From: Patescibacteria group bacterium
Lineage (GTDB): Bacteria > Patescibacteriota > Microgenomatia > Levybacterales > UBA12049
Reading direction: 5' to 3'
Assembly (NCBI GenBank): GCA_035946335.1
Contig: DASYZL010000006.1
Location: 175,664-239,663, forward strand
DNA length: 64,000 nucleotides
In this document: piece after piece, positions 1 to 64,000 of the stretch
Numbering within the stretch: the first letter of the stretch is position 1
How the letters are laid out: each line of letters begins with the position of its first letter
Notes under the pieces: generated by a model
Told to the model about the DNA's origin: nothing
The model's database searches: none
The model's input: only the letters and a program-made list of their open reading frames with translations
Position numbers and translations under genes: made by a program

Positions 1-495
1 GACACAAGCGTTGACAATGTCATTAGTATGATGACAAAAAATTTTGACGAGAAATACGCTACTGCAAAACAACAGCAAACAGTAAATATTTCGGAAAATA
101 ATGCAGTTATTCTAGCGTCAATCGTGCAACGAGAAGCTATTTCTCAACACGATATGCAGTATGTTGCATCAGCTTTGGAAAATAGGCTTGCGCTGAATAT
201 GGCACTTGCATCTGATGTTACCCTTGAATATGCGCTTGGTTATCAAACAGACGAAAAAACATGGTGGAAAAAAGAGTTAACTGTGAATGATCTACAACTC
301 AATACACCATACAATACACGGCTTAACGCAGGTCTCCCGCCAACTCCAATTAGCAACCCCGGACTTGTCGCGTTAGAGGCTGTTCTGAATCCGCCAAAAA
401 GTGACTATTTATACTATGTATCAGACAAACAAGGCATACTCCATTTTGCAAAAACGCTTAATCAGCATAATGCAAATGTAGCAAGGTATGAGTAG
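1..495 (+). CDS. mltG: Endolytic murein transglycosylase MltG/YceG, C-terminal part (5' end lies outside the window)
   Basis: Frame 1 is open from nt 1. The YceG signature LPPTPISNPG is present, with the YceG-like C-terminal region. Confidence 0.75.
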   Translation, partial: DTSVDNVISMMTKNFDEKYATAKQQQTVNISENNAVILASIVQREAISQHDMQYVASALENRLALNMALASDVTLEYALGYQTDEKTWWKKELTVNDLQLNTPYNTRLNAGLPPTPISNPGLVALEAVLNPPKSDYLYYVSDKQGILHFAKTLNQHNANVARYE

Positions 496-877
496 TTTTT
501 GACAATATTCTGTTTTCTTCTTACAATGCATTTACCCGTATGCCTACCAGAAAAACTTGTTTCTGGAGAGGAAGTTATCGAAACACAACAACAATTATGG
601 CAAATGCTTCGATCTCTTGGGGTCAGAGAAGAACAAAAACCCAAAACGAGCATTACCAATCTCTATCTCAGAAACCATTTTTTACCATAAATGTTTTTAT
701 TAGACAAAGGTATATACTCATCAATAAAAACGTATTCTTCCAGCCTGAATAGCCCAACTGTACAAATAGAAAATATCTTTGTCTAAGAATATTATGGAAA
801 TACTAGAGTTGACACAAAATTAACGCACTAGGTAAAAAATATGCAAATAGAAAAGGCGCGAAGCGAATGAAACTTGA

Positions 878-1153
878 CTAGGATGTTTTTTTTATTCTCC
901 TGAAGAATCGTTTTATTTTATGCGGCTGCTCTTCTTTTGCTGTTTCCATTGCCTCTTCCTCCTCTGCTTCTTCTACTTCATCATTGAATAGTTCCTTGAG
1001 ACTACCAAATTCCTCAAATCCTTCCTCTTTAAGTGTTTGGAAAAGCTCACGTCCCTTTTTTGTCCCAAGGAAAAATACCAAAGCAGCACCAATAATCATT
1101 CCTATGACAAGGCCATTAAAAAAACCTGAATGATGCGTATGTCTATTCTCCAT
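878..1153 (-). CDS. YtxH-like small membrane protein with an acidic C-terminus
   Basis: 91 aa with a Gly-rich N-terminal TM helix and an E-rich tail. It pairs with a DUF948-like gene, as in the Firmicutes ytxG/ytxH pair. Confidence 0.5.
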   Translation of the reverse strand: MENRHTHHSGFFNGLVIGMIIGAALVFFLGTKKGRELFQTLKEEGFEEFGSLKELFNDEVEEAEEEEAMETAKEEQPHKIKRFFRRIKKTS

Positions 1154-1418
1154 GATGTTTTTTCTTTGTTAGAATTTTTGCAATGATACTTCCTATTTTC
1201 AATCCTGTTGTCAGGGAAGATAGCTGGGAAATTGGCTTACTGACACTTTCTGTAATACTTTCGGTATAATCTAGCACCTTGTTTGTTTTTGTCAGTGCCT
1301 TGCGGATTTCGCGCAGAATAAAGAAAACCTGAATGCCTAGAATGATAAGCAAAATACTTAATGCGCCGATGATAACACTGAGTAATATTTGGGCAGGATC
1401 CATAAAATTATCGTACAA
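1143..1418 (-). CDS. DUF948-like membrane protein
   Basis: 91 aa with an N-terminal TM helix followed by a coiled helical region. It overlaps the downstream gene by 11 nt. Confidence 0.5.
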   Translation of the reverse strand: MYDNFMDPAQILLSVIIGALSILLIILGIQVFFILREIRKALTKTNKVLDYTESITESVSKPISQLSSLTTGLKIGSIIAKILTKKKHHGE

Positions 1419-1441
1419 GAGAAGTGAAAGGGTGTCAAGAC

Positions 1442-2074
1442 TTATCGTACGGTTATGTGCCGTTGCTGTGTTGTCTTTCTTCCAAAACTATTCACTGCTT
1501 CCACGGTAATCGTTACTGTGCCAGGAAATACCGTAATATCTTTCCTAAACTTACCATTATCGTCAACATATGCTGTCGTACCATTAACAATTACCGCAAC
1601 ATTCGGTTCTGTTGTACCGGTTACAACGATTGTTTGTGATGCAACGGTTGCATTATTTCCCGGTGTAACAATGGAAAGGCTGGGAGAAAAAAAAGCTGCT
1701 TTATATTGGAAGAACGCATAGAGAATACAGACAAGAAAAAGAAATACAACAAGTAATATTGCCTGGCGGACGCGCAGCTTATTTACAGAAATGTGCCGAG
1801 GTCTTGCAAAACTTTCCGGCAAGACTTTTATATATTCTTTCTCGTTAAATTCCCGGCGAAATATTGCAAGAAACTCTTTTGTCGGAAGGCCTAAGAATTC
1901 AATATAGTTTTTAATAAATCCCTGTGCATAGGCACTTGATGGAAGTTTTTTGTACTCACCTTTTTCAATTGCTTCCAAAAAACTGAGTCGAATTTTTGTT
2001 GCCTTTGCAACCTCCTCAAGGGAGTACCGCTGTCTTTCCCGCTCTTCACGAAGGCGTTGTCCAACACGAATCAT
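1442..2074 (-). CDS. rodZ: RodZ-like cytoskeleton protein (XRE-type HTH, TM and C-terminal beta domain)
   Basis: N-terminal HTH (LEEVAKATKIRLSFLEAIE), a central TM segment, and a T/V-rich C-terminal domain. Confidence 0.7.
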   Translation of the reverse strand: MIRVGQRLREERERQRYSLEEVAKATKIRLSFLEAIEKGEYKKLPSSAYAQGFIKNYIEFLGLPTKEFLAIFRREFNEKEYIKVLPESFARPRHISVNKLRVRQAILLVVFLFLVCILYAFFQYKAAFFSPSLSIVTPGNNATVASQTIVVTGTTEPNVAVIVNGTTAYVDDNGKFRKDITVFPGTVTITVEAVNSFGRKTTQQRHITVR

Positions 2075-2105
2075 ATAATAAAGGAAAACCTTTCTGCGTG
2101 AGGTT

Positions 2106-4229
2106 TTAGTTTGGTTGTAATCCAGCTAAGAATTCTTCTGCGTTTTTACTTAAAACATCTCTTGGCTTTGATCCTTCTGCCGGCCCGATAAGTCCTGACT
2201 CTTCCAGTTGATCCAGTATCTTTGCTGCTCGCGAATAACCAATGGAAAGTTTACGCTGTAATAATGATGCTGATGCTTTATCATATTGGCACACAATGCG
2301 TACAGCTTCGTCAAAAAAACTGTCCCGTCCTTCACTGTTTCCTCCGGCAGATAACATCCCCCGTTTTCCTATCACAACTTGCTGCTGCGTAACCTCCTCT
2401 GTATAGTTAACAACCGGACTCTTTTCTTTTAAGAAAATTACCAATTTTTGCACTTCCTTTTCTGAAACAAATGTTCCTTGAACACGGGTAGGCTTTGCTT
2501 GGTCAGGTGGAATATATAACATGTCTCCTCGACCCAATAGTTTTTCTGCCCCAGGTCCATCCAGAATAACGCGCGAGTCAACAACAGATGACACATTGAA
2601 TGCAATACGACAGGGGATATTTGCCTTGATGAGTCCGGTAATAACATCAACGCTAGGCCGTTGCGTTGAAATAACTAAGTGGATCCCTGTTGCCCGTGCC
2701 ATTTGTGCAAGCCGTGCTATCGCGTCTTCAACCTCAACCGGCGCAAACATCATCAAATCCGCCAATTCATCAACCATAATGACAATCGAGGGAAGCGCCT
2801 GAAATCCTGACAGCTCATTATAACTATCAATATTTTTTACTCCGCGTTCTGCAAACAGCTTATACCTTCTGTCCATTTCTCCCATTGCCCATTTTAATGC
2901 TGAGAGGATTTTTTCCGGTTCAACAATTACCGGCGTCAACAAATGAGGGATACCATTGTATCCAGTCATTTCAACGCGTTTCGGGTCAATCATGATAAAT
3001 TTCACTTCCTGTGGGGAAGCATGGAATAAAATGGATGCAATAAATGCATTGATAGCAACAGACTTTCCAGAACCGGTTGTTCCAGCAATCAACACATGCG
3101 GCATTTTGGTAATGTCAGCAGTAACGGGATTGCCTGATACATCAAGTCCAAGCGCAACAGTAAGTTTTGATTTTGCTTTCTGCATAAGATTTGATGAAAG
3201 CATGGCACGAAGATTGACAACTTCCAGTGACCTGTTCGGAATTTCAATGCCGACTAAACTTCGTCCTGGAATCGGCGCTTCGATACGTATTTGTCCGGTT
3301 GGCGCTTCTGTTGCTAAAGCTAAATCATTCGCTAATGACGTAATTTTTGACACTTTTGTTCCCAAAGCAATTTCTAGAGCGTACTGGGTAACAGCAGGAC
3401 CTAGGTTAACTTCTGCAACGCGTGCTGCGATACCAAAACTTTGCAATGTCTTTTCTATAACTGATGCAATTTTCTTGATGTCACCACGCTCTGCTTTTTG
3501 TCCGGGACTATCAGAAAGCAAATTGAGCTGCGGATACTCCCAGATACCACCATTAGTAAGCATATTTGTTACCAGTTTATCTGATATGAGATGTTGTTGC
3601 TCTTTTTTGTTCACTATAACGTCTTTTTTCGGCTTTTCGTCCCGGGCAAAAAGCGGTAATTTTTTCTTTTCTTTCTCAGATAAATCTTTTGTACCTAGCT
3701 GGCGGATAGTCATTTCCTTGTCTTTTGGTCGTCGAGATTTAAAAAGTCCAAAGGGAAGGACTTTCCCCATTGTCTTGAAACTCACCACAAATCCATGCAA
3801 TAGTTCATCAAGGGATGTATCAAAGAAAACAACAACGCCAACGAAACACCCTGCTATATAAACAATTGATGTACCGGCAACTCCTAAAATATCAGAAAGG
3901 ATCTGAAACAACCTGACCCCTATTACTCCCTCCCGCAAGAGTCCTGACAAAGCAACAAACGTAATGAAGTAGCCAATGGCTACGTGCGGACGGGAAAGGA
4001 AGAATTTAAAGCGCAGGAAGAAAAATCCCCAGAATAAAAAGACAAATGGAAACGCATATTCCATTGCGCCAAAATAATGAATAAGTATGGTATTAAGTGT
4101 AATAAATACTTCACCGGAATTGGTAAATGACAGAAAACCTAATAATGCTGCGACAAAAAAAAGAAGTGCGAACAAGGTAAAAACAGTATCATTTTTGAGT
4201 TTTAATTTGAATCTTCTCCTGCGTGCCAT
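2106..4229 (-). CDS. ftsK: DNA translocase FtsK/SpoIIIE
   Basis: N-terminal TM helices, Walker A (GTTGSGKSVAINA), and a C-terminal gamma winged-helix domain (LYDEAV...LQRKLSIGYSRAAKILDQLE). Confidence 0.9.
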   Translation of the reverse strand: MARRRRFKLKLKNDTVFTLFALLFFVAALLGFLSFTNSGEVFITLNTILIHYFGAMEYAFPFVFLFWGFFFLRFKFFLSRPHVAIGYFITFVALSGLLREGVIGVRLFQILSDILGVAGTSIVYIAGCFVGVVVFFDTSLDELLHGFVVSFKTMGKVLPFGLFKSRRPKDKEMTIRQLGTKDLSEKEKKKLPLFARDEKPKKDVIVNKKEQQHLISDKLVTNMLTNGGIWEYPQLNLLSDSPGQKAERGDIKKIASVIEKTLQSFGIAARVAEVNLGPAVTQYALEIALGTKVSKITSLANDLALATEAPTGQIRIEAPIPGRSLVGIEIPNRSLEVVNLRAMLSSNLMQKAKSKLTVALGLDVSGNPVTADITKMPHVLIAGTTGSGKSVAINAFIASILFHASPQEVKFIMIDPKRVEMTGYNGIPHLLTPVIVEPEKILSALKWAMGEMDRRYKLFAERGVKNIDSYNELSGFQALPSIVIMVDELADLMMFAPVEVEDAIARLAQMARATGIHLVISTQRPSVDVITGLIKANIPCRIAFNVSSVVDSRVILDGPGAEKLLGRGDMLYIPPDQAKPTRVQGTFVSEKEVQKLVIFLKEKSPVVNYTEEVTQQQVVIGKRGMLSAGGNSEGRDSFFDEAVRIVCQYDKASASLLQRKLSIGYSRAAKILDQLEESGLIGPAEGSKPRDVLSKNAEEFLAGLQPN

Positions 4230-4246
4230 TGGTATTATTATACACC

Positions 4247-5902
4247 TTACATGTCAATGATGATGGGAAGAATAAGTGGCTTACGTTTGTACTGCTGATG
4301 TAATGTTTTCTCAATGGTTTCGCTGAGAAGCTTGCGCATAACAACGGGTTTTATCTGTGTCGATTGCATGGAGAGTGTTTTACGCAGTGTATTGACAATA
4401 AATCGTTGCATTTCCTGTGTGTCTTCGCTTATGCCCTTGAAAATGACCTCTACTGGTTGCAAAAGTTCTTTTGTATTTCCGTCAATCGTTGCAATAACAA
4501 CTATCATGCCTTCTGATGAAAGTTTTTGTCGGTCAAGCAATACATACTCTTCAACTTTTTCTCCGCTAATCTCATCAAGATATACTGTCCTGATCGGAAT
4601 TTTTTTACCAAACCGGATCATAGAGGACGAAATGGTAATCTCCTGCCCATCTTCTCCTATCATAATGACATTATTCTGATAGCCAAATCGTTTTGCGATT
4701 TGCTGATATGCTCCCATATGCTTCTGAGTACCGCTGGTGGGAATAACGTATCGGGGTTGTACGAGAGAAAGGAGAAGTAACATATCTTGTTCGCTACCAT
4801 GACCGGAAACATGAAAATCAGGCGTGATATCACTATACAATACAGTCGCACCAACTTTAGTAATTGCGTCAATTAAAGCATTAACCAATACTTCGTTTCC
4901 GGGAATGGTGTCTGCTGAAAAAATAACCATATCTTGACTACTGAGTTTTACATCGCGGTGGATTCCTTCTGCAATTCGTGTCATTGAAGAGTTTTCCTGT
5001 CCCTGACTGCCGGCAACAAGTAACAATAAATCCTTATCTCGTACTTGTTTTATTTGATCCAATGATACTTCCATACCTTTTGGTAACTGTATCAATCCTT
5101 TCTGTTTGGCAATTTCCACTGTGTTAATAAGTGACCTCCCAACAAAGCATACCCGCTTTTTAAGCATAGTTGCCGCATCGATTGCCTGCTTAATTCGATT
5201 GATATTTGACGAGTACGTGGTGATAAGGCATTTACCGCTACATTCCCTCATTGCATCGGCAAAATGTTTCTCCAGCCCTGCTTCTGATGGCGTGTATCCT
5301 TTACGCTCGCTCCCTAAACAATCTGTCACTAAGGCCAAAACGCCATCACTACCGATTCGGGCGATCTGGGCGAAATCAGTTCTTTTCCCGTCATATGGAG
5401 TCAGATCAAATTTATAATCGCTGCCGTGATAGATCGTCCCAATTGGGGTTTTTATCACAATATGTGCAGTATCCGGAACAGAATGTGTCACACGGATAAA
5501 GCTTGCTGAAAATACGCCAAGTTTTACTTCTTGTCCCTTTTCGAATGTTACTTCCTGCACCTTTTTATTGACACCAAATTCATTCAGCTTTTCATTAGCC
5601 AGCGCGGCAGTAAAGGAAGTAGCAAAAATGGGAAAATCTGGCAGTTGCGGGAGGAGAAACGGTAGCGCGCCCATATGATCTTCATGCCCATGGGTGATAA
5701 GCATTCCGACGATTTTGCTTTTTGTGTTTTTCAGATAGGTGATGTCCGGAAGCAGAAGCTCAACTCCAAGCATAGTTTCGTCAGCAAAACCAATACCACA
5801 GTCAACAAGTAAAATCTGTCCGTCATACTCGTAAACATACATATTTTTTGTGACATCACCACAGCCGCCGAGAGGTAAAAATGAAAGGTAATTATTGTTC
5901 AT
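4247..5902 (-). CDS. rnj: Ribonuclease J (metallo-beta-lactamase / beta-CASP)
   Basis: N-terminal LGGCGDVTKNMYVYE with the HGHEDHMGALP motif. Length 551 aa. Confidence 0.9.
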   Translation of the reverse strand: MNNNYLSFLPLGGCGDVTKNMYVYEYDGQILLVDCGIGFADETMLGVELLLPDITYLKNTKSKIVGMLITHGHEDHMGALPFLLPQLPDFPIFATSFTAALANEKLNEFGVNKKVQEVTFEKGQEVKLGVFSASFIRVTHSVPDTAHIVIKTPIGTIYHGSDYKFDLTPYDGKRTDFAQIARIGSDGVLALVTDCLGSERKGYTPSEAGLEKHFADAMRECSGKCLITTYSSNINRIKQAIDAATMLKKRVCFVGRSLINTVEIAKQKGLIQLPKGMEVSLDQIKQVRDKDLLLLVAGSQGQENSSMTRIAEGIHRDVKLSSQDMVIFSADTIPGNEVLVNALIDAITKVGATVLYSDITPDFHVSGHGSEQDMLLLLSLVQPRYVIPTSGTQKHMGAYQQIAKRFGYQNNVIMIGEDGQEITISSSMIRFGKKIPIRTVYLDEISGEKVEEYVLLDRQKLSSEGMIVVIATIDGNTKELLQPVEVIFKGISEDTQEMQRFIVNTLRKTLSMQSTQIKPVVMRKLLSETIEKTLHQQYKRKPLILPIIIDM

Positions 5903-6044
5903 GTGTAAGGAAGGATACGTTTATCTTTCGAACGCAACGAGAAGAGTAAATTTAAGAAACATACTGTACTCCTCTGTCATTCGAACAATATCATTGCGTA
6001 TATCTAGTATGGGTGTTTTGCCAAGAGCCGTCAAGAAGAGCGTA

Positions 6045-8303
6045 TTATTTTCGAAAATCCCTTTTATTTCGGGGAGTAAACTGTCTGCCCCCTCGTTGTT
6101 CGCGTTGAAATTGTCTCGTTAACGGATGCGGCTGCGTTCGCCCGTTTGGCTTATGATCCCGGTAACTTGCTTGTTCCCGCATTTGTTCTGGGGACAGCAT
6201 TGACAGATTAATTCTTCCCTGTTCATCGACTTCGATAACGCGAACTTTTACTTTTTGACCGACTGAAACAACATCAGAGGGATTATTTATATAGGCGGTA
6301 GACATTTTTGACACATGCACCATGCCTTCTTTTCCTGGCAAAAACTCAACAAAGGCACCGAATGGCAGGATTCGCTTCACTTCACCTTCAAACTCTTCCC
6401 CTACTGTCACTTCGCGCGTCATACCGGTAATCCACGCAACTGCTTGCTGCACCTCTTCGTCAGTTGGACCAGAGACACTGACTGTACCATCATCTTCAAC
6501 GTCAACCTGTGCACCTGTTGTTGCAATAATATTTTTGATATTACGCCCCCCCGGACCAATAAGCTCACCGATTCTATCAACCGGAATGTTCAGAACAGAA
6601 ATTTTAGGCGCAAGGGACGAAACGGTCTTTCGCGATTGCGGGAGAATTGCAAGCATTTTCTCAAGAATTGCAAGACGCGCTGTTTTTGCCCGCTCAAAAA
6701 TCTCCTCAATCATCTTGATTGTAAGCCCATCATGCTTAACATCTAGTTGAATTGCTGTAATACCGCTATCAGTACCGGCGACTTTGAAATCCATATCTCC
6801 TGAAAAATCTTCTAATCCAATAATGTCAGTTAAGATCACGTATTGTTCATCTTTTTGTCCATAGTTTTTTGACATCATTCCCATTGCTATACCGGCAACC
6901 GGCTTTATTATCGGTACACCCGCATCCATTAATGCGAGAGTTGAACCACACGTTGCTGCCATAGACGTCGATCCGTTCGATGAAAGAATTTCTGAGACGA
7001 GCCGTATGGTATAAGGAAAAACATTCTGTGCGGGAATAACACCAAGCAACGCACGCTCAGCAAGAGCTCCATGCCCAATTTCGCGTGAAGATGGTGTTCC
7101 GATACGTCCTGTTTCGCCAACTGAGTAGGGTGGCATATAATAATGATGGATGTAGCGTTTTTCTTCTTCTCCTTCAGCTGACTCAATCAGTTGTCCCATT
7201 CTTCCTGACCCGAGTGTTGCAATAGTAAGCCCCTGTGTGTCGCCCCGCTGGAAGAGTCCTGAACCATGCACACGTGGTAAAACGCCTACTGCAACACTCA
7301 CCGGGCGTATTTCATCAAGTTTCCGACCATCTGGCCGTTTGCTTTTTTCAAGGATATTACTACGAATAAGCTTAAAAAATACTTTCTCGACAGCTTGAGC
7401 AACGATTTTTTTATCCAGTTTTGTTTCAGGATTTGCAATTTTCGCTTCAGTGATAATTTTCTCAATGATGGCGTCCTGACTACTGCTGCCGCTTTCTTTG
7501 TGTGCGCGTAGAGCAATGAACGCTTCTAATTCGTCTTTATATTTTTCTGCTTTTTTGATTGCATCCAGGAGAAGTTCATCGGAGGAAACAGTAACTTTTT
7601 CTCTTTCACGTGCTTCCTTTGCAAAATCTTCAATAAAGTCCAAAAGCTTTGCGTTGATATCGTGCGCTCGCTTAATTGCTTCAATCATGACATCTTCCGA
7701 GACTTGCAACGCACCTGCTTCAAGCATAAGGGTTTTTTCTTTTGATTGTGACGCAACAACGTCAAGTTCTGATACATCAAGTCCTGCGCCACCTGGATTT
7801 ATCAGAAATTCCCCTTCATGTGTTTCCTTATTGGTAACATATCCCATACGGACAGCGCTAATCGGTCCTTTCCAAGGAATATGAGACATATGCAAAGCTG
7901 CAGAAGTAGCAACAATACCTAAAATATCCGGCTCATTGATTCCGTCCACAGATAAAAGCGTTATCACAATTTGCACTTCGTTTTTGTATTCTTTGGGAAA
8001 TAACGGACGAATAGAACGGTCGATGAGACGCCGTCGCAGAATTGCATCATCGCTCGGTCTGCCCTCCCGTTTTACCCATCGTGAACCCTTAATCCGTCCT
8101 CCTGCATATAATCGCTCTACATATTCAACGGAAAGCGGAAAATAATCAATGTCTGTTCGGATTTTTCCTTCAACAACCGTTACCAATACTACCGTATCAC
8201 CCATGCGAGCTAATACTGCAGCTGTTGCCTGTTGAGCAAGTTTACCGGTTTCAAGAGTCAATGCGATTCCGTTAATATCAAGTGATTTGGAGACAATATT
8301 CAT
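6045..8303 (-). CDS. pnp: Polynucleotide phosphorylase, with an extra basic C-terminal tail
   Basis: Two RNase PH domains plus KH and S1 domains. Conserved pnp-rpsO synteny. Confidence 0.95.
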
Positions 8304-8355
8304 GTTTTTTAATATATCGAGTAGTTCTCGTTTCGTTTAAACAATTTGTTTTCTG

Positions 8356-8625
8356 TTAATTTTTTAATCCTACCTTTTTCAAAATAGAAGAAGCACGTAT
8401 TTTATCTATTTTCTCTAAGAAATTAATCAGTCGTCGTCGTTTTGCAATCATTGAAAGAAGTCCTCGTCTGCTGTGCACATCGTGTGCATGCTTTTTTAAG
8501 TGGTCTGTTAACGCGGTAATACGATAAGTAAGAAGTGCGATCTGTACCTCGGGACTTCCTGTATCACCTTTTACCGTTTGAAAATCTTTAATAATATCCT
8601 GCTTCTGTATTACTGACAGTGGCAT
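8356..8625 (-). CDS. rpsO: 30S ribosomal protein S15
   Basis: 89 aa with the typical S15 sequence (TGSPEVQIALLTYRI...HLKKHAHDVHSRRGLL). Confidence 0.9.
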   Translation of the reverse strand: MPLSVIQKQDIIKDFQTVKGDTGSPEVQIALLTYRITALTDHLKKHAHDVHSRRGLLSMIAKRRRLINFLEKIDKIRASSILKKVGLKN

Positions 8626-8679
8626 ATAACTAATTCATTATAGCAGTTTTCTTTTTGTGACGCAATCGGATATTAATCG

Positions 8680-9630
8680 CTATAGAATAGTTGATCCTTT
8701 ATATACCTTTGGCGTTAACCAATCTGCGGGTGTTTGCGCTTGTTGTGTTTGTTGCGCTGGTTGTACTGACTGCTGCACAGGGGCAGGTTGCGTTACCGGC
8801 TGCACAGGTTGTTGTTGCAATGGAGAGTTAGGAATTGGCGGAAAGAACTGACTTACCGGCTGTCCAGCAGGAACTGTTACTACCGGGGATGTCTGTCTTT
8901 TTGCGCCCTTTTTCATCAAGATTCCTGCCATTTCAAATGCAAGGTAGCTTGTTTTTTGACTAGTGAAATCTGAAGTGGCATATGAAATACCGGTGAACAA
9001 ATTTTGTGATGCATCAACAGTCAACTCTATTTGTGGTTCAAGAAGCGTAACAAAATCAGCAATTTGCTCACTGACTGAAGAGAATTTTGGTGACACAACG
9101 ACAACATCGCCATAATTTTTGTTTTCCGGTTTATTGTCAACATTCACAATAGTAACCCCTTGCGTTGAAGGAAGAATATTGCTAATCAACATAAGATCAG
9201 CAATACCAATCGTGAAGAGCAGGGTTGGTATTGCTCCTCCTCCTGCTACCCGGTTAAACTGTACCTGTGAGTTATCAAACGATAAACCGCTCTGCCCTGC
9301 TTTGACAACGATGTTTAGCAAGTTATTTTCAAGCGTATAAGAAACTTTTTCAATCTCTCCTTCTCTATAGGGAAAAGAAACGGTAAGGTCGCCTCCTGCT
9401 GCAGAACCGAATGTTTTTTGCACCTTATCAATACCAACCAGGTTAGATAGACCAACTATTACGTCTGTTGAACAGACAACGGTTGCCTGCTTATTCATTT
9501 GTTTCAGAACAAGGTACATACCAAGTCCTGCTGCCATTTCATCAAGGGATGGGTTTGGTTTTACCACAATACCAATTACCTGGTGCTGTAGAATGAGGTC
9601 TTTAATTCGCTGGAACGTTGCATTATCCAT
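8680..9630 (-). CDS. Hypothetical protein with a loosely DHH/NrnA-like N-terminal region (catalytic motifs not conserved) and a Gln/Pro-rich C-terminal low-complexity tail
   Basis: KPNPSLDEMAAGLG resembles DHH motif I (RPDPDAYGS), but the Asp and His residues are replaced. It sits where rbfA/truB normally lie between infB and rpsO. Confidence 0.3.
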   Translation of the reverse strand: MDNATFQRIKDLILQHQVIGIVVKPNPSLDEMAAGLGMYLVLKQMNKQATVVCSTDVIVGLSNLVGIDKVQKTFGSAAGGDLTVSFPYREGEIEKVSYTLENNLLNIVVKAGQSGLSFDNSQVQFNRVAGGGAIPTLLFTIGIADLMLISNILPSTQGVTIVNVDNKPENKNYGDVVVVSPKFSSVSEQIADFVTLLEPQIELTVDASQNLFTGISYATSDFTSQKTSYLAFEMAGILMKKGAKRQTSPVVTVPAGQPVSQFFPPIPNSPLQQQPVQPVTQPAPVQQSVQPAQQTQQAQTPADWLTPKVYKGSTIL

Positions 9631-9638
9631 AAATTAAA

Positions 9639-11054
9639 TTAACTATGGGATAGTATCATATCTCCCGTCTGAAAGTCAAGTAATGGGGAGATGAGCACGC
9701 CGCATTCATTCGGTGCTTCTACCTTCGAGGCTGTTTCTTTACCCTGCCTGACTGAAATAATGGAACTTTCTCCTACCTGTTCGTCATTTCGCATGATACG
9801 AATTTTATCCCCTTTTGCGATCCTGCCGTCAGTTACTTTTAATCCTAATACGATTGTCTTTTCAAAAGGAAACTTTGCTTGAATTTGAGCAACGCCGTAA
9901 ATCTGCTCCATCTCTGCCAAACGCTTACCTTCTATAACTTCACGCAATTCATCGAGAAGTTCATATATAATGGTATAATTTTTAATGAGTACTTTTTCTG
10001 TGCGAGCAAAATGAATGATATTTGTTTTGAGCTTAATGTTGAACGTTAAGATAAGCGCACCGATTGACTTCGCGTAAAGCACGTCTGCCTCAGAAATTTC
10101 GCCTGTTTTCTGGCGCATCAGGCGAACACCACTGGGAAGTGATGCTACGATCGCTTCGAGACTCCCAAGCGTATCTGCACAGAGGACTAAAGAGAAATTT
10201 CCTTCTTGGGATACAACTGGTTGCGCATATGAAAGAGTAGCCTGTCTGTTATTTCCTCCTCTTTGCACTACACTTCCGACAGCAGGAACATGCTCAAACC
10301 CTAATATTTCCGCACCGTCTCCAACAGTTATTGTTTTTTGCTGTATGCCGTTATCGTCGATAAGCGAGCGTACCCGACCTGTGATACCCTCTGCAATAAT
10401 TTCATCTTTAACCTGAAGCATTCCATTCTTTACAACAACTGTCGCCCGTGGACCGCTTTTCGTATCAAGACGAGACTCAATGACAACAGCAACAAGGGGT
10501 GCATTGGAAGATGGATGCGTACTATCGGCTGTCTGTTTTATGGCAAAAAGAAGAAGAATTAGATCAAGAAGCTCCTGAATATGCTGCCCTGTTTTTGCGG
10601 AAACTTCCAGAGTGGGCACATCGCCGCCGTATCCTTCAACGAGCACGAGCTCCTGAGAAAGCTGACGTTTAACACGTTCAGGATTCTTCTCTGGAAGATC
10701 TGATTTTGTTAAAGCAACAATAAAGGGAATACCGGCATTTTTGATAAGCTGTATTGATTCTTTTGTCTGTGGCATAATACCATCAACAGCCGATATAACA
10801 AGAATGGCAACATCAGCAACTTGCGCACCACGACTTCGCATCGCGGCAAATGTTTCATGGCCTGGAGTATCAATAAAGGTAATTTTCCGTTTTTGCCCAT
10901 CATGTAATGTTTCAATACTGGAGACTCCGATTTTTTGCGTAATGCCACCATGCTCCCGGGAAGCAATATTTGTTTTCCTGACTGCGTCCAACAAGCTTGT
11001 CTTTCCATGATCCACATGGCCTAACACTGATACAACTGGTGCAAAAGTACTCAT
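9639..11054 (-). CDS. infB: Translation initiation factor IF-2, short form that starts at the G domain
   Basis: GHVDHGKTSLLD at residues 12-23, with domain II and C-terminal beta-barrels. Conserved nusA-infB synteny. Confidence 0.9.
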   Translation of the reverse strand: MSTFAPVVSVLGHVDHGKTSLLDAVRKTNIASREHGGITQKIGVSSIETLHDGQKRKITFIDTPGHETFAAMRSRGAQVADVAILVISAVDGIMPQTKESIQLIKNAGIPFIVALTKSDLPEKNPERVKRQLSQELVLVEGYGGDVPTLEVSAKTGQHIQELLDLILLLFAIKQTADSTHPSSNAPLVAVVIESRLDTKSGPRATVVVKNGMLQVKDEIIAEGITGRVRSLIDDNGIQQKTITVGDGAEILGFEHVPAVGSVVQRGGNNRQATLSYAQPVVSQEGNFSLVLCADTLGSLEAIVASLPSGVRLMRQKTGEISEADVLYAKSIGALILTFNIKLKTNIIHFARTEKVLIKNYTIIYELLDELREVIEGKRLAEMEQIYGVAQIQAKFPFEKTIVLGLKVTDGRIAKGDKIRIMRNDEQVGESSIISVRQGKETASKVEAPNECGVLISPLLDFQTGDMILSHS

Positions 11055-11129
11055 AATAAACGTAAATTCTCTAATCAGGAAGCTTTAGCAGAAAAATGAT
11101 GAACTGTGTGAAACCGTTTTCATACCTTT

Positions 11130-12110
11130 TTATGCTACCGCTGTTCCTTCAGCTGTTTCTTCCTGATGCTCTTTGATTTCTATGCGCCATCCGGTTAATT
11201 TGCTTGCCAGGCGTGCGTTTTGCCCTTCCTTACCGATTGCAATAGATAACTGATCCGCAGGTGCGTCAACAAAGGCAGTTTGATTCGTTTCATCAAGAGT
11301 TATGCGTAAATCTTTTGCCGGTGAGAGTGCATTGATAATAAAAGTCTTTTTGTCTTCAACCCATTGAATAATATCTATCTTTTCTGCTCCATTAAATTCC
11401 TGGATAACGGCCTGTACTCGTACCCCTTTTTGGCCGACAAGACTGCCAACCGGATCAATACCTGATCCAACTGCTGCTACCGCAACCTTTGATCGTGAAC
11501 CGGCTTCACGCGCAATATCTTTGATCACAACGCTCCCTTGGGCAAGCTCTGGAACTTCTCGTTTAAATAACCCTTCCAAAAGGCTTTTATCAGCGCGCGA
11601 AACAATAATTTCTTCGCCGCGCGTACCTTCACGAATATCCAGAATAACAATAGAAAATCGTTGATTGACATGGTATCTTTCAGAGGAAATCTGTTCCTCT
11701 TTGGGCATAATTGCCTCTGCTTTCCCAATATCAATAATAATATTAGGGCCTACAAACCGCAGCACCATACCATTTACCACAGTACCGATTTTTTTTCGAA
11801 AATCAGTAATAATTGCTTCCTTTTCTTTCTCGCGTACTTTCTGTAAAATGACTTGTTTTGCGGTTTGGGCGGCGATACGACCAAAACCAGGAGGAGTTAC
11901 ATCGGTATCACCATGGATAATGTGTGCTTCTCCTGAATTTCTGTTGAGATTAACCGAATATTCTTCTACGATAATATCGGGGTGGTCTTTACGATATGCC
12001 GCAAGAATAGCATTTTCAACTGCCTCTAAAATCACAGAAACGTCAACACCACGTTCTGTCGCGACTTGATTGAGCGCTAAGTAAAATTCACTTCGCTGCA
12101 CTGCTGGCAT
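11130..12110 (-). CDS. nusA: Transcription termination/antitermination factor NusA (NTD, S1, KH1 and KH2; no C-terminal AR repeats)
   Basis: S1 and KH motifs. The start was moved to the internal Met (MPAVQRSEFYLALNQVATERG) that matches the canonical NusA N-terminus; the track ORF began 13 codons upstream. Confidence 0.85.
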   Translation of the reverse strand: MPAVQRSEFYLALNQVATERGVDVSVILEAVENAILAAYRKDHPDIIVEEYSVNLNRNSGEAHIIHGDTDVTPPGFGRIAAQTAKQVILQKVREKEKEAIITDFRKKIGTVVNGMVLRFVGPNIIIDIGKAEAIMPKEEQISSERYHVNQRFSIVILDIREGTRGEEIIVSRADKSLLEGLFKREVPELAQGSVVIKDIAREAGSRSKVAVAAVGSGIDPVGSLVGQKGVRVQAVIQEFNGAEKIDIIQWVEDKKTFIINALSPAKDLRITLDETNQTAFVDAPADQLSIAIGKEGQNARLASKLTGWRIEIKEHQEETAEGTAVA

Positions 12111-12173
12111 ACTTCGACATAGTATACCAGATTGGCAAAATGACTTCAACGAAGAACATGGTATACTACCAGT

Positions 12174-13028
12174 ATGCTTTCATATGTGACAGCGATATTT
12201 TTAGGTATGCTGCAGGGCATTACTGAATTATTTCCTGTCTCAAGTCTTGGACATAGTGTTATCGCACCAAAACTTTTTCATCTTTCACTGAATCAGAACG
12301 CACCGTATTTTCTTACCTTTCTTGTTGCAACGCACGCTGCAACTGCGCTTGTTTTGTTTCTTTTCTTTTTCAGCGACTGGAAAAAAATTATTGCGGGGTT
12401 CCTCCGTTCACTGAAAAATAGAGAGATTCATGAGGATGATACCTACGCCAAACTCGCATGGCTATTGATTGTGGGAACAATTCCAGCCGGCCTGCTTGGC
12501 GTCCTATTTGAAGATATATTAAAAAATCTTTTCGCATCCCCGCAACTTGTCGCAGGTGTTTTAGTCTTGAATGGTTTATTGCTGTTAACCGCAGAACAAC
12601 TTGGCAAAAAAAAGAACCAAAAATCAGGCACAGAAGGAAGCGATAGAAGGATTGCAAAATTATCCTGGAAGCAGACACTGCTTGTTGGCATATTGCAATG
12701 CCTTGCACTTATTCCAGGATTTTCTCGCACAGGATCTGCAATGACAGGCGGACTGCTTACCGGACTCTCCCATGAGGACAGTGGTCGCTTTGCATTTTTA
12801 CTTGCAACACCAATTATTGCCGGGGCAGCATTGGTCAAACTCCCTGAACTAGCATCGGATCAAAGCTCAATTGGACCAACGATTGTGGGTGCCGTGTTTG
12901 CCGGAGTTAGTGCATATTTTTCAGTAACGTTTCTCGTAAAGTATTTTCAGACAAAAACGTTACTCCTTTTTGCGTTATATTGCATGATTGCCGGATTACT
13001 CGTGAGTGGATTTTTCCTGTTTAGATGA
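12174..13028 (+). CDS. uppP: Undecaprenyl-diphosphatase UppP (BacA)
   Basis: N-terminal GMLQGITELFPVSSLGHSV motif and a polytopic membrane protein. Confidence 0.85.
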   Translation: MLSYVTAIFLGMLQGITELFPVSSLGHSVIAPKLFHLSLNQNAPYFLTFLVATHAATALVLFLFFFSDWKKIIAGFLRSLKNREIHEDDTYAKLAWLLIVGTIPAGLLGVLFEDILKNLFASPQLVAGVLVLNGLLLLTAEQLGKKKNQKSGTEGSDRRIAKLSWKQTLLVGILQCLALIPGFSRTGSAMTGGLLTGLSHEDSGRFAFLLATPIIAGAALVKLPELASDQSSIGPTIVGAVFAGVSAYFSVTFLVKYFQTKTLLLFALYCMIAGLLVSGFFLFR

Positions 13029-13241
13029 TTTCTTTCCGCTTTGAAACCACACGAACGCAAACACACCTAACCCAAGCAGTAAGGCGGCAACCGCATGGGT
13101 ATAATGATGTCGAGCGAGTGTCGAACTATAGCCGGGAAAGAACTGCGGTAAGGAACGCGCAGGCTCAAGAACATAGAGTACTGCAATTACGATAAGGAGG
13201 AAACCAACAATACTTCCCAGAACGACAACTATTTTTTGCAT
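12996..13241 (-). CDS. Small membrane protein (2 TM)
   Basis: Hydrophobic ORF. Trimmed to the internal Met (MQKIVVV) to avoid a long overlap with the divergent gene. Confidence 0.35.
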   Translation of the reverse strand: MQKIVVVLGSIVGFLLIVIAVLYVLEPARSLPQFFPGYSSTLARHHYTHAVAALLLGLGVFAFVWFQSGKKSSKQEKSTHE

Positions 13242-13325
13242 ACTCTTAGTTTGCGGAAAAAATGCGTAGATGTCAATGTATTTTTGTATTTGACATTTGC
13301 CTTTGATTCTCTTAATAATATAACT

Positions 13326-13964
13326 ATGGACACACAACAGCCAATAGTTCCCCCACAAATGCCAGATCAGAATACTCCTCAACCAGAACAATCAACAGGA
13401 AAACAAAAAGGAAATACGCCGTATTTTCCACCACGTACTATTGTCCTGATCGGTCTGCTTGCTGTGTTTACTGTGATCTTGCTCTTTATATCTTTTTGGG
13501 GAAAGCTATCGGGACAACGAGTTACAGAAAAATTACCTGTACCTACACCTACTCCTAATTTTGCCCATAGTATCCTTCGCATCATGCCTTCAGCCTCAGC
13601 AAGCGCGTCACCTGCAGAAGATGTCACTATTGACACCACAACAAATATTGTCAATGGTGTTCAATTTGAACTTTCGTATGATCCGTCTGTTGTCACTAAC
13701 GTAATAATTACTCCTGGCCCATTCTTCTCCCACCCAATTATCCTGTTTGACAATGTTGACCAGAAAAACGGACGGATTTCATGCGCACTTGCTTTAGCAC
13801 CACAAGACACCGGCGTACAAGGAACAGGTGTTGTCGCAACTATCTCATATACAAAATTTAATGCAGCGCAGCCAGCCGTGTTCCATTTTCTTCCGAAAAC
13901 AAAAGTGAGTGAAAAGGGAATTCTTGACTCTGTTCTTAAAAAAACTGAAGAATCTGCTTATTAA
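13326..13964 (+). CDS. Membrane-anchored extracytoplasmic protein with a beta-sandwich (cohesin-like) domain
   Basis: Pro-rich N-terminus, a TM anchor, a TPTPTP linker, then a beta-rich domain. The start is taken at MDTQQP. Confidence 0.4.
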   Translation: MDTQQPIVPPQMPDQNTPQPEQSTGKQKGNTPYFPPRTIVLIGLLAVFTVILLFISFWGKLSGQRVTEKLPVPTPTPNFAHSILRIMPSASASASPAEDVTIDTTTNIVNGVQFELSYDPSVVTNVIITPGPFFSHPIILFDNVDQKNGRISCALALAPQDTGVQGTGVVATISYTKFNAAQPAVFHFLPKTKVSEKGILDSVLKKTEESAY

Positions 13965-16321
13965 TTAACAACTGTTGCGTGGATGAGCGGTGTTTTCCTT
14001 TTTGCTTTCAGGGATTGTGTCAATGCAATAGGCAATACGTCATCCATATGTGAAACAAACGAGAAGTGTAAATCATTTATTACTTCCTTTGGTACATCTT
14101 CCAGATCTTTTTTGTTTTCTTTCGGAAGAATGACTGTTTTGATCCCAGAACGGTGTGCAGCAATAACTTTTTCTTTTACCCCACCAATTTCCAAAGCTCG
14201 CCCTCGCAATGTCACCTCACCAGTCATTGCAACGGTACGATTCACCGGAATTTTGCTGAGTGCTGACAACATTGCCGTTGTAATGGCAAGCCCGGCACTT
14301 GGCCCGTCTTTTGGTACAGCGCCTTCGGGTACGTGGACATGAATATCCGTTTTCTGGAAGACCTTATCGCTAATGCCAAACGTGCTTGCCTGTGATCTGA
14401 TATACGACAGCGCAGCTTGCGCTGATTCTTTCATCACGTCCCCTAATTGTCCGGTCAGCGTTAAATGACCACGTCCAGGCATGAGAGCAACTTCAATGAA
14501 AAGAATGTCACCACCTGCTTCTGTCCATGCAAGACCAGTTGACATTCCCGTCTGATCTTTTTTTTCAATTAATGTATCGTTGAAGATAATTGGTCCGAGG
14601 AATTTGGTAATATCTTTTTCGGTAACAGAAACTGCTTTTTTCTTACCTTCAGCAATTTTCTTTGCAACTTTTCGAAAAACGCTTGCAAGCTTTCTCTCAA
14701 GATTTCGTACCCCTGCTTCACGGGTATAATGAGTAGTGACAGATTTGATTGCTTCATCGGTAATGCTGATTTGCTGCTCCTTAAGTCCGTTCATGTCACG
14801 CAGTTTTTTCAAAAGGAAATTCTTGGCAATATGAAATTTTTCATCCTGTGTGTAACCGGCAAACTGAATAATCTCCAATCTATCTCGTAAGGCAGGTGGA
14901 ATGGTGTCCAGTACATTTGCTGTTGTAATAAACATAACATTTGATAAATCAAACGGAACTTCCAAGTAGTGGTCTGAGAAAGCATTGTTCTGCTCCGGAT
15001 CAAGCGCTTCTAAAAGTGCACTTGATGGATCACCGCGAAAATCAGTACCTACTTTATCAATCTCATCAAGCATAAAGACTGGATTTTTTGTCCCGGCATC
15101 TTTAATTCCTTGAATAATTCGTCCTGGTAATGCACCAACATAGGTTCGTCTATGTCCGCGAATTTCCGCTTCATCCCTGATACCGCCCAGGGACACTTTG
15201 ACAAACTTTCTTCCCAGTGCCTTTGCGATCGATTTTCCGATAGATGTTTTTCCTACACCCGGTGGACCCACAAAACAGAGGATTGGTCCTTTCATTTTCC
15301 CAGCGAGCTTTCGAACAGCCAGATATTCAATAATCCGTTCTTTTGCTTTCTTCAACCCGAAATGTTCTTCGTCCAGTATTCTCTCTGCTGACCTGATGTT
15401 TACCGTATCTTTACTTTCCTTACTCCATGGTAAATCAATAAGCCACTCAATGTAATTTCTAATATATCCTGCTTCCGGGTTAAATTGATTCATCTGTGAC
15501 AGTTTTTTTACTTCTTTCTTTGCTTTTTCTTCAACGTCTTCCGGCATACCGGCTTTTTTCACTTTATCCAGTAACTCTTTTGTCTCACCAATTTCTTCAC
15601 CCTCTTCTCCCAGTTCTTTCTCTATGGTTTTCATCCGCTCGCGCAGAATTGCTTCCCGCGCACCTTTTTCAAACCGTTCCTGCGTCTTATTGGCAATTTT
15701 TCGCTCAAGCTCAAGAATTTTAATTTCCCGTCCCAAAAAGTCTGCAACTTTGTTCAACCTGTCCTTAACATTACCCATCTCCAAAAGCATTTGCCTGTCT
15801 GCTTGCTTAATGTCCAAAACAGATGCAACCAAATCAGCAAGTTCAGAAGGAGAGACATCTGACATGATGTTCATAAAAACGAGAAAGTCTGTTGACTTAC
15901 CCAAATTCATGGCACGACGGAATTCATTTGCTATGTGATTACAAAGCGCTTTGACCTCAGCAGAATCTTCCAGTTCTTCAGGAATTTCAACAACTCTTGC
16001 CATCAAATGACTATCATGTTCTTCGTATGAAAGAATTTTCACACGGGAAAGTCCTCGAACTTGCGCATTGATGGTTCCGTCAGTACGGATCATGCGTTCA
16101 ATACGGGAAAGCGTTCCAATCTCATATAAATCTGATGTTGAAGGATCATTGACGCGCGCGTTTTTCTGCAATACCAAACAGACAATGCGTTCACGTTGAA
16201 ATGATGATTCAAGAGCAGCAAGACTCTTGGGCCTGCCAAAAGTTAAGACGGAATCTGTGTGTGGAAAAATCACACCGTCTCGGAACGGAATAATTGGTAC
16301 GAGTGTCGTTGCAGTATCCAT
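13961..16321 (-). CDS. lon: ATP-dependent Lon protease
   Basis: Lon N domain, AAA+ module (GPPGVGKTS) and S16 protease domain (PKDGPSAG). Length 786 aa. Confidence 0.95.
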   Translation of the reverse strand: MDTATTLVPIIPFRDGVIFPHTDSVLTFGRPKSLAALESSFQRERIVCLVLQKNARVNDPSTSDLYEIGTLSRIERMIRTDGTINAQVRGLSRVKILSYEEHDSHLMARVVEIPEELEDSAEVKALCNHIANEFRRAMNLGKSTDFLVFMNIMSDVSPSELADLVASVLDIKQADRQMLLEMGNVKDRLNKVADFLGREIKILELERKIANKTQERFEKGAREAILRERMKTIEKELGEEGEEIGETKELLDKVKKAGMPEDVEEKAKKEVKKLSQMNQFNPEAGYIRNYIEWLIDLPWSKESKDTVNIRSAERILDEEHFGLKKAKERIIEYLAVRKLAGKMKGPILCFVGPPGVGKTSIGKSIAKALGRKFVKVSLGGIRDEAEIRGHRRTYVGALPGRIIQGIKDAGTKNPVFMLDEIDKVGTDFRGDPSSALLEALDPEQNNAFSDHYLEVPFDLSNVMFITTANVLDTIPPALRDRLEIIQFAGYTQDEKFHIAKNFLLKKLRDMNGLKEQQISITDEAIKSVTTHYTREAGVRNLERKLASVFRKVAKKIAEGKKKAVSVTEKDITKFLGPIIFNDTLIEKKDQTGMSTGLAWTEAGGDILFIEVALMPGRGHLTLTGQLGDVMKESAQAALSYIRSQASTFGISDKVFQKTDIHVHVPEGAVPKDGPSAGLAITTAMLSALSKIPVNRTVAMTGEVTLRGRALEIGGVKEKVIAAHRSGIKTVILPKENKKDLEDVPKEVINDLHFSFVSHMDDVLPIALTQSLKAKRKTPLIHATVVN

Positions 16322-16371
16322 AGGAATGTATTAGCACTCTATCATATAGATTTGCTAATTGTCAAGAACCA

Positions 16372-17598
16372 TTGACATGGCTACAGACAGGCTTCTACAA
16401 TGAAACCATTATGTTGTACGCAAGTCAACTCCTTGGCAAAAAAGTCTATCAGGACAATAAAGTCTACGGGAAACTGATTGACATGGCGATTGTTGAAAAT
16501 CGTCCGAACCCTCCTGTTTCAAAAATTGAAATTAAGCATAACAAGAAAAAAGTCACGATTTCCCCATTGGCACTTTCCTTGAAAAACGGAAGATTGACAA
16601 TAACAACACAGCATATTCCACAGTTACCATACGATCATAAAGATTTTTATCTGGGTGAAGATTTACTTGACAAACAGGTTATCGATACTGACGGCAAACG
16701 ACTGGTACGGGTAAACGACGTTTTACTGGAGACTGATGAGAATGGTAAATTTCTCGTTGCTGGCATTGATGTTGGCTTTGACGGCGTATTGCGTCGACTC
16801 GGCCTACCGTTCTCAATGCATAAAAAAATTCTTCCATGGACAACCGTTGAGGCGCTTGACTATGATACTGGCGCAGTGCGGCTCAATGTCAAGGAACCTG
16901 CCCTTAGCACTCTCCACCCATCTGAAATAGCAAATATTCTTGAGGATGCAGGCACTAAAGAACGAGTCGGTATCGTTTCATCACTTCCGGCAAATCAGGC
17001 TGCACGGGCAATTGAAGAAGCAGATGATGAAACACAAGTTTCCATTCTTGAAAGTGTTACGCCGGCAATTTTCAAAAATATTATCAATAAGATGCACATT
17101 TCCGAAATTGCAGATGTTTTTAATGAGCTCACACCGGAAAGAGCGAAAGAACTCCAGGACGCACTGGGCGTTGAGCGGTCAGGGACAATCAAACGTCTTT
17201 CCTATTTTTCCGACAATGTTGCAGGGGGACTTATGAGAGAGCATTTTCTTAGCGTAAAAGGCAATATAACGATAAAAGAATTGCAAAAAGTTTTTCTGGA
17301 ATTACCAAATATCCCTGAATCCATTGTCATAACAAATGACAGTGAGAAACTGGTCGGCATACTGCAAACAAAGGATATTCTACGTTTTGACACGCTTGCA
17401 CGCCTTTCAGACATAGTCACAGAAAAAAAGTTTGTCTATCCACAAACATCTTTACGGGAAATTCTCCGGCTTTTTTCCCAATATAATTTGCGCGCGCTTC
17501 CGGTTATTGATAAAAACAAAAAGCCAATCGGACTTTTGGTCATCGACGATTTACTTGCACTGATTGAAGAGGAAAAAGAAAACAATGAAAACATATAA
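16372..17598 (+). CDS. Cytosolic regulatory protein with PRC-barrel, MgtE-N-like and CBS-pair domains
   Basis: An MgtE intracellular N-domain-like region (IANILEDAG...ARAIEEADDETQ) followed by two CBS modules. No TM domain. Overlaps the Nramp gene. Confidence 0.6.
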   Translation: MTWLQTGFYNETIMLYASQLLGKKVYQDNKVYGKLIDMAIVENRPNPPVSKIEIKHNKKKVTISPLALSLKNGRLTITTQHIPQLPYDHKDFYLGEDLLDKQVIDTDGKRLVRVNDVLLETDENGKFLVAGIDVGFDGVLRRLGLPFSMHKKILPWTTVEALDYDTGAVRLNVKEPALSTLHPSEIANILEDAGTKERVGIVSSLPANQAARAIEEADDETQVSILESVTPAIFKNIINKMHISEIADVFNELTPERAKELQDALGVERSGTIKRLSYFSDNVAGGLMREHFLSVKGNITIKELQKVFLELPNIPESIVITNDSEKLVGILQTKDILRFDTLARLSDIVTEKKFVYPQTSLREILRLFSQYNLRALPVIDKNKKPIGLLVIDDLLALIEEEKENNENI

Positions 17599-18823
17599 AC
17601 GAGCTCTCAGCAGATTACTGCCGATTTTAGTAATACTCGGACCGGGAATCATTTCCGGATCGGTTGATAATGATGCGGGTGGAATAACAACCTATTCACT
17701 TGCTGGTGCACAATTTGGTCTCAAGCTTATTTGGATACTTTTTTTGACAACATTTTGTCTTGATATTACACAGGCAGTTGGCGCACGGATGGGTCTGGTA
17801 ACAGGAAAGGGGTTAGGAGCGCTCATTCGGGAGAAGTATGCTGTCAAATGGGCAGTTTTCACCATGGCTGTACTCCTCCTTGCTAACGTGGGCGTTGCTG
17901 CATCAGAGTTTGCCGGAATCGCCTCAGCTCTCCAAATATTTCATGTAAGCAAATTCATCTCAGTACCATTGTTTGCAATAATCGTATATCTCTTTGTCAT
18001 CAAAGGAAGTTTTAAAAAACTTGAACAATTTTTTCTTCTCGCTTCAGCCTTCTACCTTGTATATATTGTTTCTGCAGTTCTCGCACACCCCAACTGGACT
18101 GAGGCAGTTAAGAGTCTGGTTATACCTACTCTCAGTTTTAAAAAAGATTTCATTATTACCGCTATCGCAGTTATTGGCACGACGATTACGCCTTGGGGAC
18201 AGTTTTTCATTCAAGATTACGTTGTGGATAAAAAACTTGGAAAAGAAGATATTCATGTTGAGCGGCTTGACGTCTTCCTGGGTTCTTGGCTGACAAATTT
18301 TATCGCATTTTTTATCATGGTTGCTTGCGCGGCAACAATCTTTATCTATGGCCAGACAATCAATGATGCAGGAGATGCTGCAAAAGCACTCCAGCCTTTA
18401 GCCGGACAATTTGCCTCGCTACTATTTGCATTCGGGTTTCTTAATGCCGGCATTTTTGGTGCTGCTCTCGTTCCTGTGTCAACATCGTATGTTATCTGTA
18501 ACACGCTCGGATTCGAACACGGTCTGAATTTTCATTTTAAAGAGGCACCGCAATTCTATGGCATATTTGCATTTATTATATTTGTCGGGGCACTATTAAC
18601 TATTCTTCCCTTTATACCTCTGCTAACGATCCTTTTCTGGGCGCAGGTTATTAACGCTATCCTTTTGCTGCCAATTTTAGTTTTTGTTTTCCTCTTATCA
18701 AACGACAAAAAACTTCTTGGCAAGTATTGTAATGGGAAAATTTTTAATGCGGTTATTATTGCTACGTTTCTTATTATCGCGGCAAGCACTATCGCTTATA
18801 TTGTCTCTCAGTTTATCGGTTAA
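17585..18823 (+). CDS. NRAMP-family divalent metal transporter (MntH-like)
   Basis: GPGIISGSVDNDAGGITTYS (the DPGN-type motif) and about 11 TM segments. ATG at 17585 chosen; the track used an upstream TTG. Confidence 0.8.
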   Translation: MKTYKRALSRLLPILVILGPGIISGSVDNDAGGITTYSLAGAQFGLKLIWILFLTTFCLDITQAVGARMGLVTGKGLGALIREKYAVKWAVFTMAVLLLANVGVAASEFAGIASALQIFHVSKFISVPLFAIIVYLFVIKGSFKKLEQFFLLASAFYLVYIVSAVLAHPNWTEAVKSLVIPTLSFKKDFIITAIAVIGTTITPWGQFFIQDYVVDKKLGKEDIHVERLDVFLGSWLTNFIAFFIMVACAATIFIYGQTINDAGDAAKALQPLAGQFASLLFAFGFLNAGIFGAALVPVSTSYVICNTLGFEHGLNFHFKEAPQFYGIFAFIIFVGALLTILPFIPLLTILFWAQVINAILLLPILVFVFLLSNDKKLLGKYCNGKIFNAVIIATFLIIAASTIAYIVSQFIG

Positions 18824-21198
18824 AATCCCTCATCTGATAGAAGGGTGAATGTCCCATTTTGGGAAACATCAACATGGACGCGTGCACCACGAGACAATGT
18901 ATTTGTCAGTACCTGTTTGGCAAGCATACTTTCAATAGTATCTTGAATATACCGTCGTAGTGGCCTTGCACCAAATTGTTTGTCATATCCCTCCTGTGCA
19001 ACTTTTTTGACTACAGCAGATGAAAAAGATACGGCAATATCCTGCTCGGAAAGCCGTTTTGCGGTTTGTTGCAAGAGCAGCTGGACAACCTTCTCTAGTT
19101 GTAACGGCATGAGCGGCTTGAACGCGATAATTCCATCAAACCGGTTAAGAAGTTCAGGCTTAAATACTCTCTGCTGTTCCAGGCTATCAACAAGGTCTGC
19201 CTGAAATGCTTTATCGATACCCCCTCCCTGCTGTATGTGTTCACGGATAAGCTCAGAAGCCGCATTGGATGTCGCGATAATAATCGTATTCACGAATGAC
19301 ACGGTTTTTCCCTGTCCGTCGGTAAGTCTTCCATCGTCGAAAACTTGCAGAAATAAGTTGAGAATATCTGCATGTGCTTTCTCAAATTCATCTAATAATA
19401 CCAAGGAAAACGGATTGTCGTGAACTTTTTCGGTAAGTTCACCTCGAGAAGCAGGTGAACCGATGAGTTTTGCCATTCCGGTTTCGCCTGCATACTCACT
19501 CATATCAAACCGGAGCATTTTGTCTTCTCCCCCAAAATAGATGCTCGCAAGTGCTTTAGCGGTTTCTGTTTTACCGACTCCTGTAGGGCCCAAAAAGAGA
19601 AACGAGATAGGTTTCGTTGGCGAAGCCATACCAGACCGGACCCTTCGTAACGCCTCAGCAATTTCTGTAACGGCTTCATCCTGTCCGATAACCCGATCAT
19701 GCAATAATGTTTCTAAATGGAGCAAAACATTCTTTTCTTCTCCAGTAGGCTCTGCAATATTAATATGCGTTTTTACGGTAATGATTTTTGCAACTGTTTC
19801 CGCAGTCAGTGTATTTCCTGTTGTCGCAGCGTTATATAGCACTGCAGCTACGCTATCTTCTAAAAGTCTGATTGCACTTCCCGGTAGTACATCATCCTGA
19901 CTATAACGTGATGCATATAATACTGCTGCCGTAACAGCGGTGTAGGTTATGTTCACTCTGTTTGTCTCCTGTATTTCCTCAGCTTTATCCAGGAGCATTT
20001 GTATGGCTTCTGGGATAGACGGCTCACGAAGTTCTATTGGAGTAAATGCAGTCTTAAGTGGATTGTTTTCAAAGTACATTTTATATGCAGCTGGCGTCAT
20101 TGTTGCAATAACCGGCATGGAATTACTACGAAGGTATGGCAGCAATATACCGGAAATGTCCAACCCTGATACACCAAGAACGTTTTGTAACTGGGGGATA
20201 AATAAAACAACATTGTGCGCATGCGAGACTTCATCAATAATTGCCTGCAGGCGCTTCTCTAACTCGCCACTTTCCCGTGCTCCCGCAAGCAAGGAGTTAA
20301 CGAGTAGTTCAAGAACCTTTTTATGGTTTTGTTTTTTTCCAAGCTGACTGGAGAAACTCAGTTGAGCGAAAGCTGCGACAAGATTTGTTTTACCGACACC
20401 GTTTTCTCCGATAAGAAGTGCATTGTTGTTTTCGGGTTTTGAAAGTGCCTCAAGCAACTCCGTAAATTCTTTTTCTCTTGCGGAAAGATGTATATGTTTA
20501 TGGTGCAATATCTCTGCAAAATCCCTTGTATATTTTTTTGTCTCCAGTGTCCAACCGCTTACCCAGTACTCACCGATACCTTCTCCCCACAAACTCACTC
20601 TCATTTTTTTCGGATGCTCTTCAGAGGGAAATGAATACAGTGCCCAATAGGCAATGTGCGGAACTTCATCTTCTTTTATTTTTTTCTTGAGCAGTATTTT
20701 CGTCCGATCTTCCGTTAGTAGGAGATATGCAGTAATAAGATCGATTGTTGTTACATAGACACCATTTCTCATGCGCGCTAAACGGTAAGCTGTAGCAAGA
20801 AGCATCTCTATCGGTACATCCAATACTGACAACTCGTTAGGAAGTACCTCTGCTTTTTCCAGAAAGAATTTTATTTGTTCTTTTGATAATAAATTTTTTA
20901 TCATTTGCCCAATACTTCCTTCCAGCAGGGATTCTGTTGCCTGCAGGGTAAGCGCTTTACGGACATCCTGTTCAGTAATTTGCATAACGGTTTTATCAGG
21001 CAACTTCTTACCAATATAAAACAGGAAAAAAACATCACTCATGACAATGCAGGAGAGCAAAAAGAGTGGATATTTAATAATCGCAACGTTCTGCACATTG
21101 AGAAGGACAATACCAATAAGGACAATGAATACTGCAAGCTTTACCCCTGATACAAGGATTGATGCATATAACTTGTTTTGTCGCGCAATAGTTTCCAT
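18820..21198 (-). CDS. ClpC/ClpB-like double-AAA+ ATPase with an N-terminal membrane anchor; D1 Walker B is degenerate
   Basis: D1 has Walker A GENGVGKTN but FIPQLQ in place of the FIDE Walker B. D2 has GPTGVGKTE and LLDEFEKA. There are two predicted TM helices near the N-terminus. Start taken at METIARQNK. Confidence 0.7.
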   Translation of the reverse strand: METIARQNKLYASILVSGVKLAVFIVLIGIVLLNVQNVAIIKYPLFLLSCIVMSDVFFLFYIGKKLPDKTVMQITEQDVRKALTLQATESLLEGSIGQMIKNLLSKEQIKFFLEKAEVLPNELSVLDVPIEMLLATAYRLARMRNGVYVTTIDLITAYLLLTEDRTKILLKKKIKEDEVPHIAYWALYSFPSEEHPKKMRVSLWGEGIGEYWVSGWTLETKKYTRDFAEILHHKHIHLSAREKEFTELLEALSKPENNNALLIGENGVGKTNLVAAFAQLSFSSQLGKKQNHKKVLELLVNSLLAGARESGELEKRLQAIIDEVSHAHNVVLFIPQLQNVLGVSGLDISGILLPYLRSNSMPVIATMTPAAYKMYFENNPLKTAFTPIELREPSIPEAIQMLLDKAEEIQETNRVNITYTAVTAAVLYASRYSQDDVLPGSAIRLLEDSVAAVLYNAATTGNTLTAETVAKIITVKTHINIAEPTGEEKNVLLHLETLLHDRVIGQDEAVTEIAEALRRVRSGMASPTKPISFLFLGPTGVGKTETAKALASIYFGGEDKMLRFDMSEYAGETGMAKLIGSPASRGELTEKVHDNPFSLVLLDEFEKAHADILNLFLQVFDDGRLTDGQGKTVSFVNTIIIATSNAASELIREHIQQGGGIDKAFQADLVDSLEQQRVFKPELLNRFDGIIAFKPLMPLQLEKVVQLLLQQTAKRLSEQDIAVSFSSAVVKKVAQEGYDKQFGARPLRRYIQDTIESMLAKQVLTNTLSRGARVHVDVSQNGTFTLLSDEGF

Positions 21199-21200
21199 AC

Positions 21201-21527
21201 CTATACAAAAAGAATTGCTACTGTAATAAACGGCCAGCAAAGAAAAAGCAACAGGAGTAACAACTCTCCGGCTATAAGTACTGCAAAAAGTACTATATCA
21301 ACAAGAATGACAAAACTTTTGATAGTCATACCCATTCCGATGGCAAAACTGACTAATCCTTTGCGATATTCGTTTTTCCAGGGACGGAAGAATGTCTGAA
21401 CAAGGAGAGGTAAGGAAAACAATTCTAAAAACGCACTGTTCATGGACATAAAGTATTGCCATATATTTTTCGGTGCAATGAAAAACCAGAACGTAAAAAA
21501 AAGCAGGATAATACTAAAGCCCTCCAT
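21201..21527 (-). CDS. Small polytopic membrane protein
   Basis: 108-aa hydrophobic ORF lying immediately upstream of the ClpC-like gene. Confidence 0.4.
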   Translation of the reverse strand: MEGFSIILLFFTFWFFIAPKNIWQYFMSMNSAFLELFSLPLLVQTFFRPWKNEYRKGLVSFAIGMGMTIKSFVILVDIVLFAVLIAGELLLLLLFLCWPFITVAILFV

Positions 21528-21560
21528 TATGAGTAGTATACGGATTTTACCCCTAGAATG

Positions 21561-22616
21561 CTAGAAGTATGAGTATCCCCATTGCGCTACTGAACTGATT
21601 CCGTTTTTGAGGAGCAATTTTTCTTTCTGCGCACGTATTACTTCATCATCAAACCATACTTCATGCTGTTTCCCTGCTGCGTCTGTATAGCGAATCTGAA
21701 TTCCTGTCATTGTTTTTGCTACTGAACAGCCCTGAAAAGCACAATGTGAAAGAAATAATTGCTGTATTTCGTTGTCTGTGTACGTTACTGCCTGGGCTGT
21801 GCTCTTGCCGAGATGATCTACGGGCCAGTCATATCCGAACCTTCCGAAAATGACGGTAATTTTCCCTGCCGGGACCCTCCGGGAAAAATCCTGGATCATT
21901 TGATTAAATGTGTAGTCAATGCTACTAACCAAAGGGAATGCTGGTCCTGGATCACCATTTGCTTTGTGTAAATCATATGCAAGGACATAGATACCGTCAG
22001 TGGTTTTCCCGATTGTTCCGACATCATATGGGCGAAGGCGGTAAAACGTGTCACCATACAATGCCTCATAGTATAAAAGGTGTGCACTATGTGTTTGTAA
22101 TGCAAAGTTTTTGATAAACGACGATACTGTCGCGACAACATCCGGAAATGCAAGCGCGTTATATTCAAAGTCAACAACAATACCGGTGAAACCGTTCGCT
22201 TGTGCTGTTTGTATTGCTTGAGATATTATTGTCTGTTGTAATGCACGCTTATGCAATAATGTCTCGTTTATGTCTTGCGTCAGTAATCGCACTGTCAAAA
22301 GCTTCGTTGCTCCCGTAGGAACGGTATGCAGAAACACATGAAGATTCTTGTACCCATCTTCTGTGATATCGATACCATTAACAGTAGCGGTGATGCCAAA
22401 GTAGATAATTGGATTATACTGATTTGGCAAGGTTTTTCCATTAAGTGTCCAATAAGGAACAAAAAGACCTGATGGTTGTAAGGCAGTAAGAGGAGCAGGA
22501 GAAGGAAGCAGAGTTACGTGTATTTTTTCAGGAATTTTTTTGCTATGCGACAGTGGCTGATGATAGCCAAAGAAAGTTGTTGTGCCAAGTAAGAACAGGA
22601 CAAGCAGTTGTTTCAT
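21561..22616 (-). CDS. Secreted GH18-like (chitinase/YaaH-like) glycosyl hydrolase family protein
   Basis: Signal peptide, and GIVVDFEY resembling the GH18 DxxDxDxE catalytic motif. Confidence 0.4.
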   Translation of the reverse strand: MKQLLVLFLLGTTTFFGYHQPLSHSKKIPEKIHVTLLPSPAPLTALQPSGLFVPYWTLNGKTLPNQYNPIIYFGITATVNGIDITEDGYKNLHVFLHTVPTGATKLLTVRLLTQDINETLLHKRALQQTIISQAIQTAQANGFTGIVVDFEYNALAFPDVVATVSSFIKNFALQTHSAHLLYYEALYGDTFYRLRPYDVGTIGKTTDGIYVLAYDLHKANGDPGPAFPLVSSIDYTFNQMIQDFSRRVPAGKITVIFGRFGYDWPVDHLGKSTAQAVTYTDNEIQQLFLSHCAFQGCSVAKTMTGIQIRYTDAAGKQHEVWFDDEVIRAQKEKLLLKNGISSVAQWGYSYF

Positions 22617-22765
22617 GTCTGCATACTATACTCTTCCAATATTCTCCGAAATTTTCTTCTTTTGCATATCTGCTAACTCCTGTGAAGTACAATACTCCAG
22701 GTAATCCCACTATACCATATTTCTCTTCTAACAGAATCGTATTCCCAATGGTATACTATCACACG

Positions 22766-24547
22766 ATGGACCAGGTCACTGAAGTCAGACAAAAAACAGA
22801 TATCGTACAACTTATTCAGGAGTATCTTCCGTTAAAGAAAGCAGGTCATAATTTCAAAGCAAACTGTCCGTTTCACGAAGAAAAATCACCCTCTTTTATT
22901 GTCTCGCCGCAGCGGCAAATATGGCATTGTTTTGGTGGTTGTGGAAAAGGAGGAGACGTATTCTCTTTTCTTATGGAATATGAACATATTGAATTTCCTG
23001 AAGCATTACGAATACTTGCTGATAAAGCAGGCGTAAAACTTATTCAAAAAAACTTTGATAGTTCCTCTTCTTCAAAAAAAGAAATGCTGTATGGTATTAA
23101 CCGTTTAGCTGCTGAGTTTTATCATTATCTATTAACCAAACATACGCTGGGGAAAAACGCACTGCAATACGCTACGGAAAAACGACATATCAAACCGCAA
23201 ACGCTACGAACATTTCTTATCGGGTATGCACCAACTGGTAGCGCACTAACAACATACTTAATAAAGAAGAAAGGATATACATCGCAAGACCTGCTTGACG
23301 CAGGACTTGCATATAAACGCGGAAATCTTCTATTTGATTTTTTCCAGGACAGGTTACTGTTTGCTCTTTATGACCACCGGGGTAATATTGTCGGTTTTTC
23401 CGGTCGCATATTACAGAATACCGATAAAACTTCTAAATATATAAACACCAGAGAAACGCTTATATACCACAAGGGCATGACATTTTTCGGCTTCAATACA
23501 GCAAAAGAAACAATCAAGAAAGAAAATCTGGCAATTCTTATGGAAGGAGAGCTTGATGTCATCTCATCTTTTCAGGAAGGTATTACAAATGTTGTCGCTG
23601 TTAAGGGAACTGCGCTTACTGAAGATCAAGTTATCTTGCTGTCACGATTCTGCTCTAAAGTAGCGTTATGCTTTGATATGGATGCGCCGGGACAGGAGGC
23701 GTTGAAACGAAGCCTTGCCCACCTAGAAAAAAAGAATATGGCAACCTTAGTTATTGTTTTAACAGGGGGCAAAGATGCAGACGAAGTCATTCAGCAAGAT
23801 GCAATAATATTTAAGAAAGCAATCAAGCACCCGGTACATGTGTATGATTATTTACTGGATCAGATAGCGAATAAATATAGTATTTCAACTGCGGTAGGTA
23901 AACAGCAGATCGGTGATGAACTCCTGCCGCTTTTTGGACAAATCAATAATGAAATTATCAAAGAACATTATATCCAAAAGCTTTCCAGCGTACTACATGT
24001 ATCACATGACGCATTGGAGAGAGAATTGGCAAAACGACAGAAAGAGACTGTTGCTAAACAACAACTGAAACTCCTTACAAAACCTGCTTCCAAAAGCCGC
24101 GAAGAAATGCTGGAAACATATTTTCTTGCTCTGCTTGTACAATTCCCACAACCGAAAATACTTATAGAAAAAACACTACCTCTTCTTTCATCGTATCAAT
24201 GGCATAATGTCTCACTGGGAAAAGTATTCCATTTTTTATCGCTTTATTCCTCGGCACATACCGCTTTTAACCATGAAGATTTCACATCTTCCCTTGCGCA
24301 GGAACTTCTTCCTGCATTCGATATTTCATACCTATTGCCAATCCCCATTCTTAACGATGACACGTTACAAAAAGAAACGCTACGCGTTGCGATTGAACTC
24401 CAGCACCAATTCCTCAAAGGAAAAGTAAAACAGCTGAGTGAACTCATCCAGCAGAAAGAACAAGAAGGAAATATGGAAGAAATTGAAAAAATGCAAAAAG
24501 AATTTAATGAATTAATAGAGCAAATGCATAGAAAAGACGACAAATAG
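22766..24547 (+). CDS. dnaG: DNA primase DnaG
   Basis: Zn-binding CPFHEEKSPSF...CFGCG motif and a TOPRIM domain (EGELDVISS, DMDAPGQEA). Start at MDQVTEV. Conserved dnaG-rpoD synteny. Confidence 0.85.
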   Translation: MDQVTEVRQKTDIVQLIQEYLPLKKAGHNFKANCPFHEEKSPSFIVSPQRQIWHCFGGCGKGGDVFSFLMEYEHIEFPEALRILADKAGVKLIQKNFDSSSSSKKEMLYGINRLAAEFYHYLLTKHTLGKNALQYATEKRHIKPQTLRTFLIGYAPTGSALTTYLIKKKGYTSQDLLDAGLAYKRGNLLFDFFQDRLLFALYDHRGNIVGFSGRILQNTDKTSKYINTRETLIYHKGMTFFGFNTAKETIKKENLAILMEGELDVISSFQEGITNVVAVKGTALTEDQVILLSRFCSKVALCFDMDAPGQEALKRSLAHLEKKNMATLVIVLTGGKDADEVIQQDAIIFKKAIKHPVHVYDYLLDQIANKYSISTAVGKQQIGDELLPLFGQINNEIIKEHYIQKLSSVLHVSHDALERELAKRQKETVAKQQLKLLTKPASKSREEMLETYFLALLVQFPQPKILIEKTLPLLSSYQWHNVSLGKVFHFLSLYSSAHTAFNHEDFTSSLAQELLPAFDISYLLPIPILNDDTLQKETLRVAIELQHQFLKGKVKQLSELIQQKEQEGNMEEIEKMQKEFNELIEQMHRKDDK

Positions 24548-24691
24548 TGTGCAGATGCAAAAAACAATTTTTACAAAAATATTCATGTATTTTCAGATTC
24601 GCGTACAACAACCATGCCAAAAGATTTCTTAATGCTCAATAATTCATTTTTTTAGCTTCCAATTCGCTTCGTTTTCTGCTATACTAGATAT

Positions 24692-25774
24692 ATGAAATCC
24701 CAACAAAATACCTTGCTTTCCGATATCACCGCGTCTGCAAAAAAGCGCGGATACATTACTCAAGATGAAATTCTTGGCATTTTTTCCCGTCCCGAAGAAC
24801 ACATCAAGGAACTGGACAGCTTATATGACAAACTCATGAAAATGAACATCGATGTGTTTGAAAACATTGATGAAGAAAAAGATCAGGCAAAACCCATCGA
24901 GGACCTGGAAAAAGAACTGGAAGCATTGACTGTTTTGACAGAAGGAACGGTTTCAGATCCGGTAAGGATGTACTTAAAAGAAATCGGACGTATCCCCCTT
25001 TTAACATTTGCTCAGGAAATTGATTTAGCAAAACGTGTTGAAAAAGGTGAAAAAGCAGCAAAACAAAAATTAATAACATCTAACCTTCGACTTGTCGTGT
25101 CGATTGCAAAAAAATATGTCGGACGCGGACTGACACTATTGGATTTAATTCAGGAAGGTAATCAGGGACTTATCCGCGCCGTTGAAAAATATGATTGGCG
25201 ACGGGGCTACAAATTTTCAACTTATGCAACCTGGTGGATTCGCCAAAGTATCACCCGAGCGATTGCAGATCAAGCAAGGACGATTCGTATTCCTGTACAC
25301 ATGGTAGAAAATATTAACCGATTTTTGCGGGCAAGTCGAAAACTCATGCAGGAATTGGGCCGCGAACCAACACCTGAAGAAGTGGCAAAAGTGCTAGGAA
25401 TCGATGAAGAAAAAGCACTTGAGATTATTAAAATTTCTCAAGAGCCTGCAAGTCTTGAGTCACCGGTTGGCGATGAGGAAGATTCACGACTTGGTGACTT
25501 CATCTCAGATGTCCAGGCACCAACATTGTTTGACGCTGCAAGTAAAGAATTGCTGAAAGAACAGGTAGATCAAGTGTTGCAATCATTGTCTGACCGGGAG
25601 CGACGGGTTTTGGAAGAACGTTTTGGCCTAAAAGACGGGAGACCAAAGACACTGGAGGAGGTAGGAAAAATGTTTGCTGTTACTCGAGAACGTATTAGGC
25701 AGATTGAAGCAAAGGCACTTCGAAAACTTCGTCATCCCAGCCGGGGTAATAAATTGCGTGACTATCTCAGTTAA
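24692..25774 (+). CDS. rpoD: RNA polymerase sigma-70 factor RpoD
   Basis: Regions 1.2, 2, 3 and 4 are present ([40 protein letters not shown], and the region 4 HTH). Confidence 0.9.
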
Positions 25775-25916
25775 ACTGTAACCAAAGCAAACCCCACAAT
25801 TTCACTTTCTTTCTATAGAAAATCATCACGATAGATATGTACGAATGAAAACTGTGACACGAATCATATATAGCTTCTGGATTTCTCAAGGTGTTGATGC
25901 TAAAATAGTCACATAA

Positions 25917-26206
25917 TCCGCGATAGCTCAATGGTAGAGCAGGAAGCTGTAAAAGTGCAGCTTCCAGAAGTAATTCTGGATGAAACATGGGGTGAATTCA
26001 GGGAAGCCAATACGGTAATCCTGAGCCAAATTTGGTGAATGGTATAAGAGTAACCAAAAAGGTGCAGAGACTAGAAGTGAGGAACCAATCCAATACGCTT
26101 CACAGCGCCCCACATCCTAAAAAGGATGATGATATAGTCCATGCTTTTTGGAAACAAAAAGGTTTGTGTAACTTCAAGGTTCTAGGTTCGAATCCTAGTC
26201 GCGGAG
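25917..26206 (+). tRNA. tRNA-Asn(GUU) interrupted by a group I intron; exons 25917..25950 and 26169..26206
   Basis: The spliced product folds as a cloverleaf. The 7-bp acceptor stem is TCCGCGA/TCGCGGA with U1-A72 and a G73 discriminator, both typical of bacterial tRNA-Asn. The D arm is GCTC/GAGC, the T arm is CTAGG-TTCGAAT-CCTAG, and the anticodon loop is CU-GUU-AA. Confidence 0.8.
25951..26168 (+). ncRNA. Group I self-splicing intron (IC3-like) inserted between anticodon positions 35 and 36
   Basis: P1 forms between the exon end AGCUGU and the internal guide GCAGCU, with a U-G pair at the splice site. The R element (GGTGCAGAGACTAGAAG) and S element (GATGATATAGTCC) form P7. A Q-like GAGCCAAA is present, a P9 hairpin (CTTTTTGGAAACAAAAAG) precedes the 3' splice site, and the intron ends in omega-G. 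Confidence 0.8.
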
Positions 26207-27391
26207 CAAAAAATCTCTTATTATAACCGCATGATTCTCTTGTAATACTGAGAAAATCGGAGTATAGACAATTTTAACAATCTTCTTATCTTGCACAATT
26301 AGCTTCTCAAAGAAGAACCGTAGGTAATGGCGTTTAAGGAATTTGGGAGCTTGTAAATATGTAGTATGGATATTTCTGGTAAATGCTAAAACCTCCTCGA
26401 TTAAGTTTACGTCCATATTTGCGCTATTTTCTATCTCCTGAATAAGATTGTTTAAGTTGGTAATCTTATCATTAACTTCTGTGTGCTTGCGTTGGTAGGC
26501 TTCTCTGTCTATTGTGCCGTCAATAACAGCATCTTCAAGTTTATTTCTTTTGATTTCTAATACTGTTTTTTGGTTAATAATACCTTGCTTTTGTGCATCA
26601 ATGGTCCTTCTGTTTTCTGCTACGACATCCTTTGCTTTCTGAACAACTATGTCTATAAATTCTGGGGTAAACTGCATTTTCTCTATTTCTTTTTCAACCT
26701 GTTTTTCCAATGCGTCTGCTTCAACGTAGAGGGCAGGACAGCCGTTTCTATCTCTCTTTTGGCAGTGGTAGTAGTGGATAATGCCTTTTCTCTCAAGAGA
26801 GTTAATCTTGTGCTTATCTGCGGTATATCTTTGACCGCAGTTGGAACAATACATAAACCCTCGCAAAAGGTAGTCATGGGTTCTTTTCCTGACAAGGAAA
26901 TCCCTATGTTTCGCTAAAACATACTGGCAGGTATCGAACAAATCCTTTGTAATAATTGGTGCGTGTTTGCCAATTCTAGACTCTCCATGCCAACGTATTA
27001 TGCCGTAGTAAAAGGGATTTTTGAGAATATTATTTATCACGCTATGTCCAATTATCGTACCAGTTCTTGAGAGTATATTTTTATCAGAAAGCCAATCTTG
27101 CAGTTCGAGAATACTGTGATTGCCAGTAGAATAAATCTCAAACATTTGTTTTATAACTGGTGCTACGTACGGGTCTGGTTCGCATGTTTTCTTTTGGTCT
27201 TCCTCTCCGACACTTCGATAGCCGATATATAAGGGGGACGGTTGCCATCCCTCTCTAAACTTTTGCGCTAAAGCATCTCTTGTTCGTTGTCCGTTTACTT
27301 CGGACTCCCATTCAGCGATAGAAGCCATTAGATTGCCAATTAGTCCGTCAGAAACATCACCTTCCTGAACAGACAGTAGTTTAATTGCCAT
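26195..27391 (-). CDS. Large serine recombinase (integrase), C-terminal segment (recombinase domain, zinc ribbon, coiled coil); out of frame with its N-terminal segment
   Basis: The alpha-E helix region, a Cys cluster (CSNCGQRY...CQKRDRNGC) and a coiled coil are present. The stop codon overlaps the tRNA 3' end. Confidence 0.75.
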   Translation of the reverse strand: MAIKLLSVQEGDVSDGLIGNLMASIAEWESEVNGQRTRDALAQKFREGWQPSPLYIGYRSVGEEDQKKTCEPDPYVAPVIKQMFEIYSTGNHSILELQDWLSDKNILSRTGTIIGHSVINNILKNPFYYGIIRWHGESRIGKHAPIITKDLFDTCQYVLAKHRDFLVRKRTHDYLLRGFMYCSNCGQRYTADKHKINSLERKGIIHYYHCQKRDRNGCPALYVEADALEKQVEKEIEKMQFTPEFIDIVVQKAKDVVAENRRTIDAQKQGIINQKTVLEIKRNKLEDAVIDGTIDREAYQRKHTEVNDKITNLNNLIQEIENSANMDVNLIEEVLAFTRNIHTTYLQAPKFLKRHYLRFFFEKLIVQDKKIVKIVYTPIFSVLQENHAVIIRDFLLRD

Positions 27392-27686
27392 AATTTCTCA
27401 TCTCCTTTCGTATATTCGCAAAATCTCCAACATTCCTGAACAATCTATCTAATTTGTAAAAAATGAGTGCATCAACTGGGTCTTTCTTGAGAAGCGTGAA
27501 CATTTCCTGAAATGCAGGTCTATCAGTTGTTCTTGCGCTTTTTCCGTCATCAGAAAAAATTCTTTTGATTTCATAGCCGTGCATTTTCGCATAATCAACA
27601 CAAGCTCTTTTTTGGTTATCAATAGAGAATCCCTCTTTAGCCTGTTCTTCTGTGCTTACTCTTATATAAATGTAACAAGTTTTCAT
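27381..27686 (-). CDS. Large serine recombinase, N-terminal catalytic (resolvase) segment; a frameshift lies relative to the downstream segment
   Basis: YIRVSTEEQ contains the catalytic Ser, followed by DRLFRN. It overlaps the C-terminal ORF by 11 nt in a different frame. Confidence 0.7.
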   Translation of the reverse strand: MKTCYIYIRVSTEEQAKEGFSIDNQKRACVDYAKMHGYEIKRIFSDDGKSARTTDRPAFQEMFTLLKKDPVDALIFYKLDRLFRNVGDFANIRKEMRNYGN

Positions 27687-27910
27687 ATATTTTCTCCTAA
27701 ATTTTGAAAAGTAATTTTTTTGTATCTCATACTATACTTTCTAGCGATACATTCGCCAGCTTTATTAAGTCTCTCAAGCATTGGTTCAACACGTTTTTTC
27801 GCTTCTTCATACGTTATTGCCTTATGCCTCATGGCAAAATGTAATCCTCTTGCTTCGGCAAGAATTTCTGTTAATTCTTTATCAAGTTTTTTGTTATTAT
27901 CCAGCCTCAT
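27683..27910 (-). CDS. Hypothetical small protein (island ORFan)
   Basis: 75-aa ORF, translationally coupled to the integrase gene. Confidence 0.35.
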   Translation of the reverse strand: MRLDNNKKLDKELTEILAEARGLHFAMRHKAITYEEAKKRVEPMLERLNKAGECIARKYSMRYKKITFQNLGENI

Positions 27911-28033
27911 AATATTATTAGATAATATTATGGACTTTGGACTGCCGAATCAAGGCATTTTTCTACTTTTCTCTCTTAATCTTTTCATTTTTACCTCCTT
28001 ATGCTTCTGCAATCGAGAGGCAAAGTCAAAAGA

Positions 28034-28303
28034 CTATGATTCCAATTTTTGTAACTCTAGCTCAAATTTTTCACTCTCGACCCATTCGCATAGGATTTCC
28101 ATAGACCTGGAATGCAAAGTTGTTACAAGTTCATAAACCAAGCCAGCAAATTTTTTCTTACTTTCCATTGAATATTCTGTAATGTCATACTTTTCAAGTA
28201 TAGCTATTGCTAATGTTATGCTCTTGGTTGCTCTTTCCATTTCTTCCTCATCTATCATTTCTATTTGTTCTTTTTTATTAAGTCTCGATTTCATAATTTT
28301 CAC
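28034..28303 (-). CDS. Hypothetical small protein
   Basis: 89-aa ORF in the island. Confidence 0.3.
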   Translation of the reverse strand: MKIMKSRLNKKEQIEMIDEEEMERATKSITLAIAILEKYDITEYSMESKKKFAGLVYELVTTLHSRSMEILCEWVESEKFELELQKLES

Positions 28304-28380
28304 CTCCTGTCTTTTTCTTTTATTTTTTAACTTCTTATTGAAGCTAATCTGGGAGGATTAGCTTTATATAAAAAGATAAA

Positions 28381-28584
28381 CTAGTCATTATCAAAAGCAT
28401 ACGGTGCAATTCTGTTTTCATATTCTTCCTTTATTTGCTTATCCGTATAATTAAATTCTTCCCAACCTTTCCAACCAGTTCTTGCTATCTCCTCAATCGT
28501 TATATCGTCATTTTTGAACATCTCGACATCAGCTTCCACTAATGCGTCTATCATTTCATCTGTTGTAAGTTTCTTCTTTTTCAT
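28381..28584 (-). CDS. Hypothetical small acidic protein
   Basis: 67-aa ORF. Confidence 0.3.
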   Translation of the reverse strand: MKKKKLTTDEMIDALVEADVEMFKNDDITIEEIARTGWKGWEEFNYTDKQIKEEYENRIAPYAFDND

Positions 28585-28773
28585 ATATTTTCACCCCCTT
28601 TAGGCCCTTCAGATTTAATTTCATTATCATCAATTTTCTTTTGTTCTTTTTGGCTCCTGATGTGGGCAAAAACAATCTTCACCCAAAATTCAGCAATTCC
28701 GTCCAGAGATGTATCTATTGTTTGTAATTTTTCTTGTTGCTCCATAGTATTTATCCTTTCCGCAAAATATCCT

Positions 28774-29049
28774 TTATTTTTTGTTTACTTTCACGTAAAG
28801 AGCAAACAGTTTTCGTAGCAAGCCAGCATCTTTACTAAATTCCAGACGTGGTTTTCCTTTAGAGTTTGTGCGTATATACCCATGGGGCATAGAGTGGATA
28901 TACTCCCTTATCAATCTTGATTGGTCAAAGACAGTAAGTTTTTCTGTTTGGTTTTCGGTAGATTTTCGTATGTAAAGGGCGTATTGAGTTTTATTCATGG
29001 TTCTTGCCTCCTTTACTTGAACGGCTACTTTTGTTTTTAATTTCTCCAA
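28774..29049 (-). CDS. Hypothetical protein; N-terminus resembles a serine-recombinase catalytic N-terminus (possible remnant)
   Basis: The internal sequence MNKTQYALYIRKSTENQTE resembles the YxRVSTxxQ start of resolvases, but the ORF is only about 75-91 aa. Confidence 0.25.
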   Translation of the reverse strand: MEKLKTKVAVQVKEARTMNKTQYALYIRKSTENQTEKLTVFDQSRLIREYIHSMPHGYIRTNSKGKPRLEFSKDAGLLRKLFALYVKVNKK

Positions 29050-29284
29050 GAAGCATGTCTCTTTTTGAAAAGAGTTCTCTTGCAGGAGCGGAAGCGTTGT
29101 TGAGGTATTGGTGTCGCAATTCCTCGCACCTTTCAGGGTTCGAGAGAATGAAGGAAAAGTGATGAAAGTTATCTTCCCGTATGTCGATAAGCTTTATATC
29201 TTTTTGCGTCAGCAAAAAAGCACAAAGAGTTATAGATTCTAAAGTATATGTATTTATTTCCATATTGATTTCTATTGCCGTCAA
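28991..29284 (-). CDS. Hypothetical protein
   Basis: 97-aa ORF. Confidence 0.3.
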   Translation of the reverse strand: MTAIEINMEINTYTLESITLCAFLLTQKDIKLIDIREDNFHHFSFILSNPERCEELRHQYLNNASAPARELFSKRDMLLGEIKNKSSRSSKGGKNHE

Positions 29285-29368
29285 AAGTAAGACAAGCTAG
29301 TAAAAAGGTTATACAATAAATTGAAAAAACTTGCCGTTTAATTAAATGGGGGATTTTTTTTAATGTTT

Positions 29369-30277
29369 CTATGCGTCAGCTATAAGGAGGTCTTTTTTGA
29401 AATTGCTGACTATGGTTCTCACATCGGAATCCGAGAGTTCATATATTTCTTTATCCTTTCTTGTGCTAATAATTTCTACAACTTTATCTTCATGAGATAG
29501 AGATGGAAGTTCTGCGAAATAATCTTCGTTTTCCTTTCTAAAATTTTCCAGTACTTCAGGGTCAGGTGCATTACTTAAAATATTGGCAATTTGCCGAGCG
29601 TTATAGCCTAAAGCATCAAATAAAAACACCTCAACCTCTCTTGTAAATGTTTTAACATTTCTTACTCTATCAATGGGATAGTCATCCAAATATTTTTGGA
29701 TGCCTATAATAGTTTTTTCATTCTTTCTGTAAAATTCTTCAATTCCTGTTGGGGTAGTATCCTTATATATCTGAATATATGCGAAGATTTTGTTATCTTT
29801 TTTTGTTTGGTTTATTCTTCCTCCACCCTGAATTACGATTCGTGCTTTATGCTTAAACTCCTCTTTGGCGACTATTTCCCTTGAATTGATACTTTCTATA
29901 TCTATACATGAGAAGTACAAATAGTCTAGTAAAAACATTCCATAGCTGAGCGGGTCGAGGTCAAACTCAGCGGATAATTCAATTATTAACTTATGAGATG
30001 GTTCTTTCGGAACATCTGGGATTCTTGCGTCTACCCAGTCCTCCCATGTTCCATCTGCTCCTACGTCATCTCTTAATTTCCCGTACCAATCTTGAGGGAT
30101 TTTGAGTTGTTCCCTCAGTTCTTTTATTCTATTTCGGAATCTTGTGTTGAATAAAAGCGGCAAAAGAGCTACATAAAATTCCTGGTCGCTATATGTTATT
30201 TCAGGGCCTATAAACGGTACAATATATAACAAGTCAAGAATATTTTGTCTTAATTCCTTATCTATTTGCTTTTTCAT
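29369..30277 (-). CDS. Hypothetical protein (302 aa), island-encoded
   Basis: Long ORF with no recognisable motifs. Confidence 0.45.
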   Translation of the reverse strand: MKKQIDKELRQNILDLLYIVPFIGPEITYSDQEFYVALLPLLFNTRFRNRIKELREQLKIPQDWYGKLRDDVGADGTWEDWVDARIPDVPKEPSHKLIIELSAEFDLDPLSYGMFLLDYLYFSCIDIESINSREIVAKEEFKHKARIVIQGGGRINQTKKDNKIFAYIQIYKDTTPTGIEEFYRKNEKTIIGIQKYLDDYPIDRVRNVKTFTREVEVFLFDALGYNARQIANILSNAPDPEVLENFRKENEDYFAELPSLSHEDKVVEIISTRKDKEIYELSDSDVRTIVSNFKKDLLIADA

Positions 30278-30353
30278 TTTTTATTTCAATCTGAATCTCT
30301 ATTTATGGTTTGTTTGATTTTAGCACAACCATTATTATGAAGTAAGTTGAGCT

Positions 30354-30779
30354 ATGGCGACTCCGTATAGGAACAACCGCCAGAAACTCCAAGGTTTTAT
30401 GCTCCCATACATCAAAGCTCCACAGATTTTTGAACATCAAAGTTACTTTTTGATATATAATTTACTGGTGGGCTTTGTATTTATAACAATTTTGACTGCT
30501 ATAGTAACATTTACTTGGGTACTTTTAACAAAGAAACAATGGAGAAAAAAGAGTAACCATACAAACTTTAGGAATTATCATATTCATCATAGCGTAGTTG
30601 GTCTTTTGCTCATAGTGATAGGATTTTTCTTTGCACCTTTTTATGGGACAGTTATCTCTGCCGTTGGTTTTGGTCTGTTTGTTTCTCATGGTGTTGAGGA
30701 GCTGTATTTTAACCATGAAAAAATTACTAAAGCATTTTTTATTTTCATAACGAAAGGCAAAGAAAACGATAATATATGA
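30354..30779 (+). CDS. Membrane protein (3-4 TM)
   Basis: Hydrophobic 141-aa ORF overlapping the downstream methyltransferase start. Confidence 0.4.
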   Translation: MATPYRNNRQKLQGFMLPYIKAPQIFEHQSYFLIYNLLVGFVFITILTAIVTFTWVLLTKKQWRKKSNHTNFRNYHIHHSVVGLLLIVIGFFFAPFYGTVISAVGFGLFVSHGVEELYFNHEKITKAFFIFITKGKENDNI

Positions 30780-31417
30780 AAAATTATAAACACGCACCAG
30801 CGCTTATTAACTCATGGCTCACTTCTTTCTATGACCCCGTTATGAATATGTTTGGCGTCGGCACGCTGTTTCAGAAGAAAACATTAGATATTGTAACATT
30901 ACAAGAGGGACAAAAACTTCTCGATATTGGTTGTGGGACAGGAACGCTTGTAATGCTTGTTAAAACGAAACATCCGAAAGCGAAAGTAACAGGATTAGAC
31001 CCTGACCAGCATGTGCTAGCGATTGCAAAGAGAAAAGCAGAAAGAAGTAATCATGCGATTGATTTTATTCAAGCAGGAGCAGAGAAACTTCCATTTGCCT
31101 CAAGTTCATTTGATATTATTACCAGTTCATTAGCATTTCACCATTTACCAACAACAATAAAGAAACAAGCATTGGGAGAAATTTACAGAGTATTAAAACC
31201 AACAGGGCAGTTTCTTCTTGTAGATATTGGGAAACCAAAAAATTTGCTTTGGAAAATACTTCTTGCGATTGAAAGTATTGTTGAACCAAAGGAATATATC
31301 AAAGATAATCTTGAAGGAAAGCTCCCTGCATTTATGATAGAAGCGGGGTTTGCGCTAAAAGAAGTTCGTAAACCTTATTTGAGTATTCAGTTTCTAATGG
31401 GAACAAAAAAGAGTTAA
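30776..31417 (+). CDS. Class I SAM-dependent methyltransferase (UbiE/COQ5-like)
   Basis: Motif I LDIGCGTGTL, motif post-I VTGLD, and an acidic loop. Confidence 0.75.
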   Translation: MKNYKHAPALINSWLTSFYDPVMNMFGVGTLFQKKTLDIVTLQEGQKLLDIGCGTGTLVMLVKTKHPKAKVTGLDPDQHVLAIAKRKAERSNHAIDFIQAGAEKLPFASSSFDIITSSLAFHHLPTTIKKQALGEIYRVLKPTGQFLLVDIGKPKNLLWKILLAIESIVEPKEYIKDNLEGKLPAFMIEAGFALKEVRKPYLSIQFLMGTKKS

Positions 31418-31418
31418 T

Positions 31419-32066
31419 TTATATCGTAGGTTTTCTTATATTATGTTTTTTCATCCATAAGCATAAATTAGCTGGTGTTGTGCGATAACGATTTGAGATA
31501 AACGCTTGTGTCGCTCCGTTGATAAGCAACCCTTCGATTTCTAGTCTGAATTGGTCAAGTTTAGATTTTCCTACTTTGCCTCGTGGTCTTCCTAACACTG
31601 TTCCGTTTAATTTTTTTATTCTCAGTGCCTCAGTCGTCCGTTGTGAAATTAGAGAGCGTTCAATTTCAGAACAAAGGGCAAAAACTGTGCCGATGATTTT
31701 TGACTGCATTGTTCCATCGAGCTTCCAAGCACCCTTGACGCTGAATACGTTAATCTTCTTCCTTGAGCAGATAGAAAGAATTTCAACGATTTCAAGTAAA
31801 CTTCTGCCGAGCCGTGAAATTTCTGCGACAATCAAGTTGTCTCCTTCTTGTAAAACATCAATCAACTCAGATATTTTTCTTTTTTTCCAGCTTACTTTAC
31901 CGCTTATTTTTTCCTCAATAAAGGTCACGTTGCCAAGTTTTAATTCATTAGCAAGGGCTAGGATAGAGGATTTATCTTTCTCTAAATCCTGAGAAGCTTG
32001 ACTAACACGAAGGTAGGAAAGAGTCTGAGAAGTACGATTTTGCTGTTGATTAAGTGAAAACGTCAT
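31419..32066 (-). CDS. Small serine recombinase (resolvase/invertase family) with a C-terminal HTH
   Basis: YLRVSQASQD contains the catalytic Ser. The resolvase fold is followed by a C-terminal HTH. Confidence 0.7.
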   Translation of the reverse strand: MTFSLNQQQNRTSQTLSYLRVSQASQDLEKDKSSILALANELKLGNVTFIEEKISGKVSWKKRKISELIDVLQEGDNLIVAEISRLGRSLLEIVEILSICSRKKINVFSVKGAWKLDGTMQSKIIGTVFALCSEIERSLISQRTTEALRIKKLNGTVLGRPRGKVGKSKLDQFRLEIEGLLINGATQAFISNRYRTTPANLCLWMKKHNIRKPTI

Positions 32067-32189
32067 AAAGTGATTTTTATTATAATGTCTTTTATAGCCA
32101 ATGCAAGCCTTTTTACTTAATGAAACAGAAAAGAAAAATGACCGTTTTTTCTATATGGAGAAGCCATGCTTATTTGTTATACTACACGC

Positions 32190-32729
32190 ATGGCTGACGC
32201 ACGTTCGTATTTGGATACAAGTTTTTTATCGGCACTTATCAGAAGAAACATCCACGACCCATTAGAATTACAAGCGATTATCCGTATTCACTCATTTTGG
32301 GAGCAGGGTTTCATACAGTGTTATGTGAGTGAAGCAGTTAAGAAAGAATTAGAAAAAATACCAGCAAAGTACAAAACACAAAATGACAAATTAGCTGTGT
32401 TATATATGCTTTTGGAAAAAGCGGAGATGTTTCCTACACATCAGATGTTTACCTCTATGTTTGGTGGCGCACCTTTTGGGACAGTTCCTTTTGGTGGAGC
32501 TACGATAGCAAATGACCCGATTTTTCAACAACTATCTGCAATCTTTGATAGAGAAGATGCGGAGCATATTTTTCTTTGTATTAAAAATGGCATCCCATAC
32601 TTTTTGACATACGATGTCCGCACAATATTGAACCGAGCAAGGCAAAACAAAGCCCTTTTGAAAGGATTTGGTATTGAGATTCTTTCCCCGAGAGAATTTG
32701 AAGATACTGTTCTTTCAGGACAAAAATAG
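32190..32729 (+). CDS. PIN-domain protein (putative RNase/toxin)
   Basis: The acidic tetrad is placed as in PIN domains: YLDTSFL, SEAVKKE, DREDAEH and LTYDVRT. Confidence 0.5.
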   Translation: MADARSYLDTSFLSALIRRNIHDPLELQAIIRIHSFWEQGFIQCYVSEAVKKELEKIPAKYKTQNDKLAVLYMLLEKAEMFPTHQMFTSMFGGAPFGTVPFGGATIANDPIFQQLSAIFDREDAEHIFLCIKNGIPYFLTYDVRTILNRARQNKALLKGFGIEILSPREFEDTVLSGQK

Positions 32730-32739
32730 ATTAGTATGT

Positions 32740-33501
32740 ATGAAAAATATACCTCAAGAAAATTATATTATCGGCAAATGTATTTATTGCGGAACTGTTA
32801 ATGACTCGCTCTCCCGTGAACATATTGTCCCATACGGGCTTAATGGAGAATGGATTTTGCAAAAAGCAAGTTGTACTAGATGCTCTGATATTACCTCAAA
32901 ATTTGAACTAAGCGTACTAAAAGGATTATTACCTCAAGCTCGTGCCGCTCTGAAGTATCAAACCAGACATGGACATCCAAAAACTTTCCCTGTCAAGATG
33001 AAGATAGCGGGTCAATGGCAAAAATTTGATATAACTCCTGATGAGTATGGAGCAATTATACTATTTCCGTTATTTAGACAGCCTGCTTATCTGGATAATC
33101 GTTCTCCGTTACAAGGAACTTTGGATATTCTGGGTACTGGGATGCACAGGCTAGGTGGTACTGATATGAGTATTCTACACAAAAAATATAATGCTGAAAG
33201 CATTGATTTCAGATTTGAATTTGACCCAGGTGCTTTTCTTAAGCTGTTGGCAAAGGTGGCATACGGGTATGCAGTACTATACTACGGCTTGGATGTATTC
33301 GATAAAATATACGCACTCCCTATAATAATGGGACAAACTGACGAAGTTGACCGTTGGATTGGAAGTGAAAAATCTTCAATAGGAAATGAGGAGGTTTCTA
33401 TTGTTTTGCATCAGACAGGGAAAGACCTTATCGCAAAAATACGACTTTTTGGGAAACGAGAAGTCCCAACCTATATTGTTGTAGTGGGTTCAATAAAGTA
33501 A
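32740..33501 (+). CDS. HNH endonuclease family protein
   Basis: CIYCG...SREHIVPYGLNGEW...CTRC forms a CxxC...H...N...CxxC beta-beta-alpha-Me motif. It lies immediately downstream of the PIN gene. Confidence 0.65.
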   Translation: MKNIPQENYIIGKCIYCGTVNDSLSREHIVPYGLNGEWILQKASCTRCSDITSKFELSVLKGLLPQARAALKYQTRHGHPKTFPVKMKIAGQWQKFDITPDEYGAIILFPLFRQPAYLDNRSPLQGTLDILGTGMHRLGGTDMSILHKKYNAESIDFRFEFDPGAFLKLLAKVAYGYAVLYYGLDVFDKIYALPIIMGQTDEVDRWIGSEKSSIGNEEVSIVLHQTGKDLIAKIRLFGKREVPTYIVVVGSIK

Positions 33502-33605
33502 GTATTTAGGCATTTTACTTTGGTGGAATGTGGTGTAGTTGAAGGCAGTTAGGGATAGTTCCTGAAGCTAAAAATAATGTCCATAGTTGTTCGGTTGCAC
33601 CAAAA

Positions 33606-33626
33606 TGGTGTAATTTGGATTACACC
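33606..33626. terminator. Bidirectional hairpin terminator between the convergent HNH and XRE genes
   Basis: Perfect 8-bp stem GGTGTAAT-ttgg-ATTACACC. Confidence 0.4.
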
Positions 33627-33642
33627 AGAATAATATTGATTA

Positions 33643-33870
33643 TCACTCAAGCAACTCAGACATTTTTACTCCTAAATATCGTGCAATTTTATCAAGCGTA
33701 GCTATTGATGGGTTTCGGACGCCTTGTTCGATAAAGCCAAGGTAAACAGGTGTTATCCCGATTTTCTCCGCCATTATTACTTGGGAAACATCCTTATCTT
33801 GTCTTAGCTGCTGTATTTTCTTTCCAACACTTTTTGGGATACGAGAATAATATTTTTTCCCTTTTGTCAT
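33643..33870 (-). CDS. XRE-family HTH transcriptional regulator
   Basis: QQLRQDKDVSQVIMAEKIGITPVYLGFIEQG HTH. Confidence 0.75.
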   Translation of the reverse strand: MTKGKKYYSRIPKSVGKKIQQLRQDKDVSQVIMAEKIGITPVYLGFIEQGVRNPSIATLDKIARYLGVKMSELLE

Positions 33871-33905
33871 GCTCGTATTATCGAACTTAAGCGTGACGAT
33901 GTATC

Positions 33906-33967
33906 CAAACTATTTGTTTGAGTTTGTGGTATAATTAGGCATAAGAATTACTCAAACTGTATGTTTG
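33906..33967. promoter_or_regulatory. Divergent promoter region with two CAAAC-N5-GTTTG operator palindromes flanking a TATAAT -10 box
   Basis: CAAACtatttGTTTG at 33906..33920 and CAAACtgtatGTTTG at 33953..33967. TATAAT lies at about 33930..33935. Confidence 0.5.
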
Positions 33968-33983
33968 AGTAATGGAATAACTT

Positions 33984-34283
33984 ATGAATCACACATTCAC
34001 AACAAAAACGTGGGGAGGAAATAAGCCTGTTTCTGATGTGATACTCATTATTGTTTTTATTTTAAGCGTAATACTTATGATAAGTATTATTGGAGCGCCA
34101 ATAGGAGTAATTCTGCTCTTTTTTCCCTTATCGGAGTATATGGTAAATATGAGAACGATTTGTCCTTCTTGTAAGAAAAGGGTTTCTGTCTTTAGAAGCG
34201 CTAAAGCGTTTTCTTGTTATAACTGTCAAAGAGTAATGGTCAAGAAAAATAATCAGTGGGTGATAATGCCTGAAGACAAATGA
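33984..34283 (+). CDS. Small membrane protein with a zinc-ribbon (CxxC...CxxC)
   Basis: TM segment followed by CPSCKK...CYNCQ. Confidence 0.45.
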   Translation: MNHTFTTKTWGGNKPVSDVILIIVFILSVILMISIIGAPIGVILLFFPLSEYMVNMRTICPSCKKRVSVFRSAKAFSCYNCQRVMVKKNNQWVIMPEDK

Positions 34284-34311
34284 GAGGGAATTACCAGTAT
34301 TTACGAATAGT

Positions 34312-35484
34312 CTAATTCAAGAAATTATTTCCTTTTCCTAAATTACATTTTTCGCAAAGCGTCTGCAAGTTTTCAAATATTGTTCTTCCGCCTTTTGAAA
34401 ATGGTACTTTATGGTCAATGTGTAGTCGGCATTGAGAATCTGTTGCTGGACTTGCTCCGCATTTCACACACTTGAAGTTATCTCTACTTAAAATTTTGTA
34501 CCGTAAACCGAGACCTACTTCTCTTTTTTCAACAATTAAAGTATTTGCTGTTTGTTTTATTATTTCTACAGTTTTTGTTGTTTTGGATTTAATGTCAGTG
34601 GGTTTTTCATGTTCTATAATTTCTTCAAATTCTTTTTCTTCTTGGTTCATTCTCACCACAAATGCCTCAAGTGCTTTACGCCAACTACCAAAATGTCCTT
34701 TATAAGTATTTGCTTTAATCTTTGATGGCTGAATGTCCATCTCTCCATACTTTGGTTGTCTTCCATAGCGTGTCCAAACAGTTAATAAATTCTCAAAATA
34801 TTCTTCGTCGGAATATGCCCGATTATATTTTTCAGAGATTTTTAATCCTGCTTTTTCCATAGCAGTAGCCCATGTACCAAATCGACGAGTTGCAACTCCC
34901 ACACTCATAACATTAGAGTAATGTCTTACATCTTCGTGGCTTACTGATTCCGTATTGAGCAACTTGGCAATTCTTTTTAGCTCATCAAGTACGTCTTGAT
35001 TTGTTAATGATTTTGCTTTTGGCTTACGCATGTTCTCTGTAATGATTGTTCCAGAATATTTATGACCAACACCTGCTTTTTCTAACGCTTGCTGCCATCC
35101 ACCAAAACGACTAATAAAAGTACCTGAGCTAATTTCACTATGTTGGTCAAAGTCCTTTCTTCTTATGACTTTCACATCAAGTGCTTCTGCAACTCTTTTT
35201 AATTCCTTGAGTACTTCTTGGTCTGTTAGCTGTTGCGCCTTTTGCAAGCGCATTTTATCTGTAATTTCTGTACCAATGTATTTATGTCCCAATCCAGCAG
35301 TAGTGAGTGCATTTTCCCAACTGCCAAATCTAAGTTTTACTCCGTCAGAACTCATTTTTGCGTGCTTGTTGTAATCAGTTTGAGTTAGCTTTTCCTTACC
35401 GACTAATACATCAACACGTTTTATTTCTGCAATAACATCTTCATCAGGGCAATTCCTCGGTAAATTGCTTAATTCAAATTTCAT
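34312..35484 (-). CDS. HNH endonuclease with four N-terminal homing-endonuclease-associated (HNH) repeats
   Basis: There are four repeats of about 60 aa (FGSWENALTTAGLGHKY / FGGWQQALEKAGVGHKY / FGTWATAMEKAGL / FGSWRKALEAF). The C-terminal core is CVKCG...HIDHKVPFSKGG...CEKCN. Confidence 0.75.
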   Translation of the reverse strand: MKFELSNLPRNCPDEDVIAEIKRVDVLVGKEKLTQTDYNKHAKMSSDGVKLRFGSWENALTTAGLGHKYIGTEITDKMRLQKAQQLTDQEVLKELKRVAEALDVKVIRRKDFDQHSEISSGTFISRFGGWQQALEKAGVGHKYSGTIITENMRKPKAKSLTNQDVLDELKRIAKLLNTESVSHEDVRHYSNVMSVGVATRRFGTWATAMEKAGLKISEKYNRAYSDEEYFENLLTVWTRYGRQPKYGEMDIQPSKIKANTYKGHFGSWRKALEAFVVRMNQEEKEFEEIIEHEKPTDIKSKTTKTVEIIKQTANTLIVEKREVGLGLRYKILSRDNFKCVKCGASPATDSQCRLHIDHKVPFSKGGRTIFENLQTLCEKCNLGKGNNFLN

Positions 35485-35561
35485 AGCTATTTTTCACTTC
35501 CTACTATTATATCATTAGCTTTTCAAGGCTAGAAAAGGATAAATAGTAATGTCGGAAGTGT

Positions 35562-36359
35562 TTATTTTCTAAGAAGGTTAATCGAGGGTTTTCCTAACAT
35601 TGGAGTTAATTCACTAAAAGAACTGTCTAATGTTGTTACTGTAAGATGCTTCGGACAATCAGTAGCAATAACAACGTCTCCGATAGCTTTATTTATTGGA
35701 TATTTATTTGCGTTTTTCACATCTTTTTCAATTTCTACTAATTTTGCATATATCTTATTTATCACTTTTGATTTATCAAAGACGTCTTTATTTGAGAGTA
35801 ATTTTTTTAATTCTTCTATGTGTGCCTTCCAAAAAACATCTAATGGTATTGATTTTCGGCTATTGTAAGCATCAACAAACGGCTCGTAATCATCTTTACT
35901 TCTTAATTTGAATCTGACTATCTCATCTCCTGCAAAATCTCCCACCATGCTTAGTAAATCAGTATCAAAGTTATTAACTAAATTAAAAATTACTGCCTCT
36001 ATTTGCCTTAAATATTTTGCGGTATCTTGGGTAGGGATGGATTTGTTCACACTTGCCATTATTGCCTGTAAAATATGAATATTCTTTAATTCTCTTTTCC
36101 CGTACTTTTTAGACCACCAAGCCAAAGCAAGAGAAGGACTATCAAGAAGTTTCACACGATAATAAAATTCTACCATGTTTCTTATAAAGCCTGTCTTAAA
36201 TTCATAGAGGACAAAATGAGAGGAATATAAGACGCTATTTTGCGGTAACAATCTCAGGATACTCCCATCCTTATCAGGCACAAATTTGCTTATTTGAATG
36301 GATGTTTCTAGGAGTAATCGTGTGCTTTTATCAGTTTTCTTCTTTTTGTTTTTTGCCAT
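35562..36359 (-). CDS. Hypothetical protein (265 aa), third gene of a three-gene operon
   Basis: Overlaps the upstream gene by 29 nt. No recognisable motif. Confidence 0.45.
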   Translation of the reverse strand: MAKNKKKKTDKSTRLLLETSIQISKFVPDKDGSILRLLPQNSVLYSSHFVLYEFKTGFIRNMVEFYYRVKLLDSPSLALAWWSKKYGKRELKNIHILQAIMASVNKSIPTQDTAKYLRQIEAVIFNLVNNFDTDLLSMVGDFAGDEIVRFKLRSKDDYEPFVDAYNSRKSIPLDVFWKAHIEELKKLLSNKDVFDKSKVINKIYAKLVEIEKDVKNANKYPINKAIGDVVIATDCPKHLTVTTLDSSFSELTPMLGKPSINLLRK

Positions 36360-36912
36360 GATTATTAGTGCCTTTCAACAAATACATTTTCTTCCTATAC
36401 AGTTGCTTTGAGAACATTGATAGACCATCCCAATTTACTTCACCCTCATTAAACCTCTTTAACTCTGTTTGGAAATATTTAATGTCTTTTTTATCCATTG
36501 TTTCCCAGTTATTATTCTCAAATAGTAATTCGAGCATGGATAATAAAATCCTTGTCTCTGATTTTTGGGTTAAATAATCAGCGTTTTCTTGTAGTAAGTC
36601 TTTGATATTACTGATATGTGCCAATGCGTCTTCTGTCTCCAAATTTTCCCAGGCAGAAAGTTCGTCATTTATCTTTTTTATTAAGGCATAGGTATTGTAG
36701 GAGATGTAATTACTAGAGTAATTTGTTCTGTAATATATGTTATTGTCTCCGTTTTCGCCAATCGAATGTATCGCAGGGTTTTGTGAAGAAATTTTTGTCA
36801 TTTCGTCAACATCCTTCTCAGGTGCTTTAGGCAAATATTGAGAATTGTCCTTAAAGTATTCCTCTAAGTTTACTGCTGTTTGTTGAAAAGTATATGAAGA
36901 TGCTATGCTCAT
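36331..36912 (-). CDS. Hypothetical protein (193 aa), second gene of a three-gene operon
   Basis: Overlaps the upstream gene by 4 nt (ATGA coupling). Confidence 0.45.
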   Translation of the reverse strand: MSIASSYTFQQTAVNLEEYFKDNSQYLPKAPEKDVDEMTKISSQNPAIHSIGENGDNNIYYRTNYSSNYISYNTYALIKKINDELSAWENLETEDALAHISNIKDLLQENADYLTQKSETRILLSMLELLFENNNWETMDKKDIKYFQTELKRFNEGEVNWDGLSMFSKQLYRKKMYLLKGTNNHGKKQKEEN

Positions 36913-37616
36913 AATGTTTGAATATAACCAAGATAATCTTTTGTTACTCGTAAATTTTCTTTAATTGCTTTGTCTAATTTTTCTAATGTGTTTTCGGCAG
37001 TGAGTCCACCCTCAATAAATATTGACACATCAATAAACAGATTACTGTCTTTAATATCTGTTTTATTATCTGGATAACTGCTATTAAAAGCCTTGATACC
37101 TTGGTCTTTCTTTACTGGCCCTATTTGCACATGATTAAGAAAACCATTTTTTGAGCCATCCAATACAAAAACAGAATCTCTTGGTGTATCTGCTGATATA
37201 TTTTTTACATCTTCATTTTGTGCGTAGAATTTTTTATATATTAATTCTACAAGTTCATTAAATTCAAAACTTGCTTCAAGAACTTGAGTGTGTCTCACTT
37301 CAAGTCTTCGGATTTGATTAACGCCAAGTTCTTTTGTGCTTTTGGTAAATATCTTGCTAATATAGTCATATAGTTCTTTAGTATCGTTCTTTCCTTCGTT
37401 CAAATAGGTAATAGTATCGAAAGTAATTTGTAAGATTTTCTTTTCGGAGGGAGAGTATAATGCAATATCTTCGTGTTTTTGTGCCGCCCATTCTTCAAAC
37501 TTATCTTCAACACCTGCGGCAAGAGAAGCGGTGCTATCAAATGTTTTAATTGTAGGACGGAATTTCACTTGTCCTACGATTCGATGTAGTTTTTCCGTTA
37601 AAAAGGTTTTAGCCAT
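36909..37616 (-). CDS. Hypothetical protein (235 aa), first gene of a three-gene operon
   Basis: Preceded by a perfect TATAAT -10 box. Confidence 0.45.
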   Translation of the reverse strand: MAKTFLTEKLHRIVGQVKFRPTIKTFDSTASLAAGVEDKFEEWAAQKHEDIALYSPSEKKILQITFDTITYLNEGKNDTKELYDYISKIFTKSTKELGVNQIRRLEVRHTQVLEASFEFNELVELIYKKFYAQNEDVKNISADTPRDSVFVLDGSKNGFLNHVQIGPVKKDQGIKAFNSSYPDNKTDIKDSNLFIDVSIFIEGGLTAENTLEKLDKAIKENLRVTKDYLGYIQTL

Positions 37617-37699
37617 ATCTATCTCAATCTAGGTCGCTATTATACCCCAATCAGCTTCAAAAGTAAAAAATACAATGATGCTCTACATATAATCTATCA

Positions 37700-38175
37700 T
37701 AATTTGTAAAAAACAAGATAGTAAGGTTTAATTATTTTTCTCCGACCTGCCGTACAGCTCCTAGCGCTTTATTTAGCGTTCGTTTCTGCTGAACTGATAT
37801 AAAGAGATAGTTCTTGATTTTTCTACTGTCCTGAGCTAAATGGCTGTTTTTATCTCAAAAGTATAACCGTTAGACTTTCTTCGCAAGAAGGTTATAGAAA
37901 ATCCTCATATAATTTCCAATGTAGCAATATTAACTTACCAGCCTCAAATTTACGGTTGATAGGTATGTCCACCTCTGCACCATAGTCCCTAACCTACACT
38001 CCTAGCCTCCTCTCTACGATACATATAAGAGATATTTTTTGGCAGATGCTTGGCTATCTTCCCTGTATGTATCGTAATATAGGCATGAAGCAGTGAATTA
38101 GAGGCTAGGGAGGTCATACATACCAGCCGTTCTTTTGTGCCTGAAATTTTATTTTAGTTACATTGTCAAAGAACA
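37700..38175. other. ORF-free structured region of about 480 bp (candidate ncRNA or replication origin)
   Basis: Nested long-range inverted repeats CCTAGCCTCC...GGAGGCTAGG and CGATACATA...TATGTATCG, plus a GNRA-capped hairpin TATAACC...CTTCgcaaGAAG...GGTTATA. Confidence 0.4.
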
Positions 38176-39543
38176 TTATTCATTATCCTGTGCTTCAAGG
38201 CAAGTCGGGATACCAAGTTCATCAATCGTTTGCTGTGCGGTTGAAATAATCATGTTCTTCCAGTACTGCTTTGACTCTTTTTGTGCAAACTGTACAGAGA
38301 AGCCGTCATGTTGCCATAGAACTATTTTGAAGGTACGCTTGCTTTTGTTCTGAATGGCGAGGTCAATCACGTCTGCCAGCAGTAGCATTTCCATAGACTG
38401 GGCGAGTTGGGCTAAAATGCTTCTGTGCGAGAAATCCTTGAGAGACAAGAATCTTCCGTAGCAATCAGTTGCACCGCCATTACCAGACATTTTGCTGAAT
38501 TGTTCAGTACGAGCCTTCCACATGAAATTGATAATCGGGTGGGAAATAAAGCGGTTAAAAGAATTATCACCAATCGGGGAGAGGATTTCTTTAATCTTTT
38601 TTTGTCCTGCTCCGTACATCATAGCATACAGACTTCTTTTGAATATTTCTTTTGTTTTGTCGTTTAGTTCAATCCCAAAAGTTGTAAATAAATCTTTCCA
38701 AATAGAATTGCCTTCTTTGAGATAGTGTTCTACCTCTGGAATAGTCCACAATTTAGAAGCGATTGCCAACTGGCATGATTTCAAATCAAATTCTGTCCAG
38801 CCTTTAGTTAGGGCGTGGCGTATATCCCTCTGCAAATAACAAATATTTTCGCTGAATGGATATATCCTTACTGATTTTTTTACAGGAGCGTAAAGAGGCT
38901 TGTATTCGTCTTGAATGGCTCTAAGCAAATCGAGTTGATTGTCGGCATCCTCTTGTTGGAGTGCGACTGCTTTTGCCTTTGGCATATTGACCATCATTTC
39001 TTGAAAAGTGCGGACTGGGAGGTTGTTCATATACGCAATAATCTCTTTTGCGCTCTGAACACCCGCATTACTCATTTGCTTCATCGCTTCCTTGTAATTC
39101 AAGTCTCGGAGCTGTTGCTGTTTATACTGAGTAAATGGTTCTCCATCTCTCAAATATACTCTGCCTGTATTTTCCCATAGGCCCTGTCGTTCATTGGCTA
39201 TTGCCTCAAGAACTTCTGCATCCCAACGGCATGTTTTAACGACCCTGCATCTGCCTTCGATATAAGAATAATCCGACCACTCGAAATGATGTACGTTACG
39301 GGAAAACTCAATAAGAAAATCAATCGAGCGATAGTTTTTGTTCTCAATCATGTAATATTTTCCTTCGCATTGTGCGATTAACTCCCAAGGAATTTTTACA
39401 TACCCTGTTTCCCACTCACGAAAACCGAATATAAGATGTCCGATAAAATTCCAGTACGCAGGGTTATTCCCCAGCGTAGGAAAATTTCGTTTGAGTATGT
39501 CCCGAAACATAGGCGAGACCGTCCTATTGGTTATTATCATCAT
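38176..39543 (-). CDS. Family A (T7-like) DNA polymerase-like protein, polymerase domain only; motif A E to Q, motif C HDE to HDG
   Basis: Motif A EFDLKSCQLAIASKL (T7: DASGLELRCLAHF). Motif B KRSLYAMMYGAGQKKI (T7: KTFIYGFLYGAGDEKI). Motif C VLWQHDGFSV (T7: AWVHDEIQV). No exonuclease domain. Start taken at MMIITN. Confidence 0.5.
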   Translation of the reverse strand: MMIITNRTVSPMFRDILKRNFPTLGNNPAYWNFIGHLIFGFREWETGYVKIPWELIAQCEGKYYMIENKNYRSIDFLIEFSRNVHHFEWSDYSYIEGRCRVVKTCRWDAEVLEAIANERQGLWENTGRVYLRDGEPFTQYKQQQLRDLNYKEAMKQMSNAGVQSAKEIIAYMNNLPVRTFQEMMVNMPKAKAVALQQEDADNQLDLLRAIQDEYKPLYAPVKKSVRIYPFSENICYLQRDIRHALTKGWTEFDLKSCQLAIASKLWTIPEVEHYLKEGNSIWKDLFTTFGIELNDKTKEIFKRSLYAMMYGAGQKKIKEILSPIGDNSFNRFISHPIINFMWKARTEQFSKMSGNGGATDCYGRFLSLKDFSHRSILAQLAQSMEMLLLADVIDLAIQNKSKRTFKIVLWQHDGFSVQFAQKESKQYWKNMIISTAQQTIDELGIPTCLEAQDNE

Positions 39544-39880
39544 GGCACTTCTGGAAAAATGAAGGTGGCAGTGCCATGACACGCAGAACACTAACGCACG
39601 TATAAAAAACCTTTGGGTTTTTCGGTAGTCTCGATTTCTATGTGGATTTAGTAGTTTCTATTTTTATTTCGATTTGCTACACTGCCAACATGACTGCTGG
39701 ATGGTTAATTTGCAATTTTTTAATCTCAAGCCATCGTTGCCTGAGTTCGCCAATGTACCGTAAATCCTGAAATGCCTGAATGATTGAGGTAAAATCTATA
39801 GTTAGAGTGAGCCAAGGCTGGGGGAGCAAATTAGTCCTGTAGTTTTATTCTAATTTTGTTTACTTCAAATATCCTCTTTT

Positions 39881-40192
39881 TTATCTCTTTATTCCCTGTT
39901 TATTGAGCACATATTGCACCGAAGGGCTTATTTGCTTATCCGTGCGGTGAATACAACCAAGCCAACAACAAGGTCGGCGCATTCCTTCTTTCAGTTCTGT
40001 GCGCACTCGTTCAACATGTTGCTTTCTGGTTTCCGGTTTTTTAACAAAGGTTGCCCAACAAATCCATTCATTGCGAGCAAGTGGCGTAAGGCTTTCCCAT
40101 GTTGCGAGCGCTTTTGAGTCAGAAGTCAAAACTTCCCGTAAATCCGCTGGAACTTTATGCACTGTACCGTCTGAAATATCTTTTTTAGTCAT
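39881..40192 (-). CDS. YdeI/OmpD-associated (DUF1905-like) family protein
   Basis: LTPLARNEWICWATFVKKPETRKQHVERV is characteristic of the family. Confidence 0.5.
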   Translation of the reverse strand: MTKKDISDGTVHKVPADLREVLTSDSKALATWESLTPLARNEWICWATFVKKPETRKQHVERVRTELKEGMRRPCCWLGCIHRTDKQISPSVQYVLNKQGIKR

Positions 40193-40506
40193 AAGGTTAT
40201 TATAACAAATCTTCTAGAACTAGAAATGGAGCTGGTAAATTGAGACTAGAGTATAGTATCTTCAACTCATCAAGTATGACATCAACTCAAGTTCTCTGTT
40301 GATGAATGAGTCCTTTATGGGAGCAAGTGATATATTTATGTCCGAGGGAAAGATATTACGTACTAATCTAAAACGCTTTCTTTATTTTTTTCTTACATAG
40401 TTTTAGCAGATTTAGTCTATAATTTTCGCTATGCAAAATATAGAGAAGGCATTGGAACTCATTACACGCAAATCCCATAACAATCCGTCGAGAAGCACTC
40501 CGTTAT

Positions 40507-41175
40507 TTGCTTTTCGGCAGCTTAGCAGTCGTTTTATATGGGTGTAGGACTATCCCAGAACAGCCTGATAGAGAGTTGATTGCCAATGCAGTATGGGATA
40601 TTGTTACCCAGCAAGACGATCACATCAACCTCGGTGCTCAGTTGATACTACAACATATGAATATGGGAAGACTACATACTATTGACCTGACAGCATCGTC
40701 ATATAACGGCAGTGTCAAAGATACAACATTCAACCCTAACGGATTTCCCATTGTTGCTTTGCAGCAAGTACGTGTTGCAAACGGCAAAGTGCTTCCGCTA
40801 CAGGAAAATAGACGCGTTATGATAACAAATCTTCCTAGCGGCAATGTTGATATTCTGTTTACAGTTCTGCTGCTTACCCCAGTGATACGACAATCAACCA
40901 GCCTTCTATTCCAGTTGGAATACCTGTTATATATCGAGTCGATGTTCACGGAAAAGAGCAGGGGATGTCCATCGATCAACTTAATGTTGCTAATGGTGTC
41001 CAATTTACCCGCCAACCTCAAACCTCTACCATATTACAGATTCCCTTTCCACAGTAGGAGGATTTCTCAACCATCTTCAAAGTTTCGGTTATGTGATTAT
41101 AGGGTAGAAGGTATTAGAACAAAACATATGTTTCTTCAGATTTATTCTTGCTGGTATTCTACAATTCGTGCATAA
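40507..41175 (+). CDS. Hypothetical protein (possibly degraded; low support)
   Basis: 222-aa ORF with an antisense shadow ORF. A 38-aa out-of-frame ORF lies upstream. Confidence 0.2.
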   Translation: MLFGSLAVVLYGCRTIPEQPDRELIANAVWDIVTQQDDHINLGAQLILQHMNMGRLHTIDLTASSYNGSVKDTTFNPNGFPIVALQQVRVANGKVLPLQENRRVMITNLPSGNVDILFTVLLLTPVIRQSTSLLFQLEYLLYIESMFTEKSRGCPSINLMLLMVSNLPANLKPLPYYRFPFHSRRISQPSSKFRLCDYRVEGIRTKHMFLQIYSCWYSTIRA

Positions 41176-41213
41176 AAGGGTAAATAGCATCTAATCATTG
41201 AAGCAAATTAATC

Positions 41214-41660
41214 TCAATTCTTATTTTTTACTGATATTTCATTACCACCTATAACTATACTTGCTGCGATTAGCACAAAATTTTTTATAACAAATTCTCC
41301 ATTACTGGTTAAGAAAAACAGGTTATGGGAAAAGTAGAGAAATGGTGATATGAAAAATCCTGCAAAAATGCCTCCCATTTGAAGCCATAAAAGTAGAAGA
41401 GTAAAACGCAAGGTACTTTTTATCAGTAATCCAATACCAATAATTATTTCCCACACCCCTAAAATGGTGATAAATAACGGTTCTGGGAAAGAAGGATACG
41501 TGGAAACTATTAAGTCATGCACAGGGCTTGCATTAATTACCTTCAACGCTCCAAACCACAAGTAAACCACAGCAAGAGAAATACGCAACAATATAAATCC
41601 GTATTTATGCATAGTCTGTATAACAGATACATCAAATTTCTCAAGATTTCTTTTTGGCAT
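41214..41660 (-). CDS. DoxX/YkgB(DUF417)-like small membrane protein
   Basis: 148 aa with 4 TM segments and a YkgB-like topology. Confidence 0.4.
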   Translation of the reverse strand: MPKRNLEKFDVSVIQTMHKYGFILLRISLAVVYLWFGALKVINASPVHDLIVSTYPSFPEPLFITILGVWEIIIGIGLLIKSTLRFTLLLLWLQMGGIFAGFFISPFLYFSHNLFFLTSNGEFVIKNFVLIAASIVIGGNEISVKNKN

Positions 41661-41838
41661 ATACTGATGATACTAAATCAGCGATTGATTGAAAATATAG
41701 TCATTACATTTCAGCTCATATTTCTTTGTTTCTGAAATGTGTTTAGACTGCGCAAGCCTCCCAATATTATCTAACCTAGACGCAGGTTACCTGGTCTTTT
41801 TTGGCGAAAGTATCTGAAACTATAGTATAAGTGCTGTT

Positions 41839-44307
41839 TTATGATGTCTTCATGAATGAAACAAACAAGAAATTGAGCGGTACGAGCGTAACAGGTCGTC
41901 GCGTTTTCGTGTATGGGTATACATACTGATTTATGATTGGGTTTTGTTTCATCCCTTCTTGGCCATTTGCTTGCAATTTGGAAGCAACATATGGCGTATA
42001 GGTAAGCGTAAAGGAAGGAAGTTCTACGTAATTGCGGATTAACTGCGCATTCATGTCTACAACATAGGGCGTGTTCGGAAGAAGAGTGTTGGGGGGAAGA
42101 TTAATACCAAAGCGTGATTGTGGATTTGTTACGGTTGTATATGGCTCGGAGCACTGTTCTGGATCAGTATTTGTACAATCCTCATTCGTCAATGTCAGCG
42201 TTACTGTTGATTGGTTCGCTGCAATCCCATAGAATGTTGGCGAAGAAACTGAAGTTGTATAATCTGTTTGTATTTGATCCGGCTGAAGGGAAGAGATAGA
42301 TGGATCACCAATGCCAGTTATATTAAGTATCGTTAACGGGAAAAGGGCTTGATTATCAACCGTCTGGTATGAATTAACCCGTACATAGAGAGAGTCACTC
42401 CCCAGAGAATGACCTGATTTATCAACTGCGACCACTTTCCACGCATAAGTTCCTGATAACGCCTTCCCTCCTGTTGCAAATGGTGTTTCTGATGACTCTT
42501 TTGCATAAACAACAATATGAGAACTTTCCTGATCATACTTTGCGCGAAAACCTGTTGTATCGTATGTACCATTATTTGTTGCATTGCTCAAATATTGATT
42601 CCTCATGGAATTTTCAAGATTGGTACTCACTGAAGCAAAATCAGGGGGAATATTATCAAGGTACAACTTCCAGGAAGATGTGCCTGCCTGCCGTACCCAG
42701 ACTTGATACTTTTGTAGATTATCGCGCATGTGTGCGCGCTGGGTATTAACAGAAAAATCAAATGACGGGTACGGTGTATCAACGTCACTGTTATCGTAAG
42801 GGGCGTTGAGGGTGAAGGGACTGAAAAAAAATGCATAAGGACTGCTATCACCGTTCGTATCGAGGGCTCGGACAACAACTGTGTAACCAGGTGTACTATT
42901 ACTATTTGCTAAAGGGTCAAATGCCAAGGTAAATGGTTCTGTATTTAAACGGAATGCCCCATTCACTGGCGTTGATTCCTGCCAACTATCCCCATTTGCA
43001 GCATATTGTACATCGGCAACAGTATAAGGACTTGGTGCCGTTGCCGTTCCGTTTATTATTATCGTATCATCGGGATTTGTTGTAAGATTGTTTGCAACAG
43101 ATACTGACGGGTTTTGCAAATTATTTTGGTAGATGAGAACACGATTATTCAGAGAATCTGCGACAGCAAGTTGAGTGTGATTAGAAAAAGCACCCTTCGG
43201 CGAAGACATTGTTGCCGGACCGATACCTCCTGCATTTGCTGATGAAGATGTAAAATTTTGTTGCCCAATAACAATGTTTGCAGCAGTAGCATTGTTGAAA
43301 GGAATTGCATTAAATGCAAGCACTCTATTCGCCTGGATATCTGAAACATAGAAGATACCATTCGAACTTGTTGCGTCAGTAGTAATACGAAGCGGCTGGA
43401 GTGATTGCGCAGAAATTGTTGCAGAAGTGTTTGCCGTGAAACTTGTTTGTCCAAGTACCACATCAGCAAAAATATTGGTACTTGTCGGCTCCGAAAGAAA
43501 AATAAGGACACGATAATTATTGGTGTCAGAAATAAGAAGCGATCCATTGTCAATGGTAATTCCTCGAGGATTACTCAGTGTGTTTCCGTTAACGCCTCCA
43601 GTATTGACAGTCACCGTACTGGTATCTGGTTGTCCAATAACAAAGTCTGCCGGAAGCGCTGAAGTAGAAGGAAAATTCAAATATCCTAAAACTCTATTAT
43701 TTCCAGCGTCTGCAATATACAACTTTGCACCATCTGAGGTTACATCTGCCGGGTTTGATAAGGATCTTGCACTCACTCCTCCGCTGTTTGCCGTACAAGT
43801 TGTAAATGAAGATTGTCCAAGCACATAATTTGCGCTTGGACCATTTTGAGTTGGTATGCCATTAAAAACTAATACACGATTATTGTTAGCATCTGCAACA
43901 AATAATTTGCCTCCTGTATAAAATATGCCCCCGTCTCCAAGATTAAATTTGCTTTGTGTACACCCTGATGTTTTTGTCGTGAAATCTGGCTGCCCAATCA
44001 CTACATCGGCTGCCTGATTATTCACACTTGGGATACTATTATAGACAAGTATCCTGTTATTCACAGCGTCTGCAACAAGCAACTGTGACCCGACAATCAA
44101 TGCCGCAGAAGGACTACTCATAGATTGAGCAGAAGTAGAACCGCCTTGATTTGCCTGAGACGAAATAAAATCTTTTTGTCCGATAACAACAGCTGCGGAA
44201 GCACTTGACGTATAGGCATGAGCAGCAGAAGGTGAAAGGAAGAAAAAAAGAAAAAAAAGTACAAGAAAAAAAACATAGTAGATTTTTTGGTACGAAATAT
44301 ACCCCAT
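41839..44307 (-). CDS. Secreted NHL-repeat beta-propeller protein with a large C-terminal domain
   Basis: Signal/TM segment, then six repeats containing the D/N-x-NNRVL motif (NNRILVYN, NNRVLVFN, NNRVLGY, NYRVLIF, ANRVLAFN, NNRVLIYQ). Start taken at MGYISYQ. Confidence 0.7.
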   Translation of the reverse strand: MGYISYQKIYYVFFLVLFFLFFFLSPSAAHAYTSSASAAVVIGQKDFISSQANQGGSTSAQSMSSPSAALIVGSQLLVADAVNNRILVYNSIPSVNNQAADVVIGQPDFTTKTSGCTQSKFNLGDGGIFYTGGKLFVADANNNRVLVFNGIPTQNGPSANYVLGQSSFTTCTANSGGVSARSLSNPADVTSDGAKLYIADAGNNRVLGYLNFPSTSALPADFVIGQPDTSTVTVNTGGVNGNTLSNPRGITIDNGSLLISDTNNYRVLIFLSEPTSTNIFADVVLGQTSFTANTSATISAQSLQPLRITTDATSSNGIFYVSDIQANRVLAFNAIPFNNATAANIVIGQQNFTSSSANAGGIGPATMSSPKGAFSNHTQLAVADSLNNRVLIYQNNLQNPSVSVANNLTTNPDDTIIINGTATAPSPYTVADVQYAANGDSWQESTPVNGAFRLNTEPFTLAFDPLANSNSTPGYTVVVRALDTNGDSSPYAFFFSPFTLNAPYDNSDVDTPYPSFDFSVNTQRAHMRDNLQKYQVWVRQAGTSSWKLYLDNIPPDFASVSTNLENSMRNQYLSNATNNGTYDTTGFRAKYDQESSHIVVYAKESSETPFATGGKALSGTYAWKVVAVDKSGHSLGSDSLYVRVNSYQTVDNQALFPLTILNITGIGDPSISSLQPDQIQTDYTTSVSSPTFYGIAANQSTVTLTLTNEDCTNTDPEQCSEPYTTVTNPQSRFGINLPPNTLLPNTPYVVDMNAQLIRNYVELPSFTLTYTPYVASKLQANGQEGMKQNPIINQYVYPYTKTRRPVTLVPLNFLFVSFMKTS

Positions 44308-44388
44308 ACCTTTTTTATAGCAGAAAAGAGAGAGAATAGTTAATGCCCATTTTCGTTTTTCTTTTTTTCCTTTACAATAAAGCAATAT

Positions 44389-46155
44389 ATGAAAACACTC
44401 AGAAGAATTATCTTACATGAATTAAGGCCATATCTCCTTGTATTAAGCTTTATTCTTTTCCTCATGCTCGTCGTTGTCGCCTTACAAGCAGCAGCACCGT
44501 GGCCATTTAAGTTTCTTATCGATAATGTTCTAGGAGATGAAACAATCAGCACCAAAACATTTATCGGATGGCTGATTTCATTAGTCCCTTCTCAAGAGCT
44601 TTTAGGATACATTGTTGTTTTGATATTTTTTCTTATCAGCATGGGATCAAGTATTGTTGAATACTTCCAGAGCAAATTACTTCGTAAGGTTATCCGGGGT
44701 ATTATTTTTGATTTTTCAAAAAGTGCTTTTTCACAATTAGAAGGATTTGATATGGGATTTTTCCGCAATCAAGACATAGGAGATTATATTTATCGATTGA
44801 ATTATGATGTTGGCGCTTTGGGTGAACTCATTGAAGAGGGAATTTTACCTATTATTTCCTCTGCATTTTACTTAATTTTTACTGCTATCTTAATGTTTAC
44901 CATCAGCTATAAATTAGCACTAATAGCTTTTCTTGCTCTCCCGTTTCTCGCAACCGGTTTATACATATTTAATAAACGCATTGAGGTGGGAACAAAACGC
45001 TCAGAGTTTTCAAATAGTACTGTTTTTACCTTTGTGCAACAGATACTCTCACAACTGAAGATTGTCCAAGTATTTTCCCAAGAAAAAAATGAATCGAAAG
45101 AATTTAATCTGAAGCTAAAAAAATCATTACAAAATGAGCTGTTGCTATACAACTTAAATTTTCTGCTCAGTCTTTTAGTCGGGGCTATCATTGCAATTAG
45201 CTATTCTCTTATTATAGGTATCGGCATTCATTTATTTTTCTTAGGGGAATTCTCAACTGGCCTTCTTATTGTTTTTATCTTTTATCTTGATAATTTGACA
45301 CAACCATTACTGGATATCATTTATGCTTCCAGTGCCTTCAAAGAGTCTTATGTACGTATTGAACGAATGAAAGATTTTTTTAATAAACGGAATCAACTCC
45401 ATAACACAGGGATCATAAAGGAGCTCTCTGATACAACGATTCAATTTCATAACGTCATTTTGGAAGGAAATCAAGGAATGAAAATTCTCCATAATATCTC
45501 ATTTACTATTCCGGAAAATAAAATGACCGTATTGGTCGGAGTAAGCGGATCAGGGAAAACATCAGTTATTTCACTTATCCCTCGCCTTCTGAGTAATCCA
45601 CAGCATGGAGAAATTTTGCTGGGCGATAAAAATATTAATACATATGATGTTATGACGCTTCGCAAGAACATTGCATATGTACCACAAGAAAATCTTCTTT
45701 TTAACCAATCAATATTTGAGATCATTGCATTTGGTGTTCCACATGCAACTCTTGCTGAAGTAAAGTACGCTGCAAAACTTGCATACGCTGATGAATTTAT
45801 CGAAAAACACCCACAAGGATATAACTTCCGGGTCGGAGATGAAGGAAATTATCTTTCAGGAGGTCAACGACAAAGACTTATGATTGCCAGAGCATTTATG
45901 AGAAAAACTGCGAAAATACTTATTTTCGATGAACCACTATCTTCTCTTGATATCCAAACAAGGAAAGATGTGTGGAAAAGTATTAAAACGTTTGCAGAAG
46001 GAAAAACAACGATTCTCGTCTCAAATGTGTTGGATGTTATTACGAACGCTGACCAGATACTCTTCTTAAATGATGGAAGACTTGCAGAACAAGGGAATCA
46101 CAAAAAGTTGCTAGAAAAATCAAATTTGTATACACTATTTGTAGAGAAAGAATAA
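44389..46155 (+). CDS. ABC transporter, fused permease and ATPase (type I exporter, MsbA/bacteriocin-exporter-like)
   Basis: Six TM segments, Walker A GVSGSGKTS, signature LSGGQRQRLMIARAF, and Walker B ILIFDEPLSSLD. Confidence 0.85.
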   Translation: MKTLRRIILHELRPYLLVLSFILFLMLVVVALQAAAPWPFKFLIDNVLGDETISTKTFIGWLISLVPSQELLGYIVVLIFFLISMGSSIVEYFQSKLLRKVIRGIIFDFSKSAFSQLEGFDMGFFRNQDIGDYIYRLNYDVGALGELIEEGILPIISSAFYLIFTAILMFTISYKLALIAFLALPFLATGLYIFNKRIEVGTKRSEFSNSTVFTFVQQILSQLKIVQVFSQEKNESKEFNLKLKKSLQNELLLYNLNFLLSLLVGAIIAISYSLIIGIGIHLFFLGEFSTGLLIVFIFYLDNLTQPLLDIIYASSAFKESYVRIERMKDFFNKRNQLHNTGIIKELSDTTIQFHNVILEGNQGMKILHNISFTIPENKMTVLVGVSGSGKTSVISLIPRLLSNPQHGEILLGDKNINTYDVMTLRKNIAYVPQENLLFNQSIFEIIAFGVPHATLAEVKYAAKLAYADEFIEKHPQGYNFRVGDEGNYLSGGQRQRLMIARAFMRKTAKILIFDEPLSSLDIQTRKDVWKSIKTFAEGKTTILVSNVLDVITNADQILFLNDGRLAEQGNHKKLLEKSNLYTLFVEKE

Positions 46156-46176
46156 TAAAGGGGGTGATAAAATCGT

Positions 46177-46284
46177 ATGGCAAAGCGCGAACGACAAAAA
46201 TCGCAACCAAGCAGACCTCAATCCAGGCCAAGTTCGTCTCGACCAGTTCCAAGAACAGGAAGAGTACGGGTAAAAGGGAGGTAA
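46177..46284 (+). CDS. Small, highly basic peptide (35 aa)
   Basis: Strong RBS GGGGGTGATAAAAtcgtATG. Product MAKRERQKSQPSRPQSRPSSSRPVPRTGRVRVKGR. Confidence 0.4.
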   Translation: MAKRERQKSQPSRPQSRPSSSRPVPRTGRVRVKGR

Positions 46285-46365
46285 GTAAAGCTATTGACAA
46301 AAGGATATGTTTCATGTTGCTATATGTAGTGAGAGGAATATATCTTTGAAAGGAGGTGATAAAAC

Positions 46366-46464
46366 ATGGCAATAAAAAGAACAGTTAAAACAGCACCAAA
46401 AAAGAAACCATCAGTTGCTAAAAAATCAGTAATCCATACTCCAGCAAGGCGTAAAAAAAGATAA
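46366..46464 (+). CDS. Small, highly basic peptide (32 aa), paralogous leader to the previous gene
   Basis: RBS GGAGGTGATAAAAcATG. Product MAIKRTVKTAPKKKPSVAKKSVIHTPARRKKR. Confidence 0.4.
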   Translation: MAIKRTVKTAPKKKPSVAKKSVIHTPARRKKR

Positions 46465-46566
46465 GTACTGATTCATCCTAAATCCACTGTCCATATTTGT
46501 AAGTGGATTTTAGGTATAATAGGAGTTTTTAAAGAAAATCATTGAACAAGAAGAAAGGAGGAAAAA

Positions 46567-46740
46567 ATGAAAAATAATGGCGCTGCGGGCGGTGTAGTTT
46601 ATGGATTAGGTTTTATAGGAGCAATCATTTATTACATTCAACATGCGACTACATTCTGGATTGGTGTCTTAGGTATTGTAAAAGCCATTATTTGGCCTGC
46701 ACTTCTTATTTACCGATTGCTTGGGTTCCTAAAAATGTGA
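46567..46740 (+). CDS. Small hydrophobic membrane peptide (57 aa)
   Basis: RBS GAAAGGAGGaaaaaATG. Product MKNNGAAGGVVYGLGFIGAIIYY... Confidence 0.4.
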   Translation: MKNNGAAGGVVYGLGFIGAIIYYIQHATTFWIGVLGIVKAIIWPALLIYRLLGFLKM

Positions 46741-46757
46741 AAGAAAATCCGAGCGTA

Positions 46758-46787
46758 CAACTCAATTACATAATTGCAATTGAGTTA
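46758..46787 (+). terminator. Hairpin downstream of the small-peptide genes
   Basis: CAACTCAATT-acataattgc-AATTGAGTTa, followed by a T-rich stretch. Confidence 0.3.
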
Positions 46788-46947
46788 TTGTGTAATATTT
46801 TAGTCATTTTTTCAAATTTCACAAAATATAGTAAATTCTTTGATGCTCTGATACAATAAACGAAATTTAATGTAAAGTCTACTTGACATTCTCCTCTTTT
46901 TATTTTACCCTTTTATAAACCATAAAATGCAATGAAAAATCTCATGC

Positions 46948-47160
46948 ATGAAAGAATATATCATCAACAATGTATCTGATCTCAGGAAAGAAAAAGATAT
47001 TACACAGGAAACATTTGCTCATGCCTTGGGAGTTTCAAGGCAAACAGTTGTTGCAATTGAGAAAGGAAACTATATTCCTTCCCTTTTACTTGGAATAAGA
47101 ATAGCACAATATTTCAAGAAAAGGGTTGAAGACATATTCATCTACGCTTATGAAAAATAA
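46948..47160 (+). CDS. XRE-family HTH transcriptional regulator
   Basis: QETFAHALGVSRQTVVAIEKG HTH. Confidence 0.75.
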   Translation: MKEYIINNVSDLRKEKDITQETFAHALGVSRQTVVAIEKGNYIPSLLLGIRIAQYFKKRVEDIFIYAYEK

Positions 47161-47515
47161 ATTTATTGGTGAAGCTATTATCTCAGTAGTACTTATCGCA
47201 TTGTTGGTCTTTTTCTTGAATCCTTTAGAGCTTGTGATGCCACAATCAGTGCACATGATCATGATTCCATTCCTCGTTGTTTTATTTATCGTTTTTACAG
47301 GAGTACTTTGGAAAGAAACTCCAGGAGATGAACGTGAACAACTTCATAAGTTTATCGCATCTCGCTTTGCGTATTTTGCAGCAGTTGCAACCCTTATTAT
47401 CGGTATAGTTATGCAAAGCTTCGAAAAAGCAATTGACCCCTGGCTTATTATAACAATCTGCGTTGCTTTACTTGCAAAAATTACTGGCCTAATCTATGGT
47501 TATTTTAGACATTAA
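47126..47515 (+). CDS. Membrane protein (3 TM), partner of the XRE regulator
   Basis: Hydrophobic 129-aa ORF overlapping the regulator's stop. Confidence 0.45.
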   Translation: MKTYSSTLMKNKFIGEAIISVVLIALLVFFLNPLELVMPQSVHMIMIPFLVVLFIVFTGVLWKETPGDEREQLHKFIASRFAYFAAVATLIIGIVMQSFEKAIDPWLIITICVALLAKITGLIYGYFRH

Positions 47516-47533
47516 TAAAGGAGGTGAACAAAC

Positions 47534-47776
47534 ATGAACAACCAACTAATGTGGCTACTAGTTATCGTTGCGCTTCTTGTTGGAGCATTTGGTGGTTATT
47601 ATTACGAAAAATCCAAACTCACGAACCAAATGATGATGGTGGAATCCAGTCTTCAGCAACAGTTGAATGATGCAAAGATGAAGACCGATCAACTGATGAA
47701 AATGCAAACCACCCCTGTACCATCAGGGATGATGCATGTCACGATGACCCCAAAAAGTGTAATGATGCAAAAGTAA
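47534..47776 (+). CDS. Methionine-rich membrane-anchored small protein
   Basis: Strong RBS AAGGAGGTGAacaaacATG, an N-terminal TM helix, and 14 Met in 80 aa (MMMVE, MMHVTM, VMMQK). Confidence 0.55.
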   Translation: MNNQLMWLLVIVALLVGAFGGYYYEKSKLTNQMMMVESSLQQQLNDAKMKTDQLMKMQTTPVPSGMMHVTMTPKSVMMQK

Positions 47777-47836
47777 TTATATTTTGGGGGCTGGGAGATC
47801 CAATCCCCTAAAAGGGGTTTATTCGATAAGTAATAT

Positions 47837-49570
47837 ATGATTTTACTACTATTATTTTCATTTTTAGCAGGTTTTGTTACCATCCTGGCCCCATGTATTT
47901 GGCCTGTGCTTCCTATAGTGCTTTCTTCATCTCTTGCTAGAGGACATCAGAGACCATTGGGAATCACCCTTGGAGTAATACTTAGCTTTACGATTTTCAC
48001 GCTTTCGGTTTCCTCTCTTGTTCGGTTGTTCCATCTTGATCCAAATGTCCTTCGTATATTTGCGGTCAGTATTATCATTTTTCTCGGGCTAACGATGATC
48101 ATTCCACCACTAACAACGAAATTTGAGCTTTTCTTGTCAAGATTATCAAATACAATAGGTCAAAATGCCGCAAACAAACAAGGTTCTGGATTTTTACCAG
48201 GATTTATTACCGGGCTTTCTCTTGGTATTGTTTGGAGTCCCTGTGCTGGACCAATTCTAGCAACTATTGCAGCACTCGCGGCAACTGGACAGGTATCGTT
48301 TCAAGTTGTTTTAGTGACCCTTGCTTACGTTACAGGGGCTGGAATTCCACTCTTTGCCTTTGCCTATGGTGGACAACAATTTATGACTAAAGCACGGGGA
48401 ATGAATAAATATACAGGAAGGGTTCAACAAGTATTTGGAGTCATCATGATCCTTGCAGCTATTGCAATTTTTACCAATTATGATCAAACGCTTCAATTAC
48501 AACTCCTGAACGAATTCCCTGCGCTGGGGACTGCGGTTAATGGATTTGAAAACAGTAGCTTTGTTACAAACCAACTTAATCTCTTAAAAGGAACGCAGTC
48601 AATACAAAGTCCTGATACGAGTGGACTTTTTAACGCAAACCAACCTGCTCCTAATTTTATTGGCATTGATAAATGGTTGAATACAGATAAACCGTTAACA
48701 ATCAACAGCCTGAAAGGTAAAGTCGTATTAGTTGATTTTTGGACCTACACCTGTATTAACTGCATTCGCACTCTTCCTCATGTGACCAGTTGGTATGACA
48801 AATATAAAGATAATGGATTTATAGTTATTGGCGTCCATACACCAGAGTTTCAGTTTGAACACGACAGCAATAATGTCGTTAACGCAATAAAAATGTATAA
48901 CATCCATTATCCAGTTGCCCAAGACAATGAATATGCTACATGGAATAACTATAACAATGAATACTGGCCAGCTGAATATCTTATAGATGCAAAGGGCCTT
49001 ATCAGACGTACCCATTTCGGCGAGGGAGAGTATAATCAAATGGAAATGGCAATACGCTCTCTTCTTCAGGAAGCTGGGCAAAAAGTCACAGCAACACTTG
49101 ATACAAAACCCGATCAGACACCTCAATCTCAGATATCTCCTGAAACATACCTCGGCTCCAAACGTATGCAATATTATTTCCCTTCAGGAAATGTAGGTAA
49201 TGGTATACAAACATTTTCTTTATCAAATAATCTCAGCCAGAACAGCTTTAGTTATGGCGGGCAATGGACAATAACTGACGAGTATGCAATTTCAGGAAAC
49301 AATGCAGCGTTAAATTATAACTTTTCCGCGAGTAAAGTATTTATCATTCTTCGTCCTGGTTCTGCAAAAAACCCAATAGTTAAGGTATTTCTCGATGGAA
49401 AAATTATTGACCCTTCCCTTGCAGGAAGCGATGTGAAAAACGGTATCATAACCATTAACAGAGATAGATTATATAGTATCGTAGACCTCAAGGGTCAGAC
49501 CGGAAATCATATTCTCAAACTCGAATTCCAAACGTCTGGGGTACAAGCATATACATTTACCTTTGGATAA
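47837..49570 (+). CDS. CcdA/DsbD-like transmembrane thiol-disulfide electron transporter fused to an extracytoplasmic thioredoxin-like (TlpA/ResA) domain and a C-terminal beta domain
   Basis: A cytochrome-c-biogenesis DsbD-type membrane domain with Cys in TM1 (APCIWPV) and TM4 (SPCAGP), followed by a redoxin WTYTCINCIR CxxC motif. Confidence 0.8.
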   Translation: MILLLLFSFLAGFVTILAPCIWPVLPIVLSSSLARGHQRPLGITLGVILSFTIFTLSVSSLVRLFHLDPNVLRIFAVSIIIFLGLTMIIPPLTTKFELFLSRLSNTIGQNAANKQGSGFLPGFITGLSLGIVWSPCAGPILATIAALAATGQVSFQVVLVTLAYVTGAGIPLFAFAYGGQQFMTKARGMNKYTGRVQQVFGVIMILAAIAIFTNYDQTLQLQLLNEFPALGTAVNGFENSSFVTNQLNLLKGTQSIQSPDTSGLFNANQPAPNFIGIDKWLNTDKPLTINSLKGKVVLVDFWTYTCINCIRTLPHVTSWYDKYKDNGFIVIGVHTPEFQFEHDSNNVVNAIKMYNIHYPVAQDNEYATWNNYNNEYWPAEYLIDAKGLIRRTHFGEGEYNQMEMAIRSLLQEAGQKVTATLDTKPDQTPQSQISPETYLGSKRMQYYFPSGNVGNGIQTFSLSNNLSQNSFSYGGQWTITDEYAISGNNAALNYNFSASKVFIILRPGSAKNPIVKVFLDGKIIDPSLAGSDVKNGIITINRDRLYSIVDLKGQTGNHILKLEFQTSGVQAYTFTFG

Positions 49571-49573
49571 GCT

Positions 49574-49780
49574 ATGAATAAGTACGTATTATTTTTTCTT
49601 CTTTTCTTGGGAATTGTCATGTTATTTTATCTTTTTTTTACAGCAAATTCCATACAAAAAGAGTCAGCTAGCAGGAATAAGTCCAAATATCTTTGCGACA
49701 GTGCTGTTACGGATTGTCATAGGAAAAGTACTCCTGAAATTCCAAAAGGAGTCTGTATTCCAGGAAGCAAATGTACATAA
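49574..49780 (+). CDS. Small membrane protein with a Cys-rich extracytoplasmic tail
   Basis: TM helix followed by CDSAVTDC...CIPGSKC. Confidence 0.35.
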   Translation: MNKYVLFFLLFLGIVMLFYLFFTANSIQKESASRNKSKYLCDSAVTDCHRKSTPEIPKGVCIPGSKCT

Positions 49781-49798
49781 AAGAATTTGTTGGCAGAA

Positions 49799-50338
49799 AT
49801 GAAGAAAAGAATAGTTATTATCAAAATTGGCGCAGGCATAACTGTTGCAGGAATACTTTTCCTATTACTCCACAATGCTTCTTCCAAACCTCAAACCACT
49901 TTTCAATCAGAAACGAAAATTATTTCTGGTTCTTTTGATACAAGAAACATGAAAACTGATGCGCAGTGGAGAAAAATATTAACTCCTGAGCAATATACCA
50001 TTCTTCGCCAAGCTGGAACAGAAGTTCCTTATACGGGAAAATTAGAATACGAACAGAGAAAAGGAACCTATTACAGTGTAGGATGCAATAAGCCTATTTT
50101 TCGCTCTGAGCAAAAGTATGAGTCTGGAACAGGTTGGCCAAGTTTCTGGGCGCCAATCAATCCTAACGCCTTAGTCCTAAGAGAAGATAATAGTATTCCT
50201 GTGGAACCTCGCATTGAAGTGCTTGATACGTGCGGTAACCACCTTGGTCACGTGTTTGATGATGGCCCGCAACCAACGGGAAAAAGATATTGCATGAATT
50301 CAATTGCAATGTATTTTGTGCCAGATAAAAAGCAGTAA
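49799..50338 (+). CDS. msrB: Membrane-anchored peptide methionine-(R)-S-oxide reductase MsrB
   Basis: N-terminal TM anchor, then a SelR domain with GWPSF, HLGHVFDDGPQPTGKRYCMNS (catalytic Cys). Confidence 0.85.
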   Translation: MKKRIVIIKIGAGITVAGILFLLLHNASSKPQTTFQSETKIISGSFDTRNMKTDAQWRKILTPEQYTILRQAGTEVPYTGKLEYEQRKGTYYSVGCNKPIFRSEQKYESGTGWPSFWAPINPNALVLREDNSIPVEPRIEVLDTCGNHLGHVFDDGPQPTGKRYCMNSIAMYFVPDKKQ

Positions 50339-50414
50339 ACGAATTATTCTTTTGAGAGAGGATATCGTAAACAGTGAAAATACGACCGCATTGTTAGTGT
50401 AACTAATAGGTAGT

Positions 50415-51635
50415 ATGCTTTACCATATGGCTACCTTTTTAACACTACTAAAATCAAAAAAATACTATGTAATAATTACTATTATCGTTTTTCTATTCAT
50501 CATTCTTCGAGCAATCCTTTTGACAAGTCCAAACACTGAACTTACTTATACAGCTAAGATGGAAAACTTGATTGATACCGTACAAGTCAGTGGAACATAT
50601 TCTACAGCTTCTCAGATACCAGTGGCCTCTCCGTCGAATGGTGTAATAGATAAGATATTTGTTAGCAATAACAGCCAGGTAAAAAAGGGTGATCAATTAT
50701 TTCATGTCCAGAGCACTGCAACAGTTGACCAACAAAAAGCTGCGTATGCTGCGTATCTTGCAGCAAACAGTACCGTACAAGCTGATAATGCAACCCTTTA
50801 TAGTCTTCAGTCTACGATGTATGCTGCCTGGCAGGCATATATAAATCAAGCAACGAGCGCTACCTACCAAAATAGCGACGGCTCTCCCAACGCTACCAAC
50901 CGAGTCGAAACAACGTTCACTGTCCCTCAGGCTGCCTGGTTGGCAGCGGAGGCAAATTATAAAAATCAGCAGGCAGTTATTAATAAAGATCAAGCAGCAC
51001 TTTCTGCTGCGCAACAAACGTATGCAGAAACGCAAAGCGTTACTGTCATTGCCCCAGTTGGCGGAACTGTCGTGAATCTTCTTGCGCAAAGCGGCGATCA
51101 GGTAGCTGCCAATACTTCAGCAATCACTGTCATTGGCACAAATACAGGTCAAGCAGCAGTATCATCTTCCACTCCCCAATCAATCCTTATTATTGCAAAT
51201 CTTTCAAATCCTTATCTTACAGCAGATATAAGTGAAGACTATGCCACAAGAATCGTAAAAGGACAAAAGGCATCTGTTGTTTTTGATGCGATGAAAGATA
51301 AAACATTTTCCGCAACTGTTGAAAACATTGATACTGTGGGGACAAATACGCAGGGAGTAATTACCTATAAAGCCAGAATCGCTACGGATAATCTTTTATC
51401 AAAAATAAAACCTGACATGACAGCACTTATTACCATTGAAACGCTTCGAAAAAATAATGTAATTGACGTACCCAATAGCGCCATTGTTACAAGGAGTAAT
51501 ATGTCCTATGTTGAACAAGCTAACACACATAAACTCATCCCAGTATTAGTCGGAGCAAGAGGTGTCATAAAAACTGAAATTACAAGCGGGCTATATGCTG
51601 GAACAGTTCTTGTTGCAAATCCAAACTCAAATTAA
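50415..51635 (+). CDS. HlyD-family periplasmic adaptor (membrane fusion protein) of a MacAB-like efflux system
   Basis: TM anchor, lipoyl-like hairpins and a long Q/A-rich coiled coil. Confidence 0.75.
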   Translation: MLYHMATFLTLLKSKKYYVIITIIVFLFIILRAILLTSPNTELTYTAKMENLIDTVQVSGTYSTASQIPVASPSNGVIDKIFVSNNSQVKKGDQLFHVQSTATVDQQKAAYAAYLAANSTVQADNATLYSLQSTMYAAWQAYINQATSATYQNSDGSPNATNRVETTFTVPQAAWLAAEANYKNQQAVINKDQAALSAAQQTYAETQSVTVIAPVGGTVVNLLAQSGDQVAANTSAITVIGTNTGQAAVSSSTPQSILIIANLSNPYLTADISEDYATRIVKGQKASVVFDAMKDKTFSATVENIDTVGTNTQGVITYKARIATDNLLSKIKPDMTALITIETLRKNNVIDVPNSAIVTRSNMSYVEQANTHKLIPVLVGARGVIKTEITSGLYAGTVLVANPNSN

Positions 51636-51640
51636 ATAAT

Positions 51641-52912
51641 ATGGTATGGAAAGACAATGCGTTATTAGTTGGCTTTTTCCTGGCAGTTCGAGAAATAAAA
51701 CGAAGCAATCCTTGGACTAGCATACTAATCATACTTATTATCAGCCTTACTTTCTTTAATATGCTCTTTATCGGTGGACTTTTTTTGGGGATCATTGGAG
51801 GGTTTTTAGGAGCGTTTCAAACAAATTACTCAGGGAATGTCCTTATAAGTCCAGCGATAAATAAAAATGAAATTTCAGATACAGATACCGTTATCTCTAT
51901 AGTAAAAAGTCTCCCTACCTACAGATCTTTATCTGCACGCTTTGTTACATCTGCAATACTTGCATACAACTATCAAAATAAGGTAAGACCGACGGATGTT
52001 TCTGAAAGTGCTGCAGGGCAACTTGTTGGTATTAATCCTATTGCTGAGGATAGAACAGCACAACTGTCAAAAGCAATCATTGCAGGATCATATCTTACGC
52101 CATCTGATTCCGACGAGATTTTAGTTGGTTCAACATTAACACAGAAATATGCAACAGTCAGAAATGCAGGGAACACGGTCGGATCAAGAGTTTTAGTTAC
52201 AGCAGATATTGGATCTCGAGTTCTTTTAATGGTAAACGGTATTCAGAAAGAGGTAACGATAAAAGGAATAGTAACAACCAATGTTCCTACTGTTGATGCT
52301 CGCATATACATGGTTGATTCAACAGTCAGACAGTTGATGGGAAATACCAGTTTAAACGCAAATGAAATAGCGATTTCACTTACCCCTCGTGCTTCCGATA
52401 CAGATGCAAAAAATTATATTATTAGAAATCTCGCAAATAGAAATGATGTATTAGTACAAACATCCGCCGACACATTACCCGCAGGTTTATCCAGCGAATT
52501 ACAGATATTTTCAAAATTAGATAATCTTATTGGAGGAATAGCGCTTGTTATCAGTTCCATTACGATATTTATCGTGATTTATGTGAATGCGGTAACACGA
52601 AGAAAATTTATAGGGATTCTGAAAGGCATAGGAATTTCAAGTCGAGCAATAGAAATCTCTTATGTTTTTCAGGCTCTTTTCTATGCTATTGGAGGCACAA
52701 TCCTAGCAAGCGTCCTGATTATGGGTCTGATTGTTCCCTATTACGATGTGCACCCGTTTAATATAGCAGGTATTCCTGGAACGCTTGCTATAACAATGAG
52801 TGATATTATTCCCCGGGCTATTTTACTAACAGTGGTATCAGGAATTTTTGGTTTTATTCCTGCATGGCTTGTTACAAAACAAAATACACTGGATGCGATA
52901 TTGGGAAGATAA
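51641..52912 (+). CDS. ABC transporter permease, FtsX/MacB family
   Basis: TM1, a large periplasmic domain, then the FtsX 3-TM bundle. Confidence 0.8.
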   Translation: MVWKDNALLVGFFLAVREIKRSNPWTSILIILIISLTFFNMLFIGGLFLGIIGGFLGAFQTNYSGNVLISPAINKNEISDTDTVISIVKSLPTYRSLSARFVTSAILAYNYQNKVRPTDVSESAAGQLVGINPIAEDRTAQLSKAIIAGSYLTPSDSDEILVGSTLTQKYATVRNAGNTVGSRVLVTADIGSRVLLMVNGIQKEVTIKGIVTTNVPTVDARIYMVDSTVRQLMGNTSLNANEIAISLTPRASDTDAKNYIIRNLANRNDVLVQTSADTLPAGLSSELQIFSKLDNLIGGIALVISSITIFIVIYVNAVTRRKFIGILKGIGISSRAIEISYVFQALFYAIGGTILASVLIMGLIVPYYDVHPFNIAGIPGTLAITMSDIIPRAILLTVVSGIFGFIPAWLVTKQNTLDAILGR

Positions 52913-52913
52913 T

Positions 52914-53621
52914 ATGATTCGAGTTAGTAATCTTGTGAAAAAATTCCGCATGGGAGAAACAGAACTTATTGCTCTCAAGCACTTAAGCTTTGCGGTCCCC
53001 ACTGGTCAATTTCTTGCGATAACTGGAAGGTCAGGTGCTGGAAAAAGTACATTACTCTATAACATGAGCCTTCTGGACAAACCAACTGAGGGAGCTATCA
53101 CCATTGATGACCAGAATATTACGGAAATTGAGGATAAAAAACGGGTAACATACCGTCTGAGTAATTTTGGTTTTATTTTTCAGGAATACGCACTTTTACC
53201 AACACTAAGCTCTATAGAGAATGTGATGCTTCCACTTATGATGGAGGGATTTGACAAAGCGTATGTTGAACAAGAGGCAAAAGAAGCATTAGAAAAGGTA
53301 GGATTGGGAGACAAACTTGATAATTTACCAAGTCAATTATCAGGTGGACAGCAACAAAGAGTCAGTATTGCAAGGGCAATTACCCACAATCCGAAAATAG
53401 TGTTTGCAGATGAACCAACAGCAAATCTTGATACAGAATCTTCGATGCAGATTCTTGATATATTTCTTGAACTTAATAAACAAGGTCAAACGATTATCAT
53501 GGTTACCCATGAACCAGAATACGCAAAGATTGCACATCGGGATATAGAATTACTTGATGGAGACATCGTTCGAGATACGGCACAAAAGCCAAAAAAACTA
53601 AAAGATATCCATCATGACTAG
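52914..53621 (+). CDS. ABC transporter ATP-binding protein (MacB/LolD-like)
   Basis: Walker A GRSGAGKST, signature LSGGQQQRVSIARA, Walker B IVFADEPT. Start at MIRVSNL. Confidence 0.85.
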   Translation: MIRVSNLVKKFRMGETELIALKHLSFAVPTGQFLAITGRSGAGKSTLLYNMSLLDKPTEGAITIDDQNITEIEDKKRVTYRLSNFGFIFQEYALLPTLSSIENVMLPLMMEGFDKAYVEQEAKEALEKVGLGDKLDNLPSQLSGGQQQRVSIARAITHNPKIVFADEPTANLDTESSMQILDIFLELNKQGQTIIMVTHEPEYAKIAHRDIELLDGDIVRDTAQKPKKLKDIHHD

Positions 53622-53636
53622 TGATATAATCGCTTT

Positions 53637-54524
53637 GTGAAAAAAGTCTTCATTACTGGTGCCTCAGGATTTCTTGGTACAAAGCTATTTGCTATGTATG
53701 CAAATACAGCTGAGGTATCAGGAACTTATCACAAGCATCCCAAAGAAGGTCTGATACCATTTGATGTTACTGATGCAGAACAAACACGAGAGGTTATAAC
53801 AAGGTTTCATCCCGATAATATTATTCATACCGTTGCTCTGGCAGACGTAGATATCTGCGAAGAAAGAAGAGAAGATGCAGAGATAATAAATTATCTTGGT
53901 ACTAAAAACGTTGTTGATGCGGCTTGCGCTATAGGTGCGCGAGTAGACTATATATCAACAGTGTATGTTTTTAACGGAGAAAAAGGTCAATATACTGAAG
54001 AGGATGAACCGAATCCAATGAACTGGTATGGAGAAACAAAATTACGAGCAGAGCGGGAAGTTGCAACACTTCCTCACTATGGCATATATCGCTTTGATAA
54101 GCTCTACGGATATAACGGAGAAGGCAAACCGAACGATGCATTTTCAAAAGTTCTCGCTGGCAAACTCTTTCAAGTAAATAGTAATTCAATTCGGCAACCT
54201 TTGTTTATTGATGACGTTGACAGAGGAATTCAGTTTATTCAAGAAAGAAATTTAAATGGAATTTTTCATATGGCAGGTCCGGAGAAAATGAGCAAATATG
54301 ATTTAACTATTCAGTTGGCAAAGCTAATTGGCAAAGAATCTTTAGTAATTCCCATTTTAGAAAAAGAACAGGTGGCAAGAAGACCAAAAGATGCCTCTAT
54401 AGTTACAACTAAAGCAGAGTCACTTGGTATACGATTCACGCCACTACAAGAAGCGATCGATATTATCGAAACAAGCTTAAGAAAAAAAGGTATTGAAGGA
54501 GTAAGAAAATCTACTGAACGCTAA
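53637..54524 (+). CDS. NAD(P)-dependent sugar epimerase/reductase (RmlD-like, dTDP-4-dehydrorhamnose reductase family)
   Basis: Rossmann GASGFLG motif and a YGETK catalytic Tyr/Lys. GTG start. Confidence 0.7.
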   Translation: MKKVFITGASGFLGTKLFAMYANTAEVSGTYHKHPKEGLIPFDVTDAEQTREVITRFHPDNIIHTVALADVDICEERREDAEIINYLGTKNVVDAACAIGARVDYISTVYVFNGEKGQYTEEDEPNPMNWYGETKLRAEREVATLPHYGIYRFDKLYGYNGEGKPNDAFSKVLAGKLFQVNSNSIRQPLFIDDVDRGIQFIQERNLNGIFHMAGPEKMSKYDLTIQLAKLIGKESLVIPILEKEQVARRPKDASIVTTKAESLGIRFTPLQEAIDIIETSLRKKGIEGVRKSTER

Positions 54525-54750
54525 ACGGTGGAGAAAAAGCTGTCAATTTTCTTCCTCCTCTACTTTTACAAGTCATAGCAATGGTATTCCTCCTTTTGAT
54601 TACCTATCAAGTTTTCTTTTTTGATATACTAATGCAATAAGGGCTGTAGGAATATCCAGAGTATTCTTATGAAGAAAAAAAAGAAATATTACTCAATTTA
54701 ATTCTATAAAGTTTTTCGTTATTATTTCTCCGCTATTACTCCTTGTACTC

Positions 54751-55569
54751 TTGGCGACCGGGGCATACTTTTGGTATCAATCCCGTACAATTCCAGATCT
54801 TGATGAAGAACATCAGATGACACAACTTCCCTCAGACATACGCAATGTATTGGGAACGAATTCCAACACTATTCTAGGTATTTCCATTCGTATCCCCTTT
54901 TTCCTATACCACTACGTTGAGTATGTGCATAACGATCCAGGAAGACAAAATCTAAACGTTCCACCCAATATCCTCACCGCTCAAATTGAAACACTGAAAA
55001 ATGCTGGATATACTTTTATTACTCCAGATGGTCTTACTCCGGCTCTATCGGGAAAGAATACATTACCACAAAAAGTTGCGATACTTAGCTTTGATGACGG
55101 ATACATGGACTTTTATACCGATGTATTCCCTATTTTACAAAAAGAACAGGTAAAAGCTATCGCATATATAGTTCCAAATTTTCTTGACAGACCAAATTAC
55201 ATGTTCACCTTTCAACTTGAAGAAGTTGCAAAAAGTCCATTAGTCGAAATTGGCGCACATACCATGGATCATTATCCATTAGCAGGAATGAATAGTAAAA
55301 CAGCAATATATGAAATTGCTCAAAGCAGAAAAACACTACAAAATTTATTACATCTACCGGTAAATTCGTTCGCCTACCCCTATGGTTCTTTTGATCTACC
55401 AACAGTAAAAATTGTACAGGATGCTGGATTTACTAATGCAGTTTCAGTTATTCCGGGAATTATGCAGAGTCCGGAGAATGAATTTTATCTTAACCGCTTA
55501 AGACCAGGCTACCGAACAGGTCAAGTTTTACTTAAATATCTCAATCAAAATACTTTCCTACCTTGGTAA
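54751..55569 (+). CDS. Polysaccharide deacetylase (NodB homology domain); the N-terminus is probably disrupted or misphased at an A8 run
   Basis: LSFDDGYMDFYT (the TFDDG motif) and HTMDHYPL. There is no in-frame ATG; the upstream ATG at about 54669 is out of frame across a poly-A tract. Confidence 0.7.
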   Translation: MATGAYFWYQSRTIPDLDEEHQMTQLPSDIRNVLGTNSNTILGISIRIPFFLYHYVEYVHNDPGRQNLNVPPNILTAQIETLKNAGYTFITPDGLTPALSGKNTLPQKVAILSFDDGYMDFYTDVFPILQKEQVKAIAYIVPNFLDRPNYMFTFQLEEVAKSPLVEIGAHTMDHYPLAGMNSKTAIYEIAQSRKTLQNLLHLPVNSFAYPYGSFDLPTVKIVQDAGFTNAVSVIPGIMQSPENEFYLNRLRPGYRTGQVLLKYLNQNTFLPW

Positions 55570-55620
55570 GTATTACTCCTCCTCTCCCCCTCCATATTAC
55601 TAAACACAATAAGGGAAAAG

Positions 55621-56280
55621 TCATTCAAAAAGTGTTGCAAGCTGTATAAATCTTTGACTCGTCGTATCAAACCAGAACGATGAACCTGTGCTTCCATTTT
55701 GATTTTTTGTATTCACAACAAGAAGCGTTGGAGATGCCCAACCGGTAACGTCATTAATTGTATATGAAGAGGTATAGGCAATAAATAGCGGCGTTACATC
55801 AAGATCATTCTCCCCATTAGCAAAAGGTTCTCCGGATGTTTTAAACACAAGGTAATGGTTACCATCATTTAATGTCTCTTTAAGAAAAATATAACTATCG
55901 TCTGAAGAGAATGCGTTAAAAGGAATAGACATAGTGCTTTCTCCATGTAGAATCTGGGTAAAAAGAGTTTTCTCTGTGTTGGTGGATATATTTGTAAGCA
56001 TAAACACATACGTTGTTGACTTAAGATTTTGCGTTGTTTTCATGGTGAGTTTTTCTGCGCCATCTGACGATATCCAGGAAGTAACGACGCTTCTCGAAGC
56101 AACAGGCACTGTTGTTGGAATAAGAGTAGGCGATCTATCGCTAATAAAATGTGGAAGAGGCGTAATGACTTGTTTATATTGAAACTGCTTTGGCTGGCGC
56201 AAGTAAAAAACAACGAAAAGACAGATGATACTTGCAATAAGAATAAATGATATTGTTTCAAGTTCACGTGTGAGTATCAT
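55621..56280 (-). CDS. Membrane-anchored extracytoplasmic hypothetical protein
   Basis: N-terminal TM helix then a beta-rich domain. Translationally coupled to the L,D-transpeptidase gene. Confidence 0.4.
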   Translation of the reverse strand: MILTRELETISFILIASIICLFVVFYLRQPKQFQYKQVITPLPHFISDRSPTLIPTTVPVASRSVVTSWISSDGAEKLTMKTTQNLKSTTYVFMLTNISTNTEKTLFTQILHGESTMSIPFNAFSSDDSYIFLKETLNDGNHYLVFKTSGEPFANGENDLDVTPLFIAYTSSYTINDVTGWASPTLLVVNTKNQNGSTGSSFWFDTTSQRFIQLATLFE

Positions 56281-56281
56281 A

Positions 56282-57019
56282 TTAATTTGTCACCACCCCA
56301 GGCGCTGTCCCGGCAACAGTAACTTCTGTTCCAGGATTATTCGTTGTTGCGTACGTTGTGAATCCTGTTGTTGGTGGGTCTACCCAGTTATATAAAGCTT
56401 GTGCATCAACAATGCGCATATTAATACACCCGTGGCTCATGGGATGACCGAAATTATTGTGCCAGTATGCGCCATGGAGACTGAACCCTGCTGATGCAGG
56501 AACATCGTTATTGGCAAAGAACATGACATACGGAACATTAGGTAAATCATAAAAGTCAGCACCACTTCCTCCTGTCATTCGTGTTGCGCGTAATTTAATC
56601 CAAATGGTAAATGTTCCATCCGGGGTAGGATGCCATTTGCCAGATGAAATAAGTGTTTTCATTACCAGTGTTTTTCCCTGGTATGCATAAAGCGTTTGCG
56701 AAGACAAATCAACATAAATATGCTTTTGCCCAGTTAAAACTGATGCACCCAACACAGCCTTGTTTGTTATATCCTGTGAAAGGGATATTTTCGGAACAGC
56801 AACAGTGCGCCCTTCGAACACTCCTTTTACATTATTCTCCACTTTTACTGATAAATCTTTAATGCAACTGATAGAGTTTGCACAGAAAGGCGAAGCGGAT
56901 GGTAAAAAACTCGTACCTATCGTTACGATAGATACTACTGCAGTGATACTCAAACAAAGACGGATAAAATAATATCGAACTGTTTTGGGATGTTTTATGC
57001 GTGCAGGCTTTTTCTTCAT
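56282..57019 (-). CDS. L,D-transpeptidase (YkuD domain)
   Basis: Catalytic motif HGAYWHNNFGHPMSHGCINM. Confidence 0.8.
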   Translation of the reverse strand: MKKKPARIKHPKTVRYYFIRLCLSITAVVSIVTIGTSFLPSASPFCANSISCIKDLSVKVENNVKGVFEGRTVAVPKISLSQDITNKAVLGASVLTGQKHIYVDLSSQTLYAYQGKTLVMKTLISSGKWHPTPDGTFTIWIKLRATRMTGGSGADFYDLPNVPYVMFFANNDVPASAGFSLHGAYWHNNFGHPMSHGCINMRIVDAQALYNWVDPPTTGFTTYATTNNPGTEVTVAGTAPGVVTN

Positions 57020-57062
57020 CCTATATTTAGGTTAGTATAGGGAAGAACAATTGTAAAGACCC

Positions 57063-57728
57063 TTACCCAAGTTTTTCAACGCGGATGGTCAAGTTTGTCC
57101 CGTTATGAGTAAAAATAAATGCAACTGGTTTATTAAATGTATTCGTAATATACAAATTTTGCATACTGCTGCTTCCAGTCTCCCCAGGCATATAATAAAT
57201 AGCAACTCCATATTTTTCCGGTACATCAGGAATCCGGGCAAAATTATGTGGCGTAGGTGATACCACAAATAAATCTGCTGTCCTGGCAACAACATTGATA
57301 AATGAGGCCAAGTGACAAACACCATCTCCTACCAGCCAGCCGTCTGATTCAAATCCCTCGCTTGCATCAAAGTGGGCATTTGTTGTCTGTGACACATTAT
57401 TTTTATATTGCGGTAAAACTGAATCGTGAAAGGCAAAAGATGTACCAGATTTGAGCACCATTGTATAAGTAAAGTCACTCTTTACCATATTCCAGTTTAC
57501 GGTTTGTCCTTCTTTCACAGTTCCCCTCATATATGCAAGTGTAAGTAAAATGTTATCCGCAAAAACGTTGTTTACATAGCTATTATTATACCTATCAGCA
57601 AGAGAATAGGTGCGACTTGATAATACGTTTGTCACCTCAGACATAGGTGTTGCCATAGAATACGCTACCGTTGCTCGTGACATAAGCATAGTAAAAATAA
57701 TAAGAATACTGATGATTTTAGAATACAT
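57063..57728 (-). CDS. VanW-like domain secreted protein
   Basis: Signal peptide, and GDGVCHLASF resembling the VanW GGGVCQ motif. Confidence 0.45.
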   Translation of the reverse strand: MYSKIISILIIFTMLMSRATVAYSMATPMSEVTNVLSSRTYSLADRYNNSYVNNVFADNILLTLAYMRGTVKEGQTVNWNMVKSDFTYTMVLKSGTSFAFHDSVLPQYKNNVSQTTNAHFDASEGFESDGWLVGDGVCHLASFINVVARTADLFVVSPTPHNFARIPDVPEKYGVAIYYMPGETGSSSMQNLYITNTFNKPVAFIFTHNGTNLTIRVEKLG

Positions 57729-57889
57729 ATTTCTATAAGCTGGGAAATTCCAGCACTTGAAAAGGAATTATATCATATTATAGGATATAATTCAAGTAGT
57801 GAGATCAGGTTCAATAATGAGGTTTTTAACACAAATACCCCTGAAAATTCCTCTTTTCCCCATTCTCCAACTCCTGTTATACTGAGTAC

Positions 57890-58495
57890 ATGAGGAACAT
57901 ATTGGCATTTATGATGATTTCGCTGGATGGTTTTTTCGAAGGGCAAGATCACGATTTATCATGGCATAACGTAGATACTGAATTTAATGCATATGCTGCG
58001 CATATGTTACGAGAAACCGATACATTGCTGTTTGGCAGAAAAACTTACCAGTTAATGGAAAATTACTGGCCGGCAGCCAAGCCTTCTGACCAAAACGATG
58101 CTATTATTGCGGAAAAAATGAATTTGTTACCTAAAATTGTTTTTTCAAAAACACTAGAGATTATTAAAGAAAAACCACACTGGAGGCATATCCGGCTTGT
58201 CAAAGATGATAGCGCTGAAGCAGTTAAAGAGATAAAAAACAAACAGGGAAAAGGTATAACGATACTCGGTAGTTCTACATTGTGTGTAAGTCTTCTGGAA
58301 GCCGGTTTACTTGATGAACTGAGGATTATGGTCAACCCCGTTGTCATCGGCAACGGCACTCCTCTTTTCAAGGGAATACACAACAAATTGACCGTAAAGC
58401 TTTTTAGAACAAAAAATTTTCTTCAGGGAATGTTTTGTTATATTACCACCCAGTATATGCGTGAAATTATTCCTTATGGGGAAATACTATATTGA
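57890..58495 (+). CDS. Dihydrofolate reductase-like (RibD C-terminal domain) family protein
   Basis: MISLDGFFEG...LLFGRKTY...ITILGSSTL pattern of the RibD_C/DHFR fold. Confidence 0.65.
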   Translation: MRNILAFMMISLDGFFEGQDHDLSWHNVDTEFNAYAAHMLRETDTLLFGRKTYQLMENYWPAAKPSDQNDAIIAEKMNLLPKIVFSKTLEIIKEKPHWRHIRLVKDDSAEAVKEIKNKQGKGITILGSSTLCVSLLEAGLLDELRIMVNPVVIGNGTPLFKGIHNKLTVKLFRTKNFLQGMFCYITTQYMREIIPYGEILY

Positions 58496-58972
58496 TAAAA
58501 TGGCAACACCAACAACGGTCAGTAAAATACCAAGTACCTTTAAAAGCGTTATTGGTTCTTTAAGAAAAATTATTGATAAGATTACGGCAACAACAACATA
58601 TCCCGTTGAAACAGGAGCAGCAACACTCACTGGAAGCTTGGAAACAGCCAATACATAGACGAATGACCCAAGAGAAAAAAAGAGACCTACTAAAAGAGCT
58701 AACGGCGCAGAGGCAACAGGGATGTGCAAGTTTTTTTGCACAAATAATAATGCCGGTACCGAAATGGCAAACATTCCAAATGCAGTTATCACTTCCAACT
58801 GGTATGGGCTCACTTTATTCATAACAAACTTCTGTAAAAATGATCCAATGCCAACGGCAAAAATATACGTTGCCAAAAAAAGGAATCCCCAAAGTTTATC
58901 CATAAGGAAAGGATAGCAAAAAAGGGAATTTTCAACAAGGAATATATAGCATAAGCAATGCAGCAAGAACAA
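58487..58972 (-). CDS. EamA/DMT-family small membrane transporter (4-5 TM)
   Basis: EamA-like ending ...ILSIIFLKEPITLLKVLGILLTVVG. The real start may be the internal MDKLW. Confidence 0.55.
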   Translation of the reverse strand: MFLLHCLCYIFLVENSLFCYPFLMDKLWGFLFLATYIFAVGIGSFLQKFVMNKVSPYQLEVITAFGMFAISVPALLFVQKNLHIPVASAPLALLVGLFFSLGSFVYVLAVSKLPVSVAAPVSTGYVVVAVILSIIFLKEPITLLKVLGILLTVVGVAILSI

Positions 58973-59140
58973 TACGCTTCAAGATATTCACATTACATTT
59001 TTCTATTTAGAGAGTATTCTTGTTCGTGAATGCATTTGGCAAAATTGTATCCCCAAAAAATGCTATCAGGCTTACACTTCTCTTACAAAAATATCCATTT
59101 CTTATTACACAATTCTTAACCGTTTTTCCGTACTATCATT

Positions 59141-59632
59141 GTGAATTATAAGGTAATTCAGAAAGGAGGTGAAAAAGCACATAGGATTATGAATATTAAG
59201 AAAACAATCGTCACGACCGGACTTTCTTTACTCCTTGCGGGATCACTTGCGGGAGCTCCGATGGCCTTAGCAGATGGAAACGGGTATAGTCCCTATAACA
59301 CAGGGTTTGGATATGGCATGCCAATGTCCTATTCCTATAATTATTTGTACAACCCGCTCAAATTACGAGAGACTAATCAAAGTCTTAACGTATCGTATGC
59401 AAGTGCGTTTAATACAAGCACATCGTTTGCTCAGCAGTTCCAGCTTTCTGTCACAAAATCAATGGACTCGCTTATGCAAAATTTTGCGAGTATGTTTGGG
59501 CAAGGGGTAAATGGTTATGGGTTCATGCCGCTTGGTCTGTCTTTTGGTTACCCAAATTACTCAACCGGAAGCAGTCAGTATGGTGCAACTCAAAATCAGG
59601 CACAACAATTTACGGCATTAAATGGTTATTAA
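59141..59632 (+). CDS. Secreted hypothetical protein (G/Y/S/N-rich)
   Basis: Signal peptide (start probably MNIKKT) and a low-complexity mature region. Confidence 0.4.
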   Translation: MNYKVIQKGGEKAHRIMNIKKTIVTTGLSLLLAGSLAGAPMALADGNGYSPYNTGFGYGMPMSYSYNYLYNPLKLRETNQSLNVSYASAFNTSTSFAQQFQLSVTKSMDSLMQNFASMFGQGVNGYGFMPLGLSFGYPNYSTGSSQYGATQNQAQQFTALNGY

Positions 59633-59653
59633 TGTAATCGTTTCCTGCCCGGG

Positions 59654-59691
59654 CATTAAGAAACGAGTATATCGTTTCTTAATGCGTTTTT
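59654..59691 (+). terminator. Rho-independent terminator
   Basis: Perfect 12-bp stem CATTAAGAAACG-agtatat-CGTTTCTTAATG followed by CGTTTTT. Confidence 0.7.
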
Positions 59692-59961
59692 AGTAAACAA
59701 AATTACTGCAAGTATACGTCTTATTTTTTTATATACCCGTTCGCTTTGCAGGAAATATTTTTTATAGTTGAAAAAGGTGACATAGGAATTGTTATATTAT
59801 AGCAACATTCTTCATCTTGCAATTTTTCCCCAGCTTTTCTATGATATTTTTGTGCCGTCGTTTCTTGCAGGACTAATTACAATTTTGGTGCGGTTTGACT
59901 GGCTTCTTTTTCTTTTCATTTTTGCTTCAACCATTGTCAATATCGAAAGGAGGTGGAAGGA

Positions 59962-60129
59962 ATGAATGCAAAAATGAAATCATGTTTTACCCCGCATATT
60001 ATGATGCATAGTCTTGTAGGTTTGGGACTTGGTATTCTCTTGGTATCACTTATACCAGGACTTGCTTTATGGTGGCTGGGGCTATTATTGATAATTGCCG
60101 GTGTCGTTTGGGACATGACAAGGAAGTAA
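59962..60129 (+). CDS. Small membrane protein (55 aa)
   Basis: RBS GAAAGGAGGTGGAAGGaATG, with a single hydrophobic hairpin. Confidence 0.4.
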   Translation: MNAKMKSCFTPHIMMHSLVGLGLGILLVSLIPGLALWWLGLLLIIAGVVWDMTRK

Positions 60130-60229
60130 GCGGAAATTATTTAAAAAGCTTTTAAGTGTACCCTTCGAATGTGTTGTGGTGTTGGTATATTTTTTTCTAG
60201 ATGTATTCTTTTTATACATGCTAATTTAG

Positions 60230-60831
60230 GTTTTTAAACGTTGAGACTGTTATTACATAATTCTCCTGAAAAGAAATTCCTGCAGCAGAGGCAAATGCTT
60301 CACTAAATTCTGCAATTGATTCATAACGATCTTCCGGCTTTTTTGCGAGTGCTTTCATGACTACTTTTGCCACTTCTTTACCATTCTCAGACACCTTATA
60401 CAGTAATTCTTGTTGTTCTAATTTTTCTTCTATTGATGGAGGAGAACATGTTGCATGTGCATGGCAACGCCGTTACCAGAAAAAGGTTTTTCGGCACAGG
60501 TAAGCATCTAACATGCCATAATTACTGGTGCATACTGGTCGGTAACTGGACAAGCAACACCTGTAGTCGCATATTTTGGAGCCATATATGCGTTCGTAAA
60601 TTTAGCAGCCTGCGTACCTACATAAGATGCGTCAAGTGGTAGAATTTTTATGACACGGGGAAATCCGTATCTGTCTCTCCTGAGAGTTGTTTTTGGATCA
60701 GGAAAATTATTGTTTTGTATGACATCGCTGGTTTGTTTTTGAGGCAACAAACCAAGGTCGAGATTATATCCATTACGTTCACGTAAAAAGTTGTATGAAG
60801 GGAGTTTAGTGTAAAAATTACTATAAGTCAA
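60230..60831 (-). pseudogene. Ser/Thr protein kinase remnant (frameshifted and N-terminally truncated, with degenerate motifs)
   Basis: One frame contains a YMAPKYATTG activation-segment/APE-like motif. A second frame continues with the kinase C-lobe end VVMKALAKKPEDRYESIAEF. There is no Gly-loop or VAIK, and the catalytic loop is degenerate. Confidence 0.4.
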
Positions 60832-60918
60832 TTTATTCCTGTAAATTTCCTGAGACCCTTACCATTTTCTTGCTATTTTTCTACAAAAGCAGGACATTAT
60901 ACGTGCTATAATTAATCA

Positions 60919-61236
60919 ATGCTGATAGGACTTGTACTTATTCTTATTGTTTTCTGGTTCTTCGGGTATATTCACGTATCGGGACTTATGATTCCTGACA
61001 CAACACTTCTTGTTATAAACAACCAGTCTGTTACATTGTGGACTGTCCTTACATTGCTTGTTATTGCAGTCATTATTGGCATACTTCCTCGGCCATTCCG
61101 TGAAATTGCATCGGTTATCTTCATTTTGTGGATACTATCCGTATTGGGAGTTTTTGTTATAGCAGGACTATCAAGTTTACTGGTCATTGCAATTATCATT
61201 GGTTTGCTGATCTATATTTTTAGCGGAGCTTGGTAA
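60919..61236 (+). CDS. Small polytopic membrane protein
   Basis: 105-aa hydrophobic ORF. Confidence 0.4.
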   Translation: MLIGLVLILIVFWFFGYIHVSGLMIPDTTLLVINNQSVTLWTVLTLLVIAVIIGILPRPFREIASVIFILWILSVLGVFVIAGLSSLLVIAIIIGLLIYIFSGAW

Positions 61237-61307
61237 ATAATGACAATAAGTTATTATCATTGTTCTAAAGAACAACCTAGTTCTTGTTTTTTAAAGGAAA
61301 ATATTTT

Positions 61308-61811
61308 ATGCTAGGAATTATGTACCGGTTACTCTTACGTTTCCTTCCCTCGTCACCTATTAGCGCACATTGTGATATTCCGTGCGGCATTTACGATCCG
61401 CATGCAGCGCAGGTTGCTGCGCATACAGTTATTCGCATGACTCAACTCATCGAACAATTGCATACAGAAGGGAATGATGACAAGGCAAAAAAACTGTTCT
61501 TTCACCAACTGAGCCGCTATACAGCAGTAAAAGAAGAACATGCAGAAACGGTTAAGCGGGAGGTACGAGTTATTTGGGGAGATTATTTCAAAGAGGAACA
61601 TCTCAAAACATATCCGCAACTACATGAAAAGGTCTTCCAGATTATGAAACTTACATCAAAAACACGTCAAAGTATTGATATGGAAAGCGCGCAACAGCTA
61701 CTTGCCGCTGTACAGGAATTTGCGGAAATTTTCTGGAAAACAAAAGGAAGAGAAACAGTACATATTACATCTCCTTACCCAACAGAGGGAGAACTTGTTT
61801 TGCCGAAGTAA
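61308..61811 (+). CDS. sodN: Nickel superoxide dismutase precursor SodN
   Basis: A 20-aa propeptide is followed by HCDIPCGIYDP, the Ni-hook N-terminus exposed after cleavage. RBS AAAGGAAAatattttATG. Confidence 0.8.
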   Translation: MLGIMYRLLLRFLPSSPISAHCDIPCGIYDPHAAQVAAHTVIRMTQLIEQLHTEGNDDKAKKLFFHQLSRYTAVKEEHAETVKREVRVIWGDYFKEEHLKTYPQLHEKVFQIMKLTSKTRQSIDMESAQQLLAAVQEFAEIFWKTKGRETVHITSPYPTEGELVLPK

Positions 61812-61815
61812 GTTC

Positions 61816-62181
61816 GTGAAACGCTTATTCCATATCCTGTTTTTTTCAATTTCTCCATTTGTCTCTTTCACTATTACCGGAAAGAGCATGATACCTACAA
61901 TTACTCCTGGCGATCGGGTTATAGTCAGAAAGCGGTGGTTTTTTTGCTCATTACATGTGAATGATATAGTCGCGTTATCTGATCCAAGAAACGGAAAGTC
62001 AATTCTCAAAAGGATAAAAAAAATAAAACAGCCTGTACGCGATGGGAAATGTATCTTCTGGTCAAGAAAAAATGACTGCATGTATTTTGTCCTAGGTGAT
62101 AATCCTGACGAGAGCACTGACAGCAGGATATTCGGGTGGATTAGTCAAGAAAACGTTATTGGCAAAGTATCTTACTACTGA
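61816..62181 (+). CDS. sodX: S26-family signal-peptidase-like Ni-SOD maturation protease SodX
   Basis: GKSMIPTITPGDRVIV (peptidase S26 Ser box) and a GDNPDESTDSR box. Immediately downstream of sodN. GTG start. Confidence 0.65.
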   Translation: MKRLFHILFFSISPFVSFTITGKSMIPTITPGDRVIVRKRWFFCSLHVNDIVALSDPRNGKSILKRIKKIKQPVRDGKCIFWSRKNDCMYFVLGDNPDESTDSRIFGWISQENVIGKVSYY

Positions 62182-62255
62182 ACGCTGGAAATACCATGAA
62201 GTGTATCAAGCAGTTTTGTAACTTTTTTTACTCTATGATAGAGTACATATGTACT

Positions 62256-64000
62256 ATGTCTATCGCTCGCCGATCAGTTGTCGCATTCCTTGTTAGCATT
62301 CTTTTTCTTACCTTCCAGTTTCCCATACCTTTCTTCCAGCAGTATTACCAGGTAAAACGGTTCATTGAAGGAGCAAGTTGTAATAATACAGGCGTTACAA
62401 AAAATGCAGATGGGACATATTCATTCGCACAGCTTCATGTAGATAGTCAGGGAAATATCGTTGATTCGCAAGGTTGCCTCATTCATCTTCTCGGTCTTAA
62501 TCAAGGCTGGCTTGCCTCGGGTGGAGGAGGCTATGATACTGCTGCACAAATTAATTCATTTCACCAAGTAATACCATATAATCTTATTCGCTTAAATTAT
62601 AACTCCTACTGGTGGAACACAAATGTCCAAGTTCCCGGATATAATAATCTGCCTTTTCAGCAAGTTTTAAAGCAGGCGGTTAGTGAAGCTGAAAAAGCAG
62701 GAGTATATATTGAACTTGACACTGGACCTCAACATACAGAACCTCCTTGCGGGGGGACTGTTACATTTTGCAGCTCTCAAAATCAGGCAGCAAAGGATTA
62801 TGCGGCAAATCCGAGCTCCCAAATAGCCCAAGAGATGCCTTCGTATCCTCCGCCCGGAGACCAATCGATCACTGACTTAACCAAACTGTACGCAAATGAT
62901 CCGGCAGTTATCTTTGACGTCTGGAATGAACCAGGAGATGGCAATTTTTCCCAACTACTTCCGGATTCACAATATTTTCCCGCTATGCAAAACAGAATCA
63001 ACATTGTTAATACGAACGCACCGAATTCACTTGTAATGGTCTACTCTCACAGCATGCCGTCAATGGTCAGCGGACAGGTAAAACCCTATACAGGACACAA
63101 TATTATCATTGACCATCATGCATACAGCCCAACGCAAACCGTTGCCCAGCACGTTCCTGATATACAATTTGACCAAAAAAATGGCTGGGGGTCAATTATT
63201 AACGAGTATGGTGGAACCATGCTTATCTCTGGCGAACAGCAAGTAATGACAACACTCGCACAGCAATATGATGTCGGTCTAGCTTTCTTTACCGCCAGCA
63301 ACTTGGAGAGTTCCCATACTATTCCCATTTCGTTAAACAGTCTTGGACAGTTGGTAAGTCAAAGCTACAAAAGTGTTTTTGGTTCTTCCTCCCCCCTCCC
63401 CAGCACTACACCTCTGCCTACCAGTGGAGGGACTCTCCCAGCAGGAAGTACTCCGGTAAGTATCTCGGTAGGGTTACAGGATATAGGGAATGGAGGAGAT
63501 ATCAGTACAGGCAGTACCACAGGGGGAAACCAGCATCCTACGCATCCGCAACGGGATGTCAGCGTGCTCTTTGTGGACGGGAGTGGAAATCAGACACCAG
63601 TCAATGGCACCATACGGTATGACAGTACCTCAGGACTGTTCACAGGAACCCTTGCTGGTTCCTCTCTGAGTACCGGAACCTATGCTGTGTATGTCAAGTC
63701 TTCAGGCTATTTGCAGAAGCAGCTTCCTACGCAGGTCACGGTGAGTAGCGGAAGTACTATAACCATTCCCACCATTTCTCTGGTTACCGGAGATATTACC
63801 AGTGCAAATGCACTGGATTTGAGTAGCTACAATGCCTTAGTCAGTTGCTTTGGTCTGAGTGATACCCAGACCAGCAGTGCCTGTCCGAATCCACCGCTTG
63901 CAGATTTGAATGATGATGGAGTGATTGATGGTATAGACTACAATATCTTCCTCCGCACCATTGGAAAAGTACAGACAGGAGATACCCCGCCAGGCAGTAC
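62256..64000 (+). CDS. Secreted glycoside hydrolase family 5-like protein with a C-terminal dockerin-like segment (3' end outside the window)
   Basis: Signal peptide, and IFDVWNEPGDG (the GH5 NEP catalytic acid region). The C-terminal ADLNDDGVIDGIDYNIFLRTIG is dockerin-like. The ORF is open to the window end. Confidence 0.6.
   Translation, partial: MSIARRSVVAFLVSILFLTFQFPIPFFQQYYQVKRFIEGASCNNTGVTKNADGTYSFAQLHVDSQGNIVDSQGCLIHLLGLNQGWLASGGGGYDTAAQINSFHQVIPYNLIRLNYNSYWWNTNVQVPGYNNLPFQQVLKQAVSEAEKAGVYIELDTGPQHTEPPCGGTVTFCSSQNQAAKDYAANPSSQIAQEMPSYPPPGDQSITDLTKLYANDPAVIFDVWNEPGDGNFSQLLPDSQYFPAMQNRINIVNTNAPNSLVMVYSHSMPSMVSGQVKPYTGHNIIIDHHAYSPTQTVAQHVPDIQFDQKNGWGSIINEYGGTMLISGEQQVMTTLAQQYDVGLAFFTASNLESSHTIPISLNSLGQLVSQSYKSVFGSSSPLPSTTPLPTSGGTLPAGSTPVSISVGLQDIGNGGDISTGSTTGGNQHPTHPQRDVSVLFVDGSGNQTPVNGTIRYDSTSGLFTGTLAGSSLSTGTYAVYVKSSGYLQKQLPTQVTVSSGSTITIPTISLVTGDITSANALDLSSYNALVSCFGLSDTQTSSACPNPPLADLNDDGVIDGIDYNIFLRTIGKVQTGDTPPGS

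Follow-up and report, generated by a model that had tools for sequence, protein, structure and literature searches.

What does a minimal polymerase with an altered active site do at the edge of a putative genomic island? The question arises from a 64,000-nucleotide stretch of DNA from a Patescibacteria (CPR) genome, called the window below, in which the gene at 38176..39543 (minus strand) had been presented in a preliminary description as coding for an exonuclease-less DNA polymerase of the family-A type with substitutions in motifs A and C, located next to a large structured non-coding region. Almost all known primases belong to the DnaG or AEP family and, to our knowledge, CcPol-MP of SCCmec, which requires a partner protein, is the only exception with a Pol I fold to have been proven. 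The polymerase of the window bears on the replication of small integrative islands once they have been excised, those of ultra-small CPR bacteria among them.

A polymerase core preceded by a small N-terminal domain

Based on the list of open reading frames, the homologues, an AlphaFold (AF2) model and fold matches in the PDB, the gene at 38176..39543 encodes a minimal family-A polymerase of the TV-Pol type (455 aa). Its frame stays open back to a GTG at 39591, and the homologues start at MMIITNRTVS. The NCBI protein of the same locus (P0002, from a Patescibacteria MAG) is 391 aa long, starts at a later Met and is devoid of the conserved N-terminus. Between the gene and its 86%-identical relative at locus L041, substitutions are distributed over the three codon positions as 51/33/171, hence the gene is under purifying selection.

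The AF2 model of the 455-aa protein has a pLDDT of 91.4. Residues ~136-455 (38176..39138, minus strand) form a thumb-palm-fingers polymerase core, delimited from the secondary structure of the model and from the hhalign alignment with Klenow residues 661-919. Residues 1-135 (39139..39543, minus strand) form a compact alpha/beta accessory domain, modelled separately with a pLDDT of 90.5, in which R14, P22, A57, R100, V129 and G134 are conserved. A fold search of the PDB with these 135 residues gave no significant match (best E-value of 0.6), and the weak list was composed mostly of winged-helix proteins, i.e., plasmid Rep initiators, ORC and MarR. The domain is possibly winged-helix-like. Exonucleases were absent even from these weak PDB matches. 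The description of an exonuclease-less polymerase of the family-A type is therefore appropriate, since residues 1-135 constitute a separate small domain, not an exonuclease, and the fold matches are to family A.

Family-A fold and catalytic motifs

When the model was searched against the PDB with Foldseek, the top 50 matches were all family-A polymerases (best E-value of 7e-9, probability 1.0), among them Klenow, Taq, Bst, the apicoplast Pol and Pol theta. Viral fold matches in BFVD were likewise PolA proteins, unnamed entries aside. Structure prediction, with its high pLDDT, thus agrees with the fold proposed at the outset. At the profile level, the 164-sequence family was aligned by hhalign with Klenow 518-928 (probability 84%, E-value of 7.6e-6) over 232 collinear columns, the aligned Klenow stretch being residues 661-919, and an alignment of 18 family sequences matched T7 gp5 (E-value of 3.4e-4) with motif B in register, in agreement with the resemblance of this motif to T7 DNA polymerase noted earlier. 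Given this collinearity and the conservation of both catalytic Asp, the motif matches are not spurious.

The motif 2 region SVRIYPFSENICYLQRDIR (38818..38874, minus strand), aligned with TGRLSSTDPNLQNIP in Klenow, contains R226, the equivalent of Klenow R668, and R242, which are found in 164/164 and 162/164 relatives, respectively. In the model, strands 218-220 and 227-229 form a beta-hairpin before the palm, on which R226 is located. Motif A (D253-LKSCQLAI, 38761..38787, minus strand), aligned with DYSQIELRI in Klenow, provides the catalytic D253 (Klenow D705), present in all 164 sequences, and places Q258 at the steric-gate position of Klenow E710, where the 164 diverse relatives have Q in 157 cases, H in 7 and E in none. 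Motif B, corresponding to the O-helix (K298-EIF-K302-RSL-Y306-AMM-Y310-G311, 38611..38652, minus strand), could be aligned with T7 gp5, Klenow and Pol nu. K298, K302 and Y306 (Klenow R754, K758 and F762) occur in 164/164 relatives and G311 in 162/164, position 310 (Klenow Y766) being F or Y; in T7 gp5, the counterparts of K302, Y306 and Y310 are K522, Y526 and Y530. Q382 is equivalent to Klenow Q849, and E385 is invariant (164/164). Finally, motif C (Q411-H412-D413-G414, 38302..38313, minus strand), aligned with H881-D882-E883 in Klenow and H653-D654-E655 in T7 gp5, contains the catalytic D413, conserved in 163/164 sequences, followed by a Gly at the position of Klenow E883 (G414, 163/164). 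The retention of the catalytic Asp, the replacement of the steric-gate Glu by Gln and that of the motif-C Glu by Gly, as first read from the gene, were thus all recovered. These substitutions are not special to the gene at 38176..39543; they are a fixed signature across the 164 relatives.

Compared to Klenow and T7 gp5, the fold is shared and motifs 2, A, B, 6 and C occur in the same order and at similar distances, with 49 residues from motif A to motif B (47 in T7) and 42 from motif C to the end (50 in T7). Unlike these enzymes, the polymerase has no 3'-5' or 5'-3' exonuclease domain, its core is shorter (~320 aa versus ~410) and the changes of E710 to Q/H and of E883 to G are family-wide. 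Since neither E883 (motif C) nor E710 (motif A) of Klenow has a Glu counterpart, and Pfam DNA_pol_A gives no match, the protein could be viewed as a catalytically inactive relative whose fold is kept for DNA binding or regulation. We give hardly any credence to such an inactivation, since both metal-binding Asp, the O-helix Lys and Tyr and the equivalents of R668 and Q849 are essentially invariant in the 164 sequences, which is the pattern expected of an active enzyme. Besides, T7 RNA polymerase is active despite having no Glu at either position.

The resemblance to this last enzyme raises the question of a mainly RNA-synthesizing role, either as a single-subunit RNA polymerase transcribing the genes of the element or as an RNA primase. 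In the polymerase family, E710 gives way to Q/H in 164/164 sequences and E883 to G in 163/164. T7-like RNA polymerases likewise lack a Glu at the steric gate, T7 RNAP having G542 at the corresponding distance from D537, and their motif C follows the same H-D-small-F pattern (H811-D812-S813-F-G, i.e., IHDSFG in T7 RNAP versus QHDGFS here). Moreover, an RNA-primer activity was proposed by Iyer et al. for ancestral TV-Pol-like enzymes (PMC2579912). However, no relationship was found when the family was compared with T7 RNA polymerase by hhalign (E-value of 0.49), and a close affinity with RNA polymerases was rejected on this ground. The fold matches favor DNA polymerases, with no RNA polymerase among the top 50 in the PDB, and the protein, half the size of T7 RNAP, lacks the promoter-binding N-terminal domain and any promoter-recognition or specificity-loop element. 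Y306 is invariant, like Y526 of T7 DNA polymerase, and the equivalent of T7 RNAP Y639 is F or Y across the family, which disfavors selection of the 2'-OH by that residue. Overall, an enzyme devoted mainly to RNA synthesis appears improbable.

A widespread family related to the TV-Pols

Pfam DNA_pol_A, which matches canonical Pol I and T7 gp5, gave no match to the polymerase even at E<=1, the sequence being too dissimilar. No model for it was found in Pfam, NCBIfam, PHROG or PADLOC, phmmer searches of PDB sequences found nothing, and the sole match of an 18-sequence profile to these sequences was motif B of Pol nu (E-value of 0.39). tblastn against a phage collection with the window protein and its Nostoc homologue as queries found nothing, and searching a plasmid collection with the polymerase gave two distant matches. 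Homologous clusters at 50% identity amounted to 1,798 at E<1e-3 and 1,085 at E<1e-30, all of ~450-650 aa, and 18 homologues are close. The family is thus large, phylogenetically wide and little-studied, with relatives on 8 IMG/VR viral contigs and on small plasmids. Because it is missing from the standard domain libraries, its members are annotated everywhere as "hypothetical protein," and a profile model for the family would improve the annotation of mobile elements.

A family with these properties has been defined computationally under the name of TV-Pol (Transposon-Virus polymerases) by Iyer, Abhiman and Aravind in 2008 (PMC2579912). TV-Pols were described as a minimal core without fused or linked nuclease, with a pre-palm beta-hairpin bearing an absolutely conserved Arg, two highly conserved Asp in the palm, and an RxxxK motif and a conserved Asp in the fingers (PMC2579912). 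The subset linked to recombinases carries an N-terminal domain, TV-PolN, predicted to be all-helical; the genes are found with gamma-delta-type resolvases, lambda-type integrases or transposases in mobile-element hot spots, and a primase-polymerase role was predicted from this context (PMC2579912). The present family shares with them the nuclease-free minimal family-A core, the hairpin with its invariant Arg, the two invariant palm Asp, a basic xxxK motif opening the fingers helix and an extra N-terminal domain, here a candidate equivalent of TV-PolN. Its genomic neighborhoods, too, are integration hot spots with resolvases, integrases or transposases and with proteins of the Bro-N/KilA-C type, and both families spread over Bacteroidota, Verrucomicrobiota, Proteobacteria and Cyanobacteria. 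Differences concern the fingers motif, which is K298xxxK302 here (both Lys in 164/164) instead of RxxxK, the N-terminal domain, which is alpha/beta in our model whereas TV-PolN was predicted all-helical, and the host, Patescibacteria (CPR) being a group not listed in 2008. No conserved Asp was found among the tabulated fingers positions of the family.

Direct comparison was made with gp030 of phage Ma-LMM01, which, from its position beside IS605-type transposases, we take to be the TV-Pol meant in the 2008 paper. The two families aligned over 299 columns (hhalign probability 64%, E-value of 6.6e-5) with their motifs in register, i.e., the R-hairpin, D..K..[QH]..IA, K...L/Y...G and QHDG, and the alignment begins at residue 75, thus covering part of the N-terminal domain. 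An HMM of the 164 family members gave no significant match to the gp030 sequence, nor did the gp030 family give one to T7 gp5 by hhalign (E-value of 0.58), motif B being aligned. From one presumed member and the shared features, the polymerase fits the TV-Pols, among those that carry an N-terminal domain. It is a further example of the kind predicted in 2008 and no new kind of enzyme; the basic picture drawn at that time is unchanged by the present findings.

Association with recombinases and a proposed mobile island

The region 26203..39830 (~13.6 kb) is likely a mobile island inserted at a tRNA-Asn gene, its borders being deduced from GC content, Pfam matches of the cargo, 8-bp repeats and tRNA adjacency. 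GC is 0.33-0.37 across 26-38 kb versus ~0.38-0.44 in most flanking intervals. A recombinase and the polymerase occupy opposite ends of the island, and Pfam matches in the cargo include HNH nucleases and a PIN protein as well as a methyltransferase and a small resolvase. The 8-bp direct repeat GGAGCAAA (plus strand) at 39823..39830 is the proposed right junction; DNA homology with L041 begins at 39822, and the matching point in L041 lies next to the stop codon of a gene for a large serine recombinase (LSR). The left repeat, GGAGCAAA at 26203..26210, extends over the final 4 nt of the tRNA-Asn gene and is the proposed left junction. With these borders, the proposed attP/attB junctions are GAGATTTTTTGCTCCCCCAGCCTTGG and CCTAGTCGCGGAGCAAATTAGTCCTG. 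Neither a second copy of the tRNA 3' end nor long terminal repeats of the island were found within the window, and a scan for the predicted empty site yielded two metagenome contigs having the tRNA in common and different flanks. The LSR of the island (26195..27686, minus strand; Pfam Resolvase, Recombinase and Zn_ribbon_recom) is split into two ORFs, 27381-27686 and 26195-27391. Indeed, the L041 recombinase matches two different frames in tblastn, with a frameshift in the catalytic domain, so that this copy of the island may no longer excise or replicate.

Similar associations were observed elsewhere. In 39 loci, a serine recombinase cluster was present in 14 and a tyrosine integrase cluster in 12, and the family is accompanied by site-specific recombinases on islands, in prophages and on small plasmids. 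The LSR is adjacent to the polymerase in L041, L042 and L045, the gene order in L041, the closest relative, being LSR then polymerase. In other loci, LSR and HTH_17 genes pointing leftward precede rightward genes for a 265-aa protein, a 64-aa protein, DUF5659, the polymerase and a 93-aa protein. The 72-aa gene following the polymerase in L043 has a homologue at 27686-27901, beside the recombinase of the island. In a Nostoc prophage (L001), a pRha/ANT(KilAC) protein is followed by the polymerase and an integrase, an order that mirrors the Bro-N/KilA-C, TV-Pol and resolvase element described previously (PMC2579912). Related elements are also carried by Rubrivirga (L015) and Deinococcus (L009). 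Across the loci examined, there was no consistently adjacent nuclease gene and no conserved partner gene, recombinases alone recurring. Neither a helicase nor an SSB recognizable at the sequence level was conserved beside the polymerase, and most loci have no other replication gene. Since serine or tyrosine recombinases adjoin the relatives, whether these lie in integrative elements, in prophages or on small plasmids, the context favors the replication module that had been suggested as one option.

Conserved DNA around the polymerase gene

A single blastn match (80.5% identity) relates window positions 37889-39822 to L041 2090-4047, a conserved block that consists of the polymerase with 280 bp upstream and 287 bp downstream. 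The downstream non-coding part (37889..38175, minus strand), partially conserved in L043, contains a long imperfect hairpin just 3' of the gene (37951..38130, minus strand), which is 86% identical to its L041 counterpart over 190 columns, the apical loop being variable. Taken as ~180-220 nt (37925-38145), this hairpin is more stable than shuffled sequences (z -3.2 in the window and z -5.4 in L041), and its consensus fold has 62 pairs, 0 of which show changes on both sides. A permissive Rfam search over 37500-41300 returned no family. Only the apical hairpin is kept in L043, where the overall fold is not significant (z 0.45), and a covariance model found the hairpin, among 44 loci, in the window and L041 only; it is therefore not a family-wide origin. 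It may serve as an origin or in regulation. Iteron-like repeats were not conspicuous. Neither the whole 559-nt downstream spacer (z -1.3) nor the gene-poor 1-kb stretch at 40200-41190 (z -0.01) folded better than shuffles. Hence, of the large structured non-coding region initially seen, one hairpin of ~180-220 nt is left, the whole spacer and 40200-41190 showing no unusual degree of structure.

Just upstream of the polymerase, a small conserved ORF of 47-50 codons (39677..39829, minus strand) differs from L041 by 15 synonymous and 5 non-synonymous codon changes, its nucleotide substitutions being distributed over the codon positions as 7/1/15. Its TTG start sits in the 8-bp repeat at the right end of the island, and in L041 it has no canonical start codon. 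No Pfam match was found for it, and the 47-aa peptide, which might represent the genuine C-terminal end of the recombinase, does not resemble the C-termini found in intact relatives.

A structured non-coding element adjoining the gene, nucleases and a PIN protein within the island, and defense genes near some relatives (TIR_2 and PycTM in L003 and a JGI contig, and an SMC/AAA ATPase in L042) could together evoke an anti-phage defense or accessory system making a nucleic-acid product, as retrons or defense-associated reverse transcriptases do. Such a nucleic-acid-synthesizing accessory system, the other option of the preliminary description, finds no backing in the loci: PADLOC gave no match, only recombinases and no partner gene recur, no non-coding RNA is family-wide and the hairpin is not kept beyond the closest relative. 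Furthermore, prophages and small plasmids carry the gene as well, and defense genes are common cargo of such islands, which makes a defense function very improbable.

Proposed role in replication of the element

Taken together, the polymerase is probably a TV-Pol-class minimal family-A polymerase with an N-terminal domain that acts as the primase-polymerase replication gene of an integrative element. In this scheme, the LSR would excise the element, and the resulting circle would be replicated from a start made by the polymerase. The latter would be a combined primase-polymerase, as predicted for TV-Pols and as shown for the related CcPol-MP, with the N-terminal domain supplying DNA or origin binding and the conserved flanking DNA, including the hairpin 3' of the gene, as a candidate start site. 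For the family as a whole, we infer primase activity solely from gene context and from this analogy. The most speculative step concerns the active site. The family-wide loss of the steric-gate and motif-C Glu suggests that Q/H at the former position and G at the latter may create a more open nucleotide pocket, which could suit the initiating nucleotide and/or rNTPs. Relaxed sugar selectivity, as proposed earlier, is plausible from the Q/H at the E710 position, and this natural Gln or His provides a test case for the role of the residue.

The same polymerase could instead be purely primer-dependent, with no primase activity of its own, and carry out strand-displacement or repair-type synthesis of the element from a primer of other origin, be it the product of a host primase, a transcript, a nick introduced by a recombinase or nuclease, or the 3' end of the fold-back hairpin. 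All its structural matches are primer-dependent family-A DNA polymerases, Y306 (F762 in Klenow, Y526 in T7) and Y/F310 (Y766) are DNA-polymerase-like, a long hairpin adjoins the gene, and CcPol alone only extends primers (PMC7581432). We nevertheless consider this unlikely, since the gene fills the primase/Rep slot of comparable elements, beside integrase and excisionase-like HTH genes, most loci are without another replication gene, and an elongation-only polymerase would offer little gain over the host Pol I.

Going beyond the primase-polymerase role favored here, the whole clade might consist of self-sufficient, single-polypeptide primase-polymerases built on the Pol I fold, in which a winged-helix-like N-terminal domain would bind the origin of the element (in the window, the conserved hairpin or flanks) and the opened pocket would accommodate an initiating nucleotide and perhaps allow the use of rNTPs. 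We put this forward tentatively, as a possibility well short of an even chance. If true, replication of such islands would start without helicase, SSB or host primase, and a third primase lineage would exist across many bacterial phyla, including Patescibacteria. With its 455 aa and well-modelled structure, the polymerase is a compact test case for what allows or stops de novo initiation in family-A polymerases.

Comparison with known systems

The closest experimental reference is CcPol-MP of SCCmec, a PolA primase of a mobile element that uses dNTPs (PMC7581432) and the sole experimental proof of de novo priming by a PolA fold (PMC7581432; PMC10061031). As in CcPol-MP and other PolA-SSB pairs, a family-A domain is carried here by an LSR island in the primase position, and, as in CcPol-MP, there is no working proofreading domain. 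In contrast, standard domain searches identify CcPol as PolA and miss the polymerase of the window. CcPol is also without an N-terminal domain of the TV-PolN type, and CcPol-like pairs have so far been described in Bacillota only (PMC10061031). One operon encodes CcPol together with the OB-fold partner (MP) and the Cch2 helicase that it works with (PMC7581432; PMC10061031), whereas no such conserved partners are found beside the polymerase here, an observation that counts against the primase model. Prim-pol (AEP) and piPolB are functional analogues only, their folds being unrelated or distant (AEP and family B, respectively). With these enzymes, the polymerase shares a niche, that of a single self-contained replication gene located beside an integrase in small integrative elements and plasmids.

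Gene model and fold of the polymerase

The polymerase is encoded by an intact ORF of 455 aa (38176-39543, minus strand). Its frame is open upstream to a GTG at 39591, and the homologues all start at a conserved M-x-I-x-x-R-T-V-S. The same protein exists as a public entry of 391 aa (P0002, “Patescibacteria group bacterium”), called from an internal Met 64 codons too late, a start that removes half of the conserved N-terminal domain. Comparison with the 86%-identical relative gave 51, 33 and 171 substitutions at the three codon positions, i.e., a coding pattern. No Pfam family was found, DNA_pol_A being absent even at E ≤ 1; PADLOC, PHROG and NCBIfam models and PDB sequences gave no match either. 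Since the standard libraries were blank, the motif reading of the preliminary description had to be put to a proper test.

An AlphaFold model built with 17 homologues as alignment was confident (pLDDT 91.4, pTM 0.86), and its top 50 Foldseek matches in the PDB were family-A polymerases only (E from 7e-9, probability 1.0), including Klenow, Taq, Bst, Aquifex, mycobacterial Pol1, apicoplast Pol and Pol theta. The viral BFVD structure library gave the same picture. TM-scores against the PDB family-A targets were about 0.45 because of parts that are not shared, namely the exonuclease domains of the targets and the N-terminal domain of the query. The exonuclease-less family-A polymerase initially proposed was thus borne out. 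Its claimed likeness to T7 in motif B, with motif strings that were confirmed on the T7 record, held as well: the alignment of an 18-sequence profile with T7 gp5 covered motif B and everything C-terminal to it (E 3.4e-4). A 164-sequence profile was collinear with Klenow 661-919 (probability 84%, E 7.6e-6, 232 columns), matching R226 to R668 in the motif 2 hairpin, the motif A catalytic D253 to D705 and the steric-gate Q258 to E710. In motif B, K298, K302, Y306 and Y310 correspond to R754, K758, F762 (Y526 in T7) and Y766, while Q382 corresponds to Q849 in motif 6 and H412-D413-G414 to H881-D882-E883 in motif C. The spacing between motifs A and B is also family-A-like (49 residues vs 47 in T7). 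Hence, the polymerase has a family-A fold, the motif alignment is right, and the Gln at the steric gate and the Gly in motif C are real.

The protein lacks an exonuclease domain; its first 135 residues are predicted to fold into a compact alpha/beta domain of their own (pLDDT 90.5), which has no significant structural neighbour (best E 0.6). Plasmid Rep initiators, ORC and MarR were among the winged-helix proteins that made up most of this domain's weak matches, a likeness in the predicted model that we take only as a hint.

Family size and conserved residues

A word-indexed search returned only 18 relatives, whereas an exhaustive HMM search gave 1,798 clusters at 50% identity, 1,085 of them at E<1e-30; the best 150 of the 1,798 are nearly all full-length, at about 420-650 aa. 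The family is therefore far larger than the indexed search implied, and no library model covers it. In an alignment of 164 members, R226, D253, W282, K298, K302, Y306 and E385 were invariant, and D413 and G414 (163/164 each), G311 (162/164) and Q382 (161/164) nearly so, while position 310 was F in 89 and Y in 72. The catalytic Asp residues are thus retained, as first described. This conservation indicates that the catalytic machinery is under strict selection, and an inactive protein is scarcely credible. Position 258 was Q in 157 sequences, H in seven and E in none. Together with the family-wide Gly at 414, this indicates that the loss of both Glu is ancient and fixed rather than decay of the window copy; the substitutions noted initially are real, but they are a family signature and not peculiar to this gene.

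Genomic neighbourhoods of the relatives

ORFs were clustered for 39 loci taken from assemblies, GTDB genomes and plasmids. Only two neighbour families recurred widely, tyrosine integrases (12/39 loci) and serine recombinases (14/39), and no helicase, SSB or nuclease was consistently linked to the polymerase across these loci. The closest relatives share a fixed module in which a large serine recombinase gene and an HTH_17 (excisionase-like) gene diverge from genes for a 265-aa protein, a 64-aa protein, a DUF5659 protein, the polymerase and a 93-aa protein, followed by an XRE-type regulator. At the locus of the 86%-identical relative (L041), the recombinase lies directly upstream of the polymerase, and the polymerase gene of a Nostoc prophage has a pRha+ANT(KilAC) protein on one side and an integrase on the other. 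Members are also present on eight IMG/VR viral contigs, and small betaproteobacterial plasmids carry divergent versions with RepA and ParA. Besides Patescibacteria (the window), hosts include Gammaproteobacteria, Betaproteobacteria, Verrucomicrobiota, Bacteroidota/Rhodothermota, Chloroflexota, Armatimonadota, Cyanobacteria and Deinococcota. By its genomic context, this is a mobile-element gene family, and a defence or accessory system, the latter envisaged at the outset, is highly improbable.

The divergent branch (about 500 aa; Polaromonas pH8NP1 [L008], L028, L029, L031 and L037, which are plasmids and circular contigs) is named “Clp protease N-terminal domain-containing protein” in RefSeq and has a conserved five-gene arrangement with RepA, ParA and a resolvase. 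TIR_2 and PycTM genes were found within a few kb of some relatives (loci L003/L010, 169-2278, and the JGI contig of the relative P0005), likely as defence cargo of the same islands. On a phage-like contig (L004/L005, 10368-14297), a Pnkp/Hen1 RNA-repair gene pair lies 1 kb from the polymerase.

A putative island at a tRNA-Asn gene

GC content is low (0.33-0.37) from about 26 to 38 kb of the window. Near its 26-kb end lies a tRNA-Asn(GUU) gene (25917-26206, plus strand), missed by ARAGORN, that carries a group I intron of 220 nt (about 25951-26170; Rfam RF00028, 107 bits) in its anticodon, between U35 and U36. Its exons were set by a near-identical intron-less tRNA-Asn on a metagenome contig (L047, 5694-5766), and the internal guide AGCTTCC of the intron pairs with the 5' exon end GGAAGCT. 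The 3' end of the tRNA gene is overlapped by the last codons of a large serine recombinase (26195-27686, minus strand), in which a frameshift in the resolvase catalytic domain (near 27390) separates ORFs of 101 and 398 aa. The gene is either a pseudogene or the product of an assembly error, and the frameshift suggests that this copy of the island may be immobile.

The 8-mer GGAGCAAA occurs twice, at the tRNA end (26203-26210) and at 39823-39830. The inner edge of the second copy is precisely where DNA homology to L041 (37889-39822, 80.5% identity) starts, and the point in L041 matching this edge adjoins the recombinase stop codon. Moreover, the small gene after the polymerase in another compared locus (L043) has its homologue beside the recombinase in the window. 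The repeats, this homology edge and the displaced small gene lead us to infer that positions 26203-39830 are an island of 13.6 kb, with its recombinase and polymerase genes at opposite ends; both genes would adjoin on the excised circle, as in L041. No terminal repeats longer than the 8-mer were found, and the contigs retrieved with the predicted empty site had only the tRNA itself in common with it.

Genes for a SAM methyltransferase (30776-31417, plus), a small resolvase (31419-32066, minus), a PIN-domain protein (32166-32729, plus), an HNH protein with a weak HNH_5 match (32668-33501, plus) and an HNH endonuclease with four “homing endonuclease associated repeats” (34312-35484, minus) are island cargo or neighbours. 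Three overlapping co-directional ORFs of 235, 193 and 265 aa (35562-37616, minus) had no significant library match (best hint Ago_MID_bact, E 0.25) and no homologues in the other loci clustered with the window; they are probably cargo.

DNA flanking the polymerase gene

The block conserved with L041 extends beyond the polymerase gene by 280 bp on its upstream side and by 287 bp on its downstream side. Upstream, a small ORF of 47-50 codons (39677-39829, minus) has its TTG start inside the 8-bp repeat, and its changed codons relative to L041 (15 synonymous, 5 non-synonymous) are a clear coding signature of purifying selection. In L041, this frame lacks a canonical start codon and shares sequence with the recombinase stop, which is read in a different frame. 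Excision would, on the predicted circle, join the small ORF in-frame with that of the recombinase (…DFLL/PQPW…; 39677-39829 and 26198-26215).

Downstream, between the polymerase and the three overlapping ORFs, a long imperfect hairpin (about 37951-38130) has two conserved arms and a variable apex, and is more stable than shuffled sequences (z -3.2 in the window, -5.4 in L041). It showed no double-sided compensatory changes and matched no Rfam family, and its covariance model found no further copies among 44 loci. The large structured non-coding region of the preliminary description thus includes a real hairpin, but a small and lineage-specific one: the whole downstream spacer is not unusually structured (z -1.3), and folding is ordinary (z -0.01) in a gene-poor stretch of roughly 1 kb (40193-41213) shortly beyond the end of the proposed island. 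This stretch has no Pfam or Rfam match and only overlapping TTG-start ORFs on both strands, and may represent the remains of a gene or a feature that annotation has missed.

Proposed role and comparison with known polymerases

The Transposon-Virus polymerases (TV-Pols) were defined as a family in a computational study by Iyer, Abhiman and Aravind (PMC2579912). In these enzymes, the family-A core is minimal and has no nuclease, the thumb is a coiled coil, and a beta-hairpin carries an Arg that never varies; the palm has two Asp residues and the fingers a basic-xxx-K motif. A subset, which has an additional N-terminal domain, is encoded at integration hot spots, where its neighbours are resolvases, integrases, transposases and Bro-N/KilA-C proteins (PMC2579912). 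The features of the window polymerase match this description, but its family has KxxxK instead of RxxxK in the fingers, and its N-terminal domain models as alpha/beta whereas the published one is all-helical. The same paper names phage Ma-LMM01 (PMC2579912), whose gp030, a 506-aa hypothetical protein beside IS605-type transposases (L040, 22746-24266, minus), is probably the TV-Pol mentioned. With only six relatives by indexed search, the gp030 family has the motifs GLRxYE, NYDxxKCHATIA, KTAxLAxxNGA and NxQHDGA. Gp030 itself has an R-hairpin motif, shares QHDG in motif C with the window family, and places His at the steric-gate offset. The alignment of its family to the window family (hhalign, E 6.6e-5, probability 64%, 299 columns) placed every motif in register, a sequence match that supports TV-Pol membership, short of proof.

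TV-Pols were predicted to be primase-polymerases from gene context (PMC2579912). The sole member tested experimentally, no other being characterised according to its authors in 2020, is CcPol of SCCmec, which is encoded next to a helicase; alone it extends primers, and its complex with the OB-fold protein MP makes primers de novo from dNTPs (PMC7581432, PMC10061031). By analogy, the window polymerase would start and copy the excised island, since its gene stands next to the recombinase in the position of a primase or Rep gene, most loci are without another replication gene, and conserved DNA flanks it. The N-terminal domain would then give DNA or origin binding. A polymerase that depends on primers throughout, as CcPol does when alone, is unlikely but deserves some weight. 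Of the preliminary description, the observation is confirmed and the interpretation supported in part.

Judging from the motifs, the Q/H at the gate and the Gly in motif C may widen the pocket so that an initiating nucleotide or rNTPs can be accommodated. They resemble T7 RNA polymerase, with G542 at the gate offset and HDSFG in motif C. However, that enzyme has no profile similarity to the window family, the fold matches are DNA polymerases throughout and Y306, the counterpart of a Tyr in T7 DNA polymerase, never varies, so that mainly RNA synthesis is very unlikely. A self-sufficient Pol I-fold primase, if true, would raise the interest of the protein, which is most likely a new example of a known, computationally described kind in a new host, a CPR/Patescibacteria island.

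Follow-up and report, generated by a model that had tools for sequence, protein, structure and literature searches.

A conserved exporter module with genes for two families of polycationic micro-peptides in a lineage of Patescibacteria

What are the very short genes that lie directly behind an ABC exporter gene in this genome, and what could their products do? In the window, that is, the whole stretch of 64 kb that was analysed, the exporter gene occupies positions 44389–46155 of the plus strand (588 aa). Three short ORFs follow on the same strand. sORF1 (46177–46284) encodes the 35-aa peptide MAKRERQKSQPSRPQSRPSSSRPVPRTGRVRVKGR, with a net charge of +11 and a C-terminal GRVRV core motif. sORF2 (46366–46464) encodes the 32-aa peptide MAIKRTVKTAPKKKPSVAKKSVIHTPARRKKR, with a net charge of +13, which starts with MA.KR and ends with TPARRKKR. 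sORF3 (46567–46740) encodes a two-helix membrane protein of 57 aa. On the minus strand, a gene for an NHL-repeat surface protein (41839..44385; approximately 820–848 aa, with an uncertain start codon and a hydrophobic N-terminal segment) is located on the other side of the exporter. The original prediction saw a strong Shine-Dalgarno (SD) site before each of the three ORFs and a K/R/S/P content above 50% in the first two peptides, and both observations are correct, the latter by a count by eye. It proposed either an exported peptide or a nucleic-acid binder, and these are still the two leading readings for sORF1 and sORF2.

sORF1 and sORF2 were originally considered paralogs with a duplicated leader. 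Even at E ≤ 100, BLASTP does not align the two peptides, and they represent two different conserved families, here called family A (sORF1) and family B (sORF2). The string GGTGATAAAA-N-ATGGCAA does precede both genes, but it is the generic extended SD of this genome, and ATGGCA is shared because it merely encodes Met-Ala. The extended SD of sORF1, GGGGGTGAT (46160..46168, plus strand), lies 4 nt past the exporter stop codon and 8 nt before the ATG. That of sORF2, AGGAGGTGAT (46351..46360, plus strand), lies 5 nt before the ATG. The form G[AG]GGGTGA is found six times in the window, five of them before small ORFs, among which are unrelated ones at 28307(-), 28598(-), and 47520(+). An equivalent of the GGAGGTGA box is present at all orthologous loci. 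The segment, described as AT-rich, is only mildly so, with a GC content of 0.337 in 46001–47000 versus 0.33–0.45 elsewhere in the window.

Hairpins and TTGACA boxes were located by eye and by folding. The spacer between sORF1 and sORF2 (46294..46347, plus strand) contains a TTGACA box (46294–46299) and a stable hairpin (-17.7 kcal/mol, z -4.0), and a block of this sequence is conserved at the orthologous locus L060. From its sequence, it may be the promoter of sORF2, a terminator or processing hairpin, or both. TTGACA-like boxes are seen 5' of family B genes in most loci. The hairpin 3' of sORF2, CCTAAATCCACT...AGTGGATTTTAGG (46478..46514, plus strand; -14.8 kcal/mol, z -2.0), is kept in L060 and L061 and is likely an intrinsic terminator. 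A strict promoter and terminator scan of the window yielded nothing convincing and did not call this hairpin. The peptide genes in L001 and L043 are followed by clear terminators, each a hairpin with a T-run. Rfam covariance models show no match at E ≤ 1 on either strand of 46100–46960.

sORF1 and sORF2 are genuine protein-coding genes. Among the 13 distinct loci with an exporter at least 52% identical, 12 contain one or two such ORFs directly 3' of the exporter, each starting with ATG behind a GGAGGTGA-type SD. These ORFs are absent from three loci with 46–49% exporter identity and from about 35 distant ABC loci. The original prediction would stand or fall with the conservation of the reading frames at homologous loci; sORF1 and sORF2 are conserved in this way, and sORF3 is seen at no other exporter locus. 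The probability that all 21 ORFs stay open by chance is approximately 2e-18. In these 21 ORFs, acidic residues number 2 (36 expected), F/W/Y/C residues 3 (91 expected), and K+R residues 240 (70 expected). Compared with L060, the indels are 3 and 9 nt in the ORFs and 5 and 2 nt in the spacer. Substitutions at the three codon positions are flat in the peptide genes (11, 11, 11 and 10, 14, 14), while the 3' end of the exporter gene is strongly constrained (5, 1, 17). Such flatness would be expected if the peptides were secreted, or charge-only, and evolved fast. Drift of the primary sequence is almost unrestricted, and the open frame, the length, and the net charge are retained.

Peptides of both families are 21–40 aa in length, have a net charge of +9 to +13, and are predicted to be intrinsically disordered. 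Acidic, aromatic, and Cys residues are nearly absent. K+R accounts for 34% of the sORF1 peptide, 41% of the sORF2 peptide, and 25–62% across the peptides. Hydrophobic residues account for 0–21%, and the GRAVY value ranges from -0.75 to -2.15. The peptides are Pro-rich (1–7 Pro each; 14% in family A and 9% in family B), with no fold predicted. The core of family A, [I/L/F]GRV[R/S][V/I], is short and conserved and sits at a variable position within the disordered tails. The peptides of this family also have a basic C-terminus and recurring [S/T/K]-[R/K]-P units. In family B, the start is MA.KK, and the motif [R/K][R/K]P[G/A][K/R] lies close to the C-terminus.

By sequence searches, the two families are new. 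Neither has a match in Pfam, NCBIfam (both at E ≤ 1), PHROGs, or PADLOC. Profiles of the two families searched against PDB at E ≤ 10 gave only a chance match to the N-terminus of uS14 (E 1.3). Two family A peptides, P0121 and P0122, were found by independent gene callers in other assemblies. A search with the concatenated A and B profile returned only these two known orthologs, and when the family A profile was run exhaustively by HMMER against 1.84 billion representatives, it returned the same two and a low-complexity protein of 2212 aa. Literature searches turned up no report of peptides of this kind in Patescibacteria. Common gene callers need roughly 30 codons, and many family members are shorter.

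Two other interpretations of these frames were rejected, and a third is speculation. An antisense ORF of 110 aa (46040–46372, minus strand) overlaps the 3' end of the exporter gene, starts with TTG without an SD-like site, and is a mirror of a Lys-rich frame. Read-through from the exporter into sORF1 would be in frame here, but four stop codons lie between them, and the two are out of frame in L001. A C-terminal Gly-Lys/Arg as an amidation signal for the NHL propeller (PAL-like) is seen in only five of the eight family A peptides, and no monooxygenase partner is seen.

The association with the exporter is close. Family A is found at eight distinct loci, with an exporter identity of 57–90%, and always begins 15–25 nt past the exporter stop codon; sORF1 is operonic with the exporter. 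Family B is represented by 13 genes in 11 distinct loci. L017 and L043 have two copies each, and in L063 the gene is on the opposite strand, still adjoining the exporter. In the window, sORF1 and sORF2 are the only ORFs that have both a K/R content of at least 30% and a strong SD. In 338 kb of other loci, ORFs with at least 30% K/R and a GGAGG-class SD are found only beside orthologs of the exporter, and the only other matches are three Arg/Gly-rich ORFs with a weaker SD in high-GC loci. In a tree of 54 exporters, the loci with both families form one clade, the loci with only family B form two neighboring clades, and the outgroups have no peptides.

The NHL-repeat protein (Pfam NHL, E 6e-17) is 43% identical over 774 aa to the neighbor of the exporter in L001. 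Its orthologs adjoin the exporter in L001/L056–58, L061, L062, L063, and L064/65, either divergently or convergently, and it is a syntenic partner of the exporter in the subclade with families A and B. The peptides keep to the exporter even though the NHL gene shifts from divergent-upstream to convergent-downstream and the other flanking genes differ entirely. The neighbors are the NHL protein, glycosyltransferases, a deacetylase, SecA, DHO dehydrogenase, and others. No RiPP modification enzyme recurs across loci, and no conserved immunity gene was found among the 12 loci. The genes 3' of the peptides differ at every locus and are often convergent or beyond a terminator. These data show that the peptide genes and the ABCB-type exporter constitute a module vertically inherited in one lineage of Patescibacteria, which in a subclade is joined by the NHL-repeat surface protein. 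A gene of 100 bp can also stay tightly packed behind a larger one under neutral evolution.

The exporter itself is, from its sequence, a generic ABCB-type half-transporter of the type IV fold and presumably a homodimer. It matches Pfam ABC_membrane (PF00664, E 2e-29) and ABC_tran (PF00005, E 3e-27), and a protein at NCBI that comes from a Patescibacteria MAG has the identical sequence (100%). In Pfam and NCBIfam, no accessory domain and no C39 peptidase is matched, and the protein begins directly at TM1. The alignment to the bacteriocin_ABC model starts only at model position 197 and scores 203 bits versus a cut-off of 524. The NCBIfam models of MsbA, TAP2, HepA, and HlyB match as well, all far below their curated cut-offs. 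PADLOC matches to mad3 and AriA were discarded as generic ABC-ATPase similarity. The closest relatives in PDB are ABCB1, Sav1866, TmrAB (226 bits), BmrA, MsbA, and ABCB9 (203 bits). The half-transporter architecture and detectable relatedness are shared with TAP, TAPL (ABCB9), and TmrAB, but the exporter is no nearer to these than to the drug and lipid pumps ABCB1, Sav1866, BmrA, and MsbA; its substrate cannot be read off the sequence. The exporter family has an older origin and a wider distribution than the peptides. Relatives with 46–49% identity are peptide-free and are followed instead by a Beta-lactamase2-domain protein. Because of this distribution and the frequency of envelope-glycan enzymes among the neighbors, the pump probably has a further, housekeeping substrate.

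Comparison of exporters with and without peptides reveals some differences in charge. In peptide-bearing clades, the nucleotide-binding domain (NBD) is about 5–6 charge units less positive, ICL1 is also less positive, and the outer loops ECL1 and ECL3 are more acidic. The shift in the NBD represents one or two evolutionary events only. In the search for acidic residues, extracellular loop 1 (E51 and Q69) and ICL2 (one position) account for all the differences of these clades. No charged-residue change inside the transmembrane cavity is tied to peptide presence, and acidic cavity residues as a mark of a cationic substrate were rejected, since none is specific to peptide-bearing clades.

The sORF1 and sORF2 peptides are most likely cargo or partners of the pump. 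We lean, tentatively and with clearly less than even confidence, towards leaderless export of the peptides by the adjoining ABCB pump. The peptides would be made leaderless and at a high rate, with perfect SD sites, their own terminators, and, for family B, probably an own promoter. The adjacent homodimeric pump would translocate them as unfolded chains, and the transport would be akin to that of TAPL and TmrAB on free peptides and that of LmrB on leaderless LsbB. Outside the cell, the peptides would act by their charge on polyanionic surfaces of a host or a competitor, or on the producer's own envelope, and the pump would double as self-protection. The ABCB class includes the peptide transporters TmrAB and ABCB9, and the copy number of the peptides is 1 or 2 across loci. 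Both are compatible with export, as are the Pro-rich composition with no predicted fold, the flat substitution pattern, and the charge differences in the NBD, ECL1, and ECL3. TAP, TAPL, and TmrAB transport free peptides in unfolded form, with lengths of up to some tens of residues.

In Lactococcus lactis, the MDR-type ABC pump LmrB is the sole secretion and immunity factor of the leaderless peptide LsbB (PMC6131525). Like the leaderless (class IId) bacteriocins, the peptides analysed here are small and cationic, have no leader or modification, and are encoded beside a single ABC pump. They differ from LsbB- and aureocin-type peptides, which have an amphiphilic helix with aromatic residues, in carrying two to three times the charge density, in being Pro-rich, and in showing no sequence similarity. 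The amphipathic or hydrophobic helical core of class IId, either saposin-like or an amphiphilic N-terminal helix, is not seen in them. This stands against export, as known bacteriocins and most antimicrobial peptides carry an amphipathic or hydrophobic element. The peptides do not correspond to PCAT/double-glycine systems either: there is no C39 domain, and with total lengths of 21–40 aa and GRVRV and RRPGK as the conserved motifs, no peptide contains a GG/GA/GS leader pattern.

A more specific form of export could be speculated, in which leaderless, non-amphipathic polycations (+9 to +13, 21–40 residues) are secreted via a dedicated ABCB homodimer with NBDs that have become less positive to accommodate them; this is possible but rather doubtful. 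In the same reading, such secreted peptides might be a new bacterial class of polycations, protamine-like or PrAMP-like and outside the known bacteriocin classes, directed at host or competitor surfaces or at intracellular polyanions, and this extension deserves equal reserve. The [S/T/K]-[R/K]-P units and basic C-terminus of family A resemble those of the PrAMPs drosocin, Bac7, and apidaecin, and the retention of charge during sequence drift resembles protamines. Both are resemblances only; protamines and PrAMPs are eukaryotic, and there is no homology to either. The Pro contents of families A and B are also below the level typical of PrAMPs.

The nucleic-acid binding reading is only slightly less likely and is likewise given clearly less than even confidence. 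Here, the peptides would bind intracellular polyanions as lineage-specific ribosome- or nucleoid-associated micro-proteins, akin to bL37, bS22, bTHX, or to protamine and H1-tail-like peptides, and their adjacency to the exporter would be operon hitch-hiking of no functional significance. In composition they come nearest to tiny ribosomal proteins and protamines, and no antimicrobial peptide fits them as well as tiny ribosomal proteins do in composition, charge density, and length. Like bL37, bS22, and bTHX (24–33 aa, +10 to +18), they are short and highly charged and contain almost no aromatic or Cys residues. Being so short, these three proteins and the peptides alike long remained unannotated. 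The very strong SD sites, promoter-like boxes, and terminators suggest abundant expression, free sequence drift at constant charge is the evolutionary mode of protamines, and the exporter family predates the peptides, all of which is compatible with polyanion binding. S/T-P-K/R-K/R and R-R-P-G-K strings in the peptides bear a putative resemblance to SPKK and AT-hook-like minor-groove motifs. However, no homology is found to solved ribosomal proteins or to Pfam or NCBIfam families (bL34, bL36, bL37, bS22, and bTHX included; E ≤ 1 in Pfam and NCBIfam, E ≤ 10 in PDB), and the family A profile is found in no longer protein. Adjacency to the exporter has outlived several rearrangements of the locus, one of which inverted only the family B gene, and the NBD charge co-varies with peptide presence; the genes of bL37, bS22, and bTHX are not known to be linked to a transporter.

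A role of the peptides in the cytosol, as accessory or regulatory partners of the exporter, is unlikely but conceivable. GRVRV or RRPGK would dock on the NBD or the intracellular loops, the basic tails would attach to the acidic inner leaflet of the membrane, and ATPase activity or gating would be tuned in this way. The constant position of family A directly past the exporter stop codon is typical of stoichiometric subunits, and a short motif at variable positions in disordered tails behaves as a short linear binding motif. The less positive NBD and ICL1 in peptide-bearing clades would also be consistent with docking. Family B, on the other hand, consists of separate transcription units that are duplicable, invertible, and without GRVRV. 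The known small partners of transporters, KdpF, CydX, and AcrZ among them, are membrane peptides of hydrophobic character, which counts against this possibility, and we know of no transporter partner with a charge of +10 or more and no hydrophobic anchor.

A role of the sORFs as cis-acting regulatory frames, in which ribosomes stall on polybasic or Pro stretches (SecM/RAPP-like) and the product is irrelevant, is very improbable. SecM/RAPP-type arrest peptides are encoded by small ORFs with Arg/Pro/Gly motifs near export-machinery genes (PMC12992588). The sORFs share these properties, and the poly-Lys/Pro content, the nearly unconstrained primary sequence, the stable hairpin between sORF1 and sORF2, and the family A ORF preceding secA in L002 could be cited for stalling. 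L002 is the only locus with secA downstream, and there secA sits behind a terminator-like hairpin. Arrest peptides lie upstream of the regulated gene and have a defined motif, whereas the sORFs lie 3' of the exporter, before unrelated genes that differ at each locus and are often convergent or terminator-separated. No RAPP, RAGP, or RGPP arrest motif is present in the peptides, no Rfam element supports such a role, and a stalling element would not require the strong selection that acts on charge and against D/E and aromatic residues.

sORF3 belongs elsewhere. As originally described, it is a double-helix membrane peptide of 57 aa, modeled by AF2 as a two-helix hairpin (pLDDT 85.6). It has no match in Pfam, NCBIfam, PHROG, or PADLOC, and a fold search with the model found no PDB match. 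It has 219 homologs (E down to 1e-28), none with a Pfam domain on record, which span other phyla and unrelated gene contexts. The family core is AVYGLGFIGA..YYIQHATTFW.GVLG.LKA..WPA..VY, in which Y12, G18, F30, G33, G36, K39, W43, and P44 are invariant in the alignment. None of the 11 other peptide-bearing loci contains sORF3, which neighbors the exporter in the genome of the window only. It belongs to a widespread two-helix family outside the conserved module, an unrelated neighboring gene here, and because of its absence from every other exporter locus and the unrelated contexts of its homologs, it is not a conserved immunity partner. The idea that all three sORFs are one bacteriocin-type cluster served by the exporter, with two peptides and sORF3 as the membrane immunity protein, follows the gene order in the window (exporter, two cationic peptides, small two-helix membrane protein), but it is extremely improbable given this distribution of sORF3. 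The features that mark a bacteriocin system are lacking as well, namely double-glycine leaders, a C39 domain, a hydrophobic or amphipathic core, and conserved genes for immunity or modification.

The locus illustrates that micro-genes can be recognized and validated by comparative context alone. Patescibacteria are ultra-small, probably host-dependent bacteria, and host interaction in this major uncultivated radiation is poorly understood. The module of a pump and one or two peptides is clean and testable there. If the peptides are exported, they would widen the bacterial secreted peptides to charge-only, unstructured polycations, and two genes would suffice as a simple cassette for secretion. 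Binding to ribosomes or DNA would make them lineage-specific additions to the translation or nucleoid machinery, which is reduced in the Candidate Phyla Radiation. Either way, they are a bacterial case of composition-level selection, in which charge, length, and the depletion of acidic and aromatic residues are kept and the sequence is free to drift.

Downstream of the gene for an ABC exporter (44389–46155, plus strand, 588 aa), three short genes with strong Shine-Dalgarno (SD) sequences are found on the same strand, as originally predicted: sORF1 (46177–46284; 35 aa, MAKRERQKSQPSRPQSRPSSSRPVPRTGRVRVKGR), sORF2 (46366–46464; 32 aa, MAIKRTVKTAPKKKPSVAKKSVIHTPARRKKR), and sORF3 (46567–46740; 57 aa, hydrophobic). 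All three start with ATG. None of them matches Pfam, NCBIfam, PHROGs, or PADLOC, and an Rfam search of the exporter 3′ end and sORF region returned no family at E ≤ 1.

The original prediction regarded sORF1 and sORF2 as paralogues with a duplicated leader. The sequence GGTGATAAAA in this leader is the 3′ portion of an extended SD, (A)GGAGGTGAT, which is complementary to the 3′ tail of 16S rRNA. G[AG]GGGTGA is seen six times in the window, five of them 5–9 nt ahead of the ATG of a small ORF, and three ORFs led by it, at 28307 (minus), 28598 (minus), and 47520 (plus), are unrelated to sORF1 and sORF2. ATGGCA codes merely for Met-Ala, and BLASTP of the sORF1 peptide against the sORF2 peptide gave no alignment. 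The leader is thus a generic extended SD, a recent duplication is unsupported, and the two genes belong to separate families, here called A (sORF1 and relatives) and B (sORF2 and relatives).

Loci of exporter relatives were gathered from genome and metagenome collections and from contigs of protein-search homologues, and peptide ORFs were sought directly downstream. Among distinct loci with exporter identity of at least 52%, A and B genes both follow the exporter in the window (100%), L042/L060 (90%, C-terminal fragment), L061 (75%), L062 (61%), L001/L056–59 (60%), and L064/65 (57%). L002/L016 (58%) has A only, and L063 (58%) has A as well as a B gene on the opposite strand. Two B genes are seen in L043 (55%) and L017 (53%), one in L018 and L066 (both 52%), and no peptide ORF in L019 (52%). 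Peptide ORFs are absent at 49%, 48%, and 46% identity (L067, L068 from Levybacteria, and L069 from Doudnabacteria) and from about 35 distant ABC loci, low-GC ones included. A scan for ORFs with an ATG start, 18–60 aa, at least 30% K+R, and an SD found only sORF1 and sORF2 in the 64-kb window. In 338 kb of loci, it found the ORFs adjoining these exporters and three others, which are Arg/Gly-rich with weak SDs and lie on high-GC Planctomycetota contigs. In a tree built by neighbour joining from 54 exporters, the A+B loci group in a single clade and those with B only in two neighbouring clades; P0143, the exporter of L019, clusters with peptide-less outgroups. The peptide trait is therefore monophyletic and vertically inherited.

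Databases list an identical copy of the exporter protein for a "Patescibacteria group bacterium" MAG. L001 (CAYQEE010000001.1) is labelled "uncultured Gammaproteobacteria", yet it contains the full Patescibacteria-type module of NHL-repeat protein, exporter, and peptides. L002 (DATMOG010000005.1), labelled "Candidatus Sulfotelmatobacter", contains a Patescibacteria-type exporter with the family A peptide only. In both, the module has 35% GC and the same extended SD as the window, and their taxonomic labels or bins look doubtful.

Family A comprises eight distinct sequences of 29–40 aa, whose sole shared part is the core [I/L/F/T/R]GRV[R/S][V/I]. The core is C-terminal in the window, L060, L061, and L001, central in L062 and L063, and N-terminal in L002 and L064. 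Outside it, the peptides are rich in Ser/Pro/Lys/Arg/Thr/Gln. The family A gene always starts 15–25 nt past the exporter stop codon. Family B comprises 13 Lys/Ala/Thr/Pro/Val-rich sequences of 21–34 aa, usually with the N-terminus MA.KK and with a loose motif, [V/I/L][R/K][R/K]P[G/A][K/R], near the C-terminus. In most loci a TTGACA-like box lies 65–100 nt upstream of the family B gene. A hairpin follows the gene (a textbook hairpin with a T-run in L001 and L043). The gene can be duplicated or inverted, and thus acts like a small transcription unit of its own. The distance from TTGACA to an A/T-rich, −10-like box is about 19–21 nt in the window, L060, L001, L063, and L064; compared with the canonical 17, this may be lineage-specific promoter geometry or coincidence. 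The spacer between sORF1 and sORF2 (46282–46365, plus) is predicted to fold stably as a hairpin (−17.7 kcal/mol, z −4.0), which overlaps the TTGACA box and is kept in L060, the relative at 90% identity. It is a candidate terminator or processing site, or nothing.

When L060 is aligned with the window, the indels within the ORFs measure 3 and 9 nt, those of the spacer 5 and 2 nt. With this base composition, all 21 ORFs would remain open by chance with a probability of about 2e-18. In 608 pooled peptide residues, Asp/Glu are seen twice (36 expected), Phe/Trp/Tyr/Cys three times (91 expected), and Lys/Arg 240 times (70 expected). The net charge is +9 to +11 in family A and +10 to +13 in family B, even though the lengths range from 21 to 40 aa. 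Substitutions that distinguish L060 from the window fall evenly on the three codon positions (A [11,11,11], B [10,14,14]), against [5,1,17] in the final 49 exporter codons. These facts indicate that selection maintains the reading frame, the length, the charge, the short motif, and the scarcity of acidic, aromatic, and Cys residues, and does not act on the remaining sequence. The same mode of evolution, in which composition is kept while the sequence drifts, is found in protamines and other polycationic disordered proteins. The ORFs were also called by the gene finders of other pipelines, with 36+31 aa and 34+29 aa. sORF1 and sORF2 are shown to be real genes kept beside the pump.

The exporter contains ABC_membrane and ABC_tran and no other Pfam domain; a C39 peptidase domain is absent. 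Its scores lie far under the cut-offs of all curated NCBIfam models (MsbA, TAP2, HepA, HlyB, bacteriocin_ABC, and others), and the closest solved structures are ABCB1, Sav1866, TmrAB, BmrA, MsbA, and ABCB9. It is therefore a generic half-transporter of the ABCB type. Behind the exporter of peptide-less relatives lies a gene for a membrane protein with a Beta-lactamase2 domain, implying that the exporter family is older than the peptides. In L067 (4770–5777) and L069 (4797–5804), this protein is membrane-anchored, 335 aa long, and 3–33 nt after the exporter (49% and 46% identity), which hints at a cell-wall-related ancestral role of the pump.

Charges were compared in the exporter alignment between 26 exporters of peptide-bearing clades and 26 of peptide-less relatives, including P0123–P0242 and those of L017, L018, and L043. 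The net charge of the nucleotide-binding domain is about −1 in the former and +4 to +5.5 in the latter (Mann-Whitney p = 3.5e-7). Peptide-bearing clades are more acidic by about 2 units in intracellular loop ICL1, about 0.5–1.5 in extracellular loop ECL1, and about 1 in ECL3; ICL2 shifts in the opposite direction. The membrane helices contain no charged residue specific to peptide-bearing clades. The shift is consistent with co-adaptation to a polycation at the cytosolic and outer faces. However, one or two evolutionary events underlie it, and it could be lineage drift.

The most likely reading, a tentative one, is that the ABCB pump would export the family A and B peptides, made without a leader. 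The genomic context argues for a functional tie of the peptides to the pump, and some ABCB pumps of this class transport free unfolded peptides. For the leaderless LsbB, one MDR-type ABC pump is documented to provide both secretion and immunity (PMC6131525). Against such export, the peptides have no amphipathic element and are more like nucleic-acid binders. This composition favours the main rival, only slightly less likely, that the peptides bind the ribosome or nucleoid inside the cell and hitch-hike neutrally behind the exporter; the genomic context does not favour it, and no homology supports it. The peptides might instead be a regulatory partner of the pump, which would fit the tight coupling of family A to the exporter and the charge shift of the nucleotide-binding domain; this is rather improbable, and we know of no precedent among hydrophilic polycations. 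That the sORFs act as cis-regulatory ORFs is very unlikely, as the downstream genes vary and the compositional selection speaks against it. Least credible is the three-gene bacteriocin-plus-immunity system originally suggested, which the comparative context of sORF3 contradicts: a tblastn search of the other exporter loci did not find sORF3 in any.

No Pfam domain is recorded for the 219 homologues of sORF3, which include proteins named from Patescibacteria and Xanthocytophaga (Bacteroidota), and the family core is strongly conserved in the alignment. Its AF2 model is a two-helix hairpin (pLDDT 85.6) with no fold match in the PDB. Two homologues checked lie in unrelated contexts, adjoining PMT_2 or a Crp-type regulator. 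sORF3 is thus a real gene that merely neighbours the exporter–peptide module in this genome. GCA_040961635.1 holds two paralogues (L070 and L072), each followed by a convergent gene for a 387–456-aa protein without a Pfam match, which may be a conserved partner of the family. Directly after sORF3 lies a 70-aa XRE-type HTH_3 regulator gene (46948–47160, plus), overlapping the start of a gene for a 129-aa multi-pass membrane protein without family assignment (47126–47515, plus). A DsbD_TM–thioredoxin fusion protein (47837–49570) is closely preceded by an 80-aa ORF (47534–47776, plus) that has a perfect extended SD (AAAGGAGGTGAAC), a hydrophobic N-terminal helix, and a tail rich in Met/Gln.

On the other side of the exporter, an NHL-repeat protein (41839–44385, minus; about 800–850 aa) has an N-terminal hydrophobic segment. 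Its orthologues (43–60% identity) adjoin the exporter in L001, L061, L062, L063, and L064, either divergent-upstream or convergent-downstream, so that the exporter–peptide block must have moved as a unit relative to the NHL gene. Other frequent neighbours are envelope-glycan enzymes (polysaccharide deacetylase, YfhO, GT2, GT4, PMT_2, and the MptA_B family), and the exporter family may have an envelope-related housekeeping role. Farther upstream, 27000–38000 has lower GC (0.33–0.37) and may be a mobile or phage-derived island. At its left end (27.7–28.6 kb), several small ORFs are rich in charged, mainly acidic residues (27683–27910, 28034–28303, and 28381–28584, minus; 75, 89, and 67 aa), and two of them share the extended SD. 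A 218-nt group I intron (Rfam RF00028, 107 bits, 25941–26161) interrupts the anticodon loop of a tRNA-Asn(GTT) gene (25917–26207, plus); this tRNA was missed by default ARAGORN and detected with its intron option.

Families A and B match nothing in the libraries searched, and no description of them was found in the literature. Genes for small cationic peptides next to an ABC exporter are already known as a general arrangement. What is new here is that the peptides are charge-only and unstructured, with selection at the level of composition, and that they occur in Patescibacteria. We consider the finding real, moderately surprising, and experimentally tractable.

Follow-up and report, generated by a model that had tools for sequence, protein, structure and literature searches.

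A DipZ-centred gene cassette with an anchored MsrB and a methionine-rich protein in a Patescibacteria genome

A compact cassette of six genes

In the 64,000-nucleotide stretch of Patescibacteria DNA analysed here (hereafter the window), six ORFs lie in one direction at 46948-50338. The original prediction of a six-gene co-directional cluster is confirmed, every ORF being found at the coordinates it gave, and all six have conserved counterparts in other genomes. The genes and the domains of DipZ are as follows:

46948..47160, + strand: XRE-family HTH regulator, 70 aa, first gene of the cassette (Pfam HTH_3)
47150..47515, + strand: membrane protein with four TM helices (4-TM), 121 aa, of no Pfam family; the ORF opens with a TTG at 47126
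47534..47776, + strand: N-terminally anchored Met-rich protein, 80 aa
47837..49570, + strand: DipZ, 577 aa, with DsbD_TM, Trx and Thioredoxin_10 domains
47837..48478, + strand: DipZ residues 1-214, six-helix DsbD/CcdA-type membrane domain with Cys20 (APCIWP) and Cys136 (SPCAGP)
48611..49111, + strand: TlpA-like thioredoxin domain of DipZ, active site C306-I-N-C309 (WTYTCINC), predicted extracytoplasmic
49136..49570 (including the stop codon), + strand: C-terminal Thioredoxin_10 domain of DipZ, a CBM-like beta-sandwich with no Cys
49574..49780, + strand: small anchored protein with four Cys (cys68), 68 aa
49787..50338, + strand: N-terminally anchored MsrB, 183 aa from the TTG or 179 aa from the ATG at 49799

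The genes are tightly packed: the XRE and membrane protein genes overlap by 11 nt, and gaps of 3 nt and 6-18 nt separate dipZ from cys68 and cys68 from msrB.

The 577-aa protein had been described as a DsbD/CcdA-type membrane domain fused to a WTYTCINC thioredoxin domain, a single-polypeptide arrangement thought to be not obviously described. Both domains are indeed present. The membrane domain matches DsbD_TM (Pfam, E=1.7e-12) and resembles the CcdA structures 5VKV and 2N4X, with Cys20 and Cys136 invariant in 12 homologs; the Trx domain is matched by Pfam AhpC-TSA, Redoxin and Thioredoxin_8 and by the SOQ1 structure 7DJJ (E=1.4e-25), and residues 259-525 match the ectodomain of M. tuberculosis DipZ (2HYX/5CYY, E=1.5e-71). 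The architecture was incomplete, however, as it omitted a third domain that matches Thioredoxin_10 over positions 1-142 of 142 (PF17991, E=1.9e-31). According to PMC7479077, which cites Goldstone 2016, the Rv2874 ectodomain consists of a Trx-like domain and a CBM. The identical NCBI protein is named 'cytochrome c biogenesis protein DipZ' and at least 7994 homologs exist; the protein is an ordinary DipZ of the already known Rv2874 family, and the presumed novelty of the fusion has to be given up. Loops 1, 3 and 5 of the membrane domain carry 2, 3 and 4 K+R residues and loops 2 and 4 carry 1 and 0, which indicates an N-out/C-out topology.

In MsrB, an N-terminal MKKR is followed by a TM helix, which places the catalytic domain outside. 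By the positive-inside rule, the Trx domain of DipZ and the catalytic domain of MsrB both lie outside the cytoplasm, as had been supposed. That MsrB is N-terminally anchored and carries RYCMNS is borne out by this MKKR and hydrophobic segment, by the SelR match (E=2.6e-41; TIGR00357, 155 bits against a cut-off of 113) and by the catalytic Cys169 in RYCMNS, all catalytic residues being conserved. Two further traits had gone unmentioned. In the alignment with PDB 2K8D (E=2.6e-38) the first Cys of each CxxC is lost, leaving a single Cys per pair and no zinc site, and the resolving Cys is missing as well (GTGWPSF); both losses are expected for a 1-Cys enzyme under direct reduction by thioredoxin. 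The window encodes no MsrA, so local recycling would be limited to the R-epimer.

The 80-aa protein has the predicted TM anchor, with a Met share of 16% (13/80) instead of the 17% first given, and its tail reaches 20% (11 Met in 55 residues, with four overlapping MM pairs and one His). Of the 197 ORFs in the window that encode 60 aa or more, no other has 6 or more Met in any 30 residues, and such a density has a chance probability of ~1.7e-8 at the genome Met frequency of 2.1%. Whether it is translated and conserved could be answered favourably: this ORF is a genuine gene, because (i) it has five orthologs (51-96% identity), which retain both TM helix and Met clusters, (ii) a strong Shine-Dalgarno sequence, GGAGGTG, ends 7 nt 5' of its ATG and (iii) substitutions follow a coding pattern, with mismatches at the three codon positions of 24/13/38 against the ortholog in L170, which occupies the same slot between the membrane gene and dipZ. 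The small Cys-rich membrane peptide also proved as announced, with 68 aa, one TM helix and four Cys (C41, C48, C61 and C67). An ortholog in L087 lies in the dipZ/msrB interval and retains all four; a second homolog, P0126 (L172), follows a peroxiredoxin-like gene, and none is present in L089. Codon-position mismatches are 25/16/30 for this gene. The charges flanking the TM helix are ambiguous in both small proteins, which, by analogy with their neighbours, are probably oriented outside.

Conservation and gene neighbourhoods across genomes

The XRE gene and the 4-TM gene, to which the original prediction gave no such role, are integral and conserved members of the cassette, the pair occurring with dipZ in nine further loci. 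Orthologs of the XRE protein (HTH_3, E=2.1e-12, Pfam) are 45-67% identical and lie beside dipZ in L011, L018, L020, L022, L028, L033, L082 and L170, upstream in seven loci and just downstream in L082. Jackhmmer retrieved homologs of the 4-TM protein from 8 dipZ loci plus one in L170, always with an XRE gene as partner, and searches against Pfam gave sub-threshold matches only. These orthologs indicate that the ATG at 47150, within the ORF 47126-47515, is the true start, which yields 121 aa and four TM helices with a predicted N-in/C-in topology. In the alignment, the first outer loop has an invariant P31 and a near-invariant M30, and the cytoplasmic loop an invariant D60-E61-R62, H66 and R72.

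A neighbourhood survey links dipZ and msr across phyla, both by proximity and by domain fusion. Of 80 species-level loci, 9 from several phyla have an Msr gene no more than ~1.5 kb away from dipZ, in varying gene order; by a rough estimate based on general Msr copy number, about 0.3 would be expected by chance. In the other 71 loci no Msr gene is adjacent, and none was found in roughly 45 actinobacterial dipZ loci. The link is closest for an MsrB subfamily with an ISG[ST]FD linker (Zn-less, 1-Cys and N-anchored), which immediately follows dipZ in 7 of 8 loci; a scan centred on MsrB found dipZ adjacent in 5 loci. Two fusions were also found: in L169, MsrA is joined to a DipZ-type Trx and Thioredoxin_10, and in L130 a Trx of the DipZ type is joined to MsrB. 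Among the relatives that have an Msr gene next to dipZ, the closest (L001/L007 and L170) carry a convergent msrA-msrB pair of the cytoplasmic type, unanchored and with a Zn site and CGWP, so DipZ cannot reduce that pair. Other dipZ neighbours are diverse and include VKOR, fasciclin and cyclophilin. The literature as searched yielded no Msr link to DipZ.

Met-rich segments follow the same contexts. The dipZ loci contain 15 Met-rich ORFs among 1878, and 12 of the 15 are anchored proteins abutting dipZ; the MsrB loci contain 7 among 1053, of which 6 are either secreted beside exported MsrB/MsrA or a DipZ with an internal Met-rich linker. Met-rich segments that are exported or anchored thus occur almost exclusively in dipZ and exported-Msr contexts, and across phyla dipZ shows a statistically strong association both with exported Msr genes and with exported Met-rich segments. 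The segments contain 14-35% Met, 19-46% charged residues and 0-3% His. Half of the Met-rich loci have no nearby Msr gene, and the Met-rich stretch there forms a linker to a second thioredoxin domain.

A possible surface repair system and its alternatives

Part of the original interpretation survives, namely the topology, the dipZ-msr linkage, the conservation of the Met-rich ORF and the analogy with MrpX, whereas the novelty of the CcdA-Trx fusion does not. We consider it somewhat probable that the DipZ-centred cassette serves surface methionine-sulfoxide repair and oxidant buffering. Electrons would pass from a cytoplasmic thioredoxin to the Cys20/Cys136 pair in the DipZ membrane domain and from there to the outward TlpA-like Trx domain of the same polypeptide (Cys306-x-x-Cys309), which may directly reduce the Cys169 sulfenic acid of the anchored Zn-less 1-Cys MsrB; MsrB would in turn reduce Met-R-sulfoxide in envelope proteins. 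The 80-aa protein would display its disordered 20% Met tail on the outer face as an MrpX-like sacrificial oxidant sink, regenerated by MsrB, and the XRE protein and its 4-TM partner may form a local control unit. In favour of this reading are the predicted topology, the loss of the resolving Cys and Zn site from MsrB, the dipZ-msr linkage with its two fusions, and the enrichment of Met-rich segments, with the SOQ1 and CcdA/DsbD-Trx-MsrAB systems as precedents. Against it stand the 71 dipZ loci with no Msr neighbour, the cytoplasmic-type msrA-msrB pairs of close relatives, the lack of an MsrA in the window, the ambiguous flank charges of the two small proteins, the Met-rich linkers at loci with no Msr gene, and the copper genes at two dipZ loci.

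It is unlikely, in our view, that DipZ acts here as a general DsbD/CcdA-like envelope thiol reductase or isomerase. In that case MsrB would either count among many clients or lie next to dipZ by chance, and the Met-rich protein would be a redox-inactive anchor or linker of low complexity, particular to its lineage. The literature presents DipZ as a transporter of electrons that serves to correct disulfides and to mature cytochrome c (PMC3781833; PMC7479077). The absence of a nearby Msr gene from most dipZ loci and the wide variation of dipZ neighbours agree with such a role, as does the dispensability of Met-richness in L012 and L024, where homologs of the second thioredoxin have no Met-rich linker. 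Against such a role speak the MsrA-Trx-Thioredoxin_10 and Trx-MsrB fusions, the pairing of the anchored MsrB subfamily with dipZ and the extreme enrichment of Met-rich ORFs (12/15 and 6/7). To our knowledge, Patescibacteria generally lack c-type cytochromes, which makes the annotated DipZ function unlikely here.

Copper handling, which we regard as quite unlikely, would make Cu(I) ligands of the Met-rich tails and linkers while DipZ keeps copper-handling thiols reduced or reduces Cu(II), like TlpA for ScoI, the adjacency of MsrB being secondary. In the periplasm, stretches rich in Met are a classic means of binding Cu(I) (CueO papers). A heavy-metal P-type ATPase with an HMBD lies close to dipZ in L071, and an HMA-DsbD_2-cupredoxin protein and a copper-type ATPase lie directly upstream of it in L010, but these are the only 2 of 80 dipZ loci with copper genes, and there are none inside the window's cluster. 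Copper sites are typically built on MxxM or M/H motifs, whereas the segments seen here are His-poor and mainly have MM pairs among charged residues; the same type of segment also stands beside exported MsrB/MsrA with neither DipZ nor a copper gene (L094, L137 and L141). Least probable, and in our opinion very doubtful, is a sensor in place of a sink: oxidation of the Met-rich tail, or of the conserved Met-Pro outer loop of the 4-TM protein, would report oxidative stress in the envelope to XRE, and MsrB and DipZ would reset the switch. The retention of the XRE/4-TM pair with dipZ, the conservation of M30 and P31 and of the DER..H..R cytoplasmic loop, and the regulatory Met oxidation reported for LCNP/SOQ1, where a DipZ-like Trx system reverses it, all fit this scheme. 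Yet no sensing domain is evident in the XRE protein, a conserved operator was looked for and not found, and a 20% Met tail exceeds the need of a switch.

Relation to known systems

M. tuberculosis DipZ/Rv2874 (2HYX, 5CYY) shares the DsbD/CcdA membrane domain, the TlpA-like Trx with C-I-N-C and the C-terminal CBM-like Thioredoxin_10. The gene studied here differs in sitting inside an XRE / 4-TM / Met-rich / DipZ / 4-Cys / MsrB cassette, in a host that presumably lacks any cytochrome c in need of maturation. For several bacteria, pathways of the CcdA/DsbD-Trx-MsrAB kind have been established (PMC13488963). In S. pneumoniae CcdA-Etrx-MsrAB2, a co-encoded CcdA conduit, extracytoplasmic thioredoxin and anchored Msr act in the same order (PMC13488963 and PMC3914529), and related systems exist in S. 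gordonii, F. nucleatum and H. influenzae (PMC13488963). Our cassette unites CcdA and Trx in a single polypeptide with an added CBM domain, has a single-domain Zn-less 1-Cys MsrB in place of an MsrAB fusion, and includes a dedicated Met-rich protein and the XRE/4-TM pair.

The analogy with MrpX that had been drawn is strengthened by the enrichment of similar exported Met-rich segments beside dipZ and exported Msr genes. In the MrpX-MsrP(YedY)Q system of Azospira suillum, an exported, poorly conserved, small and charged Met-rich protein (20% Met, 44% charged, with a signal peptide) is encoded with a periplasmic Msr and a regulator pair, and its sacrificial oxidation and enzymatic regeneration have been proposed (PMC4436054). 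The Met-rich segments described here match this composition, although the window copy is membrane-anchored and less charged (19%) while MrpX is soluble. A thiol-based MsrB fed by DipZ would take the place of the molybdenum MsrP fed by quinol-linked MsrQ, and XRE with the 4-TM protein that of SigF/NrsF.

PilB of Neisseria (Trx-MsrA-MsrB, reduced by DsbD) also dedicates an extracytoplasmic TlpA-like Trx to Msr recycling and is of the same kind as the L169 and L130 fusions. Its MsrB domain, too, is not known to bind zinc. In the window, by contrast, the Trx is fused to the membrane transporter and not to an Msr enzyme, and MsrA is missing. Among structural relatives of the DipZ Trx domain, SOQ1 of the Arabidopsis thylakoid lumen ranks second; its own DipZ-like Trx domain is reported to feed Msr activity in the lumen with reducing power and to drive the reduction of methionine sulfoxide in a particular Met-containing target, CcdA being the proposed electron source (preprint 10.1101/2024.11.01.621559). 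SOQ1 has, however, an NHL domain and a Cys-containing C-terminal domain with its own Msr activity, whereas the C-terminal domain of our DipZ is free of Cys and a separate gene encodes a canonical MsrB.

Because the combination of DipZ, an outward MsrB and an anchored Met-rich protein recurs in distant bacteria, it suggests an undescribed thiol-driven system of surface repair and oxidant scavenging. Compared with the CcdA-Trx-Msr and MrpX-MsrP systems, what is new is this combination, as a variant, and not the DipZ fusion itself.

A six-gene cassette around DipZ

Six closely spaced genes, all on the + strand, occupy positions 46948-50338. The original prediction of six co-directional genes at this place is borne out and called for small corrections only.

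Genes of the cassette
46948-47160, + strand: XRE regulator, 70 aa, HTH_3 E=2.1e-12 (Pfam)
47150-47515, + strand: four-TM (4-TM) membrane protein, 121 aa from ATG 47150; the ORF opens at TTG 47126
47534-47776, + strand: Met-rich protein, 80 aa, single N-terminal TM helix
47837-49570, + strand: DipZ, 577 aa
49574-49780, + strand: 4-Cys protein, 68 aa, one TM helix, four Cys
49787-50338, + strand: MsrB, 183 aa; alternative ATG 49799

The 577-aa protein had been presented as a new fusion of CcdA to a thioredoxin. Its membrane and thioredoxin (Trx) domains are indeed present, a third domain had been overlooked, and the claim of novelty fails. Pfam recognizes DsbD_TM (PF02683, E=1.7e-12, with six hydrophobic segments predicted), a TlpA-like redoxin and, following it, Thioredoxin_10 (PF17991, E=1.9e-31, spanning 1-142 of 142). 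The protein belongs to the DipZ family because: (i), its ectodomain aligns to the ectodomain structures of M. tuberculosis DipZ/Rv2874 (2HYX, 5CYY; E=1.5e-71) and its membrane part to CcdA structures; (ii), the identical sequence at NCBI is named 'cytochrome c biogenesis protein DipZ [Patescibacteria group bacterium]'; and (iii), at least 7994 homologs fall below 1e-10. Rv2874 is described, in PMC7479077 citing Goldstone 2016, as an electron transporter whose ectodomain joins a Trx-like domain to a carbohydrate-binding module (CBM). Two membrane cysteines in Pro-Cys motifs, Cys20 (APCIWP) and Cys136 (SPCAGP), do not vary across 12 homologs. The Trx active site reads C306-I-N-C309 (WTYTCINC, residues 302-309), with both Cys invariant among homologs, and the motif reported for DipZ is SCINC (PMC6107167). 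Judged from its loop charges (K+R of 2/3/4 in odd loops vs 1/0 in even loops), DipZ is predicted to be N-out/C-out, so that the Trx and CBM domains would face outward, as originally proposed for the Trx domain.

The last gene encodes what is, by its sequence, a genuine MsrB (PF01641, SelR, E=2.6e-41; TIGR00357, 155 bits vs a cut-off of 113). Cys169 (RYCMNS) and every catalytic-site column are invariant across 12 MsrBs, and the HLGHVF and GWPSF motifs are kept. The zinc site, made of two CxxC pairs, is absent: in the alignment to 2K8D the first Cys of each pair is lost and Cys100 and Cys149 are left, and homologs in two of the genome or metagenome loci compared (L numbers throughout), L005 and L008, have neither of these two. 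This loss does not bar the protein from the MsrB family. The resolving Cys is also missing (GTGWPSF vs GCGWP/HCGWP in the cytoplasmic-type neighbours of L001 and L071), which implies a 1-Cys mechanism, and the enzyme thus looks like a Zn-less, 1-Cys form. An MsrB of the 1-Cys kind must rely on a thioredoxin-type partner for direct reduction of its sulfenic acid. The hydrophobic segment that comes after an MKKR flank would place the catalytic domain outside, in agreement with the anchored, outward-facing MsrB that had been predicted.

The predicted membrane gene is also present, with its start moved from TTG 47126 to ATG 47150 because orthologs begin there; from this start it overlaps the XRE gene by 11 nt. 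Homologs of both genes, or of the 4-TM gene alone at contig ends, adjoin dipZ in L011, L018, L019, L020, L022, L028, L033, L082 and L170, and the association holds irrespective of msr adjacency. Compared with Pfam, the 4-TM protein gives sub-threshold noise only and is assigned to no family. Its alignment (A5) shows a near-invariant M30 and an invariant P31 in the first outer loop and invariant D60-E61-R62, H66 and R72 (DER..H..R) in the cytoplasmic loop, and a regulatory or sensing role for the 4-TM protein is plausible. Four loci were compared for a conserved XRE operator, and the inverted repeats lying 5' of the XRE gene had nothing in common; a promoter/terminator scan returned the counts of shuffled sequence, hence uninformative, and Rfam gave no matches at 46000-51000. 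A 12-bp inverted repeat (AACTCAATTACA / TGCAATTGAGTT, 46759-46786) lies after a 57-aa membrane ORF (46567-46740) and before the XRE gene, and may be a terminator that delimits the cassette on its upstream side. In the gap separating the Met-rich gene from dipZ (47782-47817), a G4/C4/G4 stretch could form a hairpin, with a TTTATT tract after it; the stretch folds no more stably than shuffles (z=-0.64), leaving an attenuator without support.

The 68-aa protein is found in L087 between dipZ and msrB with all four Cys retained, is absent from L089, and has a homolog in L172 that follows a peroxiredoxin-like gene. The topology of its 4-Cys tail, as read from sequence, is ambiguous.

Several neighbours of the cassette deserve mention. 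On the - strand, 3.4 kb upstream (41839-44385), lies the gene for an 848-aa secreted protein with repeated NNR(V/I)L motifs read from sequence, and an ABC transporter gene separates it from the cluster. In eukaryotes, NHL propellers are joined to Trx domains of the DipZ-like type (SOQ1, NHLRC2); the presence of a repeat protein near dipZ may well be a coincidence. What looks like a MacAB-like efflux system is encoded directly downstream of msrB on the + strand (50415-53621). Its genes specify a MacA/HlyD-type adaptor of 406 aa (RND_mfp 1.7e-29, MacA 2e-15), a protein of 423 aa whose N-terminal segment is hydrophobic, and a protein of 257 aa containing a Walker A motif (GRSGAGKST). No such genes were seen beside dipZ in the other loci compared.

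Linkage of dipZ and msr genes across genomes

Two surveys were made, one centred on dipZ (80 species-representative genome loci) and one centred on MsrB (80 metagenome loci). In the former, an Msr gene lies within about 1.5 kb of dipZ in 9/80 loci, for a chance expectation of about 0.3 such adjacencies, a rough estimate from one to three msr genes per genome. These nine loci, in which gene order varies, come from metagenome-assembled genomes (MAGs) labelled Patescibacteria (including Levybacteria, Doudnabacteria and Saccharibacteria), Kryptoniota, Bacteroidetes, Omnitrophota, Gammaproteobacteria and a spirochaete; Msr genes adjoin dipZ in none of the approximately 45 actinobacterial loci of this survey. 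In the MsrB-centred survey dipZ adjoins MsrB in 5/80 loci (L091, L103, L122, L154, L168), several of which are dipZ-msrB-msrA operons; the Msr enzymes of these have Tat-like motifs or N-terminal segments that are hydrophobic.

The MsrB of the cassette belongs to a subfamily whose hallmark is an N-terminal anchor with an ISG[S/T]FD linker: its gene is directly downstream of dipZ in seven of eight distinct loci (the window, L087, L089, L011, L008, L005/L013 and L091), L090 being the only one without dipZ. Fusions confirmed by Pfam also join the two activities, MsrA with a DipZ-type Trx and Thioredoxin_10 in L169 (a predicted lipoprotein, its N-terminus LSVNAC being lipobox-like) and an anchored DipZ-type Trx with MsrB in L130. 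These fusions indirectly support electron transfer from Trx to Msr. The module foreseen in the original prediction thus recurs, and a membrane conduit, an outward thioredoxin and an outward Msr are encoded together elsewhere too. However, adjacency need not mean direct partnership, since the msrA-msrB pair that neighbours dipZ in L001/L007 and L170, the closest relatives, is convergent and of cytoplasmic type.

In L028 (Levybacteria), a fasciclin-domain protein (3999-4592; PF02469, 1.4e-39) is encoded just upstream of the XRE/4-TM/Met-rich-Trx/DipZ genes, and at 3-4 kb upstream (1199-2589) the N-termini of ORFs resemble, as read from sequence, those of trxA (WCGPC) and trxB. The dipZ gene of M. 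tuberculosis is flanked by those of the fasciclin proteins MPT70 and MPT83, and a DipZ-fasciclin link may be ancient.

Met-rich proteins and segments

The 80-aa protein is Met-rich as predicted, although its 13 Met amount to 16% by count, not 17%; its 55-residue tail contains 11 Met (20%) and is 19% charged. It is the only one of 197 window ORFs of at least 60 aa to hold at least six Met in any 30 residues, and at the genome Met frequency of 2.1% a tail like this would arise by chance with a probability of about 1.7e-8. That the ORF is a conserved gene, as had been supposed, is supported by a GGAGGTG Shine-Dalgarno ending 7 nt 5' of its ATG, by five orthologs (51-96% identity) in which both the TM helix and the clusters of Met are retained, and by the comparison with L170, where XRE, 4-TM, Met-rich and DipZ genes follow in identical order: mismatches by codon position are 24/13/38, and 20/49 identical residues are encoded by different codons. 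Orthologs of the 80-aa and 68-aa proteins were found only in a large protein database, Jackhmmer detecting no homologs of either among the 80 dipZ loci. Met-rich proteins elsewhere are alike in position and composition, their homology being not demonstrable, and a family assignment from Pfam or NCBIfam gave no match beyond a sub-threshold penta_MxKDx in L141.

By the same measure (at least six Met per 30 residues), 15/1878 non-nested ORFs in the dipZ loci are Met-rich, and 12 of these are N-terminally anchored or secreted and abut dipZ. Five of the 12 stand alone (window, L018, L019, L071, L013), in six a Met-rich linker leads into a thioredoxin domain (PF00085, WCPTC; L019, L020, L022, L028, L032, L035), and in one such a linker leads into Lipoprotein_15 (L011). 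In the MsrB loci 7/1053 ORFs are Met-rich. Four encode small proteins, secreted or anchored, next to exported MsrB/MsrA (L094, L137, L141, L159), two encode DipZ with a Met-rich linker just N-terminal of Trx (L154, L168), and one encodes YidC. A Met-rich linker also directly precedes the Trx domain of the L169 fusion. In L154 (371-2230), L168 (1260-3068) and L169 (2704-4482), the stretch (e.g. GMMMAMHDSTSGGAMMMSGGAMM) and the Trx are part of the same polypeptide, and it holds in cis the position filled in trans by separate Met-rich proteins.

Met-rich segments contain 14-35% Met, frequently as MM pairs, 19-46% charged residues and 0-3% His. In nearly all of them the N-flank charge equals or exceeds that of the C-flank, indicating an N-in/C-out orientation, and in position-equivalent proteins, which have exported domains, it is higher. 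Both flanks of the window protein have a net charge of 0; among its five orthologs, P0122, P0123 and P0125 carry a Lys in their short N-flank. By analogy the window tail would also lie outside, its own flank charges being ambiguous.

A candidate electron relay and its relation to known systems

Gene order, charge topology and recurrence in other genomes show a membrane conduit, an outward thioredoxin and an outward Msr that are encoded together. We infer a thioredoxin-DipZ-MsrB relay as the best-supported reading: electrons from cytoplasmic thioredoxin would pass to the membrane Cys pair of DipZ, then to the CxxC of its Trx domain and on to the sulfenic acid of MsrB Cys169, MsrB would reduce Met-R-sulfoxide in surface proteins, and the Met-rich tail would serve as preferred MsrB substrate and oxidant sink. 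Several observations do not sit easily with this relay: the window contains no MsrA, an msr gene adjoins dipZ in only a minority of loci, the msr neighbours of some close relatives are of cytoplasmic type, and the topologies of the Met-rich and 4-Cys tails are ambiguous. Thioredoxin and copper ATPase genes were looked for as well and not found elsewhere in the 64 kb of the window.

Copper genes beside dipZ in two patescibacterial loci also speak against the relay, and would rather suit Met-rich segments that bind copper(I). L071 (5050-8541) encodes a heavy-metal P-type ATPase with an HMBD as well as a VKOR homolog. L010 (414-5769) encodes an HMA-DsbD_2-cupredoxin fusion and then split ORFs resembling the L071 ATPase; an HMA-like MHCASC motif stands at the start of the first of these. 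Copper binding is nevertheless quite unlikely in our view: the segments are low in His, copper genes are seldom close by, and segments of this kind also occur next to Msr genes at loci without DipZ. DipZ might otherwise be a generic envelope reductase, with MsrB an incidental neighbour and the Met-rich protein a functionless low-complexity anchor. We consider this unlikely; the 7/8 pairing of MsrB with dipZ, the enrichment of Met-rich ORFs at these loci and the existence of MsrA-Trx-Thioredoxin_10 and Trx-MsrB fusions weaken it. A role of the Met residues as a redox sensor is speculative and, we believe, improbable.

To our knowledge, the physiological substrates of DipZ are essentially unknown across a family of thousands, which is routinely annotated 'cytochrome c biogenesis' even where cytochromes c are probably missing. 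A reproducible link to exported Msr and Met-rich segments gives DipZ a concrete, testable function. The sacrificial-peptide idea has so far been shown, as far as we know, only in Proteobacteria, where MrpX is paired with the molybdenum enzyme MsrP; the cassette would carry it to thiol-based Msr in Patescibacteria, Kryptoniota, a Bacteroidetes-labelled MAG and a spirochaete. For CPR bacteria, with their minimal genomes and epibiotic lifestyle, a module dedicated to antioxidant defence at the surface would be informative as to which stresses they meet. The compact XRE/4-TM pair may be a sensor of envelope oxidative stress. It is tempting to go further and to propose, as a tentative possibility that we hold to be rather less than probable, that DipZ, exported MsrB/MsrA and Met-rich tails or linkers form a widespread thioredoxin-driven cycle of surface oxidant scavenging, a thiol counterpart of MrpX-MsrPQ, which would be the primary role of DipZ over cytochrome c maturation in many non-respiring bacteria such as Patescibacteria, and which the XRE regulator and the 4-TM protein, the latter bearing an invariant Met-Pro in its outer loop, would control as a new envelope oxidant sensor.

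A search of the searchable literature for DipZ together with methionine sulfoxide reductase found no relevant link, and a 2026 review does not list DipZ in its table of extracytoplasmic Msr systems (PMC13488963, Table 1). The relay is patterned on three precedents: the established CcdA/DsbD-Trx-MsrAB pathways (the same table; PMC3914529), SOQ1, whose DipZ-like Trx domain is reported to power Msr activity (10.1101/2024.11.01.621559), and the MrpX-MsrP cycle. MrpX is 20% Met and 44% charged, has a signal peptide and is poorly conserved (PMC4436054), and the composition of the Met-rich segments matches this description, which upholds the analogy first proposed. The window likewise has a small anchored protein with about 20% Met and an msrB 2 kb downstream in the same direction, and MrpX-like analogues occur in 11 further dipZ loci and four MsrB loci. 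DipZ, MsrB and an MrpX-like peptide are thus each of a known kind; the combination of DipZ as a reductant dedicated to an anchored Zn-less 1-Cys MsrB with Met-rich anchors or linkers and an XRE/4-TM pair appears to be undescribed.
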